Assembly (NCBI GenBank): GCA_965369805.1
Contig: CBDURG010000001.1
Location: 1-38,257, forward strand
Source: an uncultured bacterium
Lineage (GTDB): Bacteria; Auribacterota; UBA6266
Direction of reading: 5' to 3'
Length of the DNA stretch: 38,257 nucleotides
A model generated the notes under the pieces. That model saw nothing but the letters and a program-made list of their open reading frames with translations, did no database searches and had not been told where the DNA came from. The translations under genes were made by a program, and so were the position numbers. Positions 1-38,257 of the stretch are shown piece by piece. How positions within the stretch are numbered: the first letter of the stretch is position 1; every line of letters starts with the position of its first letter.

Positions 1-394
1 CTACTTGAAGTCGAGGCTTAGGTTTTTCAGATTTCACTTCAGGAACCTTTTCTTCTATTTTCGCTTTGGAAATTTGAACCTTTTTTACATCTTTACCACC
101 TACTTCATTTAAAGCGGAAGATAGAGTAGGCTCTATGATCTTTTCTTTTAGTGAATGCTCTGCCGTATTTGTAATATCAGAAGCTATTATTTTTTCAAAT
201 CTTTGTACTTTAGATCCAATATTTTTTACCCCATCATCCAATTTAATTTTAGTAGACTTTAAGTTTTCAAATTCTTTTCTCAAATCAAAATACAATGATA
301 GTTTTTCATATGTCGCTTCACCAAAAGAAAATCCACAATACTTGCATTGTTTCGCAAGATAGTTAATAACCTGGGTACACTTTGGACATTTCAT
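1..394 (-). CDS. zinc-ribbon domain protein, partial (C-terminus runs off the left edge)
   Basis: Absent from the ORF track because there is no stop in-window. ATG at 392-394 (minus strand) with GGAGG about 6 nt upstream. Translation MKCPKCTQVINYLAKQCKYCGFSFGEATYEK... gives CxxC-X10-CxxC followed by a Lys/Glu-rich, coiled-coil-like tail. The frame stays open to position 2. Confidence 0.5.
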   Translation of the reverse strand, partial: MKCPKCTQVINYLAKQCKYCGFSFGEATYEKLSLYFDLRKEFENLKSTKIKLDDGVKNIGSKVQRFEKIIASDITNTAEHSLKEKIIEPTLSSALNEVGGKDVKKVQISKAKIEEKVPEVKSEKPKPRLQV

Positions 395-470
395 ATTATC
401 CTCCGTTTTTTTCAACTTTTATTCAAAGGCCTGTTTCCACTTCTCCCAACAGCTAACCTCTTAATTGCTT

Positions 471-764
471 TTAAATCCAGCCGCCTTGTTCTAAGAATAG
501 GAAAATTTTCCACCTTATAAGAACAATCAGCCTTCGGAATCCACAGGTTGGGATTTTTTTTGTTTTTATTTCTTCAATTATTTCCTGTGGGATAATAAAT
601 GCAGCACCCGCAAGAGCAACAAGGCGGCTTGCTTCAACTTCCGACCTGACGATTTTAACAGCTATAAGGGAAATAAGCATTTTAAAAGCATTATCATTAA
701 AAGCTCCTAAAAATTGTGTTATATTAAGGCTCCAAAAGCTTCGCCCTAAATTTTTTGAATTCAT
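471..764 (-). pseudogene. N-terminal fragment of an MFS transporter (LplT / lysophospholipid-transporter-like), truncated
   Basis: The first ~58 aa (RSFWSLNITQFLGAFNDNAFKMLISLIAV...LVALAGAAFIIP) read like TM1-TM2 of LplT-type MFS proteins. The sequence then becomes non-MFS and stops at 97 aa. Divergence coincides with the inverted repeat 539-547/584-593. Confidence 0.45.
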
Positions 765-808
765 TTAGCCCTCCATGTTGGACATATTTTTAACTATAAG
801 GTCTTCAT

Positions 809-1534
809 TTAATTGTTCATTCTTTTCTTTTTCAGCCAGCTAGTAATTATATTGATAAACTTTTGCGGATCCTGCTTATACATATATTCTGCATGTGTAC
901 CGTCTTTGACAATAATCAATTCCACATTTTGCGGGGCCGCATCTTTGAGTTCAATGCTGTGATGATGGTCAATTACCCAATCCTTCGTACCATGCAGCAT
1001 AAGAACAGGAATTTTTACCTTTTTTATATTTTCAAGATTCTCCGGTTTATTCATAAAAATGTTAAATCCCCACACCTTTTTGCCCGAGCCAATATTTTCT
1101 ATAGCGGTTTTTATTGCGGCAAATGTCCATAACTTAGGCCTTATTTTGCTGAAAGAAGCCGGCGGACTTATTAAAATAAGAGCGTTTACACAGTTATTTT
1201 TTACGGCCGCGGCAAGAGACACCAATGCGCCAAGAGAAAACCCCATGAGAATTATACTATTATATTTTTTTTTAAAAAAATCAAGACCTGCTTGAATGTC
1301 CAAAGCTTCTTTTGCTCCATAAGTATATTTTCCTGTGCTTTTTCCGTGCCCTCTCATATCAATGGTTAAAACATCAAAACTCTTAGCCATCTTCTCCGAA
1401 ATAGACTTAAACGCTGGGGAATCCTTATATTCAAGAAACCCGTGGCATATAATAATTACAACTGAATTACCATTTTCATACCAGTTGGCATGTATTTTTT
1501 CAGAATCTTTTGTATCAAGAATTATTTCCTTCAC
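809..1534 (-). CDS. alpha/beta-fold hydrolase
   Basis: 241 aa. HGF oxyanion-type motif (IIICHGFLE), nucleophile elbow GFSLGA, C-terminal GTKD...H pattern. Start overlaps the MarR stop by 20 nt. Confidence 0.8.
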   Translation of the reverse strand: MKEIILDTKDSEKIHANWYENGNSVVIIICHGFLEYKDSPAFKSISEKMAKSFDVLTIDMRGHGKSTGKYTYGAKEALDIQAGLDFFKKKYNSIILMGFSLGALVSLAAAVKNNCVNALILISPPASFSKIRPKLWTFAAIKTAIENIGSGKKVWGFNIFMNKPENLENIKKVKIPVLMLHGTKDWVIDHHHSIELKDAAPQNVELIIVKDGTHAEYMYKQDPQKFINIITSWLKKKRMNN

Positions 1535-1985
1535 TGCGCAGTTTCTCCATTATTCCGATAATTTGTTTGCTCTCACTTAGTGAAATACCGTTCATAAAAC
1601 CATTTACTTCGTTTGAATATTCTTTATCTACCGCGTTACCGACCTCTTCTCCTTTTCTGGTCAACCGAATCAAATAATGTCTTCTGTCCTTTTTATCTCC
1701 ACTCCTTGTAACCAGATTAGCTTTTGCCATCCTGTCAATAAGGCCTGTAACATTTGCTCTGTTAACCAGAAGACGGTTCGCAATTTCTACCTGTGTAAGG
1801 CATTTCTCCCCGGAATATTTAAGCACCATAAGCAGGTTAAACTGTGCCGTCGTTAAACCAAACTTTACAAAAAACCGGTCCCCTTTCTTGGAAATATACG
1901 AGGCGCTTCTCAATATATTCAAGAGGGCTTCATGTTTTTTGTTCTCAAAAGGTGCCGGTAGTTTTAGTTCTTGCTGCAAGCTCAT
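1515..1985 (-). CDS. MarR family transcriptional regulator
   Basis: 156 aa. Winged-HTH signature LTTAQFNLLMVL...LTQVEIANRLLVNRANVTGLIDRMAKANLVTR..DKKDRR...LT.KG. Confidence 0.85.
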   Translation of the reverse strand: MSLQQELKLPAPFENKKHEALLNILRSASYISKKGDRFFVKFGLTTAQFNLLMVLKYSGEKCLTQVEIANRLLVNRANVTGLIDRMAKANLVTRSGDKKDRRHYLIRLTRKGEEVGNAVDKEYSNEVNGFMNGISLSESKQIIGIMEKLRSEGNNS

Positions 1986-2305
1986 TTTCCTTCCCCTTTT
2001 AGTTTATTTATTAACTGTTAATATATTAACATCTAAAGAAATTCTGTCAAGCGGAATTTTTTATTTGTTATTTTGTATATGCCGTAGAGAATAATTATGA
2101 ATTACAATCTACGGATTATGGGAACAGAGGACTAAAATTAGACGCAGATTAAGTATGATAAATTATAAAAGAATATGAATTAACAAAATATTGTAAAAAA
2201 GATCAGCGTAAATCATAAATTTTCAGTGTTAATCAGCATTGAATACTAAAAGTCTTTTTTAACGACTCACTAAGTATGATTCACAAAATACAGTTTACTA
2301 TATTG

Positions 2306-3523
2306 TTATTTATTCAGTATTTTAGGAACTCTGTTCATCTCCAGTTTGCCAATCGGCGGCAATTTCCCTGTGAGAGGTTTTACATAGTCTATGTAGTCTT
2401 CCGTAATATTGTTACCCTCTTTGTTTATATACTTTTTATCCAGGGGTTTTGTCCTCTTGGCAACATTGGCAAGATCCGTTCTATCAAATTCGACTTTATA
2501 ACTGCCGCCGGCCGCAAGCCTTTTTATAATAACACTACCGTCTATATTCGCGCTCACGGCAAACTGTACGGCTTTTTCCCCAACTTTTCTGGCTTCTTCA
2601 GAATCCACATCTGAAACAACTCCGGGAAAACAACGCTGAAGGTACCCAAATGTATCAGCCCTTACCCTTTTTATCTTGAGCTTTGACCTTACTTCCGCGG
2701 CAAGATAATCACCAAGGGCACCGCTCCCGCTCAATTGAACATTCCCATGAGCATCCTTTTCGCCGCTTGTAAATATGGGATTGCCATCTTTATCATGAAT
2801 ACCCTCGGAAACACAAATAACAGCTCTTCCATATTTTGTATATACCTTATCAACATCATCAGTAAATTTCTTAATATCAAAAACTGTTTCCGGGACATAA
2901 ATCAAATGAGGGCCATCATCTTCATATTTTCTTGCGAGTATAGTTGCCGCGGTAAGAAATCCCGCATGCCTACCCATAACCACATCAATTTTAATACCGG
3001 GCAGGGAACGGTTATCAAGATTGTCTCCCATTACAGCGCAGGCAACAAATTTCGCGGCACTTCCGTATCCCGGGCAGTGATCTGTTACAAGAAGGTCATT
3101 ATCTATGGTTTTGGGAATATGAAACACCCTGAGTTCAAAATCATCCTGGCGCGCGATTTCGTTAACTATATTAGCAGTTTCAGCAGTATCATTACCGCCA
3201 ATATAGAAAAAATATCTCACATTATGAGCCTTGAATACTTCAAACATCTTCATGCAGTCTTCTTTTTTTGGCTTCATCCTTATGGATTTAAGGCCGGAAG
3301 ACGGCGTTTCCGCGACAAGTTCAAGAGCCTCAATACTTTCCTGTGTAAGATCCGCGAAATTTTCTTCAAGTATTCCCTTTACCCCCTGAATCGCGCCATA
3401 AACCTTCCGCATATGGGAATATTTCGAACACTCTCTTACAACACCTATGAGACTCTGGTTAATAACACAGGTCGGGCCGCCTGACTGGCCGACAACAACG
3501 TTCCCGGTTAATGTATCACTCAT
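2306..3523 (-). CDS. 6-phosphofructokinase, probably pyrophosphate-dependent (PFK family A)
   Basis: 405 aa. GGPTCVIN, FFYIGGNDT, PKTIDNDL and MGRHAGFL motifs. Lys in PKTIDND and Asp in GGxD are the classical PPi-type discriminators. Confidence 0.85.
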   Translation of the reverse strand: MSDTLTGNVVVGQSGGPTCVINQSLIGVVRECSKYSHMRKVYGAIQGVKGILEENFADLTQESIEALELVAETPSSGLKSIRMKPKKEDCMKMFEVFKAHNVRYFFYIGGNDTAETANIVNEIARQDDFELRVFHIPKTIDNDLLVTDHCPGYGSAAKFVACAVMGDNLDNRSLPGIKIDVVMGRHAGFLTAATILARKYEDDGPHLIYVPETVFDIKKFTDDVDKVYTKYGRAVICVSEGIHDKDGNPIFTSGEKDAHGNVQLSGSGALGDYLAAEVRSKLKIKRVRADTFGYLQRCFPGVVSDVDSEEARKVGEKAVQFAVSANIDGSVIIKRLAAGGSYKVEFDRTDLANVAKRTKPLDKKYINKEGNNITEDYIDYVKPLTGKLPPIGKLEMNRVPKILNK

Positions 3524-3748
3524 AAAAACACCTCCTGATTACAATTTAAGTAAGTTGGAATATTATATCAAAGATATCAAATTTGAAAATAAAAGAATTA
3601 GCTATCAACCTTCAGCTATCGGCTGCCAGCAAAAGAAAAAAGGTTGGAAGCTGAGAGATAGTGTCTAAAAGCTAATCTTTTTTTACTATATACTATATAC
3701 GGTTTTTCAGTTGACTTATCCCGGATTCTTTTAGAAAATAGCTATATT

Positions 3749-4456
3749 ATGAAAAAGATTTTTAAACGCTTACTCATTCTCTCGGTTATTATTCTTATCT
3801 TTTCCATCGCAAAAGACTCTCTCATAAAAGCAGTTATAGAAAAGGGATTTAAATCTGCCACAGACTCTACAATAACTATTGGCTCTCTTAATCTGAACAT
3901 CCTGAAATCAACACTAACTCTCAGGAATATTGCTATACACAATCCCCCGGGATTTTCAAAGGCGCCCATGCTTGAGGTTTCTTCCGTAAGAACAACATAT
4001 GTACTTAAAGGCCTTTTAAATCGTAATATTCACCTTAAAACACTGAAACTTGATATAAAAGCCCTGAACATTGAGCAAAATCCAGACAAAAAAATGAACG
4101 TGGCTTGTTTAACAAAAAACCACGAATCCAAAAAACCACCACCTAACGAGAAACAAAGCCCTACAATAAACTCATCCGGGAAGAAAAAAATGAGTTTTTT
4201 AATTGACGAGTTTATTCTTTCGTTTGATGAGGCTTCTTATTCCGGGCCATATGTAGCTGGGAGTAAACTTATCGCAAAGATACAACTTCAAAACAAGCGT
4301 TTTACTAATATTAAATCCGGGAAAGAATTGATAGATATAATTATGAAAAATTCGGGGATCGCTCAGATAAGGAATTTGTTTTCGGATAAACCGGGATCAT
4401 TGAAAAAAAATATTGAAGATACTATTAAAGCAATAAAAAGAGCTTTTAAGAAATAA
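3749..4456 (+). CDS. hypothetical membrane-anchored protein (N-terminal signal/TM; weakly AsmA-N-terminus-like)
   Basis: 235 aa. N-terminal MKKIFKRLLILSVIILIFSIA hydrophobic segment, Lys/Pro-rich linker, no recognisable catalytic motif. Confidence 0.5.
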   Translation: MKKIFKRLLILSVIILIFSIAKDSLIKAVIEKGFKSATDSTITIGSLNLNILKSTLTLRNIAIHNPPGFSKAPMLEVSSVRTTYVLKGLLNRNIHLKTLKLDIKALNIEQNPDKKMNVACLTKNHESKKPPPNEKQSPTINSSGKKKMSFLIDEFILSFDEASYSGPYVAGSKLIAKIQLQNKRFTNIKSGKELIDIIMKNSGIAQIRNLFSDKPGSLKKNIEDTIKAIKRAFKK

Positions 4457-5705
4457 GCTTTTTTATATGTTTATGGTAAATCGAGGGCCATGAATAGTTC
4501 AGCATAACCTCTTTGAAATTTTTGTGGACAATACTTCTCTTATACGCGTTCAAAATTCTTTTAGCAATCTTACAGGAATCTTCCTTAAGCCCAAAATAGG
4601 CCGCGCTATCTCCAAAAACTTCCGGAAGAGGCTCAATATTACTACAAAAAATCGGCATCCTGAAAAGTCCCGCTTCAAGAAGCGGAAGGCCAAAACCCTC
4701 CTGGGTCGAGGTAAGAAGAAGCATATCGCACAATCTATAAAGGTTTCTCAGCGCGTGTAAATCAATCCTTACTTTTACTCCACCAGCCGTTTCCCTGTTA
4801 TGCATGAAAACAACCTGTTTTTCAACCCCTTTCTTTTTCCTGTAATTAAACAAAAAATCATAATACTCTGTTGCTTCTTTATTGTGCGGGTCCGGCGGGC
4901 CCGTTATAATGAAAAGAACATTTAAGCCCATTTTCTTGAGTTCATAGATTATATCAATACCTTTTTCAATATTTTTCCTTTTAAGCACCCTCGTAGGAAA
5001 AAATGAAATAATATCTTTTTCAAAAAATTTGTATTTCAAAGCAAATTTCCAGATTTCAGGAGAAATGTTCAAAAGGTTTTTAACATCGATACCGTTTGGA
5101 ACCACCGCAATCTTCTTTTCCCCTACTTTAAAAAGCTCCGCGAGTTGTTTTTGCCTTTCCTGGGATATCGTTACATATTTAGCTCGAGGATTTAATTTAA
5201 AAAGAAGGTTTCTCGGATATTTATCTCTGAACTTTATTAAATAGTCAGGGTTAATGAGGCTGGCATCATGACACCAGACAATAAACTTTATATTTTCCTT
5301 TTCATCAATAAGTTCATACAATGCAGCTGTAAGAACCTTGTTAAAATGCATTGTCATCACATTATGAATAATACATTTTGACATACCAACAAGAGCTTTC
5401 TTCAATTTCTTTTTTAATAGTCTTTTCGCCCACTCAAAAACCTCAGGATTTAATCTCCCATTTTTCTTGAAAGAACTTTTAACGATCGGGTTTCCTCCCC
5501 ATATTTCCTCTATCTTACATATCTCTATATCCGGGTTACTGTTAGCCTCCCCTCCTGAAGCAGTAATAACCCTGACTTTGTATCCCATATCCGTTAATAT
5601 ATTAGCCTGTCCTTCCATAACAAACTCAACACCGCCAATAACAGGCGGGTAAGAATAATGAAGCAGTGCTATTTTTTTCCTACGCGACCTTTTATGAACA
5701 GCCAT
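4446..5705 (-). CDS. glycosyltransferase, GT-B fold, family 4-like
   Basis: 419 aa. N-terminal YPPVIGGVEFV donor/acceptor loop and C-terminal EGFGLPLLEAG (E-x7-E type) motif typical of GT4. Confidence 0.75.
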   Translation of the reverse strand: MAVHKRSRRKKIALLHYSYPPVIGGVEFVMEGQANILTDMGYKVRVITASGGEANSNPDIEICKIEEIWGGNPIVKSSFKKNGRLNPEVFEWAKRLLKKKLKKALVGMSKCIIHNVMTMHFNKVLTAALYELIDEKENIKFIVWCHDASLINPDYLIKFRDKYPRNLLFKLNPRAKYVTISQERQKQLAELFKVGEKKIAVVPNGIDVKNLLNISPEIWKFALKYKFFEKDIISFFPTRVLKRKNIEKGIDIIYELKKMGLNVLFIITGPPDPHNKEATEYYDFLFNYRKKKGVEKQVVFMHNRETAGGVKVRIDLHALRNLYRLCDMLLLTSTQEGFGLPLLEAGLFRMPIFCSNIEPLPEVFGDSAAYFGLKEDSCKIAKRILNAYKRSIVHKNFKEVMLNYSWPSIYHKHIKKLIS

Positions 5706-5753
5706 AATTTATTTTCCTCCATGTCTCGTATATAGTATAAAGCCTACAGCTTT

Positions 5754-7094
5754 TTAAGTTATCAGCATCACCCTTATATCCATTACATTTGTTCCGGTTG
5801 GGCCGGTTATATAAAGCCCACCTGCTTTCTTGAAAAAGTTGTATGAATCATTGTTCTCAAGATATTTCAATGGCATTAACTTTTTCTTCATAGCTTTAGC
5901 GCAGGAATTTGAATCCACAATAGCTCCTGCCGCGTCGGTGGGGCCATCTGTACCATCGGTACCAACACTTGAAATTACAATATTTTCACAGCCGCTGATT
6001 GACCCTACACAGGCAAGGCAAAACTCCATATTCCTGCCTCCCTTACCTTTACCCTTTATGGTAACCGTGGTTTCCCCCCCGGAAATAATACACGCGGGTT
6101 TCTTAACAGGGTTATTCGACATCAGAATTTCCTTTGCAATTGCCGCGTGCACTCCGGCAACCTGAAAAGTCTCACCCTCGATAATGGTGGAAAGTATCAA
6201 CGCGTTGTATCCCAGCTTTTTCGCTTTTTTCGCCGCGGCTTCAGCGGCAGCAAAATTGCTCCCTATTACCAGGTTTTGAACTTCCTTGAAAGCGTCATCT
6301 TCAGGTTTCGGTGTTTCAAGAGCCTTCTTTTTAAGCCCTTCACGGATATATTTAATGACTGATTCAGGCATACTCTTTTGAAGTTTGTATTTCTTTATAA
6401 TATCCATGCAGTTTAAAAAAGTTGTAGGATCCGGAGCTGTAACACCGGACGCTATAAATGCTATATCATCACCAATAACATCTGAAAGAATAAGCGATAT
6501 GATTTTTGCCGGGCTAATCATTTTTGCAAGACGCCCCCCTTTAACGGCCGAAATATGTTTTCTCACGGTGTTAACTTCCTGAATAGCGGCCCCTGATTTT
6601 AAAAGAAGTTGTGTTGTCTTCTGTTTATCTCTAAAAGAAACTCCTTTCGCGGGGAGAGGAAAAAGAGCGGAGCCTCCTCCTGATATAAGGCAAAAAACTA
6701 TATCACTCTTTCCGGCTTTTTCAACAAACCGGCAAATTTCACCAGCGCCCTTAAGGCCATTTTTATCCGGCACAGGATGGCCGCACTCATTTATCTTCAA
6801 TTTCTTCAACTTTGCCCCGTGTCCATATTTCGTGTTAATAATACCTCCGGCAAGTTTCTTCCCAAGAATTTTCTCCAAAGGTATTGCCATCTGAGAAGAA
6901 GCTTTTCCCAAACCGACAACATAAATATTATTTACCTTTTTAAGGTTATATTTCCTGTTTCCAACGCGGAGAATATCTCCTGTGATTCTCACCATTTTCT
7001 CGACCGCGCAAATGGGATCAACAGCCTTTATGGATTCTTTAATAATAATGTCCGCGTCTTTTCTCATCAAGCTAAGAGCTCTTTTCATATACAC
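5754..7094 (-). CDS. glycerate 2-kinase / hydroxypyruvate reductase-like (DUF4147 + MOFRL)
   Basis: 446 aa. VVGLGKAS, LISGGGSALF, SGGETTV and GGRNME motifs characteristic of MOFRL-family glycerate kinases. Confidence 0.85.
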   Translation of the reverse strand: MYMKRALSLMRKDADIIIKESIKAVDPICAVEKMVRITGDILRVGNRKYNLKKVNNIYVVGLGKASSQMAIPLEKILGKKLAGGIINTKYGHGAKLKKLKINECGHPVPDKNGLKGAGEICRFVEKAGKSDIVFCLISGGGSALFPLPAKGVSFRDKQKTTQLLLKSGAAIQEVNTVRKHISAVKGGRLAKMISPAKIISLILSDVIGDDIAFIASGVTAPDPTTFLNCMDIIKKYKLQKSMPESVIKYIREGLKKKALETPKPEDDAFKEVQNLVIGSNFAAAEAAAKKAKKLGYNALILSTIIEGETFQVAGVHAAIAKEILMSNNPVKKPACIISGGETTVTIKGKGKGGRNMEFCLACVGSISGCENIVISSVGTDGTDGPTDAAGAIVDSNSCAKAMKKKLMPLKYLENNDSYNFFKKAGGLYITGPTGTNVMDIRVMLIT

Positions 7095-7211
7095 ATCCCT
7101 TCGTTTTAGTTTTTACGCGCGCAATCAAAACATATTCACTTTGTACTGCTATTATTATATACTAGTCGGCAAGTTCGGTTAAAATGTAATTATTGTAAAA
7201 GACAGGATACA

Positions 7212-7829
7212 ATGTTTAAACATATTCTCAGGGAACTAAAAAAACACGCCCCTTTTACTGCTTTTGGAGCAATTACCGGAATATTAATCATAATATACTT
7301 TCAAAAACTGTCCTTCAAAACTTCATATGATATTTTCTACATACTTCACCCAATGCATATCCTGTTAAGCGCCTTTGTAACCGCGTCCATGTATAAAATC
7401 CACAAAGATAAATGCAGCTTATGGATTCTATTAGCTATTGGCTACACAGGCTCTATAGGAATAGCAACGCTAAGCGATTCATTAACGCCATATCTGGCAG
7501 AGAGCCTGCTTAATATGCCAAACAGGCATGTACACATAGGCTTTATTGAAAAATGGTGGCTTATTAACCCGCTGGCAATATTGGGCGCGGCAATAGCATA
7601 TTTTAAACCAAGAACAAAACTTCCTCACGGCGGGCATGTCTTATTAAGCACCTGGGCATCAGTCTTTCACATTATTATGGCTAAAGGAGAACCTTCACAC
7701 TGGTTCGCGTATATCAGCATTTTTCTGTTTCTTTTTATCGCGGTATGGATACCCTGTTGTTTAAGCGACATTATATTTCCAATGTTATTTGTAAAAGCAG
7801 ATGAAAAAAAGCACCTCCAAAACCATTAA
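7212..7829 (+). CDS. polytopic membrane protein with conserved His motifs, function unknown
   Basis: 205 aa, about 6 hydrophobic segments. HPMH, HVH and HGGH motifs. No family recognised with confidence. Confidence 0.5.
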   Translation: MFKHILRELKKHAPFTAFGAITGILIIIYFQKLSFKTSYDIFYILHPMHILLSAFVTASMYKIHKDKCSLWILLAIGYTGSIGIATLSDSLTPYLAESLLNMPNRHVHIGFIEKWWLINPLAILGAAIAYFKPRTKLPHGGHVLLSTWASVFHIIMAKGEPSHWFAYISIFLFLFIAVWIPCCLSDIIFPMLFVKADEKKHLQNH

Positions 7830-7865
7830 ATTTCAGAGGCGCTCTATTAGGGTTCTACTTATTTC

Positions 7866-9227
<1,362 letters not shown>

Positions 9228-9264
9228 TTACCTGCTTCCCGCCGCCAATATATGGGATAACTTT

Positions 9265-9312
9265 TAAACAAAAAAAGACAAAGACATCCCTACAGCCTGG
9301 GACATCCTTGTC
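9265..9312 (-). terminator. intrinsic terminator inside the gdhA leader
   Basis: RNA sense GACAAGGAUGUCCC-AGGCUGUA-GGGAUGUCUUUGUC (14 bp including 3 G-U) followed by UUUUUUUGUUU. It lies between the putative promoter and the gdhA start. Confidence 0.55.
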
Positions 9313-9329
9313 TCAATAACAAAATATTC

Positions 9330-9347
9330 TCGCGCACCATTGCGCAA
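9330..9347 (-). promoter_or_regulatory. hexaloop hairpin in the gdhA leader (candidate ANTAR-binding element)
   Basis: RNA sense UUGCGC-AAUGGU-GCGCGA. 6-bp stem, hexaloop with A at position 1 and G at position 4. Confidence 0.35.
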
Positions 9348-9358
9348 TTAGGGATATT

Positions 9359-9388
9359 ACGTTACAAAAAAATAAGAACTTTTGTCAA
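9359..9388 (-). promoter_or_regulatory. putative sigma-70-type promoter of gdhA
   Basis: CTTGACA (-35, 9383-9388), 18 nt spacer, TAACGT (weak -10). The same CTTGACA -35 context occurs upstream of glnA and of the porin-amtB operon. Confidence 0.3.
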
Positions 9389-9413
9389 GATTTTTTAAAA
9401 GGCATCTTATCGC

Positions 9414-9442
9414 TTGACTTAACCACAGCCGCTTTTTAAAAT
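9414..9442 (+). promoter_or_regulatory. putative sigma-70 promoter of nadE
   Basis: TTGACT (9414-9419), 17 nt spacer, TAAAAT (9437-9442). The -10 overlaps the first ATG of the ORF. Confidence 0.35.
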
Positions 9443-11093
9443 GTTTATTATGAAGATCACCATTGCACAACTTAATCCTACAGTTGGAGATATTAAGGGC
9501 AATATAAAAAAAGCCGAACAGGCAATTAGAACAAGTAAAAACGAAAATCCCGGCCTTATTGTATTCCCTGAACTTTATCTGACAGGTTATCCTCCACGGG
9601 ACCTCCTTGACAGCAAATGGTTCCCGGAACAAGTTAACCAGGCCGAAAAAAAACTAATACAAATCTCAAGGAAAAATCCTAACGTGGGAATTCTTATAGG
9701 AACTGTATTGCCCGCGAATAATAAAAAAGGAAAAAAACTTTACAATGCTGCCGTTCTGTTTTATAAGGGAAAAATCATTTCAAAAACTTATAAAACGCTG
9801 CTCCCCGCTTACGATGTTTTTGATGAGACCAGATATTTCCAGCACGGCAAGGAAATAAAACCTGTAAAATTCAAAGGAAGCAAAATCGGAATTACCATAT
9901 GTGAAGACGCGTGGAATATTCATACCCCGGAACTAAAAGAAAGATACAACATTGACCCTGTTAAAATCCTTGCCGCTAAAGGTATTGATTTATTAATCAA
10001 TATATCGGCATCCCCATTTCATCTCGGCAAAGAAAGCCTGCGCCGCAAACTGTTTACAAACCATGCTAAAAAGTACAAGATTCCTGTCGTTTTCGTCAAT
10101 CAGATAGGCGGAAATGATGAACTCATATTTGACGGAAGCAGCATGTTTTTTGATAAAAGAGGGAATCTTAACACCATACTCCCCTCTTTTGAAGAAAAGA
10201 TTAAAACAGTTGATACAGCTTCAAATGAATCAATAAATCATAAGCCCCAGAAAAAAATTGAATCCCTGTACAATGCACTCGTTCTCGGATTAAGGGACTA
10301 TACTCATAAATGCGGTTTTAAAAAGGTAATACTCGGGTTGTCAGGGGGCATTGACTCAGCAGTAACATGCTGTATCGCAAAGGATGCCCTGGGCAAAGAA
10401 AATGTTATTGGAATAACGATGCCTTCCCCATATTCTTCTGTGGGAAGTATTGAAGATTCAAAGAAGCTGGCCAAAACTCTTGAAATAAAATTTGAGACAA
10501 TTCCCATAAAAAATATCTTCTCAGGTTATTTGAGCTCATTAAAAAAACAATTTGCCGGCACGAAATCCAATACCGCGGAGGAAAATATACAGGCAAGAAT
10601 ACGCGGGAACATCTTAATGGCACTTTCGAACAAATTCGGCTACATGGTTTTATCAACGGGAAATAAAAGCGAGGCTGCCGTCGGCTATTGCACGCTTTAC
10701 GGCGACATGAGCGGCGGCTTGAGCGTTCTTTCGGATGTCCCAAAAACCCTTGTGTATAAGCTGGCAGATTATATAAACAGCAATAAAACAATAATCCCTG
10801 AAAAGACAATTACGAAAGTTCCTTCGGCAGAACTGCGGCCAAACCAAAAGGACCAGGACACACTTCCGCCTTATGAGATCCTGGACAAAATAATTGAGCT
10901 ATATATTGATTGTCATCTCTCAATAAAAGAAATTTCTTCAAAAGGAATACCTCTCAAAACCGTAAGGTGGGTAGTTAACGCTATAAACAGGAGTGAATAT
11001 AAGCGCAGGCAATCAGCTCCCGGGCTTAAGGTTACTTCAAAGGCATTTGGAACCGGAAGACGGATGCCGGTAGCTGCTAAATATTCAGTTTAG
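9441..11093 (+). CDS. nadE: glutamine-dependent NAD+ synthetase (CN-hydrolase + NAD synthase domains)
   Basis: 550 aa. Nitrilase-type triad context (FPELYLTGY, KTLLP, ICEDAW) plus the GLSGGIDS PP-loop. The real start is probably the ATG at 9450 (MKITIAQLNP). Confidence 0.93.
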   Translation: MFIMKITIAQLNPTVGDIKGNIKKAEQAIRTSKNENPGLIVFPELYLTGYPPRDLLDSKWFPEQVNQAEKKLIQISRKNPNVGILIGTVLPANNKKGKKLYNAAVLFYKGKIISKTYKTLLPAYDVFDETRYFQHGKEIKPVKFKGSKIGITICEDAWNIHTPELKERYNIDPVKILAAKGIDLLINISASPFHLGKESLRRKLFTNHAKKYKIPVVFVNQIGGNDELIFDGSSMFFDKRGNLNTILPSFEEKIKTVDTASNESINHKPQKKIESLYNALVLGLRDYTHKCGFKKVILGLSGGIDSAVTCCIAKDALGKENVIGITMPSPYSSVGSIEDSKKLAKTLEIKFETIPIKNIFSGYLSSLKKQFAGTKSNTAEENIQARIRGNILMALSNKFGYMVLSTGNKSEAAVGYCTLYGDMSGGLSVLSDVPKTLVYKLADYINSNKTIIPEKTITKVPSAELRPNQKDQDTLPPYEILDKIIELYIDCHLSIKEISSKGIPLKTVRWVVNAINRSEYKRRQSAPGLKVTSKAFGTGRRMPVAAKYSV

Positions 11094-11135
11094 GGATGAT
11101 ACATAAAAAACAGAAGAAAAGCAAAAGAGGATAAA

Positions 11136-11837
11136 ATGAAGTTAAAAGAAGCACTTCGCGGCATATCTTATGGAATGTATATTGTTTCAACCGAATTCGA
11201 TGGCAAACTAAGTGGGCAAGTCGCGAATGTCTGCAGCCAGCTTACCTCTGACTCTCTCAAATTCGGAATCTGCCTGAACAAAAAGAATCTCACGTGTGAA
11301 ATAGTTCGGAAGAGCAAAAAGTTTTCTTTATCTGTTCTCTCTGATGATACTCCCCTGCCCTTTATAGCCAAATTTGGTTTTAGAACAGGCCGGGATATAA
11401 ACAAGTTTGCGGACACAAAGTATTTCATCTCAGAAAAAACAAATATACCTGTGGTTAGAGAACATTGTATCTCTTATCTTGAGGGCAAAGTCGAAAAAGA
11501 AGTTGAAATAGACACCCATATATTCTTCATTGCCGGCATAGTAAACGCGGATATTATTTCAGCCGGAAAGTCTTTAACTTACGCGGATTACCATAATATT
11601 AAAGGCGGCAAAACCGCGAAGAATGCCCCAACGTATATTGAAGAAATAGAAACAAATAAAAAAACAAAGGAAGGTAAAATGAAAAAATTCAAGTGCCTGG
11701 TTTGCGGCTATATTTATGACCCGGAAAATGGAGACCCGGAGCACGGCATAAAACCGGGGACCGCTTTTGAAGATATTCCTGACGACTGGACATGCCCTGT
11801 ATGCGGCGCGGAAAAAAATCAGTTTGAAGAAATATAG
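11136..11837 (+). CDS. flavin reductase-like domain fused to rubredoxin (high-molecular-weight rubredoxin type)
   Basis: 233 aa. N-terminal FMN-binding split-barrel-like region and C-terminal [13 protein letters not shown]...[10 protein letters not shown] rubredoxin. Confidence 0.85.
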
Positions 11838-11860
11838 ATTAAAACAAAAAGGAGAGCAAA

Positions 11861-12214
11861 ATGAGATTCGCGGATTACATCAAAACCAGGGAAGCCGAGG
11901 GAAAAGAAAAACACGTCCCGTCAATTGATATAAAAGAATGTTCTTCCTGTAATGAGCTTACAGTAACTGTTCAGGTGGGAAAGGAGGTAACACACCCGAG
12001 CACAGTCGAACACCATATTAAATATCTACAGCTTTTTGGTGAAAAAAACGATAATAAGTTCGTCCACATCACCACCATGGAACTGGGTGAAGAAAACACA
12101 CTTCCCCGAGGAAAAGTAAATATTAAGAAGGGCACTTTTAAAAATATCATCGCTCTTTCTTTTTGTAATATACACGGTGTATGGGAAAACAATTTGGAGG
12201 TAAAAAATGGCTAA
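11861..12214 (+). CDS. superoxide reductase, 1Fe (neelaredoxin) type
   Basis: 117 aa. EKHVP, HP..VEHHI and CNIHGVW ligand motifs. No N-terminal desulforedoxin domain. Confidence 0.85.
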   Translation: MRFADYIKTREAEGKEKHVPSIDIKECSSCNELTVTVQVGKEVTHPSTVEHHIKYLQLFGEKNDNKFVHITTMELGEENTLPRGKVNIKKGTFKNIIALSFCNIHGVWENNLEVKNG

Positions 12215-12800
12215 TCTAAAAGGGACAGAAACAGAAAAGAATCTTATTGCTTCATTCGCAGGTGAATCACAGGCAAGAAACAGGTACACCTATTACGCTT
12301 CAGCGGCAAAAAAAGAAGGCTATATGCAAATCGAAGCGATATTTCAGGAAACCGCGGATAACGAAAAAGAACATGCTAAAAGATTTTTTAAAATTTTAGT
12401 TAAAGAACTGGGCGCGCAAGAACCCGCGGCGTCCAGGGTTGAAGCCGACTTCCCTGTTTCACTTGGAAATACGCTTCAGAACCTTAAAGCGGCCGCAGCC
12501 GGTGAAAACGAAGAACACACCAAACTTTACCCGGAAGCGGCAAAAATTGCTGATGAAGAAGGATTCCCTGGAATAGCAAAGCAGTTCAGAGAAATAGCAG
12601 AAGTCGAAGCCGCGCATGAAAAAAGATATTTGAAACTTGCCGGTAACATCGAAAACGATACCGTATTTAAAAAGAGCGGCAAAGTACTCTGGAAATGCAG
12701 AAACTGCGGATACATTCACGAAGGTGCCGAGGCTCCTGATGAATGCCCGGCCTGCCTGCATCCACAGGCTTACTATGAAGTTCTATGCGAGAACTATTAA
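12207..12800 (+). CDS. rbr: rubrerythrin
   Basis: 197 aa. Ferritin-like diiron motifs (GESQARNRY, E..H pairs) and C-terminal CRNCG...CPAC rubredoxin-like site. Overlaps the SOR gene by 8 nt. Confidence 0.92.
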   Translation: MANLKGTETEKNLIASFAGESQARNRYTYYASAAKKEGYMQIEAIFQETADNEKEHAKRFFKILVKELGAQEPAASRVEADFPVSLGNTLQNLKAAAAGENEEHTKLYPEAAKIADEEGFPGIAKQFREIAEVEAAHEKRYLKLAGNIENDTVFKKSGKVLWKCRNCGYIHEGAEAPDECPACLHPQAYYEVLCENY

Positions 12801-13420
12801 GCTGTTACAAGGCAAAAAAGCTCATAATAAAAAAAAGGCTGGCTGATTTCCAGGAAGTATGGAAAAAGGCGGATAAAAAAATCTTCGAGGAGCTTTGTTT
12901 CTGCCTGTGCACACCGCAGTCAAAAGCCGTAATGTGTGATAAAGCAATTTCCTCCCTTGAAGAAACAGGGGTTCTTTTCAATGGAAGCTTTGTTCAAATA
13001 AGCCCTTTTCTCAAAATAAACGGCGTGAGATTTCACAATAATAAAACGAGATATATTATTAAAGCCCGGAATTCGCTTTCAATAAACAAACAGATCCATA
13101 TAAAAGAAAAAATCCATACAAGCGATATTAAAAAAACACGCGATTGGCTTGTAAAAAACATAAAAGGACTCGGCTACAAGGAAGCCAGCCACTTTTTGAG
13201 AAATATCGGCTGGGGAAAAACCCTTGCCATCCTCGATGTTCACATCTTAAGAAATATGCTTAAACTGAACATTATCAAGCAAATCCCAAAAACTATTTCT
13301 AAAAAACAATACCTATCCATGGAAAAAAAGCTGGAACACTTTTCAAAAAAATCAGATATTCCCATGGGTGAACTGGATTTACTTTTCTGGTCTATGGAAA
13401 CGGGAAAAATTCTAAAATAA
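12785..13420 (+). CDS. ogg: N-glycosylase/DNA lyase, Ogg2/archaeal-type 8-oxoguanine DNA glycosylase
   Basis: 211 aa. ELCFCLCTPQSKA and HhH-GPD-like GLGYKEASHFLRNIG...LDVH motifs. Overlaps the rbr stop by 16 nt. Confidence 0.8.
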   Translation: MRELLSCYKAKKLIIKKRLADFQEVWKKADKKIFEELCFCLCTPQSKAVMCDKAISSLEETGVLFNGSFVQISPFLKINGVRFHNNKTRYIIKARNSLSINKQIHIKEKIHTSDIKKTRDWLVKNIKGLGYKEASHFLRNIGWGKTLAILDVHILRNMLKLNIIKQIPKTISKKQYLSMEKKLEHFSKKSDIPMGELDLLFWSMETGKILK

Positions 13421-13430
13421 AAATAGAAAA

Positions 13431-13508
13431 GTAGTTACAACGGGAAGTGGATGAGGAAGAAAATGGGAAAAGTCCCAAGCAAGCGCAGCGAGCGGGTGGA
13501 CTGTCCCT
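13431..13508 (+). repeat. structured terminator-like repeat, copy A (intact, unoccupied intron target)
   Basis: GTAGTTACAACGGGAAGTG...AAGAAAATGGGAAAAGTCCCAAGCAAGCGCAGCGAGCGGGTGGACTGTCCCT. Near-identical to 28788-28853 plus 30746-30750 and to the reverse complement of 32354-32405. Lies between convergent ogg and the GAF-ANTAR gene. Confidence 0.8.
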
Positions 13509-13513
13509 ATTTA

Positions 13514-14278
13514 TTATTTTTTCTTTCTTCCCTGGCGCATGTCACATGCCAGAATCATCGCTTCCGCTATTTCCTTCATGGTTTTGCGATTATCCATGGC
13601 AAATTTTTGTATCTTATTATAGGCTTCCTGCTCTGTTAATTTTTCTTCTTCCATTAACAGGCCCTTTGCCTTCTCGATTTTTTTACGTGATTCAAGTTCT
13701 TCCTGTATCACCCTGGTTTTTACCATAAGTTCGGTGTTTTCAATCGCGACGGCGGCCTGATGGGCTATGGTCTTCAGTATGTTGATTTCGCCGTAGGAAA
13801 ACTCATGAGTAACCGGAGTATAACAATTTATAACACCTATAACCTTTCCCTTAACTGTAAGAGGCACACAAAGCAGCGACTTTAAACCCTCATTTTTAGC
13901 CATATCATGATATTTATATTCCTTTTCCAAACTGACATCTTTTACCGAAATCGGCTTGTTTTCTTTCGCGGCCTTGCCTGAAATCCCTTCGCCTATCTTA
14001 ATTGGGGGTTTTTTATTATATTCATCACTTACGCTCTGGGTTGCCCGTATTGTAAGTTCTTTCTTTCTCTCGTCAAGAAGCATTAAAGTACATATATTTG
14101 AGTTCATCACCTGAGCGGTAACCGCGACTATAAGTTTAAGAATGTCTTCAAGATAGTTATCCGAAGCAATCGCCTTGCTTATTTTAAACAGGGCTTCAAG
14201 CTGTTTCTCATTTTCTTTCATATCAAAATCCTCATTTTTTAATGTCGAGATAGCAAATTGCTTTTTGTTCAAGGACAT
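13514..14278 (-). CDS. GAF domain + ANTAR domain RNA-binding antiterminator
   Basis: GAF-like core (LMLLDERKKELTIRA...GEGISGKA...) and C-terminal ANTAR (ESRKKIEKAKGLLMEEEKLTEQEAYNKIQKFAMDNRKTMKEIAEAMI). The likely true start is the ATG at 14221 (MKENEKQ), preceded by GAGGA that overlaps the upstream gene's TGA stop. Confidence 0.85.
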   Translation of the reverse strand: MSLNKKQFAISTLKNEDFDMKENEKQLEALFKISKAIASDNYLEDILKLIVAVTAQVMNSNICTLMLLDERKKELTIRATQSVSDEYNKKPPIKIGEGISGKAAKENKPISVKDVSLEKEYKYHDMAKNEGLKSLLCVPLTVKGKVIGVINCYTPVTHEFSYGEINILKTIAHQAAVAIENTELMVKTRVIQEELESRKKIEKAKGLLMEEEKLTEQEAYNKIQKFAMDNRKTMKEIAEAMILACDMRQGRKKK

Positions 14279-16847
14279 CCGCGTTCAGGCATATCGGCCG
14301 GCCCGCTTCAATACTGTCGGAATCTATTACTTTTACAGCCTGAGAAAGTAATTTTTCAACAGGTATCAAAGAATCCAGCTTATTTTTAGTGTTATTAAAA
14401 AAACATCTGTTTATCGCGCTGTCTTTTTTCTCCGGAAAAACAGCAAAATATAACATATCTACTTCAACAAGGTCATTAAAAAAATGCGTTCCCAGCGATA
14501 TGTCCGGAATCAGGTTCTCATCCATAGCCGCGACTTCACATATAACAGAAACGGTATCTATCTCCGCGAATGAAACAGGCACGCCTAAAGAAGGCGTGGT
14601 GGTCCCCCATCTTCCCGGGCCGATAAGCATAATTTTGGGGATTTTTCCCTTGTCTTTGAGATGGGTAATCCGGCCGATTAAACGGGCAACGGAATATCTG
14701 TCTGTCATTTTCATTTTACTATAAACTTCAGGAACAACATAAATAATTCTGTCAACTGTCGTAGAAATACTGCTGCCGATAATCGGCCCTCTTGTTTTCA
14801 GCAATATCTGCTCGTCCTTTATAGATACCGGGGCCTTGACTTTCCGCAGGTTTCCTTTTATCTGAAACGGCCTGCATTGAAGCAGGTTTATGTTATAATC
14901 CTGCCGGTCGTCCAGAAAATTCGCCGTGAATTCCACATCCACGGGATGATTATAAGCTTTTTGAAGAATCTTAAGCATTTTCGCCATATCACCGACAAAT
15001 CCTGTTCTTAATAAAAGCTCGTCAAAAGTCAGCACCCATGAGAACACATTTTTTGTTCCGTATTCTCTGGCTTTTCTTTCAACTTCCTTATCACGGGAGG
15101 CAAACATCTTAAGGTCAAATTCAGGCGCTCCCCGCACCACTTCCTCAAAATCTTTTGTTATATAACGGTTGTCATGTAAGTCAAGAACATCCACACAATG
15201 CTGAGAGTACTTTCTAACATCAGCAAGGCTTCCTTCCGGGCGCCTCTCCGGCGCATTTAAAGCCACTAGCCGTGTATAATCATCGTCACTTCTGTCAACA
15301 GCGCGGGTCCCTAAACCAAAAACCAGACGGATCATTCCTTCTTCCGGTTTAATTTCATTGCTCCATACATAGGGATTAAATGAAAACCCAACACCCGCGA
15401 CCTGAGGAAAATACTGAGTACCATATATAGAGCCTGAAACCCTCTGTACTAAAATAGCCATTTGTTCATCCCGGTCCAGCAGGTTCCAGCGCGCCCGGTA
15501 AGCTATCGCCTCTTTGCTCATTGTGCTCGTATAGACTATCCTGACAGCTTCTATAAATTTCTCCAGACGTTCTTCGGGTGTTCCCTGATTCGCGCAAAAA
15601 ACACTCTCGTACTTCCCGGAAAAAGCGTTTCCATACGCGTCCTCAAGAAGGCTTGAAGACCTGACTATAATGGGGGACTGCCCAAAATAATCGAGCATCT
15701 CCGTAAACTGATTTTTAATATAGTCCGGAAACTTACCGGAAAGCATGCGCTGTCTGACTTCCATAAACCCATCAAAAGATGTACCCTCTCTTTTTATTCC
15801 GCGCCTTGCCCACCAACAGCCGTTTTCAATAATATATGTATAAAATACATCTGACCCGATAAAAAACGAATCGTGGCATTCAAGTTTGTCATGTAATTCT
15901 TTATCTTGATTCTTCACTATAGACCGGGCAAGCAGCATCCCGAGAGATTTGCCGCCGATCAGGCCTGTACCTATCATCCGTTTGCCTATACCAACCACAT
16001 CTTTCAGGCTAAAATATTTCTCTATAAGAGACAGAACCCGCGGGTCTCTTGAAACTACCATCCGGACAAGGCGGCTAAACAGGGTTTTTTCTCTTGAGTC
16101 TTCCGGTTTTTCGTCAGTGCCCGAGTCAACAATCTCCTGCGCTTTCGTAAAGCTTCGGGCCCAGATATCGTAGCGGTTTATCGTAAAATCAAGCCACGGC
16201 TGGGAAACTGACCCGAGTATTTCCGCGATTGCCGCGCTCCTTACTTCCGGGATAAACCTGTCACCATTCCACTTATGAGGCATACACATTGTCTTGGAAT
16301 GCCGCTCATACACCTTAAGAGGATAGACATAAAGCTCGCTTTTTCTACGATAAATATCAAGAACCACCTGCGCGGTGCCGTGTATGGCATCAACGGCATA
16401 TGAGGCATGGTGATTCCTTAAAAGCCCGAAATACGCGACCGTGTCAAAGGTATAAAGATAAGGACATGTAAGCATAAAAAAGTTTCCCAGCATACGGTCA
16501 CTGTACCAGTCAACCGCAAGCTCGGAAAGAGAATCAAAAACATAACAGGCGCCATAACCAAATTTTTCGATAACATCAAAAATTTCAGCAATAAATTTTT
16601 CAAAGCCGGCATCCGGATGAATTTCATAAACATGAGCAGGAACACCCTTGGGAATAAGATACTCATGAGCGGCAAAGCGAAAATAAATTAGAGCCCGGCC
16701 CTGCACGTGAGCCTTTTCGCAGAAAGGATGAACAAATGGAATATAATCCCCTACAGCATCTACCTGGAAAACAACATTATCACCCGGACATATCCCCTGC
16801 AGGATACTATCCAAATCCGGAAGCCCTGTACTAAAGTTTTTATCCAT
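14232..16847 (-). CDS. uncharacterised PEP/pyruvate-binding (PPDK_N ATP-grasp) domain protein with degenerate KaiC/RecA-like N-terminus
   Basis: 871 aa. N-terminus STGLPDLDSILQGICPGDNVVFQVD resembles the KaiC/RadA GIPGLD..L.GG...G lead-in but has no GxxGxGKT. Central GGKSLGMLLA...IIVRSSSLLEDAYGNAFSGKYESV is the PEP synthase/PPDK nucleotide-binding domain signature. No TSHAA phospho-His swivel motif seen. Confidence 0.75.
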   Translation of the reverse strand: MDKNFSTGLPDLDSILQGICPGDNVVFQVDAVGDYIPFVHPFCEKAHVQGRALIYFRFAAHEYLIPKGVPAHVYEIHPDAGFEKFIAEIFDVIEKFGYGACYVFDSLSELAVDWYSDRMLGNFFMLTCPYLYTFDTVAYFGLLRNHHASYAVDAIHGTAQVVLDIYRRKSELYVYPLKVYERHSKTMCMPHKWNGDRFIPEVRSAAIAEILGSVSQPWLDFTINRYDIWARSFTKAQEIVDSGTDEKPEDSREKTLFSRLVRMVVSRDPRVLSLIEKYFSLKDVVGIGKRMIGTGLIGGKSLGMLLARSIVKNQDKELHDKLECHDSFFIGSDVFYTYIIENGCWWARRGIKREGTSFDGFMEVRQRMLSGKFPDYIKNQFTEMLDYFGQSPIIVRSSSLLEDAYGNAFSGKYESVFCANQGTPEERLEKFIEAVRIVYTSTMSKEAIAYRARWNLLDRDEQMAILVQRVSGSIYGTQYFPQVAGVGFSFNPYVWSNEIKPEEGMIRLVFGLGTRAVDRSDDDYTRLVALNAPERRPEGSLADVRKYSQHCVDVLDLHDNRYITKDFEEVVRGAPEFDLKMFASRDKEVERKAREYGTKNVFSWVLTFDELLLRTGFVGDMAKMLKILQKAYNHPVDVEFTANFLDDRQDYNINLLQCRPFQIKGNLRKVKAPVSIKDEQILLKTRGPIIGSSISTTVDRIIYVVPEVYSKMKMTDRYSVARLIGRITHLKDKGKIPKIMLIGPGRWGTTTPSLGVPVSFAEIDTVSVICEVAAMDENLIPDISLGTHFFNDLVEVDMLYFAVFPEKKDSAINRCFFNNTKNKLDSLIPVEKLLSQAVKVIDSDSIEAGRPICLNADVLEQKAICYLDIKK

Positions 16848-16858
16848 ACAAACACACT

Positions 16859-18280
16859 TTACCCTAAAAGAAATCTATCAATTGCTTCCGCGCATCTTCT
16901 GCCTTCATTAATAGCCCATACAACAAGAGACTGGCCCCTTCTCATATCACCGGCAGAAAAAACATTTTTTACGGAAGTTATAAAATTTTCATTGGTTTTT
17001 ACATTTCCACGCTCATCTTTTTCAACACCCAGATTATCAACCAACCCGTTATGCAAAGGATGTAAGAAACCCGCGGCAAGGACTACAAGGCCGGCATCAA
17101 TTTCAAACTCGCTGTCCGGGATTTCTTTCATTAATGAACACCCTTGTTTATCAGCTTTTGAAAATTCAACTTTCTTACAGATAATCTTGCTAACCCGGCC
17201 ATTTTTGCCTACAAATTTTTTAGTTAACAGAGACCAATACCTTTCTCCCCCCTCTTCATGGCTGGTGGACGTTTTTAACATCATGGGATAGGACGGCCAG
17301 GGATAGTCATCAGTACGGCACCCCTCCGGTTTTGGCATAATCTCTATCTGAACAACACAATTTGCTCCCTGCCGATGTGCCGTTCCAACACAATCCGAAC
17401 CCGTATCCCCGCCGCCGATAACAACTACCCTTTTGCCCTTCGCGTCTATTAACTCTTCCGAAAAGTTTTCTCCTGAAACCCTTTTATTCTGCTGTGTCAG
17501 ATAATCCATCGCGAAATGAATACCTTTTAGTTCCCTTCCTTCTATTTCTAAATCTCTGGGAACCCGGGAACCACCGGCAAGACAAACAGCATCAAATTCT
17601 TTAAGCAGCTTAGAGACTCCATAATCAATTCCAACATTAACACCGGTAATAAACTTAATTCCTTCTTTCTCCAAGATATTTATACGTCTGTCTAAAATCC
17701 ACTTTTCAAGCTTAAAATCAGGAATTCCATATCTTAGTATCCCCCCTGCCTTTTTAGCTTTTTCAAAAACGACTACACTATGTCCATATCTGTTAAGTTG
17801 ATCCGCGCTCGAGATTCCTGCCGGGCCTGAACCCACCACAGCAATTTTTTTGCCGGTTCTGGATTCAGATACTCTCTGTTTTACAAATCCTTTTTCAAAA
17901 GCATACTCAATAATCGCAAGCTCGTTTTCCCTTACAGTTACCGGATCATCATTTGCTCCCAACACACACGCGTATTCACACGCGGCCGGGCAAACTCTCC
18001 CGGTTATTTCCGGCAGATTATTCATTGCGTCAAGAAGTCTATATGCCTTTTCCCAATGTCCATGGAACATAAGATCATTCCATTCCGGGACATAGTTTCC
18101 AACAGGACAAGCCCAATTACAAAAAGGAATCCCGCAATCCATGCAGCGGGATGCCTGTTCCATCGATTTCTTATCGGAGGGTATTTGAAATACCTCCCTA
18201 TAATCTTTAACACGTTCACAGACAGGCCTGAAGTCTGAAGTTTGCCGTTTAAATTTTAAAAACCCTTTTGGATCACCCAT
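16859..18280 (-). CDS. gltD: glutamate synthase (NADPH) small subunit
   Basis: 473 aa. N-terminal Cys clusters (C..C..C, CPA.CE..C), GSGPAG and GGGDTG dinucleotide folds. Overlaps the gltB stop by 8 nt. Confidence 0.93.
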   Translation of the reverse strand: MGDPKGFLKFKRQTSDFRPVCERVKDYREVFQIPSDKKSMEQASRCMDCGIPFCNWACPVGNYVPEWNDLMFHGHWEKAYRLLDAMNNLPEITGRVCPAACEYACVLGANDDPVTVRENELAIIEYAFEKGFVKQRVSESRTGKKIAVVGSGPAGISSADQLNRYGHSVVVFEKAKKAGGILRYGIPDFKLEKWILDRRINILEKEGIKFITGVNVGIDYGVSKLLKEFDAVCLAGGSRVPRDLEIEGRELKGIHFAMDYLTQQNKRVSGENFSEELIDAKGKRVVVIGGGDTGSDCVGTAHRQGANCVVQIEIMPKPEGCRTDDYPWPSYPMMLKTSTSHEEGGERYWSLLTKKFVGKNGRVSKIICKKVEFSKADKQGCSLMKEIPDSEFEIDAGLVVLAAGFLHPLHNGLVDNLGVEKDERGNVKTNENFITSVKNVFSAGDMRRGQSLVVWAINEGRRCAEAIDRFLLG

Positions 18281-21200
18281 CGGATATCTCTGTTAGCCCC
18301 AATTTTTCGTCTGTTTTTTTAGTTTCTAAAATCCGCTTGTATTCAACGGGAATTATCTTAACAAAACTTTTCAAACTCTTCTTAAAATCCCCCAAAATCA
18401 TTTCTGCCTTTTCGCTTTGAGTATATTTATAATGATTATGAACAAGTTCATGTATCGCTGCCTCATCCTCATCATCAATCACATCAATGTTAACCATATT
18501 TATATTGCATCTGCTTTCAATCATGTTGTCTTCATCAAAGACATATGCAATACCTCCAGACATACCCGCGGCAAAGTTTCTACCGGTTTTTCCCAATATC
18601 ACAATTCTCCCACCCGTCATGTATTCACAGCCGTGGTCCCCAACACCCTCAACAACAGCGTTAACTCCCGAGTTTCTGACACAAAATCTTTCACCGGCTA
18701 TACCTCTTATATATACCTCACCGCTTATAGCTCCATAAAAACTCGTATTGCCTACTATAATATTTTCGTGAGCTTTGTATTTAGAACGCCTATCCGGATA
18801 AATAATTATCTTCCCGCCTGAAATACCTTTGCCTATGTAATCATTGGTTATCCCTTCCAGCTCAAAAGTAACACCCTTTGTAAGCCAGGCTCCGAAACTC
18901 TGGCCTGCCACACCAGTGAATTTAAAATAAATAGTGTCGTTCGGAAGGCCTTCTTCACCGTAAATCCTGCAAATTTCCCCACTCAACATTGCCCCGGTAG
19001 ATCTATTAGTATTGCAAACGCTAATCTCTTCGCGCGTCTGTTCCCTGTTCAACAGGCTTCTGCGCGCCAGTTTGATAAGCCTGCGATCGAGGACATTATC
19101 AATACCATGATTTTGCCGTCTTTTGCAAAACGTATCTACATCCTTTTTAACATCAGGTTTATACAAAATATTTGAAAAATCAATCTGTAAAGCTTTCCAT
19201 GGAATTATATTCTTGTTTACTTCCAAGAAATCCGTTCTACCAATCATATCATCCAAATTTCTTATTCCAAGAGAAGCCATAATTTCACGAAGTTCCTGGG
19301 CAACAAAGTTCATATAAGTAACAATGTATTCCGGCCTTCCGCGAAACCTGCTCTGTAAAATAGGATCTTGAGTGGCTACACCCATAGAACAGTTATTTAA
19401 ATGGCAATGTCTTAACATTACACAACCAAGAATAACCAGGCAGGCAGAACAAGTTCCATACTCCTCCGCGCCAAGAAGAGCCGCTATAGCAATATCCCTT
19501 CCGGTTCTTATTTGTCCGTCAGTCTGCAAAACTACTCTGCCTCGAAGATTATTTAAAACAAGGGTCTGATGAGTTTCTGACAGGCCAAGTTCCCACGGAA
19601 GGCCCGCGTGCATTATTGAGCTTCGCGGAGATGCTCCTGTCCCGCCATCACTACCGGAGATTAGAATCATATCCGCGCGTCCTTTCGCAACGCCTGCCGC
19701 GACAGTTCCAACTCCGATTTCGGAAACAAGTTTTACACTTATCCGAGCTCTCGGATTTACATTTTTCAGATCAAAAATTAGCTGTGCAAGATCTTCAATC
19801 GAATATATGTCATGATGAGGCGGCGGTGAAATAAGTGTCACACCCGGGGTAGTATATCTCGTACTTGCTATTGTCACACTAACTTTATGGCCCGGAAGCT
19901 GGCCTCCTTCGCCCGGCTTAGCCCCTTGAGCGATTTTTATCTGTAATTCATCAGCATTAACCAGATAGTTTGTTGAAACACCGAATCTGCCGGAAGCAAT
20001 CTGTTTTATCGCGCTTCTTTTTGAATGTCCGCTACGAAGAGATACAAATCTTGATGGATCCTCCCCTCCTTCACCAGTGTTGGATTTCCCTCCAATCCTG
20101 TTCATCGCAAGGGCAATGCTTTCATGGGCATCCTTACTTATTGAGCCAAAGCTCATAGCGCCTGTAACAAATCGGCTGAAGATATTATGTATTGACTCAA
20201 CTTCATCTATCGAAACAGGTTTAACCTTTGTGAATTTCAACAAACTTCTTAAGGTCGCGGGGTTATTTGACTGATCATTTATTAAACAAGAAAACTCTTT
20301 ATATTTATCATAATCATCGTGTTTCGCGGCATCCTGGAGAGCCGCAATGCTTTCCGGATTCCACAGGTGAAACTCACCGTCTTTCTTCCATTGATAAACT
20401 CCTCCTACAGGCAGCAGTTTTGAATTCCCGCCTCTTACGCGATAAGCATCCCTGTGCCGGGTCAAGGTTTCCTTCGCGATTACCTCTATACCTGCCCCTT
20501 CAATACGAGACACTGTCCCGGTAAAACATTTCTCTATAATTTCTTTATCTAACCCAAGTGCTTCAAATATTTGCGCTCCCCTGTAACTGCGTAAAGTTGA
20601 GATACCCATTTTTGAAAGAATTTTTAATATACCTTTCTTAAGCGCGTTGATGTAATTTTTCTTTGCCACTTCTATTTCTGTATCCAGCATACCGTCCCTA
20701 ATCATATATTCAATGGAATCAAACGCCATATATGGGTTAACACAGCCCGCGCCAAACGCGAACAGGAGGGAAAAATGATGAACATCCCTTGGCTCTCCGC
20801 TCTCTAAAATTAGAGCAATCTGAGATCGGGATCCTTGCTTTACCAAATACTGATGAACAGCTCCCACAGCTATTAATGCCGGTATGGCGGCATAATCCTT
20901 ATTCACACCTCTGTCACTTAAAATTATAAAAGTATTGTTTTCCTTTATAGCCGCGGCAGCCTCAAGACAAATTCTCTCGAGAGTTTCTTGAAAAGAGCTT
21001 TCATCTTTAGATTTAAAAAGAATCGAAATTGTTTTTGAACAAAATCCTTTTTGATTAATTTTTCTAATCCTTTCCAAATCCGCGTTTGAAAGTATAGGAT
21101 GTTTAAGCTTCAATTTGCCGCAATGCAACGGTGTTTCATCAAGAAGATTCCTTCTTGTTCCCATGTAACATTCCAGGCTCATGACAAGTTCTTCGCGTAT

Positions 21201-22802
21201 AGGGTCAATCGGCGGATTTGTCACTTGAGCAAACAATTGTTTAAAATAATTATAAACAAGCTGCGGTCTCTTGGACAGGACCGCGTGCGGAGTATCATTA
21301 CCCATAGAGCCTATCGCTTCTCCACCGTTTTCGGCCATGGGCTTAATGATAAATTTTAAATCTTCTCTTGTATAACCAAATGCTTTGAGAAGGGGAATAA
21401 CATCTTTATTTCCCTTTTTGTTATAATCCGGTTCAGGCAAATCTTCAATTCTGACCATATTTTTTTTAAGCCAACTACCATAAGGTTTGCCTGAAGAAAC
21501 TTCTTCTTTCAGCTCTTTATTATCAACTACTTTCTTTTTTCCGGTATCTACATAAAGCATTTTGCCGGGTTCAAGCCTCCCTGAAACCTTAATGTCACCG
21601 GGATCTATATCAAGAACACCAACCTCTGAAGCCATTACTAATAAATCATTTCTCGTAATAATATACCTCGCGGGCCTGAGTCCGTTCCTGTCAAGAACCG
21701 CGCCCAGACAAGTCCCATCCGTAAAAGCAACGGCAGCGGGGCCATCCCATGGTTCCATCAGGCAGGCATGATATTGATAAAAAGCCCTAAGCTTCTCGTC
21801 CATAAACGCGTCCTGTTCCCAGGCTGAAGGAATTAACATCATCATGGCATGCGGTAAAGATCTGCCTGATAGGATCAGCAATTCAAAAACGTTGTCCAAA
21901 ACCGCGGAATCACTGCCGCCGGGAACAATTACAGGTTTTATTTTCTCAATATCTTCCCCGAAATAACTGCTGTTTAACAGCCCTTCCTTCGCACGCATCC
22001 AATTAACATTGCCGCGAAGTGTATTTATTTCACCATTGTGGGCAAGAAATCTGAAAGGCTGGGATAAATCCCAGGAAGGAAAAGTATTTGTACTGTATCT
22101 TGAATGAACAATACACAATGAACTCGCGAGCTTTTCATCTCCCAGATCAGGAAAAAACTTTTCAAGCTGAGAAGGCATGAGAAGCCCTTTATAGATAAAG
22201 GTACGGCAGGAAATATTGGTAATATAAAAAAAAGCCTTCTGCTTCAGTTTTGAATTTCTTATAACATTTTCCACATATTTTCTTATTAAATAAAGTTTTC
22301 TTTCAAAATCCAGCGTGTCTTTTATGTTTTCGTTCCGGGAAATAAATATTTGCTCTATTACCGGCCTTATCTCCTTTGCGGTTTTACCTATAACAGATTC
22401 ATCAACAGGCACTTCTCTCCAGCCAAGAACTTTCTGTCCCAATTCTTCAACCGCTTTACTGAAAAGCTTCTTGCAGAAAATACGTTCCTTTTTATCAACA
22501 GGAAGGAAAATAAGTCCGGTACCGTAACTGCCGGGAGGAGGCAGGCCTATCTTCATTTCACCGCATTTTTCGACAAAAAAATCATGCGGTATCTGTATAA
22601 GAATTCCCGCTCCATCCCCTGTCTTTGGATCCGAACCTGTCGCGCCGCGGTGTGACAGGCGCTTTAAAACCTTTAACCCCTGGACTATAATTTCATGGGT
22701 TTTTTTACCTTTAACATTGCACACAAAACCGACCCCGCAGCTGTCATGTTCAAACCGCGGATCGTAAAGCCCCTGCTTTTTGAAAAACTGATTCTCTTCC
22801 AT
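18273..22802 (-). CDS. gltB: glutamate synthase large subunit
   Basis: 1509 aa. Ntn amidotransferase Cys (HDSCGVGF), central domain, FMN/3Fe-4S domain, C-terminal GXGXG beta-helix repeats. Confidence 0.97.
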   Translation of the reverse strand: MEENQFFKKQGLYDPRFEHDSCGVGFVCNVKGKKTHEIIVQGLKVLKRLSHRGATGSDPKTGDGAGILIQIPHDFFVEKCGEMKIGLPPPGSYGTGLIFLPVDKKERIFCKKLFSKAVEELGQKVLGWREVPVDESVIGKTAKEIRPVIEQIFISRNENIKDTLDFERKLYLIRKYVENVIRNSKLKQKAFFYITNISCRTFIYKGLLMPSQLEKFFPDLGDEKLASSLCIVHSRYSTNTFPSWDLSQPFRFLAHNGEINTLRGNVNWMRAKEGLLNSSYFGEDIEKIKPVIVPGGSDSAVLDNVFELLILSGRSLPHAMMMLIPSAWEQDAFMDEKLRAFYQYHACLMEPWDGPAAVAFTDGTCLGAVLDRNGLRPARYIITRNDLLVMASEVGVLDIDPGDIKVSGRLEPGKMLYVDTGKKKVVDNKELKEEVSSGKPYGSWLKKNMVRIEDLPEPDYNKKGNKDVIPLLKAFGYTREDLKFIIKPMAENGGEAIGSMGNDTPHAVLSKRPQLVYNYFKQLFAQVTNPPIDPIREELVMSLECYMGTRRNLLDETPLHCGKLKLKHPILSNADLERIRKINQKGFCSKTISILFKSKDESSFQETLERICLEAAAAIKENNTFIILSDRGVNKDYAAIPALIAVGAVHQYLVKQGSRSQIALILESGEPRDVHHFSLLFAFGAGCVNPYMAFDSIEYMIRDGMLDTEIEVAKKNYINALKKGILKILSKMGISTLRSYRGAQIFEALGLDKEIIEKCFTGTVSRIEGAGIEVIAKETLTRHRDAYRVRGGNSKLLPVGGVYQWKKDGEFHLWNPESIAALQDAAKHDDYDKYKEFSCLINDQSNNPATLRSLLKFTKVKPVSIDEVESIHNIFSRFVTGAMSFGSISKDAHESIALAMNRIGGKSNTGEGGEDPSRFVSLRSGHSKRSAIKQIASGRFGVSTNYLVNADELQIKIAQGAKPGEGGQLPGHKVSVTIASTRYTTPGVTLISPPPHHDIYSIEDLAQLIFDLKNVNPRARISVKLVSEIGVGTVAAGVAKGRADMILISGSDGGTGASPRSSIMHAGLPWELGLSETHQTLVLNNLRGRVVLQTDGQIRTGRDIAIAALLGAEEYGTCSACLVILGCVMLRHCHLNNCSMGVATQDPILQSRFRGRPEYIVTYMNFVAQELREIMASLGIRNLDDMIGRTDFLEVNKNIIPWKALQIDFSNILYKPDVKKDVDTFCKRRQNHGIDNVLDRRLIKLARRSLLNREQTREEISVCNTNRSTGAMLSGEICRIYGEEGLPNDTIYFKFTGVAGQSFGAWLTKGVTFELEGITNDYIGKGISGGKIIIYPDRRSKYKAHENIIVGNTSFYGAISGEVYIRGIAGERFCVRNSGVNAVVEGVGDHGCEYMTGGRIVILGKTGRNFAAGMSGGIAYVFDEDNMIESRCNINMVNIDVIDDEDEAAIHELVHNHYKYTQSEKAEMILGDFKKSLKSFVKIIPVEYKRILETKKTDEKLGLTEISDG

Positions 22803-22825
22803 ATTAATATTTTCACTTAGCGTTT

Positions 22826-22861
22826 ACACAAAAGTTACGGCACCGCCAAAAAGAGGTGCCG
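22826..22861 (-). terminator. GC-rich hairpin/partial terminator in the glnA-gltB spacer
   Basis: RNA sense CGGCACC-UCUUUUUGGC-GGUGCCG (7 bp) followed by UAACUUUUGUGU. It is the only structure in the 83-nt spacer. Confidence 0.45.
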
Positions 22862-22885
22862 CAACTTCCAACTTTGCTATTTTTA

Positions 22886-24994
22886 TTACATCATAAACAT
22901 CATTTCAGCATATGTAGCAAGCGGCCACTTTTCATCGGGAACCAACCCCTCAAGAGCATCAACAAATCCCCGAAGTTTCACCGTGGCCGTGATTTTCTCC
23001 TTTGATGAACCTTTCTTTATGGCTTTCTCAAGCCCGCTTATTGAAACAAGCGCGCCTTCTGTCTTTGCGCATACTTCAGAAAGCAAAGCCTTTGTTGATT
23101 TTAACGCGTTTTTCCTGTCAACCTTAGAAACAGCGTTGATGGTTTCGGCCAATTCACTCTGGTACTCCAAAGCCGCGTTAATAACCTGTGTTTTAGCTAT
23201 TGTTACCGCTACTTCCGATTCAACCTGGATAATTTCATCATACTCTTTTTGATAAACCTCAAACCTTGACTTAAGCTCTTTCTCTGATAAAACCTTATAC
23301 TTTTCAAAAAGCTTAACCGTTTTTACATCCAGGAGGATTTTTAAGGATTCAGGCGTTGTTTTCAGATTAGAAAGCCCTCTCTTCTTTGCTTCTGAATGCC
23401 AAGCCTTAGTATAATTATCCCCATTAAATAAAATACGTTTATGTTCTTTAACTATCTTCCGCAGTATTTTCTGTAAAGATTTGTTGAACTCTTTTTTCGC
23501 GGAAACATCTTTTTCCAGTGAAGCGCAAATATCATCAATCGCCGCCGCGACAATCGTGTTTAATACTATGTTTGGGCCGGCACAGTTCTGGTTTGAGCCT
23601 ACCGCACGGAATTCGAACTTATTCCCGGTAAAGGCAAACGGCGATGTCCTGTTCCTGTCGGTCGCGTCTCTCGGGAGGGTTGGAAGCGAAGAAACCCCGA
23701 TTTTTATAAAACCGCCGCTCTTAGAAGTTTTGGCCTCACCTCTTTCTATCTGGCCGATCACACCCGTTAATTGTTCTCCAAGAAAAATTGACAAAATCGC
23801 GGGGGGTGCCTCATTGGCTCCAAGCCTGTGGTCATTACCCGCGGTAGCTACCGAGGCTCTTAATATCTCCGCGTGAGTATCCACCGCCTTGATAAGCGCG
23901 CAAATCAGAGTTAGAAACTTCGCGTTATCATGCGGGTTATCTCCCGGGCTCAGCCAGTTTTTACCATCCGGGCCTTTTATCGACCAGTTATTGTGTTTGC
24001 CCGAACCATTAACGCCGGCAAACGGCTTTTCATGAAGAAGGCACACAAAATCATGATCTTCGGCTACCTTACGCAGAACTTCCATAAGCATCATGTTATG
24101 GTCAACAGATAAATTTAACCCTTCATAAACGGACGCGACTTCAAACTGGCCGGGACAAACCTCGTTATGGCGGGTTTTCGCCGGAATACCAAGCTTCCAT
24201 AGCTCTCTGTCAAAATCATCCATAAAAGTCATTACCCTGTCTTTAATAGCACCAAAATAATGATCTTCCATTTGCTGGTGTTTTGCCGGTGCTTTGCCGA
24301 ATATTGTTCTTCCGGTTTGAATAAGGTCAAGCCGGCTCTCATAAAAGGCTTTGTCTATAAGAAAATATTCCTGTTCCGCTCCGAGAGTCGCGTAAGCTTT
24401 TCTGCCGCCATCTTTAATTTTAAACAGCCTGCCCAGGCGGCACACCTGCTCTGATAAAGCTTCCATAGATCTCAGGAGAGGAGTTTTTTTGTCCAGAGAA
24501 TCGCCGTGATACCCGCAAAATACGGTCGGGATGCAGAGAGTAGCCCCATTTTCTCCCTCTTTTATAAACGCGGGGCTGGTCGGATCCCAGGCAGTGTATC
24601 CCCTTGCTTCAAAAGTCGACCTTAATCCTCCGGACGGAAAACTTGAAGCATCGGGCTCCCCCTGAATTAATTCTTTACCTGAAAATTGAAGTATTACCCC
24701 TCCCTCAGAATCCGGGACAATAAAGGAATCATGCTTTTCTGCCGTTGTCCCGGTCAGGGGCTGAAACCAATGAGTAAAATGGGTCGCCCCCTTTGAAACC
24801 GCCCAGTTTTTCATGGCATCGGCAACTTCATCGGCAATGGCCGGATTTAGTGACTTTCCCTTCTCCATCGTTTCTTTCAAAGAGTTAATCGCCTTATCCG
24901 AAAGATAATTGCGCATTGTTTTAAAGCTAAACACGTTTTGGCCATAAATCTCTGTTATCGCTTTTGCCGGGTCCAGTTCAGATTTCCTACTCAT
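22886..24994 (-). CDS. glnN: glutamine synthetase type III
   Basis: 702 aa. GSIII-type N-terminal domain (ATHFTHWFQPLTG) and catalytic domain motifs (HNEVCPGQFE, NGSGKHNNWS). Confidence 0.93.
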   Translation of the reverse strand: MSRKSELDPAKAITEIYGQNVFSFKTMRNYLSDKAINSLKETMEKGKSLNPAIADEVADAMKNWAVSKGATHFTHWFQPLTGTTAEKHDSFIVPDSEGGVILQFSGKELIQGEPDASSFPSGGLRSTFEARGYTAWDPTSPAFIKEGENGATLCIPTVFCGYHGDSLDKKTPLLRSMEALSEQVCRLGRLFKIKDGGRKAYATLGAEQEYFLIDKAFYESRLDLIQTGRTIFGKAPAKHQQMEDHYFGAIKDRVMTFMDDFDRELWKLGIPAKTRHNEVCPGQFEVASVYEGLNLSVDHNMMLMEVLRKVAEDHDFVCLLHEKPFAGVNGSGKHNNWSIKGPDGKNWLSPGDNPHDNAKFLTLICALIKAVDTHAEILRASVATAGNDHRLGANEAPPAILSIFLGEQLTGVIGQIERGEAKTSKSGGFIKIGVSSLPTLPRDATDRNRTSPFAFTGNKFEFRAVGSNQNCAGPNIVLNTIVAAAIDDICASLEKDVSAKKEFNKSLQKILRKIVKEHKRILFNGDNYTKAWHSEAKKRGLSNLKTTPESLKILLDVKTVKLFEKYKVLSEKELKSRFEVYQKEYDEIIQVESEVAVTIAKTQVINAALEYQSELAETINAVSKVDRKNALKSTKALLSEVCAKTEGALVSISGLEKAIKKGSSKEKITATVKLRGFVDALEGLVPDEKWPLATYAEMMFMM

Positions 24995-25071
24995 ATTTCA
25001 TCTCCTATTATTTTAATACTTTCTCCATAAACCCAGCAATCCTTTGGATTGCAGAGAACAAAATCAGGGAT

Positions 25072-25118
25072 AAACAAAAAAAGGCACTCAAAAACCCTGC
25101 AGGTTTAAGAACGCCTTT
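25072..25118 (-). terminator. intrinsic terminator inside the glnA leader
   Basis: RNA sense AAAGGCGUUCUUAAACC-CUGCAG-GGUUUUUGAGUGCCUUU (about 15 bp with a 2x2 internal loop) followed by UUUUGUUU. Lies about 75 nt upstream of the glnN ATG. Confidence 0.55.
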
Positions 25119-25135
25119 GTCATATTTTTTTCGGC

Positions 25136-25151
25136 GGTACAACTTTGTACC
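25136..25151 (-). promoter_or_regulatory. hexaloop hairpin in the glnA leader (candidate ANTAR-binding element)
   Basis: RNA sense GGUAC-AAAGUU-GUACC. 5-bp stem, hexaloop with A1 and G4. Sits about 17 nt upstream of the leader terminator. Confidence 0.4.
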
Positions 25152-25171
25152 TATTTCCAAAATCGTTGTCC

Positions 25172-25200
25172 TTTTTACTATACATTTTTCTACATGTCAA
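25172..25200 (-). promoter_or_regulatory. putative sigma-70-type promoter of glnN
   Basis: CTTGACA (-35 at 25195-25200), 17 nt spacer, TAAAAA (-10). Confidence 0.35.
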
Positions 25201-25277
25201 GTTCATTTTATACTATTTCTTTCGAAAATTCCACACTTACCTGATGCTTTTAAACATAATCAGAAGATTTTTCCGTT

Positions 25278-25619
25278 TTAACCAATAGCCATGCTCCCTT
25301 CTTCTCCTGTCCTGATTCTTATGCAAGTGGGCAAATCAAGTACAAATATCTTACCATCCCCTATTTTTCCGGTTCTGGCCCCTTTAATAATAGCGTCCAT
25401 AGTGGGCTGGACAAATTCTTTATTCACCGCGATTTCAAGTTTTACCTTTTTCAAAAGGTTAACTTCGTGAATAACCCCCCTGTAGGCTTCCATGAAACCT
25501 TTCTGCTGGCCGCATCCAAGAGCATTTGTAACAGTCATTTTATGCACGTCAGCAGCAAAAAGCGCTTTTTTTACATCCGGAAGTTTATGCGGCTGAATCA
25601 TAGCAATTATTAATTTCAT
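25278..25619 (-). CDS. glnK: P-II nitrogen regulatory protein
   Basis: 113 aa. PII signatures (T-loop [27 protein letters not shown]). Immediately downstream of amtB. Confidence 0.93.
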
Positions 25620-25656
25620 TTTAAAGCCTCCCTTTTTTTATTAATCTTCCATTTTT

Positions 25657-25688
25657 GAGGCATGGGGAAAAATCCTGCCCCATGCCTC
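25657..25688 (-). other. perfect 11-bp intercistronic stem-loop between amtB and the PII gene
   Basis: GAGGCATGGGG-N10-CCCCATGCCTC. No U-run follows on the sense strand. Confidence 0.6.
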
Positions 25689-25701
25689 ATCAATTATCCG
25701 T

Positions 25702-27042
25702 TTAATTTTCCGTACTGAATATCTGGAACCCAGCGTAAGACTCCATACCATGCTCGCTGATATCCAGGCCTTTCAACTGCTCTTGATTAGAAGCCCTGAG
25801 CCCAATAGTCTTTTTTACCAGATAAAAGAGAGCGCAGGCGGATCCAAATGTCCATACAAATACAGCAATAACACCTGTAACCTGGGTAATAAACTGGCCC
25901 ATTCCGCCACCAAAGAACAAACCGTTTACCCCACCATAGGCTTCTTCCGCGAAAAGGCCTGCTGCCAGTGTCCCGAAAGCACCGCACACACCGTGAACGG
26001 ATATCGCGCCAACGGGATCATCGATGTGAAGAACCTTGTCAATGAACTCAACACTAAAAACAACGATTACGCCCGCAACAGCCCCTATTATAATCGCGCT
26101 TATCGGAGAAACATTCGCGCAGGGAGCTGTTATCGCGACTAATCCGGCAAGTGCCCCGTTTAGAGCCATACTGGTATCAGGTTTACCAAACTGTATCCAG
26201 ACTGTTATCATCGCTGTTATCGCTCCGGCAGCGGCAGCAAGGTTAGTCGTCACGGCAATCACAGCTATACTCAAGTCAGTTCCAGCAGTGGTACTGCCGG
26301 CATTAAAACCAAACCATCCGAACCAGAGAATGAACACCCCAAGCGATGCCAGCGGTATGTTATGCCCGGGTATTGCATTTGAAGACCCATCTTTGTTGTA
26401 TTTACCAAGTCTGGGGCCTAAAATCATAGCTCCCGCAAGAGCCGCCCAGCCTCCAACAGAGTGGACAACTGTAGAACCCGCAAAGTCGATCATTCCTTTG
26501 GCAGCAAGCCACCCGCCGCCCCATATCCAATGGCCCGCTACAGGATATATGAGCGCTGTAATAAATACGCTGTAAACAAGATACGCGCTAAACTTTGTTC
26601 TTTCTGCCATAGCTCCGGAAACAATAGTCGCGGCTGTAGCGGCAAAAACCGCCTGAAAAATCCAGAACGCGTACTGCCACATCCCCTCACCGGTCGCTGT
26701 GTTCGCGGAACTAAGGAAAAACCCGTCTTTTCCGAATAAGCCAAAGACATCCGTTCCGAACATTATTCCAAAACCTACTACAAAAAACGCAATAGACCCT
26801 ACAGAAAAATCCATCAGGTTTTTCATCATGATATTCGCCGCGTTCTTAGCCCTTGTAAATCCTGTCTCAACCAACGCGAAACCGGCCTGCATGAAAAATA
26901 CAAGGAATGCCGCTAGCAGAATCCATACAGTATTTATGGCTGTCGCGTTAGACGCGGCTGTATCATCCGCGAAAACATATCCTCCTGTAAAAAAGACCAG
27001 TATGAATAATAGAATTTTCGGCAATTTAAACAGTTTCTTCAT
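25702..27042 (-). CDS. amtB: ammonium transporter
   Basis: 446 aa. Signal-like N-terminus, Amt signatures (DFAGS.VVH..GG, twin-His context HG.CG..G). Confidence 0.95.
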   Translation of the reverse strand: MKKLFKLPKILLFILVFFTGGYVFADDTAASNATAINTVWILLAAFLVFFMQAGFALVETGFTRAKNAANIMMKNLMDFSVGSIAFFVVGFGIMFGTDVFGLFGKDGFFLSSANTATGEGMWQYAFWIFQAVFAATAATIVSGAMAERTKFSAYLVYSVFITALIYPVAGHWIWGGGWLAAKGMIDFAGSTVVHSVGGWAALAGAMILGPRLGKYNKDGSSNAIPGHNIPLASLGVFILWFGWFGFNAGSTTAGTDLSIAVIAVTTNLAAAAGAITAMITVWIQFGKPDTSMALNGALAGLVAITAPCANVSPISAIIIGAVAGVIVVFSVEFIDKVLHIDDPVGAISVHGVCGAFGTLAAGLFAEEAYGGVNGLFFGGGMGQFITQVTGVIAVFVWTFGSACALFYLVKKTIGLRASNQEQLKGLDISEHGMESYAGFQIFSTEN

Positions 27043-27062
27043 TCTTCACACCCCCTTTTTAG

Positions 27063-27815
27063 TTAAAAGCTTACAGTAAACGAACAACCTGCAAAAAATT
27101 CATCCGTATATTGGCTGTCCATCGCTATTGATTCGCTGATATGCGGTTCAATAGTAAAATATTCTCCTACTGGAACAGTAACGCTTAATGATAACAGTGT
27201 GCTTGTAAAACTTCCCTCATATCCCCACTGCTTATCGTTGTAACCCATTGATGCGCCCAAGTTTATTGATACCGGTTCCAGTTCAAAGCTATGGCCTATC
27301 CCCCATTCCAGGTAGGTACCGTCACCGTCGTCAAAATCATAGTAGGCCGAAAAGTATGGGCTTAAGAAAACATCCAGGGCAACACTTCCGTAAACTTCTT
27401 GCGAATCAGAATCAGCATTCGGAAACATGTAATAAATATATCCTCCGGACAGGCTCACCTTTTCCATCGTCTCATTAATAAATCCCAGGTCTGTAGTAAA
27501 ATCCGCTGTGAAATCACTTTCCGTCCATTCCCTTGCAGGGCTGGCCGCGTCTGTCCTATCCGCGTCATAACTAGCCCACCAGTTTAGTGAAAACCACTTG
27601 TACCCGATAGTTGCTGTGGGCTGTACTACAAAGCCGTTTGTAAGCGTTTGGCCCCTCCATACATACTTTGAGTTCAGGTCTACGCCGGCTTCATAATTCA
27701 GAAGTCCCAACGGTTCCGGCAGAAAAGATTCAGCTCCTTCATCCGCAAACATAACCGGAGACCCAGCCATCAAGATAACAACCGCAGCCATTGTTAACAT
27801 GCCAATCAGTTTCAT
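27063..27815 (-). CDS. outer-membrane beta-barrel protein, TorF/Gcw_chp-like putative porin
   Basis: 250 aa. Signal peptide, alternating beta-strand pattern, YVWRG motif, C-terminal aromatic residue (TVSF). This family is commonly found next to amt genes. Confidence 0.7.
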   Translation of the reverse strand: MKLIGMLTMAAVVILMAGSPVMFADEGAESFLPEPLGLLNYEAGVDLNSKYVWRGQTLTNGFVVQPTATIGYKWFSLNWWASYDADRTDAASPAREWTESDFTADFTTDLGFINETMEKVSLSGGYIYYMFPNADSDSQEVYGSVALDVFLSPYFSAYYDFDDGDGTYLEWGIGHSFELEPVSINLGASMGYNDKQWGYEGSFTSTLLSLSVTVPVGEYFTIEPHISESIAMDSQYTDEFFAGCSFTVSF

Positions 27816-27849
27816 TTTCTCCTCCTTTTTTCTTTGTTTTTATTCATAT

Positions 27850-27900
27850 AAATAAAAAAGGCCCTCAAGATAATACCTTCAACGGTATTAAATTGAGCGC
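27850..27900 (-). terminator. second terminator-like structure in the porin-amtB leader
   Basis: RNA sense GCGCUCAA...UUGAGGGC (8 bp, 1 mismatch) followed by CUUUUUUAUUU. Its 5' arm overlaps the 3' arm of hairpin GAGC-UCAGGC-GCUC (27895-27908), and it encloses hairpin AUACC-GUUGAA-GGUAU (27873-27888). Confidence 0.4.
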
Positions 27901-27931
27901 CTGAGCTCAAATAAAGCACCAACAAAGTGCT

Positions 27932-27976
27932 TAAAACAAAAAAGCCCTTTTCAAGCGAATATCTTTGCTTGAAAGG
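27932..27976 (-). terminator. intrinsic terminator inside the porin-amtB leader
   Basis: RNA sense CCUUUCAAGC-AAAGAUAUUC-GCUUGAAAAGG (10 bp, one bulge) followed by GCUUUUUUGUUUU. Confidence 0.6.
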
Positions 27977-28066
27977 ACTTCATTATCCGAATATAAAAAA
28001 AGACGCTCTTCCAAACGCCTCATTGCAAAAACCTCAGCACATCCCCTGTACCGCACTACAGATTAC

Positions 28067-28095
28067 ACAATACATGACAACTAAAAATATGTCAA
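28067..28095 (-). promoter_or_regulatory. putative sigma-70 promoter of the porin-amtB-glnK operon
   Basis: CTTGACA (-35, 28090-28095), 17 nt spacer, TATTGT (-10, 28067-28072). Implies a leader of about 240 nt. Confidence 0.45.
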
Positions 28096-28142
28096 GAAAA
28101 AATTATTATTAATCTTTTTTCCCCGCTTTGACACCATTTATC

Positions 28143-28445
28143 CTATCTAGTTTTCATCAACCGGAGGCTTTTTATAATATTTTCCTGGTCCATAAGCTGA
28201 TTGGTAATAAATTTGTGGATAATACTAGAGATAAGTGTCTGATAGGGAATGCCTTCTTTCTCCGCCTTTATTTTTAACTGATCTAAATCGTGCCTGTTGA
28301 CCCTGAGGCTTATATTTCTTTTCTCATTAGCTTTTCGAATAATCTCTTCTATTTTAGTAATTGTCCGCGGAGATGCCTTCTTATAACTGGAAATATTTCG
28401 TTCAATTTTCTTCTCGTAATTATCTAATTTGATTTTATCAGCCAT
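28143..28445 (-). CDS. ribbon-helix-helix (CopG/BrnA-like) antitoxin
   Basis: 100 aa. C-terminal ISLRVNRHDLDQLKIKAEKEGIPYQTLISSIIHKF is the typical RHH antitoxin module. Confidence 0.7.
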   Translation of the reverse strand: MADKIKLDNYEKKIERNISSYKKASPRTITKIEEIIRKANEKRNISLRVNRHDLDQLKIKAEKEGIPYQTLISSIIHKFITNQLMDQENIIKSLRLMKTR

Positions 28446-28448
28446 AAA

Positions 28449-28565
28449 TCACCCCCGATATTTTTTGTTTAGTTTTCTGCTTGGATAAGCTGTCTTTAAC
28501 ACTATATCTGAATCCTTATCTAGAACAAATGGTACAGCATTGTCAATAAATATATTGTAAGTTTT
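28449..28565 (-). pseudogene. possible C-terminal remnant of the cognate toxin (BrnT/DUF497-like ending)
   Basis: An open frame without a start codon reads KTYNIFIDNAVPFVLDKDSDIVLKTAYPSRKLNKKYRG*, and its stop is 3 nt before the antitoxin ATG. The ending resembles ...I.IISAR.A...E...Y toxin C-termini. Upstream is closed by TAA. Confidence 0.3.
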
Positions 28566-28633
28566 TTAAAGATTACGGGATTTTATCCTTGCCCTGAATG
28601 AACTTTATTTTTTTGTTTGTTTTTTACCCACCG

Positions 28634-28663
28634 GACAAATTGTAATTTATATTGACAAATTGT
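28634..28663. promoter_or_regulatory. tandem 10-nt direct repeat, candidate antitoxin operator
   Basis: GACAAATTGT occurs at 28634-28643 and 28654-28663 (20-nt period), upstream of the toxin-remnant/antitoxin pair. Confidence 0.3.
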
Positions 28664-28787
28664 CCAAAAAAAAGGCCTATAATTATCCCTTAAAGGGCAG
28701 CCTTTTCGAATCTTTATTCAATTCCGCTTTAAATCCTCTTACAGAGAAATCGAGAGACGGTTCACTTAACTTCTGGTGGGAAAGAAA

Positions 28788-28853
28788 GTGATTACAACGG
28801 GAAGTGAAGAAAATGGGGAGAGTCCCAAGCGAGCGCAACGAGCGGGTGGACTG
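28788..28853 (+). repeat. structured terminator-like repeat, copy B (interrupted by the group II intron; tail resumes at 30746)
   Basis: GTGATTACAACGGGAAGTGAAGAAAATGGGGAGAGTCCCAAGCGAGCGCAACGAGCGGGTGGACTG, then the intron, then TCCCTATTT at 30746. Collinear with copy A. Confidence 0.8.
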
Positions 28854-28886
28854 GTCGAGTAGACGTTTATTTCAACGCCCCTCACA

Positions 28887-28919
28887 GAACCGTACTTGAG
28901 GTTTTCCCTCATACGGCTC
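28887..28919 (-). ncRNA. group II intron domain V (catalytic hairpin)
   Basis: Matches the canonical GAGCCGUAU...GAAA...GUACGGUUC architecture with the AGC triad. Confidence 0.8.
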
Positions 28920-28934
28920 TTCAGTAAATCTCAC

Positions 28935-30272
28935 TCAACATGTAACTTTGTAAAAGCTGTGAACAATGCGTGGTCGTGGTAACGGAAACTTCTTCAGGTA
29001 CGCGTTATACTGCGCCATATTGAAGGATTTCTTCTGACTTCGTCTATTCATCCATTTAAACACCATCCATATCACTCGATAGTAGAACTCCTGCATACTC
29101 CTGAAGTTCTCACTTACTCCGTAATATTGATAGTGCCCTCTCAGTTTAGACACAAGAAGCTTCCACCAATCTTTTGCTTTGGTGCCGCTGACTTCTTTAA
29201 GCCACTCCTTCATTTTCCGACAGGCTAGTCGAAATTTCTTTGACGCTGTTTTACGACATACCTTAAACTTCCCTTTCTTGCTTTTTCCACAATAGTGAGT
29301 AAATCCAAGAAAATTAAATGTGTTCATTCTGCGCTGTTGTTTCTTAGCGTTCTCCTTCTCATATCGCCCAAAACTTTTCACACCTGTCTTCTCGGAATGC
29401 AGCTCCAGTTCATATTCTTCAAACCTCTTCTGCATTAGTCTCATGATTTCCTCTGCCTCTGCTTTATACTGCACCAGTATGACAAAGTCATCACAATATC
29501 TCACTAAATAACACTGCCCTTTCATATGCGGTTTGATTTCCTCCTCAAACCATTCATCGAGTACATAGTGCAAATATACATTCGCCAATAACGGACTTAT
29601 ATTCCCTCCTTGCGGAGTCCCCTTCTTTGTCTCATAAAACACATCATCTTCCTTGTATCCTGCTATCAAGAATCGTCTGATGTACCTCAGAAACCTTTCA
29701 TCCGTTATTCTTTTCCTTATCAATTCTATGAGTTTATCATGTGGTACATTATCAAAAAATCCCTTGATGTCCGCTTCTATCACATGGTTTATTGGCTTAA
29801 AATTGATAAGTTCTCCAACTTGCTTTAACGCGGCATGACATCCTGTCCGTCGTCGAAATCCATACGAACAATCCAGATAATACTGCTCATAAATCGCTTC
29901 CATTATACGACTCATTACCTTCTGCACCATCTTGTCCTCTACCGTCGGTAATCCTAATGGCCGTCGACTATTCTTATCTTTTGGAATATACACTCGCCTT
30001 GTCGGCTGTGGCCTGTATCCCATTCGTCTCATACGTTCTAGCAAGTCTTTGATGTTGGCGTTTAGTTCTTTACCGTACTCTTCCCAGCTTACTCCGTCTA
30101 TTCCCCCCGCTCGGTTCCTGCCAAGCCACTGAAGGAAACTCATCTCAAGTGAGCCTTCATTAACTAAATGCATTAAGTTATTAAACTTAATACAGGGCTC
30201 CCTGGATGCACGCTGTGATATGAGGTGCAATTTCTTTAACACTTCTTTTGCCATTTCAGGGTATGACTCCAT
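28935..30272 (-). CDS. group II intron reverse transcriptase/maturase (no endonuclease domain seen)
   Basis: 445 aa. RT blocks (RRVYIPK, RPLGLPTVEDK, GTPQGGNISPLLANVYL, YCDDFVIL), X/maturase (LRGHYQYYG). Ends without an HNH motif. Confidence 0.93.
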   Translation of the reverse strand: MESYPEMAKEVLKKLHLISQRASREPCIKFNNLMHLVNEGSLEMSFLQWLGRNRAGGIDGVSWEEYGKELNANIKDLLERMRRMGYRPQPTRRVYIPKDKNSRRPLGLPTVEDKMVQKVMSRIMEAIYEQYYLDCSYGFRRRTGCHAALKQVGELINFKPINHVIEADIKGFFDNVPHDKLIELIRKRITDERFLRYIRRFLIAGYKEDDVFYETKKGTPQGGNISPLLANVYLHYVLDEWFEEEIKPHMKGQCYLVRYCDDFVILVQYKAEAEEIMRLMQKRFEEYELELHSEKTGVKSFGRYEKENAKKQQRRMNTFNFLGFTHYCGKSKKGKFKVCRKTASKKFRLACRKMKEWLKEVSGTKAKDWWKLLVSKLRGHYQYYGVSENFRSMQEFYYRVIWMVFKWMNRRSQKKSFNMAQYNAYLKKFPLPRPRIVHSFYKVTC

Positions 30273-30787
30273 GTTTACTTGCTCCCTCTGCGTTTTACTG
30301 CTAACCCCTTCGAGTGGGTTTTCCCCTCATAAGGCATTACCCTTATTACTCCTCTACTATGAGTTAGTCCGAATACCAATACATCATACTGTCTCCTCAC
30401 TTCTTCAGCTTGTTAACAGCTTATTAAGAAATGTATCGGGCCTCCCAAGTTCCAACTTAGACATACTGCATTGCCCTCTGCGGACTACGACCCCGGCAGG
30501 ACTCCATGCACTCACCATATTCATGCATCTCGTGGTTGGCTTCAGGTTAGGGAACACCCTCGCCCACTGCGATTGAAATTTCGAGGCTCAATACCTTCAC
30601 TTGCGTTACAGTTGACAATCTCCTTCCCTCCGGCTCCATGCAGTTCGTTACCTCCCTGCATGCAGAGTTCCGTACCAACCAACTGGTGGTTAGCCGTTAG
30701 TCGGGCGGTTTTACCGCTTGCCTAAATTAGCTTTGCTTGGCGCACTCCCTATTTCCCTCTATTTCCCTTGCCCAAAGCTATAAATTT

Positions 30788-31399
30788 CTAGATTTTAATA
30801 AATGCTTTAAGGAATTTCGGCCTTGCGTAAAATGCTCTGGAAGTTGAGCCGTGGCCTGCACCTTTTGTGCGTGGTTGAATATAAACTCCCATCTTCCCAG
30901 TTAAGGCATTAAAACCTTTACGCGGGTTAAGGAGTGTATTTCTAACCAAATCATAATCTGATTTTACTGCTTCGTAAAGATTCCCTTGTAGATTAAATTC
31001 TGTTACGGAGTAGATGTAGGTAGGCTCGTCAACACTATTACCGACTGTCCGGGCAATCACAACTGCCTTCATAAGCTTTGCTAATAGATGGCTTTCTTCA
31101 AATTCTTTCTGGCAAACATTTACAGGATCTATCATTGTAATTGCCATTGTTTCTTTAAATGCTATCTTACCATCTTTCTTATATTTCAAAGGAATAGATT
31201 TTAGTTCCCATGACCCAAAATTGGGAGACCGTGCAGAATTGATAGGAAGCCCCAAATATCGTTCAAAAACATGCCCTGCCCACCCTTTATTGACCTTTTT
31301 CCCTTTATAAATAGTAATCCCATATTTCTTTGCAAGTTCGTGAAGCTCTTGCCCCACAAGTTGCTTAAGTTTTTGAACTGCTTCTACTCTTTCCATCAA
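30788..31399 (-). CDS. MutH/Sau3AI-family GATC endonuclease-like protein
   Basis: 203 aa, collinear by eye with E. coli MutH. NKGWAGHVFERYLG matches DKGWIGVLLEIWLG, WELKSIP matches VELKTIP, YIQPRTKGAG matches YLQIRPKAAN, and RAFYARPKFLKAFI matches RGFYLKKNFTSALL. Confidence 0.8.
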   Translation of the reverse strand: MMERVEAVQKLKQLVGQELHELAKKYGITIYKGKKVNKGWAGHVFERYLGLPINSARSPNFGSWELKSIPLKYKKDGKIAFKETMAITMIDPVNVCQKEFEESHLLAKLMKAVVIARTVGNSVDEPTYIYSVTEFNLQGNLYEAVKSDYDLVRNTLLNPRKGFNALTGKMGVYIQPRTKGAGHGSTSRAFYARPKFLKAFIKI

Positions 31400-31405
31400 A
31401 TTTCC

Positions 31406-32248
31406 CTAAGGTAAAAATCCATATTCCTCGGTTGGTTCTTTAATTGAAGCAAGCAACTTATTACCTTCCAAAGCATCTATTAATCGTGGTTTTGCCAAAT
31501 TTTTAAGGTAGTCTTTTTCATTATCAATGCCGACAAACTTTCTATTATGTCTTAAAGCTGCTACTCCAGTTGTGGCACTTCCGCAGAATGGGTCTAAAAC
31601 AATATCACCCTTTTTACTACTAGATAAGATAATTCGTTCAAGAAGAGCTTCCGGTTTCTGAGTGGGATGTTTGCCGTATTTTTTCTCACCATTCTTTGGC
31701 GTCGTGATAGCCCAAACACTTCTCATTTGCTTTTCAGGTTTTTTTATAAAATCTCCGTCCCACTGTCCATTTTTAACTGTTTTATAATTAAAGGCATGTT
31801 TTGCAGTCTTTTCCTTTCTCACCCAAATCAATGTTTCATGGCTTGCTGTAAACATACGACAAGCCAAATTCGGAGCTGCATTAGGCTTGTACCAACAAAT
31901 ATCATTAATCAAGTGCCAACCTTGCTTTTGCAAGGCAAATCCACAAACATATATAGAGTGGTATGTACCGGAAATCCATAACGAACCATTCGGCTTAAGA
32001 ACCCTGCGACACGCTTCAATCCATCTATAATGAAATTGAAAATCTTCTTCTATCCCTTTGCTTTTATCCCATTTCCCTTTATTTACGCTAACCCGTTTCC
32101 CTGCATGACAAGTAAATCCACCATTTGACAAATTATATGGAGGATCAGCAAAAATCAGATCAATACACTCATTTGGAAGCGCATTCAATGTCTCTACGAC
32201 ATCACCTTTGTATAATCTCACATTTTTTTCTGAATAATAGGCTTGCAT
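31406..32248 (-). CDS. beta-class N6-adenine DNA methyltransferase, DpnA (M2.DpnII)/GATC-type
   Basis: 280 aa. Motif IV DLIFADPPYNLSNGG precedes motif I VLDPFCGSATTG. KHPTQKPE..LERII and WISG..H..Y blocks closely parallel DpnA as I recall it. Confidence 0.88.
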   Translation of the reverse strand: MQAYYSEKNVRLYKGDVVETLNALPNECIDLIFADPPYNLSNGGFTCHAGKRVSVNKGKWDKSKGIEEDFQFHYRWIEACRRVLKPNGSLWISGTYHSIYVCGFALQKQGWHLINDICWYKPNAAPNLACRMFTASHETLIWVRKEKTAKHAFNYKTVKNGQWDGDFIKKPEKQMRSVWAITTPKNGEKKYGKHPTQKPEALLERIILSSSKKGDIVLDPFCGSATTGVAALRHNRKFVGIDNEKDYLKNLAKPRLIDALEGNKLLASIKEPTEEYGFLP

Positions 32249-32308
32249 CAGTTTGTCTCTTTTTTTAGATTATCTAATAACTAATAAAATACATTCCTCG
32301 AAAACATA

Positions 32309-32641
32309 TTAACATAAATCAAACACTTCTCCATCTTCTAACGTAAAGAAAAAAGGGACAGTCCACCCGCTCACTGCGCTCGCTTGGGACTTTTCCCATT
32401 TTCTTATAAAACCCTTCCAATTTCTCGAATCTGTATGTGTCATGTTTCTAAACGTGCCAAATTTCTTTAATACACCACGCGCCAAATCAATAGCACTAAT
32501 TCCGGGCGTTCCGGTGCGCAAAAGAATGGCCAGAAGCTCTGAATTACTTAAACTCCGAGTGCCTTTCTTTAACAGTTTTTCTCGTGGCCTGTCATCTACC
32601 GGCCAATTTTTTATGCCTGTTGATTTCTTCTCTTTTACCAT
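32309..32641 (-). pseudogene. radC: radC N-terminal fragment (JAB domain missing) fused in frame to repeat copy C
   Basis: WPVDDRPREKLLKKGTRSLSNSELLAILLRTGTPGISAIDLARGVLKKFGT is the RadC HhH N-terminus. After about residue 62 (near 32455) the frame reads through unrelated DNA and the repeat (KWEKSQASAVSGWTVP) to a stop. Confidence 0.7.
32354..32405 (-). repeat. structured terminator-like repeat, copy C (core only, inverted relative to A and B)
   Basis: The reverse complement reads AAGAAAATGGGAAAAGTCCCAAGCGAGCGCAGTGAGCGGGTGGACTGTCCCT followed by TTTTTC. Two mismatches to the copy A core by eye. Confidence 0.8.
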
Positions 32642-32672
32642 TCTCTTCTCTGTTCTTTCCTTAAAATGCTAA

Positions 32673-33281
32673 TTAAAGCATGTCCGACAAATCTACAGGG
32701 TCACGCATTCCTTCTGTGGCTTCTTCTTTATCAAAATGTTCTGGATCAAAATCCCCAGCCCATTCTTTCATTTCCTCATATTCATCATGCTTAGGGTCCG
32801 CAAGTATTTCAAGTAATCGATAATATCCGGGCGTCGATCCACAATCTTCTGGTGGACACGCACGAGCGCCAGTTATACAACGAGGGTATTTCGCTCCTTT
32901 TTCTACGGACTCGATATCTTCTAATACTATTGTGTGTTCCCAATTATCGCCGAAATCGTATACATAACTGAGTTTTGTCTTGTCTTCAGAAAAATAGTCT
33001 CTGATTTTTTTATTCTTTTCTTCCCATTGAGGAGGATCTCCCAATTCACACGATTCCTCACTTGTATTACCTATTCTAAAATTTCCATCATTGAATTCAT
33101 GCAAATGTGAATTTGTCCAGCCCATCGCTTCTTGGATGATTAAATGAAATTGATAAAATATAATATCGCTCTCAACCTCTATCAATCTCCATATTTGAGG
33201 AAGAATTTCATCAAGAATGATTTTGAACTTGAATATTTTCTTTGTCATAATCCTTGACCCCCTTTTCTTCTCTTCCCTCAC
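32673..33281 (-). CDS. pRiA4b ORF-3-like (plasmid/IS passenger) family protein
   Basis: 202 aa. Hallmark YVYDFGDNWEH block and C-terminal CPPEDCGS...Y motif. The start may be the internal MTKKIFKF. Confidence 0.8.
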   Translation of the reverse strand: MREEKKRGSRIMTKKIFKFKIILDEILPQIWRLIEVESDIIFYQFHLIIQEAMGWTNSHLHEFNDGNFRIGNTSEESCELGDPPQWEEKNKKIRDYFSEDKTKLSYVYDFGDNWEHTIVLEDIESVEKGAKYPRCITGARACPPEDCGSTPGYYRLLEILADPKHDEYEEMKEWAGDFDPEHFDKEEATEGMRDPVDLSDML

Positions 33282-33467
33282 AAACGCCGAAACAGCGTAA
33301 ATCCCCGGGACAGCTACCGTAATTCCCCAACATTTGGAGGTATTTTAACACAGAGGAAGGAGAGATACAACGGTTAGAAAAGGTTGTTAAAGAAAACCCT
33401 TAACAAAGTAGGATTATTCATGTAGTTTGTTATTTTCGGATTCTTATTAGAATTTAGTTATAGTGCT

Positions 33468-34841
33468 ATGATAAAAAGAATATTTAAAAACACATCTTTG
33501 GACAGAAACCTCACAAGCGGAAGCATTGCCGCTCACATATGGTTTTTATCTCTGCCGATCATCGCCACAAACCTTTTCCAGGCTTTGTTCAATTTGATAG
33601 ATATGTTCTGGGTCGGCAAACTCGGCTCGGATGCCATTGCCGCTGTCGCCATGAGCGGCACCATATTAATGATTGTCATGTTTCTCATGATAGGAATTGG
33701 CGCCGGGACCACCGCCATTATATCCCGCTTTATCGGCGCAAAGAAAAATGCTCACGCAGACAACACTGCCATGCAATCGGTAACCATGGCTTTTTTTATG
33801 TCGGTTATTCTTTCAATTGCCGGTTATATCTGCAGCCCGTACCTGCTTGAAATTTTAGGCGCGGCCCCCGAAGTTGCCGCATACGGAACAGGCTATCTTC
33901 AGATAATGTTTATATCAATATTTATAATGTTCTTCCTGTTCCTGATATCGGCCATATTTCAAGGCGCGGGGGACGTAAAAACACCTATGCTGTTACTGGC
34001 TTTTTCAACTGTTATTAATATAATATTAGACCCTCTTTTAATATTCGGCATCGGGCCTTTTCCCTGCCTTGGAATAAACGGCGCCGCCTGGGCAACTGTC
34101 ATATCAAGGGCTGTAGGATCAATCATCGCACTTGAAATATTACTAAAAGGAAGATCCCTGATACATGTGCGCCTTAACGAGTACAAACTGGATTTCAATA
34201 TAATGTGGAGAATACTTAAAATAGGCATTTCTTCTTCCGCGCAAATGAGTTTCAGAGGTTTTATGAACCTTGCCATAATGGCTCTTGTGGCATCATTCGG
34301 AACGTTTGCCGTCGCGGCATACGGAATAGGAATAAGGCTTGAAATGATAGTTTTAATGCCCGGCTTTGGATTCGCGGGAGCCGCCGCGACCTTAGTCGGG
34401 CAAAACCTCGGAGCAAAAGATTCATTACGAGCAGAAAAAAGCGGTTGGTTTTCAGTGTTTTATTACACTATTTTCATGGCTATTATGGCACTAATCTTTA
34501 TTTGTTTCGCCCCGAATCTTATATCAATCTTTAACAACAATCCTGAAGTTATTGAAATCGGAGCTTTCTATCTTAAAATAATGGCTTTAACCTTTATCTT
34601 TACATCAATTTCAATGCCGCTTAACAGGTCTTTAATCGGCGCAGGGGATACCTTCCCCGCCATGATATTCACTTTTATAGGATTATGGCTGGTTTTAGTT
34701 CCCGCAGCATTCTACTTTTCAAAATATACTTCTTCAGGGCTTAAGGGAATCTGGTATGCAATGAGTATTTCATCATTTGTAATGGCACTGATGTATTCAG
34801 CTTATTTTAAATCAGGCAGGTGGAAATTAAAGAAAGTTTAA
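33468..34841 (+). CDS. MATE family efflux transporter
   Basis: 457 aa, 12 predicted TM segments. N-terminal LSLPIIATNLFQALFNLIDMFWVGKLG signature. Confidence 0.9.
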   Translation: MIKRIFKNTSLDRNLTSGSIAAHIWFLSLPIIATNLFQALFNLIDMFWVGKLGSDAIAAVAMSGTILMIVMFLMIGIGAGTTAIISRFIGAKKNAHADNTAMQSVTMAFFMSVILSIAGYICSPYLLEILGAAPEVAAYGTGYLQIMFISIFIMFFLFLISAIFQGAGDVKTPMLLLAFSTVINIILDPLLIFGIGPFPCLGINGAAWATVISRAVGSIIALEILLKGRSLIHVRLNEYKLDFNIMWRILKIGISSSAQMSFRGFMNLAIMALVASFGTFAVAAYGIGIRLEMIVLMPGFGFAGAAATLVGQNLGAKDSLRAEKSGWFSVFYYTIFMAIMALIFICFAPNLISIFNNNPEVIEIGAFYLKIMALTFIFTSISMPLNRSLIGAGDTFPAMIFTFIGLWLVLVPAAFYFSKYTSSGLKGIWYAMSISSFVMALMYSAYFKSGRWKLKKV

Positions 34842-34895
34842 TCTTTTCCACTTCTTCAACAGTTAAGTGAACTGTCCCCCGAACGCCAGAACTCA

Positions 34896-36305
34896 TTATC
34901 TTCTATTACGTCCTTCCAAATCTTTTTTTCTCGGCTTCCGTTTTATAGGAGTTGGGTATATTCCCGTAAAGCAGGCGTTACAAAACTCTTTTCCGGGAAT
35001 CTGCATTGACTTAAGCATTCCTTCCAGGCTTAAATATTTCAGAGAGTCAACACCAATAAATTTTCCAATCTCTTTTTCGCTTAACCTGAAAGCTATAAGC
35101 TCTTTTTTGGTGGGAAAATCTATACCGTAATAACAGGGAGAGATAAGAGGAGGACAGCTGATCCTCATGTGAATTTCTTTCGCGCCGGCTTTTCTCAGGG
35201 CCCTTACCCTTCCTTTCGAAGTAGTTCCTCTTACAATAGAATCCTCAACGATAACAATTCTTTTGTCTTTTATAATACCCCCTACCGGGTTAAGTTTTAC
35301 CTTTACCTTAAAATCACGCGACAACTGCGAAGGCTGAATAAAGGTTCTGCCGACATAATGATTTCTAACCATAGCCATCTCAAGAGGAAGTCCCGATTCT
35401 TCCGCGTAACCAAGCGCGGCAATAGTCCCCGAATCGGGAACAGGCATTATAAAATCCGCGTCGACGGGATACTCTCTTGCGAGTGCCCGGCCCAGGTTCT
35501 TTCTCGTTTCATATACACTCCCTCTAAAAATAGAACTGTCGGGACGGGCAAAATATATATTTTCAAAAATACAAAAAGCGTGCTTTTCATCTCTCGCGAA
35601 ATCTATAGACTTAACTCCATCATTATCTATTCTTACTATTTCTCCAGGTTCAATATCCCTGATATAAGACGCCCCCATAATATCCAGCGCGCAGGTTTCG
35701 CTTACCAGGACGTAAGCTCCGTCGATTTTCCCAAGACAAAGAGGCTTAAAACCCCGCGGGTCTCTCATTCCAAAAAGACAGTTATTCGCCATCATTACAA
35801 AGCTGTAGGCACCTTCAAGCTGGAGCAGTGATTTTTTAAATCTCTCTTCAATGCTTTTTTCGGCATCCTTGACCAGCAGATGCAAAACAATTTCACTGTC
35901 CATGCCGGTTTGAAAAATTGACCCTTCATTTTCAAGCTGTGCTCGCAGTTTTTTCGAATTGGTTAAATTACCGTTATGCGCGACAGACAGATAGCCTCTC
36001 TTATTATGCACGGTAAATGGCTGGGCGTTTCTTATATCGCTGGTTCCCGTAGTAGAATACCTGACATGGCCTACAGCCAGGTTTCCCTTAAGTTTTTTCA
36101 ACTCTGTTTCTTTGAAAACATCCCCCACCAGTCCCATTCCTTTATGAGAACAAACTATTTTGCCGTTAAACGAGGCAATACCGCATGACTCTTCACCTCT
36201 GTGCTGAAGCGCGTAAAGAGCAAGGTAGGCCAGACGGGCAGCATTTTTATGCCCGAACACGCCAACCACTCCGCAACTGTCTTTTATAGCCGGGGGATTT
36301 CTCAT
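34896..36305 (-). CDS. purF: amidophosphoribosyltransferase
   Basis: 469 aa. Propeptide followed by the Ntn Cys (SCGVVGVFG), PRPP loop (VIVEDSIVRGTT), C-terminal Fe-S cysteines. Start overlaps the carB stop by 4 nt. Confidence 0.95.
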   Translation of the reverse strand: MRNPPAIKDSCGVVGVFGHKNAARLAYLALYALQHRGEESCGIASFNGKIVCSHKGMGLVGDVFKETELKKLKGNLAVGHVRYSTTGTSDIRNAQPFTVHNKRGYLSVAHNGNLTNSKKLRAQLENEGSIFQTGMDSEIVLHLLVKDAEKSIEERFKKSLLQLEGAYSFVMMANNCLFGMRDPRGFKPLCLGKIDGAYVLVSETCALDIMGASYIRDIEPGEIVRIDNDGVKSIDFARDEKHAFCIFENIYFARPDSSIFRGSVYETRKNLGRALAREYPVDADFIMPVPDSGTIAALGYAEESGLPLEMAMVRNHYVGRTFIQPSQLSRDFKVKVKLNPVGGIIKDKRIVIVEDSIVRGTTSKGRVRALRKAGAKEIHMRISCPPLISPCYYGIDFPTKKELIAFRLSEKEIGKFIGVDSLKYLSLEGMLKSMQIPGKEFCNACFTGIYPTPIKRKPRKKDLEGRNRR

Positions 36306-38257
36306 ATGTATTCCTGTATCGGTTTCACGGAGATATTTTCTTTTATCATCATTTCAATCCCATTAACCGCTGCCTGAGCACCCTGCAAAGTTGTAATACA
36401 GGGGATTGCGTGCATTGCCGCGGTGCTTCTTATAGATTTCATATCTGATTGGCTTTTTTGTCCCGAGGGAGTATTAATTATAAGTTTAATTTCCCCCGTT
36501 CGCATCAGGTCAATAATACTATCTTCCTTGCTGCCAATTTTATGGACAGTTATGGTTTTAAGCCCGCTTGTTCTTAAAACCTTTGTCGTTCCACTCGTTG
36601 AATAAATCTCCAAGCCAAGATCCACAAGTTTTTTAGCAATAAAAACAATTGCTCTTTTATGTTCATCAGCAACACTTATAAAAACCTTCCCCGATTCCGG
36701 CAAACCAACTCCGGCAGATAACTGAGATTTCGCGAATGCCATGCCGAAATCCGCGTCTATCCCCATTACTTCACCCGTTGATTTCATCTCCGGCCCAAGG
36801 ACTATATCAACACCGGAAAATTTTAAAAAAGGCAATACCGATTCTTTTACAGCAAAATGAGAGATTATCTTTTCCTTTAAAAGTAATGCTTTAGGAAGTT
36901 TGCTTCCGGCCATAACTCTCGCGGCAATCCTGGCCAGCGGCACACCTGTGGCTTTGCTTACAAAAGGCACTGTTCTTGATGCCCTGGGATTTACTTCAAG
37001 AACATATATTATATTTTTCTTCACCGCGAATTGAATGTTTATAAGTCCGACTACAACAAGCTCTTTCGCAAGAGCCCTGGTATGTTCTTTTATTCTTTCA
37101 ATTATTGAATCACTTATAGTGTGAGGGGGTAAAACACAGGCTGAATCCCCTGAATGTATCCCTGCATATTCTATGTGTTCCATTATACCGCCGATAAAAG
37201 TGTTTTCTCCGTCTGATACAGCATCTACATCTATCTCTATAGCTCCCTCAATAAACTTATCAATCAAGACAGGATGGCCGGGAGATGCTTTAACAGCTTC
37301 GGACATAAAAGTTCTTATCCCTTTATCGTCATAAACAATTTTCATAGCTCTGCCTCCAAGGACATAGGAAGGCCTTACAAGAACAGGATAGCCAATGTTA
37401 TTTGCCTCTTTAACGGCTTCTTCTTTAGAATTCACGAAACCGTTTGGAGCCTGGCTTATACTTAACTTCACGAGAAGGTTTGAAAAAAGGTCTCTGTTTT
37501 CAGCTCTATCTATAGAGAAAACACTGGTGCCGATTATGGAAGCACCGGCTTTTTCGAGTTTTTTCGCGAGATTTAACGGAGTCTGTCCGCCAAACTGGAT
37601 AATAATCCCGTCCGGCTTTTCAACATCAACTATATTCATCACATCTTCAAATGTTAAAGGCTCAAAGTACAATTTGTCAGATGTATCGTAGTCAGTTGAA
37701 ACCGTTTCCGGATTGGAATTAACCATTATAGTTTCAAATCCCATTTCCTTTAGAGAAAATGAAGCCTGGCAGCAGCAGTAATCAAACTCTATCCCCTGCC
37801 CTATCCTGTTAGGGCCGCCGCCCAGTATCATAATTTTCTTCCGGCCGGAAGGCTTTGCTTCATTTTCTTCTTCATATGTCGAATAGTAATAAGGAGTGTA
37901 AGCTTCAAATTCCGCCGCGCAGGTATCAACAAGCTTATAAACAGCTTTTATATTTTTTATCTTACGAACCATGCGCACCGTCAATTCATTGCTGTTCGTA
38001 AAATCAGCGATCTGCTTATCGCTGAAGCCAAGCTGTTTGGCGTAAAGCAAAACCCCGCTGTCCAGGTTCTCAATTTGTCTGCCCTTTAATTCCTCTTCAA
38101 AATCCACTATCTGTTTAATATTTCCGACAAACCACGGATCAATACCGGATAACTTATAAATCTTTTCAACCGTAAAACCTTTCTGAAGGGCTTCTTTAAT
38201 AAAAAATATTCTTTCGGGAGTTGGGACAGACAGCCGGCCTTCTATTACCCTGTCATC
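36302..38257 (-). CDS. carB: carbamoyl-phosphate synthase large subunit, C-terminal ~650 aa (N-terminus beyond the right edge)
   Basis: The frame is open to 38257 (DDRVIEGRLSVPTPERIFFIKEAL...IDPWFVGNIKQIV). It includes the second ATP-grasp half (ILGGGPNRIGQGIEFDYC, EVNPRASRT) and the MGS-like allosteric domain. The track's M at 38107 is a GTG inside the gene. Confidence 0.93.
   Translation of the reverse strand, partial: DDRVIEGRLSVPTPERIFFIKEALQKGFTVEKIYKLSGIDPWFVGNIKQIVDFEEELKGRQIENLDSGVLLYAKQLGFSDKQIADFTNSNELTVRMVRKIKNIKAVYKLVDTCAAEFEAYTPYYYSTYEEENEAKPSGRKKIMILGGGPNRIGQGIEFDYCCCQASFSLKEMGFETIMVNSNPETVSTDYDTSDKLYFEPLTFEDVMNIVDVEKPDGIIIQFGGQTPLNLAKKLEKAGASIIGTSVFSIDRAENRDLFSNLLVKLSISQAPNGFVNSKEEAVKEANNIGYPVLVRPSYVLGGRAMKIVYDDKGIRTFMSEAVKASPGHPVLIDKFIEGAIEIDVDAVSDGENTFIGGIMEHIEYAGIHSGDSACVLPPHTISDSIIERIKEHTRALAKELVVVGLINIQFAVKKNIIYVLEVNPRASRTVPFVSKATGVPLARIAARVMAGSKLPKALLLKEKIISHFAVKESVLPFLKFSGVDIVLGPEMKSTGEVMGIDADFGMAFAKSQLSAGVGLPESGKVFISVADEHKRAIVFIAKKLVDLGLEIYSTSGTTKVLRTSGLKTITVHKIGSKEDSIIDLMRTGEIKLIINTPSGQKSQSDMKSIRSTAAMHAIPCITTLQGAQAAVNGIEMMIKENISVKPIQEYI

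What the first reader, a model, noticed from the sequence alone, without database searches (positions are those of the whole stretch)
13431..13508. Family of near-identical structured, terminator-like repeats (three copies plus a possible remnant)
A 52-nt core, AAGAAAATGGGAAAAGTCCCAAGCGAGCGCAGYGAGCGGGTGGACTGTCCCT, occurs at:
- 13457-13508 (+);
- 28807-28853 plus 30746-30750 (+, split by an intron);
- 32354-32405 (-).

There are only 2-4 mismatches by eye. Copies A and B also share about 19 nt of upstream sequence (GTRNTTACAACGGGAAGTG).

The core can fold as GGGA-aa-AGUCC [22-nt loop containing the direct repeat GCGAGCGCA GCGAGCG] GGACU-g-UCCC. It is followed by T-rich sequence on both strands (TATTTATTATTTTTTC on one, ATTTTCTT on the other), so it looks like a bidirectional intrinsic terminator. 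Copy A sits between convergent genes. Copy B sits just after the stop of the R-M operon. Copy C sits at the radC truncation point.

Ordinary terminators do not share 50+ nt of identical loop and flank sequence. This looks like a dispersed (MITE/REP-like) element or a structured RNA module. A possible 12-nt remnant (GTGAACTGTCCC, 34867-34878) lies between convergent MATE and purF.
Basis: seen in the sequence. Interest (0 to 1): 0.62.

Follow-up and report, generated by a model that had tools for sequence, protein, structure and literature searches.

The report
REP-type hairpin repeat shaped like terminator
The three look-alike stretches are copies of a small hairpin-forming repeat of the REP kind that comes and goes at gene ends, and occasionally inside genes, in uncultured Auribacterota and Omnitrophota bacteria; it is a new family of a known type of selfish or domesticated DNA.

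Summary
A 60-nt unit (AAGAAAAT-GGGGAAAGTCCC-AAGCGAGCG-N-AGCGAGCGGGT-GGACTGTCCC-TTTTTTCTT) lies at 13457-13516(+) and 32346-32405(-). A third copy, at 28807-28853/30746-30758(+), is split by a group II intron.

It is a dispersed family:
- A sister MAG (Auribacterota RS_9_21, about 94% nt identity) holds at least 14 copies on 10 contigs.
- Five Omnitrophota MAGs and one Hydrogenedentota-labelled MAG carry it.
- Cold-seep, brine and sediment metagenomes hold it at roughly 5-38 times the flank depth, with many different flanks.

Each unit is a doublet of the palindrome GGGGAC-N-GTCCCC around a capped mini-hairpin (tandem G·A plus GCGNAGC). In Auribacterota it also has A-run and T-run arms. Copies sit 0-40 nt after stop codons in either orientation and between convergent genes. 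Two lie in frame inside genes (a Dus gene and a small ORF). A contig 99% identical on the 5' side lacks one copy.

A sister family with the same arms forms arrays on both sides of a RAYT-like Y1 transposase gene in another metagenome contig. The best reading is therefore a REP/REPIN-type repeat co-opted as a bidirectional terminator. Terminator activity, and a RAYT gene in this genome, could not be tested. The 12-nt "remnant" is not supported.

The parts
13457..13516 (+). Copy A of the 60-nt REP-doublet unit. Its T-run arm is degenerate (TATTTATTA). It lies 36 nt after the ogg stop and overlaps the GAF-ANTAR stop by 3 nt.
   Evidence: 74.6 bits
13425..13456 (+). Left accessory module (AAAAGTAGTTACAACGGGAAGTG...), shared with copy B and with L002 and L003b of the sister MAG.
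28780..28806 (+). Left accessory module of copy B.
28807..28853 (+). Copy B, first 47 nt, up to GGACTG.
28854..30745 (-). Group II intron (1892 nt, RT/maturase ORF 28935-30272) inserted in copy B between AGGGA and CAGTCC in intron sense. It has the same orientation as the R-M operon upstream of it.
30746..30758 (+). Copy B, remainder (TCCCTATTTCCCT). It lies about 30 nt after the stop of the MutH-like gene (30788-30790).
   Evidence: window/ENA base difference at 30751
32346..32405 (-). Copy C, a full 60-nt unit. It is read in frame +1 inside the truncated radC-like ORF 32309-32641.
   Evidence: 79.8 bits
32290..32345 (-). Right accessory module (TTAGAAGATGGAGAAGTGTTTGATTTATGTTAATATG), promoter-like. 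It precedes the methylase gene here and other genes in L002, L003 and L006. In L006 it lies immediately 5' of copy L006c rather than 3' of the core, so it is not a fixed part of the core.
34867..34878 (+). Claimed 12-nt remnant (GTGAACTGTCCC). It is an 11/12 match only and is not supported as a family member.

Best explanation
The repeat is a REP/REPIN-type non-autonomous palindromic element.

Anatomy (shown). Each 60-nt unit is a doublet of the 11-13-nt palindrome GGGGAC-N-GTCCCC; in the Auribacterota lineage the left copy has decayed to GGGGAAAGTCCC. The two copies pair with each other around a 22-nt spacer. The spacer folds into a capped mini-hairpin: GC, tandem G·A, GC, then a G-N-A triloop, that is GCGNAGC. 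In the Auribacterota lineage the unit also carries fixed arms AAGAAAAT and TTTTTTCTT, which give it the shape of an intrinsic terminator readable in both directions.

Also shown:
- dispersal across contigs, genomes and metagenomes;
- placement just after stop codons in either orientation, and between convergent genes;
- tolerated in-frame copies inside genes;
- one presence/absence difference against a contig 99% identical on the 5' side;
- copies at strain-specific rearrangement joints;
- a sister family with identical arms arrayed on both sides of a RAYT-like Y1 (HUH) transposase gene.

Inferred, not shown:
- copies are made in trans by a RAYT-type transposase acting on the folded single strand, and also by segmental duplication and recombination between copies;
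- once in place at a gene end, the hairpin plus U-run ends transcripts from either side or protects 3' ends, which is why copies persist there.
For: Dispersal:
- at least 14 copies on 10 contigs of MAG RS_9_21; that MAG is 93.9% identical to the window over 4.7 kb;
- copies in 5 Omnitrophota MAGs and 1 Hydrogenedentota-labelled MAG;
- summed depth about 5-38 times the flank depth, with many different flanks, in cold-seep, brine and sediment runs.

Structure:
- 88% of cells pair, against 45-57% when the partner is slid;
- the only freely varying inner position is the triloop centre (A, C, G or T);
- C>T changes at pairs 30-44 and 34-40 keep G-U pairs on the G-rich strand;
- GCGNAGC is the known extra-stable mini-hairpin (PMC13037366).

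Context: 9-10 of 24 copies lie within 40 nt of a stop codon, in both orientations. More distant relatives (about 77% protein identity) keep the ogg/GAF-ANTAR pair but with unrelated hairpins in the spacer.

Mobility: an X6 contig, 99% identical on the 5' side, has 26 other letters in place of copy L006c and restores the small ORF seen in the L002 paralogue.

Copies in genes: the Dus copy L207 is absent from the closest homologues. Dus genes of other species carry related hairpins at the same loop.

RAYT link:
- L237 has 109-nt-period arrays of GGGGACTGTCCCAAG...GCGTGGACTGTACCC on both sides of a 219-aa Y1_Tnp gene;
- the best NCBIfam match of that gene is the REP-associated tyrosine transposase (71 bits, against 16.5 for IS200).

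Precedent: REPINs with conserved A and T flanks have been read as co-opted terminators (PMC3337134).
Against: - No RAYT gene was found in the 78 kb of the window's own contig or in the RS_9_21 loci held.
- The unit lacks the GTAG or CGTC end tag of the classical REP super-families (A2; PMC3733652).
- The two palindromes have the same centre letter (T...T), giving a T·T mismatch, rather than the T...A expected of an inverted REPIN doublet.
- The empty/filled pair is a 27-nt to 60-nt replacement, not a clean insertion. The X6 contig also diverges 71 nt downstream, so it may be a very recent paralogue rather than an allele.
- Copy number is low for a REP family (tens). The other 40 kb of the own contig holds none.
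- The L237 RAYT scores just under NCBIfam's cutoff (71.4 against 80).
- No RNA data exist to show termination. The simple terminator scan does not call the long interrupted hairpin.
Confidence: 0.65

Rival explanations
1. It is a host-selected terminator cassette with no transposase. One efficient bidirectional terminator was copied to new gene ends by segmental duplication, illegitimate recombination and gene conversion, and is kept alike by selection on its function.
For: - Some copies share long flanks: L002 and L003b are 95% identical over 219 nt, and L209 and L212 share the downstream small gene.
- The filled/empty pair is a replacement without a target duplication.
- Copy number is low and no RAYT was seen in the DNA held.
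- The A-run and T-run arms covary.
Against: - Most copies share only the 60 nt, with sharp edges and unrelated flanks.
- The inner 45 nt is nearly identical across genomes whose proteins are only about 60-75% identical. Terminator function does not require that.
- Copies occur inside ORFs and in tandem arrays without U-runs.
- A sister family brackets a RAYT-like gene.
Confidence: 0.15
2. It is a protein-binding DNA site. The two GGGGAC-N-GTCCCC palindromes lie about three helical turns apart (centre to centre 33 bp) and would bind a dimeric regulator, a nucleoid protein or a recombinase on double-stranded DNA.
For: - Single GGGGAC-N-GTCCCC palindromes also occur alone in the Omnitrophota loci.
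- The arms are identical across lineages while the spacer can differ (L217, L237).
- Copies lie at rearrangement joints and bracket an R-M cassette and a PLD-nuclease gene.
Against: - G-U-compatible changes and the G-N-A triloop pattern point to a folded single strand, not to duplex recognition.
- Placement after stop codons and inside ORFs is odd for operators.
- No candidate binding-protein gene travels with the unit. The small gene after L212, L209 and L206 has no known family.
Confidence: 0.08
3. It is a structured RNA module, either a small RNA or a cis-regulatory or 3'-end-protecting element, whose function lies in the transcript rather than in DNA mobility.
For: - The G-rich strand folds well (-27.5 kcal/mol, z = -3.7).
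- Tandem G·A plus a triloop is a common RNA protein-binding shape.
- In L212, L209 and L206 the unit lies 10-100 nt before a small gene with no room for a promoter.
Against: - There is no Rfam match even at E<=10.
- Copies occur in both orientations relative to the flanking genes about equally.
- No promoter belongs to the unit.
- Copies lie in frame inside genes.
Confidence: 0.06
4. It is an attC-like cassette boundary. The units would mark the ends of gene cassettes moved by a site-specific recombinase: three same-sense copies follow successive genes in L006, and inverted copies bracket the R-M pair in the window.
For: - L006 holds three copies in one orientation after successive genes. Contigs of other strains join the end of one copy back to an upstream gene.
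- The R-M operon is bracketed by copies B and C.
Against: - There are no R''/R' (RYYYAAC/GTTRRRY) core sites.
- No integrase gene is present in the loci held.
- Most copies are single, between housekeeping genes and in both orientations.
- R-M genes 93% identical occur in other runs with different flanks.
Confidence: 0.04

Closest known systems
REP sequences and REPINs with REP-associated tyrosine transposases (RAYT / TnpA_REP); Bertels & Rainey 2011 (PMC3116915), 'Curiosities of REPINs and RAYTs' (PMC3337134), Di Nocera et al. 2013 (PMC3733652)
   Same: - Short palindromes repeated in extragenic space.
- Doublets that fold into one long hairpin in single-stranded DNA or in mRNA.
- Clusters and tandem arrays (L236, L237).
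- A sister family flanking a RAYT-like gene.
- Some REPIN classes carry conserved A and T flanks, read as co-option for termination.
- REPs inside genes are on record.
   Different: - No GTAG or CGTC tag.
- The two palindromes have the same centre letter, giving a T·T mismatch.
- The spacer is itself a conserved capped mini-hairpin.
- Tens rather than hundreds of copies per genome.
- The lineage is Auribacterota/Omnitrophota.
- The inner 45 nt is near-identical across MAGs carrying three different phylum labels.
- A RAYT gene in this genome has not been shown.
[quoted passage not shown]
   Same: A small dispersed repeat whose whole body looks like an intrinsic terminator and which sits at gene ends.
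   Different: The sequence and host are unrelated. The unit here is symmetric (A-run and T-run), has a conserved cap, and is linked through its arms to a RAYT-flanking family.
Rickettsia palindromic elements (RPE; Ogata et al. 2000, cited in PMC10969869 and PMC3733652)
   Same: Palindromic repeats found in frame inside protein-coding genes, where they add a loop of residues. Here these are Dus and a 53-aa ORF, both read as KK(M/I)G(K/T)VPSERSERVDCP.
   Different: RPEs are about 100-150 bp, are confined to Rickettsia, have a different sequence, and mostly lie inside genes. Here only 2-3 of 24 copies lie in ORFs.
d(GCGNAGC) mini-hairpin DNA (PMC13037366)
   Same: The cap of the unit is exactly GCGNAGC, with all four N seen, stacked on tandem G·A pairs.
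   Different: The mini-hairpin is a structural motif known from phage and plasmid priming sites and from oligonucleotide chemistry. It is not a repeat family, and its role here is unknown.

Membership tests
REP / REPIN-RAYT | Short imperfect palindromes repeated many times, mostly extragenic | tested here: met
   24 aligned copies in 8 genomes, at least 14 of them in RS_9_21, and mostly intergenic. Depth ratios are about 5-38 times in metagenomes.
REP / REPIN-RAYT | Doublet of REP units that folds into one hairpin (REPIN) | tested here: met
   Two GGGGAC-N-GTCCCC units pair across a 22-nt spacer. 88% of cells pair, against 45-57% when slid. However, both centres are T, so the doublet is direct by that letter.
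REP / REPIN-RAYT | GTAG (or CGTC) tetranucleotide tag at one end | tested here: not met
   No GTAG or CGTC lies at either foot in A2. The criterion is from PMC3733652.
REP / REPIN-RAYT | A RAYT (Y1/HUH) gene flanked by the same repeats in the same genome | not testable with these tools
No RAYT lies in the 78 kb of the own contig or in the loci held. The feature is met only for a sister family in another contig, L237.
REP / REPIN-RAYT | Presence/absence differences between close strains (excision or insertion) | tested here: inconclusive
   There is one case. An X6 contig, 99% identical over 174 nt, lacks copy L006c, but 27 nt are replaced rather than cleanly restored, and the contig diverges 71 nt further on.
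MITE | Target-site duplication flanking terminal inverted repeats | tested here: not met
   No direct repeats flank any copy, and the filled/empty pair shows none.
MITE | A parent IS element with the same terminal repeats | not tested
Intrinsic (rho-independent) terminator | GC-rich hairpin directly followed by a U-run; for bidirectional use, an A-run before it | tested here: met
   The sequence and fold fit, and the A-run/T-run arms covary. The simple scan only calls a 5-bp sub-hairpin on the reverse strand.
Intrinsic (rho-independent) terminator | Transcript 3' ends mapping to the U-run | not testable with these tools
   No RNA runs were listed for this organism.
Rickettsia palindromic elements (RPE) | In-frame insertion in protein-coding genes with the ORF kept open | tested here: met
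   Dus in L207 and the small ORF at L006c. This is a shared behaviour only: the sequence, size and host differ, so the unit is not a member.
Integron attC | R''/L''...L'/R' sites with a GTTRRRY core, and a linked IntI gene | tested here: not met
   No such cores are in A2, and no integrase is among the neighbouring genes.
Any Rfam RNA family | Covariance-model match | tested here: not met
   Only the group II intron models match in the window. Nothing meaningful appears at E<=10 on copy A.

The most novel reading that the evidence does not exclude
The unit is more than a passive REP. A RAYT-type enzyme would recognise the GGGGAC-N-GTCCCC arms across phyla, and pairs of units would act as portable ends that move or swap the genes between them. 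Candidates are the GATC R-M pair between copies B and C, and the PLD-nuclease gene between copies a and b of L006. The A/T-armed form would at the same time insulate the cassette transcriptionally from both sides. That would make it a REPIN-bounded cassette system for defence genes.
Probability: 0.1. Interest if true: 0.7.

Novelty: new member of a known kind. Interest (0 to 1): 0.4.

Why it matters
It adds a well-delimited REP/REPIN-like family to a barely studied part of the PVC group (Auribacterota and Omnitrophota).

Four features are unusual for REPs:
- a conserved GCGNAGC mini-hairpin cap on tandem G·A pairs;
- fixed A-run and T-run arms that make each copy a ready-made two-way terminator;
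- near-identity of the inner 45 nt across MAGs with three different phylum labels;
- tolerated in-frame copies in a housekeeping enzyme gene.

For annotation, it explains:
- recurring odd peptides (…GTVPSERSERVDCP…) in predicted proteins;
- assembly breaks at these units;
- strain-specific rearrangement joints.

It also offers a compact candidate terminator part and a candidate substrate for studying RAYT specificity.

Tried and rejected
Copy counts therefore come from pattern scans, Logan contigs and a walk along the window's own ENA scaffold.
- A loose gapped genome scan returned only chance hits in unrelated phyla and was wasted.
- Two JGI metagenome scans found nothing real. The single hit is an EF-Tu gene and is chance.
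- Stop-free in all six frames: this is true of the consensus (0.2% of shuffles) but of only 5 of 24 real copies. It was rejected as a family trait.
- Strand asymmetry by energy: DNA-parameter folds differ little between strands. The asymmetry rests only on G-U/G·A compatibility.
- Intron homing specific to this repeat: a related intron (RT 66% identical) sits in a different target, so one occupied copy does not make the repeat a family-wide homing site.
- radC disrupted by the cassette: no radC 3' half lies beyond copy B, and an intact radC exists on the same contig. The window's radC' is an extra partial copy.
- Integron-like array: there are no attC cores and no integrase.
- DNA-uptake-sequence idea: the 9-mer GGAC-N-GTCC is almost confined to the units.
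- The six-frame peptide search has low sensitivity: the known Dus case scored only E = 2. The rarity of in-gene copies cannot be concluded from it.
- The RNA-run search gave none.

Full report
**Observation**

No match occurred in 100 shuffles (sequences).

The third copy runs 28807-28853 and stops at GGACTG. A group II intron on the minus strand follows:
- Rfam RF00029 at 28854-28921 and RF02005 at 30481-30713;
- an RT/maturase ORF at 28935-30272 (Pfam RVT_1, TIGR04416);
- a 5' end GTGCGCC at 30745.

The repeat resumes at 30746 (TCCCT...).

Aligned with copies from elsewhere, the unit is 60 nt with sharp edges: AAGAAAATGGGGAAAGTCCCAAGCGAGCGCAGCGAGCGGGTGGACTGTCCCTTTTTTCTT (A1).

Two accessory modules accompany some copies:
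- A left module (AAAAGTGATTACAACGGGRAG...) is present at A, B, L002 and L003b.
- A right, promoter-like module (TTAGAAGATGGAGAAG.G.T.GATTTATGTTAA.ATG) is present at C, L002, L003a and L003b. In L006 it lies immediately 5' of copy L006c rather than 3' of the core, so its position relative to the core is not fixed.

The claimed 12-nt remnant at 34867-34878 is an 11/12 match. A covariance model built from 24 copies does not report it at E<=5. I do not count it.

The RT protein led to the source record, ENA ERZ23498674 scaffold_22 (92,934 nt). The window is the reverse complement of positions 54678-92934. Walking along that scaffold gave 78.4 kb in all. It holds only the three copies already in the window.

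The window differs from the ENA record by one base at 30751, next to the intron junction.

A GAF-ANTAR protein query showed that the window is 93.9% identical in DNA over 4.7 kb to MAG 'Candidatus Auribacterota bacterium RS_9_21'. Auribacterota is a PVC-group phylum.

**Dispersal**

Exact-pattern scans of one genome per species found the following:
- at least 14 copies on 10 contigs of RS_9_21;
- copies in five MAGs labelled Omnitrophota (BS750m-G14, BS750m-G21, Zod_Metabat.1444, SAG AM-311-C11 and Dive96_bin10.280, the last with two);
- one copy in a MAG labelled Hydrogenedentota.

Logan contigs of cold-seep, brine and marine-sediment runs contain relatives of the organism at depth about 15-20. 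They hold the unit at summed depth roughly 5-38 times that, with many different flanking sequences and short high-depth contigs that end at the unit. The tool warns that this is not a copy number.

JGI metagenome contigs hold none. The one hit is an EF-Tu gene, by chance.

The first refutation clause ('only in this 20-kb stretch') therefore fails. Within the own 78-kb contig, however, the three copies are locally clustered.

**Anatomy**

In the Omnitrophota copies the unit reads: A-run, GGGGACTGTCCC, AAGCGAGCG-N-AGCGAGCGCGT, GGACTGTCCCC, T-run.

It is a doublet of the palindrome GGGGAC-N-GTCCCC. The two copies pair with each other, with a central T·T mismatch, around a spacer. The spacer folds as GC, tandem G·A, GC, and a triloop G-N-A.

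On 24 ungapped copies (A2) the results were:
- The named structure pairs 88% of cells, against 45-57% when the 3' partners are slid.
- The only freely varying inner position is the triloop centre; all four bases are seen.
- Two pairs vary G-C to G-U (30-44 and 34-40), which fits only the G-rich strand.
- The A-run and T-run arms covary (for example pair 10-65: GC in 14 copies, AU in 6).

Twenty-six positions were fixed by the search pattern, so inner conservation is partly by construction and covariation is weak.

GCGNAGC is the known 'mini-hairpin' DNA motif, with Tm 70-76 °C for all four N (PMC13037366).

In Auribacterota the left palindrome has changed (CT to AA) and the arms are fixed as AAGAAAAT and TTTTTTCTT. 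The RNA fold is -27.5 kcal/mol, z = -3.7. DNA-parameter folds of the two strands differ little.

There is no Rfam family match.

**Context**

Of the 24 copies, 9-10 lie within 40 nt of the stop codon of a flanking gene. About equal numbers are in forward and reverse sense. Several lie between convergent genes: window A, L213b.

Copy A is 36 nt after ogg and overlaps the stop of the GAF-ANTAR gene. More distant relatives (about 77% protein identity) keep this convergent pair but have unrelated hairpins in the spacer.

This is the placement and shape expected of a two-way intrinsic terminator. No RNA runs were listed, so function is inferred only. The simple scan does not accept the long interrupted stem.

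**Copies inside genes**

L006c lies inside a small ORF, in frame (60 nt, read KKMGKVPSERSERVDCPFFL). The paralogue in L002 lacks it.

L207 lies in the same frame inside a tRNA-dihydrouridine synthase gene:
- Pfam Dus, 1e-63;
- against PDB 1vhn the protein has about 35 extra residues there;
- the two closest homologues (72-76% identity) have no insert.

Dus genes of other species have inserts of other lengths at the same loop. Their DNA shows related hairpins with the same arms but another spacer, in the opposite orientation: L217 at 42.7 bits with the model, and L219 decayed at 18.9 bits.

So the second refutation clause ('a gene fragment') does not apply. The gene copies are insertions, as with RPEs and the intragenic REPs on record (PMC10969869; PMC3733652).

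The consensus is stop-free in all six frames, but only 5 of 24 copies are. I drop that as a trait.

**Mobility and rearrangement**

A 391-nt contig of run X6 is 99% identical to L006 over 174 nt. It joins position 7491 to 7551 with 26 other letters in place of the unit. That restores ...DSVAEKVVEKIKEEQLL, as in the L002 paralogue.

This is a presence/absence difference without a target duplication, but it is a 27-to-60-nt replacement. The contig also departs from L006 71 nt further on, so it may be a very recent paralogue.

Unit edges also coincide with strain-specific joints:
- Synteny with RS_9_21 ends exactly at 13513/13514.
- Contigs of other strains join the ends of L006 copies back to an upstream gene, invert next to L003a, or join the flanks of L005 and L001.

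Some copies spread with their flanks: L002 and L003b share 219 nt at 95% identity.

**Link to a transposase**

I searched with a query made of the six reading frames of the unit. Sensitivity was low: the known Dus case scored only E = 2. The search found ORFs laid over arrays of units.

One ORF lies in Dive96_bin10.280. There, three tandem units without A/T runs lie beside other hairpin repeats.

Another lies in a 398-kb ENA contig of 60% G+C (L237):
- Arrays with a 109-nt period contain GGGGACTGTCCCAAG-GGCGCCGCAAGGCGACC-GCGTGGACTGTACCC. The arms are the same and the cap is a different one.
- The arrays lie on both sides of a 219-aa gene with Pfam Y1_Tnp.
- An inverted unit whose spacer is closer to ours lies directly before the gene's start.
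- The protein has the HUH motif (HVHLIV). Its best NCBIfam match is 'REP-associated tyrosine transposase' at 71.4 bits (cutoff 80), against 16.5 bits for IS200.

This is the arrangement that defines REP/RAYT systems (PMC3116915; PMC3337134). Those papers also describe REP doublets (REPINs) flanked by conserved A and T runs, read as co-option for termination.

No RAYT homologue lies in the DNA I hold from the window's contig or from RS_9_21. Whether this genome has one is open.

Notes from earlier agents of this scan describe the same GGGGAC-N-GTCCCC palindromes as REP-type, RAYT-linked and sometimes intragenic in other Omnitrophota windows. I reached the RAYT link before reading them. They are not independent evidence.

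**The intron and the R-M pair**

The intron sits in copy B, in the same sense as the R-M operon, between AGGGA and CAGTCC. A related intron (RT 66% identical, 'Ca. Ancaeobacter') lies in a different target. The occupied copy is therefore a single event, not evidence that the repeat is the family's homing site.

Copies B and C are inverted and bracket only the methylase/MutH-like pair. R-M genes 93% identical occur in other runs with other flanks. In L006, copies bracket a PLD-like nuclease gene next to an HsdR gene.

This is suggestive of cassette behaviour but is not shown.

The radC-like ORF that contains copy C is an extra N-terminal fragment. An intact radC lies on the same scaffold, and no 3' half follows copy B.

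**Verdict**

This is a real, dispersed, REP/REPIN-type hairpin repeat with terminator-like arms: a new family of a known kind in a little-studied lineage.

- Shown: anatomy, dispersal, placement, in-gene copies, one presence/absence case, and RAYT-flanking by a sister family.
- Inferred: mobilisation by a RAYT in this lineage, and terminator activity.
- Departures from classical REPs: no GTAG/CGTC tag, same-centre doublet, conserved mini-hairpin cap, low copy number.

Noticed in passing
window 30751: The window has A (+ strand) where the public ENA scaffold of the same contig has C. This is the only difference in 19 kb compared. It lies 6 nt from the intron 5' junction, inside the T-arm of copy B.
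   Followed up: partly
L226 2102-2770 (same scaffold, outside the window): An intact 222-aa RadC gene (PF04002) lies on the same contig. The window's 110-aa radC-like ORF (32309-32641) next to the PRiA4_ORF3 gene is therefore an extra N-terminal fragment, not the disrupted housekeeping copy.
   Followed up: partly
L212 (minus) about 10 nt after the unit; L209; L206 7365-8003: A 66-aa gene (MWPFSIYKLL...WIPKSQI...FEIYV) follows the unit in two RS_9_21 loci, one of them decayed, and in an Omnitrophota MAG. Brine-run contigs show the same junction. It has no Pfam or NCBIfam family, only a weak match to PHROG 8389 (unknown function). There is no room for a promoter between the unit and the start codon.
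   Followed up: partly
window 32290-32345 (-); L002, L003, L006: A roughly 45-nt promoter-like module (TTAGAAGATGGAGAAG.G.T.GATTTATGTTAA.ATG) recurs upstream of unrelated genes: the methylase, a 53-aa ORF and a permease-like gene. It lies 3' of the core in four loci and 5' of it in L006.
   Followed up: no
L191 3924, L194 7206, L217 5475, L213 5287, L206 7270-7500, L236 1935-2290: Other hairpin repeats of the 'GTCATTGC/GTCATCCC...GCAATC/GGGATC' type are common in the Omnitrophota loci. They are capped by the same GAGCG-N-AGCGA motif or by GCGAAAGC. One sits in frame inside the small gene in L206 (…HCHPRESGDP…).
   Followed up: partly
L125 4718-8714 (RS_9_21): In the sister MAG, the DNA after the GAF-ANTAR stop is not ogg. 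It is a 'GACGCAGAGAACGCAGAGA / CACAAATGAACACAAATCGACACAAATTA' spacer followed by a small Cys-rich peptide gene and a radical-SAM-like gene. The break is exactly at the edge of copy A.
   Followed up: no
window 25036-25074 and L003 1133-1171: A 39-nt stretch of the glnA leader is 92% identical to DNA right beside copy L003a. The region L003 1130-1420 has very high depth in the brine run, which suggests another repeat family.
   Followed up: no
L227-L235: An intron whose RT is 66% identical (Ca. Ancaeobacter aquaticus and lake metagenomes) is found in at least two contexts that share the 18 nt AATTTAGTATGGTGTCCC before its 5' end.
   Followed up: partly
L004 176-260 (minus strand): One RS_9_21 copy lies about 60 nt downstream of what looks by eye like the 3' end of a tRNA or tmRNA gene (GGTTCGACTCCCATCGGCTCCACCA). 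No tRNA scan was run.
   Followed up: no

What the first reader, a model, noticed from the sequence alone, without database searches (positions are those of the whole stretch)
13514..16847. Unknown KaiC-like/PEP-utilising ATP-grasp protein coupled to a GAF-ANTAR antiterminator at the tail of the glutamate synthase operon
Seen in the sequence:
- gltB, gltD, an 871-aa ORF and a GAF-ANTAR gene are packed head to tail on the minus strand.
- gltB and gltD overlap by 8 nt.
- The gap from the gltD stop to the 871-aa ORF ATG is 11 nt with no Shine-Dalgarno.
- The TGA stop of the 871-aa ORF sits inside the GAGGA ribosome-binding site of the probable ANTAR start at 14221.

The 871-aa protein combines three parts:
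- an N-terminus resembling the KaiC/RadA GIPGLD..L.GG lead-in but with no Walker A (pseudo-ATPase-like);
- a clear PEP synthase/PPDK nucleotide-binding ATP-grasp signature (IIVRSSSLLEDAYGNAFSGKYESV);
- a long C-terminal region (GPGRWGTTTP, GTHFFNDL) without a recognisable phospho-His swivel motif.

Inference: this is not a metabolic PEP synthase. It may be a sensory or modifying partner of the GAF-ANTAR regulator, together setting antitermination of nitrogen-assimilation operons (see the leader findings). ANTAR regulators are usually paired with a histidine kinase or a ligand-binding domain. I know of no ANTAR/PPDK_N-like pairing, so this is a candidate undescribed regulatory module.
Basis: partly seen in the sequence, partly recalled or inferred. 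Interest (0 to 1): 0.78.

Follow-up and report, generated by a model that had tools for sequence, protein, structure and literature searches.

The report
Unknown ATP-grasp protein beside glutamate synthase
A very widespread but uncharacterised three-domain ATP-using protein sits at the end of a glutamate synthase operon. Comparison with 160 related loci shows that it travels with glutamate-making enzymes in many phyla, not with the RNA-binding regulator next to it.

Summary
On the minus strand of this Candidatus Auribacterota window, gltB, gltD, an 871-aa ORF (X871) and a GAF-ANTAR gene are packed head to tail, with the junctions exactly as described.

X871 has three parts:
- a KaiC/RecA-fold N-domain with no Walker A;
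- an intact PPDK_N ATP-grasp;
- a confidently modelled C-terminal domain with no match in PDB or Pfam.

It is not a PEP synthase: it has no phospho-His swivel domain and no PEP/pyruvate domain.

The proposed X871/ANTAR regulatory pair is not supported. ANTAR lies directly next to X871 in 3 of 80 X871 loci. X871 lies near ANTAR in 3 of 80 ANTAR loci, always convergent.

X871 belongs to a large family, 52-65% identical across more than 10 bacterial phyla and in archaea. Its only recurrent neighbours are gltB/gltD and gdhA: 52/80 loci carry nitrogen-assimilation genes within 10 kb, and 35/80 are immediately adjacent.

The GAF-ANTAR protein looks like a self-contained one-component regulator. Two-hexaloop/terminator leaders precede glnA3, gdhA and amtB.

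X871 is most likely an ATP-dependent phosphotransfer enzyme serving the 2-oxoglutarate-to-glutamate step; its substrate is unknown. I found no literature on the family.

The parts
18273..22802 (-). gltB, glutamate synthase large subunit (1509 aa)
   Evidence: ORF. Pfam GATase_2, Glu_syn_central, Glu_synthase, GXGXG.
16859..18280 (-). gltD, glutamate synthase small subunit (473 aa). Overlaps gltB by 8 nt.
   Evidence: ORF. Pfam Fer4_20 + Pyr_redox_2.
14232..16847 (-). X871: 871-aa three-domain protein of an uncharacterised family. Starts 11 nt after the gltD stop.
   Evidence: More than 8000 relatives. 94% identical orthologue in Ca. Auribacterota MAG JAGLRQ010000040.
16239..16847 (-). X871 residues 1-203: RecA/KaiC-fold domain without a Walker A (pseudo-ATPase). 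Many invariant polar residues, e.g. the D113-W-x-S-D-R118 motif.
   Evidence: Foldseek hits to KaiC, RecA and PH0284, E about 1e-8. No [AG]xxxxGK[ST] in the N-domain of 24 members. No PF06745 hit.
15963..16238 (-). X871 residues 204-295: helical linker region
   Evidence: Secondary structure of the AF2 model.
14823..15962 (-). X871 residues 296-675: PPDK_N-type ATP-grasp nucleotide-binding domain. The motifs GGK300, R396SSS..ED, E639 and Q657-x-R659 are invariant.
   Evidence: Pfam PF01326 E 2e-46, covering model positions 3-323 of 328. Foldseek to rifampin phosphotransferase 5hv1, E 4e-12. Invariant columns.
14235..14822 (-). X871 residues 676-871: family-specific alpha/beta C-terminal domain with GPGRWGTTTP and SLGTH788FFND. 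Always found after PPDK_N in this family.
   Evidence: AF2 of residues 665-871, pLDDT 88.4. Best PDB match E 0.3. No Pfam hit. 1433 cluster representatives carry this domain. The GTHFF motif is kept in distant variants P0270 and P0158.
14229..14233 (-). GAGGA ribosome-binding site of the ANTAR gene. Overlaps the X871 TGA stop (14232-14234) and lies 7 nt before ATG 14221.
   Evidence: Sequence.
13514..14221 (-). GAF-ANTAR one-component regulator (235 aa from ATG 14221; an alternative ATG at 14278 gives 254 aa)
   Evidence: Pfam GAF_2 and ANTAR. Orthologue alignment supports the 14221 start. GAF is closest to the GAF domains of PtsP and NifA.
13464..13477 (-). Terminator-like hairpin plus T-run after the ANTAR gene. 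Likely end of the operon.
22886..24994 (-). glnA type III glutamine synthetase, upstream in the same gene string
   Evidence: Pfam GSIII_N, Gln-synt_C, Gln-synt_C-ter.
25110..25151 (-). Candidate ANTAR target in the glnA3 leader: P1 GGUAC-AAAGUU-GUACC and P2 GAC-AAAGGC-GUU. P2 lies in the 5' half of an intrinsic terminator.
   Evidence: Motif scan. RNA fold, z = -3.0. Same motif in L001 and L008 upstream of glnA3.
9301..9347 (-). Candidate ANTAR target in the gdhA leader: P1 UUGCGC-AAUGGU-GCGCGA and P2 GAC-AAGGAU-GUC, inside the terminator stem.
   Evidence: RNA fold, z = -5.9. Similar motif upstream of gdhA in L038.
27975..28027 (-). Candidate ANTAR target plus terminator in the leader of orf250-amtB-glnK. 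Weaker match than the other two leaders.
   Evidence: z = -2.2. Similar motifs upstream of orf250 in L007 and L036.

Best explanation
The region is the 3' end of a nitrogen-assimilation gene string in a Candidatus Auribacterota genome: amtB-glnK, glnA3, gltB, gltD, X871, GAF-ANTAR.

Shown:
- X871 belongs to a large, strongly conserved, uncharacterised family. Its core is an intact PPDK_N ATP-grasp followed by a family-specific C-terminal domain. Here it is preceded by a RecA/KaiC-fold domain that has lost its P-loop.
- Across many phyla its only recurrent gene neighbours are the two glutamate-forming enzymes: GOGAT (gltBD) and GDH (gdhA, sometimes with an NfnA/B-like pair).
- The ANTAR gene is a neighbour only sporadically.

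Inferred:
- X871 is an ATP-dependent phosphotransfer enzyme of the dikinase lineage. It has replaced the usual swivelling His domain with its own C-terminal domain.
- The family-wide invariant His788 sits after a flexible loop and is the candidate phosphate carrier.
- X871 serves the 2-oxoglutarate-to-glutamate step. It more likely acts on a small molecule than on a protein, because all characterised PPDK_N enzymes I know of act on metabolites or glucans.
- The P-loop-less RecA-like domain would act as an oligomerisation or binding platform.

The GAF-ANTAR protein works on its own:
- Its GAF domain senses a nitrogen-status metabolite. By analogy with the PtsP and NifA GAF domains this would be 2-oxoglutarate or glutamine.
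- Its ANTAR domain binds two-hexaloop RNA elements in the leaders of glnA3, gdhA and orf250-amtB-glnK and prevents termination.
- Placing it last in the gltBD-X871 operon gives co-expression, not a dedicated X871/ANTAR partnership.
For: Architecture:
- Pfam finds PPDK_N only.
- Foldseek matches rifampin phosphotransferase/HpeI (ATP-grasp) and KaiC/RecA.
- The C-domain model (pLDDT 88) has no PDB match.
- No Walker A in the N-domain.
- ATP-grasp motif residues and many polar residues in all three domains are invariant among 24 sequences from different phyla.

Family size and conservation:
- More than 8000 relatives; the listed ones are 58-67% identical to the query.
- 1433 cluster representatives carry the C-domain, in the checked cases after PPDK_N.

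Synteny centred on X871:
- 52/80 species-representative loci have gltB/gltD/gdhA/glnA3/amtB/glnK within 10 kb. 35/80 are within 500 nt of gltB, gltD, gdhA or glnA3.
- The arrangements differ: upstream of gltB in Fibrobacterota, Spirochaetota, Elusimicrobiota, Bacteroidales and Verrucomicrobiota; downstream of gltD in Auribacterota and Omnitrophota; beside gdhA in Planctomycetota, Verrucomicrobiota and Asgard archaea.
- Unbiased clustering of all neighbours gives gltD-like (29 loci), gltB (28) and gdhA (20) as the only frequent families.
- A distant NTase-fused variant also lies 0.9 kb from a GDH gene.

ANTAR:
- Directly adjacent in 3/80 loci and within 10 kb in 8/80. The reciprocal count is 3/80, all convergent.
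- ANTAR autonomy: GAF + ANTAR domains, with the GAF closest to PtsP and NifA.
- Two-hexaloop + terminator motifs occur in three N-gene leaders: 9 observed against 0.9 in shuffles; folds.
- The same motif type precedes glnA3, glnK, orf250 and gdhA in loci that carry ANTAR. It is absent upstream of X871 elsewhere, 1/73.
Against: - No biochemical or genetic data exist, and I found no literature.
- 28/80 loci show no nitrogen gene within 10 kb. That includes all 9 Methanomassiliicoccales loci.
- Two relatives sit next to alpha-glucan genes: Geobacter OR-1 and L006.
- The role of His788 and any phosphotransfer are inferred from conservation only. I could not inspect model coordinates to see whether His788 can reach the ATP site.
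- In this lineage the X871 stop lies inside the ANTAR ribosome-binding site. That would allow translational coupling, so a lineage-specific functional link cannot be excluded.
- The ANTAR target motif is short and degenerate. Some of the 9 hits lie in coding sequence and are probably chance.
Confidence: 0.55

Rival explanations
1. First reader's model. X871 is a sensory or modifying partner of the GAF-ANTAR regulator. Together they form a new two-protein antitermination module for nitrogen-assimilation operons.
For: - In the window and its 94%-identical relative L001 the genes are head to tail, with the X871 stop inside the ANTAR ribosome-binding site.
- Both genes belong to nitrogen clusters.
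- ANTAR proteins with separate partner proteins are known (AmiC/AmiR, NasS/NasT; own knowledge).
Against: - Adjacency is not conserved: 3/80 from the X871 side and 3/80 from the ANTAR side, the latter all convergent.
- X871 occurs in many phyla and in archaea with no ANTAR gene nearby.
- The regulator has its own GAF sensor.
- X871 has an intact catalytic ATP-grasp and enzyme-like conservation.
Confidence: 0.07
2. X871 is a protein-modifying regulator: a phosphotransferase, coupled to a nucleotidyltransferase in some relatives. It controls GOGAT and/or GDH activity after translation in lineages that may lack GlnD/GlnE-type control. This would be functionally analogous to PknG-GarA control of GDH and GOGAT in actinobacteria.
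For: - It sits next to two different enzymes that share only substrate and product.
- Some family members carry a C-terminal Pol-beta-type nucleotidyltransferase domain (PF01909), the fold used by GlnE and GlnD (own knowledge).
- A P-loop-less RecA-like domain is a plausible protein-binding platform.
Against: - No characterised PPDK_N enzyme that I know of phosphorylates a protein (own knowledge).
- Very high sequence conservation and a patchy cross-domain distribution are more typical of metabolic enzymes.
- No interaction data.
- I did not test whether these genomes lack GlnD/GlnE.
Confidence: 0.2
3. X871 is a divergent but genuine PEP synthase/PPDK-type enzyme, as annotation pipelines name it. 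It would supply PEP, and through it oxaloacetate and 2-oxoglutarate carbon skeletons, for ammonium assimilation.
For: - JGI and NCBI name relatives 'pyruvate, water dikinase' or 'PEP synthase'.
- The closest NCBIfam model for the ATP-grasp is TIGR01418 PEP synthase, E 7e-14.
- The metabolic logic of carbon-skeleton supply fits.
Against: - The score of 51 bits is far below the 740-bit cut-off.
- There is no PF00391 His domain and no PF02896 PEP/pyruvate domain in any of 24 members.
- The C-domain model matches no PpsA, PPDK or Enzyme I structure.
- No GGxTSHAA motif is encoded within 10 kb in 80 loci.
Confidence: 0.06
4. The family's real role lies outside nitrogen metabolism, for example alpha-glucan or other carbohydrate phosphorylation like plant glucan, water dikinase. 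The gltBD/gdhA linkage would then be a by-product of co-regulation.
For: - The Geobacter OR-1 tandem fusion lies between an alpha-amylase-family gene and pgi.
- L006 lies next to a 4-alpha-glucanotransferase.
- Methanomassiliicoccales loci have no nitrogen genes nearby.
Against: - Only two such contexts, against 52 nitrogen-linked loci.
- Unbiased neighbour clustering finds no carbohydrate family among the frequent neighbours.
- Pfam detects no carbohydrate-binding module.
Confidence: 0.05

Closest known systems
PEP synthase (PpsA, TIGR01418) and pyruvate phosphate dikinase
   Same: Homologous PPDK_N ATP-grasp nucleotide-binding domain with the GGK, RSS..ED, E and QxR motifs conserved.
   Different: No phospho-His swivel domain (PF00391) and no PEP/pyruvate TIM-barrel (PF02896). 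Has an extra N-terminal RecA-like domain and an unrelated C-terminal domain.
Rifampin phosphotransferase (RPH, PDB 5hv1) and the split dikinase HpeHI (HpeI, PDB 9goj): small-molecule dikinases
   Same: Best structural matches for the ATP-grasp (E 4e-12 and 1.5e-9). Same modular logic: an ATP-grasp plus other domains that bind the substrate.
   Different: RPH has a rifampin-binding domain and a C-terminal His swivel. X871 has neither. Sequence identity is 15-17%.
KaiC/RecA-superfamily ATPases (KaiC, RecA, PH0284; COG0467)
   Same: The N-domain has the RecA/KaiC fold and the 'TGLPxLDxxLxG' lead-in. JGI names one relative a KaiC/GvpD/RAD55 family ATPase.
   Different: No Walker A in any family member's N-domain. 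No PF06745 hit. Fused to an ATP-grasp.
ANTAR antiterminators: AmiR, NasR, EutV, and Geobacter GnfR, which controls nitrogen genes (own knowledge)
   Same: ANTAR output domain. Candidate two-hexaloop targets overlap terminators in the leaders of nitrogen genes.
   Different: The input is a GAF domain rather than a receiver, NIT or pseudo-receiver domain. No kinase or partner gene is conserved next to it.

Membership tests
PEP synthase / PPDK dikinases | PPDK_N ATP-grasp nucleotide-binding domain | tested here: met
   PF01326 E 2e-46, model positions 3-323 of 328. Present in all 24 relatives.
PEP synthase / PPDK dikinases | Phospho-His swivel domain (PF00391, GGxTSHAA motif) | tested here: not met
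   No Pfam hit at E up to 10 in 24 members. The C-domain model has no match to any dikinase or Enzyme I structure. No motif in any frame of the window or the 80 loci.
PEP synthase / PPDK dikinases | PEP/pyruvate-binding TIM-barrel domain (PF02896) | tested here: not met
   No hit. TIGR01418 scores 51 bits against a 740-bit cut-off.
Rifampin-phosphotransferase-type small-molecule dikinases | ATP-grasp plus C-terminal His swivel domain and a central substrate-binding domain | tested here: not met
   RPH hits are limited to the ATP-grasp: the profile search aligns only X871 355-473, and Foldseek gives TM 0.29 over the whole chain. NF041857 scores 29 bits against a 999-bit cut-off.
KaiC/RecA-like ATPases | RecA-like alpha/beta fold | tested here: met
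   Foldseek to KaiC, RecA and PH0284, E 1e-8 to 1e-7, about 225-240 aligned columns.
KaiC/RecA-like ATPases | Walker A P-loop GxxxxGK[ST] | tested here: not met
   Absent from the N-domain of all 24 members.
KaiC/RecA-like ATPases | Sequence-profile membership (PF06745) | tested here: not met
   No hit at E up to 10.
ANTAR antiterminators (the 235-aa protein) | ANTAR RNA-binding domain | tested here: met
   PF03861 E 2e-18, model positions 3-54 of 54.
ANTAR antiterminators (the 235-aa protein) | N-terminal signal-input domain | tested here: met
   GAF_2 E 1e-22. Closest to the GAF domains of PtsP and NifA.
ANTAR antiterminators (the 235-aa protein) | Target RNAs: two hairpins with ANNGNN hexaloops, the second competing with a terminator | tested here: inconclusive
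   Such elements lie in the glnA3, gdhA and amtB-operon leaders and in orthologous loci. The motif is degenerate and binding is untested.
Two-protein ANTAR systems (partner + ANTAR, as in AmiC/AmiR or NasS/NasT) | Partner gene conserved next to the ANTAR gene | tested here: not met
   X871 is next to ANTAR in 3/80 and 3/80 loci.
Two-protein ANTAR systems (partner + ANTAR, as in AmiC/AmiR or NasS/NasT) | Physical interaction that controls RNA binding | not testable with these tools
   No multimer prediction or experiment was available.

The most novel reading that the evidence does not exclude
X871 defines a new class of ATP-grasp phosphotransferase. It uses a non-swivel, family-specific His domain and a P-loop-less RecA-like platform. 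It acts as a so far unknown control or accessory step of glutamate synthesis, shared by Fibrobacterota, Spirochaetota, the PVC phyla, Omnitrophota, Elusimicrobiota and Asgard archaea. One possibility is covalent regulation of GOGAT and GDH, which would fill the role that GlnD/GlnE/NtrBC or PknG-GarA play elsewhere.
Probability: 0.2. Interest if true: 0.85.

Novelty: new variant of a known kind. Interest (0 to 1): 0.55.

Why it matters
Glutamate synthase and glutamate dehydrogenase are the entry points of nitrogen into biomass. Their control is well understood only in a few model phyla.

Here a very large, strongly conserved protein family, currently mislabelled 'PEP synthase' or 'pyruvate, water dikinase', is linked to exactly these two enzymes across many poorly studied anaerobic phyla and Asgard archaea. 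It has a domain combination and a C-terminal fold with no precedent in PDB or Pfam.

Working out its substrate would add a missing component to nitrogen assimilation in these lineages. It would also correct a widespread annotation error.

The result also removes a tempting but unsupported idea, a PPDK_N/ANTAR regulatory pair. It points instead to a self-contained GAF-ANTAR regulon covering glnA3, gdhA and amtB.

Tried and rejected
- Sequence searches of X871 against PDB. The single sequence gave nothing. The profile gave only ATP-grasp hits to PEP synthase and RPH.
- Modelling the C-domain alone to test for a hidden swivel domain: no PDB match.
- Regex search for a phospho-His domain encoded in trans near X871 in 80 loci and the window: none.
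- Neighbours in loci without nitrogen genes: unrelated genes (TIG-domain proteins, CorA, MFS, CNNM, PEMT, MarR, hydantoinase A), nothing recurrent.
- ANTAR-type leaders upstream of X871 in other phyla: 1/73, at background level.
- Rfam scan of the window: only a group II intron, no known riboswitch or leader.
- Six literature searches on the family, on the PPDK_N/KaiC combination and on GAF-ANTAR nitrogen control: nothing relevant.
- Considered and set aside for lack of evidence: a 5-oxoprolinase-like or glutamine-synthetase-like ATP-grasp activity. The single hydantoinase-A neighbour in one archaeon is not visibly conserved in two other Methanomassiliicoccales loci, judged from ORF sizes.
- Not used: padloc and PHROGs scans, and the viral fold library. 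The nitrogen-gene context made a defence or phage role unlikely.

Full report
**1. Observation**

The four minus-strand ORFs are as described:
- gltB 18273-22802. Pfam: GATase_2, Glu_syn_central, Glu_synthase, GXGXG.
- gltD 16859-18280. Pfam: Fer4_20 + Pyr_redox_2.
- An 871-aa ORF at 14232-16847, called X871 here.
- A GAF-ANTAR ORF ending at 13514.

The junctions also check out.
- gltB and gltD overlap by 8 nt.
- The gltD TAA is followed by 11 nt and then the X871 ATG, with no good Shine-Dalgarno.
- The X871 TGA (14234-14232) lies inside GAGGA (14233-14229), 7 nt before ATG 14221.
- Eight orthologues of the regulator align from that ATG, so the 235-aa product is the likely one.
- A terminator-like hairpin follows the regulator gene at 13477-13464.

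Upstream on the same strand lie glnA type III, glnK and amtB. gdhA and a glutamine-dependent nadE lie at 7866-11093. The window is 94% identical at the protein level to a Candidatus Auribacterota MAG (L001).

**2. What X871 is**

Sequence profiles:
- Pfam finds only PPDK_N (residues 296-675, E 2e-46) in X871 and in all 24 aligned relatives, even at E up to 10. There is no PF00391, PF02896 or PF06745.
- NCBIfam gives only sub-threshold ATP-grasp hits. PEP synthase scores 51 bits against a 740-bit cut-off.

Structure:
- An AF2 model built on a 24-sequence alignment is confident (pLDDT 81.7, pTM 0.82).
- Foldseek against PDB matches rifampin phosphotransferase and HpeI (E 4e-12 and 1.5e-9) and KaiC/RecA/PH0284 (E about 1e-8). 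I assign these to the ATP-grasp and to the N-domain respectively; the output lists no query coordinates.
- No Walker A exists in the N-domain of any of the 24 members.
- The C-terminal 207 residues, modelled alone at pLDDT 88.4, have no significant PDB match (best E 0.3, TM about 0.3). This domain is therefore not the swivelling phospho-His domain of PpsA, PPDK, Enzyme I or RPH.
- No GGxTSHAA-type motif is encoded in any frame of the window or of the 80 related loci.

Conservation:
- The ATP-grasp motifs are invariant: GGK300, R396SSS..ED, E639, Q657-x-R659. Their equivalence to the ATP/Mg ligands of PPDK rests on my knowledge of that family.
- All three domains carry many invariant polar residues.
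- The C-domain occurs in 1433 cluster representatives. In the six checked where Pfam detects the ATP-grasp, it directly follows PPDK_N (a seventh had no Pfam hit).
- Variants include forms without the N-domain (about 510-670 aa), tandem fusions (P0079, about 1470 aa) and forms with a C-terminal Pol-beta nucleotidyltransferase domain (P0214, P0270).
- (S/T)HFF around His788 is kept in two distant variants inspected, whereas TTTP is not.

**3. Comparative genomics**

X871 has more than 8000 relatives. The 120 best listed ones that were scored share 58-67% identity over the full length. Named sources include Omnitrophota, Auribacterota, Fibrobacterota, Chitinivibrionales, Spirochaetales, Geobacter and Methanomassiliicoccales.

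I took 80 loci from species-representative genomes and searched them by tblastn with the window's nitrogen-assimilation proteins.
- 52/80 have gltB, gltD, gdhA, glnA3, amtB or glnK within 10 kb.
- 35/80 are within 500 nt of gltB, gltD, gdhA or glnA3.

The arrangement differs by lineage:
- X871 then gltB then gltD in Fibrobacterota, Spirochaetota, Elusimicrobiota, a Bacteroidales MAG and Verrucomicrobiota.
- gltD then X871 in Auribacterota and some Omnitrophota.
- gdhA next to X871, on either strand, in Planctomycetota, Verrucomicrobiota, Omnitrophota, Syntrophaceae and two Asgard/archaeal loci.
- glnA3 divergent from X871 in some PVC and delta-proteobacterial MAGs.
- In Omnitrophota L008 and L036 the order is nfnA-like, gltD-like, gdhA, X871.

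Further support:
- An unbiased all-against-all clustering of every neighbouring ORF within 6 kb gives gltD-like (29 loci), gltB (28) and gdhA (20) as the only frequent families.
- The distant NTase-fused variant P0270 lies 0.9 kb from a GDH gene, with an N-less paralogue directly upstream.
- For single-copy genes in genomes of a few Mb, chance co-location within 10 kb is below about 1% per gene. This figure is reasoning, not a computation.

Exceptions:
- All nine Methanomassiliicoccales loci and several Planctomycetales loci have no nitrogen genes nearby, and their other neighbours are not recurrent.
- Geobacter OR-1 and L006 lie next to alpha-glucan genes.

**4. The ANTAR link**

From the X871 side, a GAF-ANTAR orthologue is directly adjacent in 3/80 loci:
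- L001, the window's own lineage.
- L033, upstream of X871.
- L008, convergent.

It is within 10 kb in 8/80, all Auribacterota, Omnitrophota, Elusimicrobiota or unclassified MAGs.

From the ANTAR side I took 80 metagenome loci with 53-74% identical orthologues. Many are short contigs.
- X871 is present in 3, each time on the opposite strand.
- nadE is present in 13 (12 immediately downstream), gdhA in 9, glnK in 8 and gltB in 5.

So both genes belong to nitrogen clusters, but they are not a conserved pair.

The regulator carries its own sensor. Its GAF domain scores best against the GAF regions of PtsP (E 6e-19) and NifA (E 4e-13). Both are reported to respond to 2-oxoglutarate and/or glutamine (my knowledge).

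A simple scan looked for two ANNGNN-hexaloop hairpins followed by a T-run. It finds 9 sites in the window against 0.9 in shuffles.
- Three sit between promoter-like boxes and strong terminators, in the leaders of glnA3 (25151-25110), gdhA (9347-9301) and orf250-amtB (28027-27975).
- In the glnA3 and gdhA leaders the second hairpin lies inside the 5' half of the terminator stem.
- The same motif type precedes glnA3, glnK, orf250 or gdhA in ANTAR-bearing loci L001, L007, L008, L036 and L038.
- It does not precede X871 in other phyla (1/73).

**5. Interpretation**

Shown:
- X871 is a real, widespread, uncharacterised three-domain protein.
- It is not a PEP synthase.
- Its ATP-grasp is intact.
- Its genomic partner is the glutamate-forming step, not ANTAR.

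Inferred:
- X871 is an ATP-dependent phosphotransfer enzyme, with the C-domain (His788) taking the place of the swivel domain.
- It serves the 2-oxoglutarate-to-glutamate node.
- I favour a metabolite substrate over a protein target, but I cannot separate the two.
- The GAF-ANTAR protein is best read as a one-component antiterminator for glnA3, gdhA and amtB-glnK. Its position at the operon tail is lineage-specific packaging.

I found no paper on this family.

**6. Verdict**

- Novelty: a new architectural variant of the PPDK_N ATP-grasp enzymes, with an unassigned function and a previously unreported, phylum-spanning link to GOGAT and GDH.
- Interest is moderate to high for nitrogen-metabolism and enzyme-discovery specialists, limited by the absence of any functional test.

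Noticed in passing
window 25110-25151(-), 9301-9347(-), 27975-28027(-): The leaders of glnA3, gdhA and orf250-amtB-glnK each carry a two-hexaloop (ANNGNN) hairpin pair. The second hairpin overlaps an intrinsic terminator, as expected for ANTAR targets. The amtB-operon leader has two further terminator-like hairpins, down to about 27880.
   Followed up: partly
window 28854-30713(-): A group II intron (Rfam RF02005 and RF00029) with an intron-encoded reverse transcriptase ORF at 28935-30272. It lies just upstream of the nitrogen cluster.
   Followed up: no
window 27063-27815(-): A 250-aa ORF with no Pfam match lies directly upstream of amtB. It has relatives (31-33% identity) in Omnitrophota loci L007 and L036 and in metagenome locus L105; in L036 it also lies just upstream of amtB. 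It may be an unrecognised member of the ammonium-uptake operon.
   Followed up: partly
loci L111, L117, L118, L122, L125, L129-L131, L133, L134, L136, L161; window 9441-11093(+): GAF-ANTAR orthologues lie next to a glutamine-dependent NAD synthetase gene (nadE) in 12 of 80 metagenome loci: immediately upstream of it in 11, immediately downstream in L111. This suggests nadE belongs to the ANTAR regulon. In the window nadE is divergent from gdhA.
   Followed up: no
P0214, P0270 (locus L163 8001-11234), P0079 (locus L082), P0121: X871-family variants include tandem double modules and forms fused to a C-terminal Pol-beta nucleotidyltransferase domain. P0270 has an N-less paralogue directly upstream and a GDH gene 0.9 kb downstream.
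   Followed up: partly
L008 6130-9874; L036 6141-9886: In Omnitrophota, X871 follows an nfnA-like (FAD/NAD/Fe-S) gene, a gltD-like gene and gdhA. This looks like a GDH module with its own NADPH supply.
   Followed up: partly
L082 4500-14052: In Geobacter sp. OR-1 the tandem X871-like fusion lies between a 1149-aa alpha-amylase-family gene and pgi. L006 has a 4-alpha-glucanotransferase next to X871. This is a minority carbohydrate context and remains unexplained.
   Followed up: no
window 30788-32248(-) and 11136-12800(+): A restriction-modification pair (MutH-like endonuclease plus N6/N4 DNA methylase). Separately, an oxidative-stress cluster (flavin reductase-rubredoxin, desulfoferrodoxin, rubrerythrin), typical of an anaerobe.
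   Followed up: no

Follow-up and report, generated by a model that had tools for sequence, protein, structure and literature searches.

A probable ANTAR-type transcription attenuator in the leader of a type III glutamine synthetase gene from an uncultured bacterium

Introduction

In the spacer between a PII gene and the glutamine synthetase gene glnA of an uncultured bacterium, a promoter facing glnA is followed by an intrinsic terminator, and the locus raises the question of what would let RNA polymerase pass it. An earlier note, made from the sequence alone, had proposed that a promoter-proximal hairpin with A1 and G4 in its loop and a conditional terminator, shared among nitrogen-gene leaders, are recognised by an ANTAR regulator. 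Related loci support this shared hairpin, the terminator and the link to the regulator, while the antiterminator drawn in that proposal is not conserved among them.

Known ANTAR targets are dual hexaloop hairpins in which the first base of each loop is A and the fourth is G (A1/G4), the first hairpin (P1) stable and the second (P2) unstable and buried in the terminator (Ramesh et al. 2012, PMC3369931; Walshe et al. 2022, PMC8934654). The linker between P1 and P2 measures 5-12 nt in the eut leaders, and linkers of 3 or 14 nt impaired the induction of eutP (PMC3369931). Table S2 of the same study (PMC3369931) holds ANTAR RNA matches before genes for glutamine synthetase (25 mentions), glutamate synthase, P-II and ammonium transporters, some of them in units where the ANTAR gene is co-transcribed with glnA. 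The catalogued elements come from Firmicutes and other bacteria, including Desulfotomaculum acetoxidans with 13 elements in 6 units, Alkaliphilus metalliredigens with glnA and an ANTAR gene, and Carboxydothermus hydrogenoformans.

The PII-glnA spacer is read here as an ANTAR-type transcription attenuator, with a probability of roughly 0.8, which would be operated by the GAF-ANTAR protein whose gene is the last in the string headed by glnA. This reading is supported by the presence of all the sequence-defined features of an ANTAR target, namely two A1/G4 hexaloop hairpins, of which P2 lies in the 5' arm of the terminator.

Gene setting

The window, that is, the whole stretch of 38,257 nucleotides of DNA that was analysed, carries the leader under study on its minus strand. 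The spacer is bounded on its 5' side by the PII gene (25278-25619, minus) and on its 3' side by glnA (22886-24994, minus), which encodes a type III glutamine synthetase (GSIII) with the Pfam domains GSIII_N (5.6e-78), Gln-synt_C and Gln-synt_C-ter. glnA is the first gene under the control of the leader, with its ATG at 24994 and the Shine-Dalgarno sequence AGGAG at 25006-25002 (minus). It opens a string of minus-strand genes that continues with gltB, gltD and a PPDK_N-like gene of 871 aa and ends with the GAF-ANTAR gene. The closest named relatives of the GSIII protein are from Candidatus Omnitrophota metagenome-assembled genomes (MAGs), with 65-72% identity, and the metagenome DNA runs containing the region are from cold seeps and marine sediment.

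Three relatives, L081, L083 and L085, whose GSIII proteins are 96%, 75% and 73% identical to that of the window, were used for comparison of the locus. Just upstream of the nitrogen cluster, the window harbours a group II intron (Rfam RF02005, RF00029; 28854-30713, minus) with a reverse transcriptase ORF of 445 aa. L081 carries nitrogenase-like Oxidored_nitro genes and a radical-SAM gene upstream of amtB (1-2670), where the window has a porin-like gene of 250 aa, a CopG-like gene and the intron. Another difference concerns a conserved ORF of ~59 aa, apparently a small helix-turn-helix protein with a sequence including GYTLYDLS...TIERW.K..RINKIYAK.VKEKL, which lies between PII and the next nitrogen gene in L081 (9380-9710) and L083 (8229-8408). 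It is missing from the PII-glnA spacer of the window, and L081 also has a run of N in the region of this ORF.

The spacer between glnA and gltB (22803-22885, minus; 83 nt) contains a 12-bp stem-loop, AGUUGCGGCACC...GGUGCCGUAACU, followed by UUUUGUGU, which is kept in L081 (12110-12192), and L083 (12110-12203) shows a similar stem-loop whose U-tract is poorer. The spacer stem-loop lacks an ANTAR-type hexaloop. It may set the ratio of glnA to gltBD, either by leaky termination or as an element for processing or stability. The recurrence of CAAAGUUG from the glnA leader in this spacer, which had been taken as a sign of a shared element, is at chance level and not conserved. The 8-mer CAAAGTTG occurs four times in the window against 1.9 expected, a count reached by 12 of 100 shuffles, and its copy in the glnA-gltB spacer is missing from the L081 spacer, though the stem-loop there is kept.

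Elements of the glnA leader

The leader begins with a sigma-70-type promoter (25172-25201, minus) read from the sequence, in which 17 nt separate cTTGACA (25201-25195) from TAAAAA (25177-25172), as had been described before. Its predicted transcription start lies near 25165. The -35 element had further been counted among the features that these leaders have in common, but it is no special mark of them: CTTGACA occurs six times in the window against 3.5 expected, equals the sigma-70 -35 consensus and is found at an ordinary MarR promoter too.

Shortly after the predicted start stands the recruitment hairpin P1 (25136-25151, minus), formed by GGUAC (25151-25147), the loop AAAGUU (25146-25141) and GUACC (25140-25136). 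This hairpin, with a 5-bp stem and an A1/G4 hexaloop, was correctly recognised in the earlier note; it folds with -7.4 kcal/mol (z = -4.4), and none of 200 shuffles folds as well. A 14-nt, A-rich linker (25122-25135, minus) separates it from a second hairpin that had been overlooked, the antitermination hairpin P2 (25110-25121, minus). P2 has the form GAC-AAAGGC-GUU, with a stem of only 3 bp and a hexaloop that likewise has A1 and G4. Taken by itself, this segment remains an open chain (0 kcal/mol), showing that P2 is unstable alone.

The intrinsic terminator (25076-25118, minus) consists of an interrupted hairpin extending to 25080 and a U7 run at 25082-25076, and the prediction of such a structure was thus confirmed. 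Its 5' arm AAAGGCGUUC (25118-25109) and an upper stem AAACCU/GGGUUU are involved in pairing with the 3' arm GAGUGCCUUU (25089-25080), giving a fold of -17 kcal/mol (z = -2.7). The U-run ends ~80 nt before the glnA ATG, close to the 75 nt estimated earlier. The loop and the 3' arm of P2 are at the same time the first bases of the terminator 5' arm, so that the two folds are mutually exclusive, and it is P2 that is the real competitor of the terminator, in place of the CGCC/GGCG pairing suggested before. An unstable P2 set against a terminator of -17 kcal/mol means that the leader would be off by default.

Between the terminator and the Shine-Dalgarno sequence of glnA, a stretch of ~39 nt (25033-25071, minus) holds one more hairpin, GCAAUCC-AAA-GGAUUGC (25036-25052, minus), with a perfect 7-bp stem. 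The stretch is missing from L081 and may be a small insertion; the extra hairpin probably lies outside the switch.

Orthologous glnA leaders

The hairpin and terminator, whose absence from orthologous leaders had been named beforehand as evidence against the proposal, are present in L081 and L083 and, in divergent form, in L085. The L081 leader is nearly identical to that of the window, with the same promoter, P1, P2 and terminator, and the G-to-A change in its P2 improves the pairing by turning a G-U pair into A-U. L083 also has TTGACA-17-TAAAAA and the same terminator arm as the window, and a string TTGACA...TATAGTAAAAA is common to the window, L081 and L083. The P1 of L083, GCAC-AGGGUU-GUGC, shows a compensatory change from a U-A to a C-G pair, and the P2 is AAC-AGAGGC-GUU. 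The L085 leader is a divergent two-hairpin version with TTGACA-17-TATAAT, P1 GCAC-GAAGUC-GUGU and P2 GC-AAUGAG-GC overlapping the terminator, followed by a second module, and in this locus the GAF-ANTAR gene directly follows glnA.

Conservation and covariation in GAF-ANTAR loci

A wider comparison was made with 80 metagenome loci (L087-L166) that encode orthologues of the GAF-ANTAR protein with 61-74% identity. When glnA, gdhA and amtB leaders were mixed, they fell out of register in MAFFT because their linkers differ in length, and the first covariance model was therefore seeded with the glnA leaders of the window, L081 and L083 only. With an E threshold of 1, this model gave 37 matches in 748 kb, the three seed leaders included. 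About 30 of the 37 precede GAF-ANTAR genes by 100-500 nt, on the coding strand, and come from independent metagenome loci that had been chosen because they encode GAF-ANTAR.

Among 33 distinct related leaders, 96% of the cells in P1 are paired, with compensatory, both-side changes in four of the five pairs, whereas P2 is paired in 99% of cells and shows one-sided changes only, that is, conservation without covariation. For the structure as a whole, 97% of cells are paired against 23-50% with slid partners, and none of 500 shuffles reaches the covariation score; all these pair counts come from an alignment fitted to the covariance model and therefore lean towards the structure. The P1 stems covary (GCAC, GUAC, AUAC, ACAC and others) around a conserved loop, and P2 is nearly invariant as (G)RAC-AAAGGC-GUU(C). 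The check on stem covariation and on loop positions 1 and 4 recommended in the earlier note thus came out in favour of the element, with G4 nearly invariant and position 1 an A, sometimes a G. The loop consensus C-AAWGNU given there is close to that of the relatives and not identical with it, as their P1 reads C-AARGUU(A)-G and the loop often has 7 nt with A1 and G4 kept (e.g., AAGGUUA). The linker is mostly ~7-12 nt in the relatives compared with 14 nt in the window, and its sequence and length vary there.

The elements around the two hairpins are retained as well. In 23 of 26 related model matches, a terminator with hairpin and U-run overlaps P2, its 5' arm starting at the GGCGUUC of P2, and inspection by eye finds a similar P2-overlapping terminator in the other three. 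TTGACA and an extended -10 element stand 10-25 nt before P1 in most related leaders. A separate, literature-based descriptor requiring P1, P2 and the overlapping terminator found the full module in 32 of 68 GAF-ANTAR leaders. It matched 0-1 of 68 dinucleotide-shuffled leaders and 3 of 334 segments drawn at random from the same loci.

As a control, a refined model, R2, was run over 595 kb of GSIII loci spanning many phyla and gave only three matches. One of them is a carB leader in a Candidatus Omnitrophota MAG (L001) in which glnA is followed by a GAF-ANTAR gene and then carB; this leader runs from cTTGACA through P1 GGUAC-AAUGAUA-GUAUC, P2 GGAC-AAAGAC-GUUC and a terminator into carB. Within the window, R2 found the glnA leader alone (E = 4e-13), and the gdhA and amtB leaders had no significant score.

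Two further features were seen in the relatives. In the L087-L166 loci, stacks of up to three modules lie 100-500 nt before the regulator gene (e.g., L108 7745-7948 and L111 7743-7947), in the order GCAC-AAGGUUA-GUGC with GGAC-AAAGGC-GUUC, UUUC-AAWGUUA-GAAA with GGAU-AAAGRC-GUCC, and then GAAC-AAUGGC-GUUC, with P1 loops of 7 rather than 6 nt. Such stacking suggests steep autoregulation. Five related leaders (L098 at ~7535-7570, L099, L091, L102 and L155) lack TTGACA upstream of P1 and share GGTTACCAAA, ~13 nt, and then TTTTTTACTT(T/G)(A/T)ATA, a motif pair that another sigma factor may recognise as its promoter; the leaders of the window itself use TTGACA, unlike those five.

The GAF-ANTAR regulator

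The last gene of the string (13514-14278, minus) encodes a one-component regulator with a GAF_2 domain (Pfam, 1.2e-22) and an ANTAR domain (2.1e-18) that covers profile positions 3-54 of 54. Alignment with L081 points to M20, at 14221, as the likely start, which gives a protein of 235 aa. The ANTAR domain is complete and matches the structures of Rv1626, EutV, NasR and AmiR. Among solved structures, the GAF domain comes closest to an uncharacterised GAF domain (3e0y), to that of EI-Ntr (PtsP) and to the NifA-like Nlh1. GAF domains of EI-Ntr and NifA respond to glutamine and 2-oxoglutarate, which makes a nitrogen-status ligand plausible for this GAF domain; by this analogy, the signal might be guessed to be 2-oxoglutarate and/or glutamine. 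The class of GAF-ANTAR proteins is without any characterised member (PMC7496416).

Leaders of gdhA and the amtB operon

The architecture described for the glnA leader had also been ascribed to other nitrogen genes of the window, and indeed the leaders of gdhA and of the porin-amtB-PII operon both begin with CTTGACA and carry a hairpin and a terminator. Inspected by eye, the gdhA leader has P1 GCGC-AAUGGU-GCGC at 9345-9332 and P2 GAC-AAGGAU-GUC at 9312-9301, the latter inside the terminator arm. In the porin-amtB-PII leader, P1 may be drawn as CGGUAC-AGGGGAU-GUGCUG, with a 7-nt loop, and P2 as UGC-AAUGAG-GCG at 28027-28016, overlapping a terminator at 28021-28000. The GAF-ANTAR protein therefore probably runs a small nitrogen-assimilation regulon including gdhA and porin-amtB-PII, a reading of these two leaders based on inspection by eye, a permissive descriptor and the relatives.

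In many bacteria gdhA and the genes of the GS-GOGAT pathway are oppositely regulated. The occurrence of the same type of positive switch before gdhA and before the GS-GOGAT genes thus makes the physiological signal uncertain.

Two or three terminators stand in tandem in the porin-amtB-PII leader (27930-28100 of the window, minus) and in the relatives L083 (5435-5665) and L085 (9600-9775 and 12690-12840). Each is preceded by its own hairpin with a hexaloop bearing A or G at position 1 and G at position 4 that overlaps its 5' arm, such as GGAU-AAUGAA-GUCC at ~27988-27975, and an obvious P1 partner is seen for the first terminator only.

Proposed mechanism and alternative readings

According to the proposed mechanism, RNA polymerase would start from the sigma-70 promoter, and the nascent RNA would form P1 first. 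When the regulator is absent, the downstream sequence would fold as the terminator, and most transcripts are predicted to stop at the U-run (25082-25076). An active dimeric GAF-ANTAR protein (13514-14221) would bind the A1/G4 loop of P1 and then hold the weak P2, keeping GGCGUU(C) from the terminator stem and allowing the polymerase to read on into glnA. Read-through would probably extend onward to gltBD, the 871-aa gene and the gene of the regulator itself, unless the glnA-gltB spacer stops transcription efficiently. Transcription reaching the regulator gene would amount to positive autoregulation, which fits the relatives that carry a module directly before this gene.

The most serious alternative, an unlikely one, is a constitutive leader in which P1 would stabilise the 5' end and the terminator would either be leaky or belong to the upstream amtB-PII operon, with no regulated read-through. 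The PII gene has no strong terminator after it, so the hairpin could simply end the amtB-PII transcript. The terminator, however, lies downstream of a conserved promoter facing glnA, and the loops of P1 and P2 are conserved while the stem of P1 covaries. Moreover, GAF-ANTAR genes that lack an upstream operon in need of a terminator are also preceded by the module, in up to three tandem copies, and a constitutive leader leaves the link to ANTAR genes unexplained.

Two other readings fare worse than the constitutive one and may both be regarded as very improbable. The first retains the antiterminator of the earlier note, a pairing of CGCC (25136-25133) with GGCG (25115-25112), and reduces P1 to a mere protein landing site or 5' stabiliser. 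When the leader is truncated, RNAfold does pair GCC with GGC over 3 bp, but across the 33 related leaders the CGCC/GGCG pairing is found in 67.5% of cells against 67.6% after shuffling, and its two core pairs in 45%; most relatives have gaps at this place, and their linker sequence varies. The second would relieve the terminator without a protein, by an RNA-only or metabolite-sensing switch such as a glutamine riboswitch, for which a leader with a terminator before a nitrogen gene is also a typical layout. No Rfam family, such as the glutamine riboswitch or the T-box, reached the gathering score in the leader when the window was searched, and a search at E up to 10 over 24950-25300 returned three non-bacterial chance matches only. 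The conserved part consists of two tiny hairpins and has no structure the size of a ligand pocket, P2 has no intrinsic stability and the module tracks GAF-ANTAR genes, all of which argue against a riboswitch.

Attenuation through a leader peptide deserves almost no credence, as the 11-codon frame from ATG to TGA at 25123-25088 (MTKAFLNLQGF), which overlaps P2 and the terminator, has no Shine-Dalgarno sequence before it and its ATG is lost in L081 (gATAAca) and absent in L083.

Comparison with known systems and significance

The ANTAR reading of the glnA leader places it beside EutV with eutP, eutG, eutS and eutA of Enterococcus faecalis, NasR with nasF of Klebsiella oxytoca and AmiR with amiE of Pseudomonas aeruginosa. 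All share the two A1/G4 hexaloop hairpins, the location of P2 in the terminator 5' arm, an ANTAR gene nearby and nitrogen-related targets. The sensor domains differ, being REC, NIT or pseudo-receiver in those proteins and GAF here, and the 14-nt linker of the window exceeds the range of the eut leaders (PMC3369931). Also in contrast to those systems, the relatives of the window usually have a P1 loop of 7 nt and up to three tandem modules before the regulator gene, and the present case is a prediction from sequence.

The regulons predicted from Table S2 (PMC3369931) are alike in the set of glnA, gltB, amtB and P-II genes, in the predicted co-transcription of the ANTAR gene with glnA and in the presence of several elements per genome; the locus described here differs in its uncultured lineage, type III glutamine synthetase and GAF-ANTAR regulator. 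The GnfK/GnfR system of Geobacter sulfurreducens is reported to control nitrogen-fixation and assimilation genes by antitermination (Ueki and Lovley 2010, PMC2995071), and a similarity lies in an ANTAR regulator that relieves terminators in nitrogen-gene leaders. GnfR is reported to be a phosphorylated response regulator under a sigma-54 cascade, whereas a one-component GAF protein and sigma-70-type promoters are found here.

Because the 2012 catalogue already includes ANTAR leaders of glutamine synthetase genes, the glnA leader adds no new kind of element or mechanism. Less routine are the GAF-ANTAR architecture, the 7-nt P1 loops in the relatives, the 14-nt linker, the stacked modules before regulator genes and the uncultured, probably Omnitrophota-like lineage.

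A much broader proposal is tentative and, taken as a whole, rather doubtful: GAF-ANTAR proteins might serve uncultured, Omnitrophota-like lineages as the master regulators of nitrogen, with GAF domains that sense 2-oxoglutarate and/or glutamine directly. They would then open glnA-gltBD, porin-amtB-PII, gdhA, carB and their own gene through a variant ANTAR site with a 6-7-nt AARGUU(A) P1 loop, and up to three stacked attenuators would provide the steep autoregulation.

The glnA leader provides a concrete candidate RNA target in which P1 and P2 are defined to the base, and its analysis offers a probable regulon for the GAF-ANTAR class. ANTAR-based nitrogen control would thereby be extended to an uncultured lineage of cold seeps and sediments.
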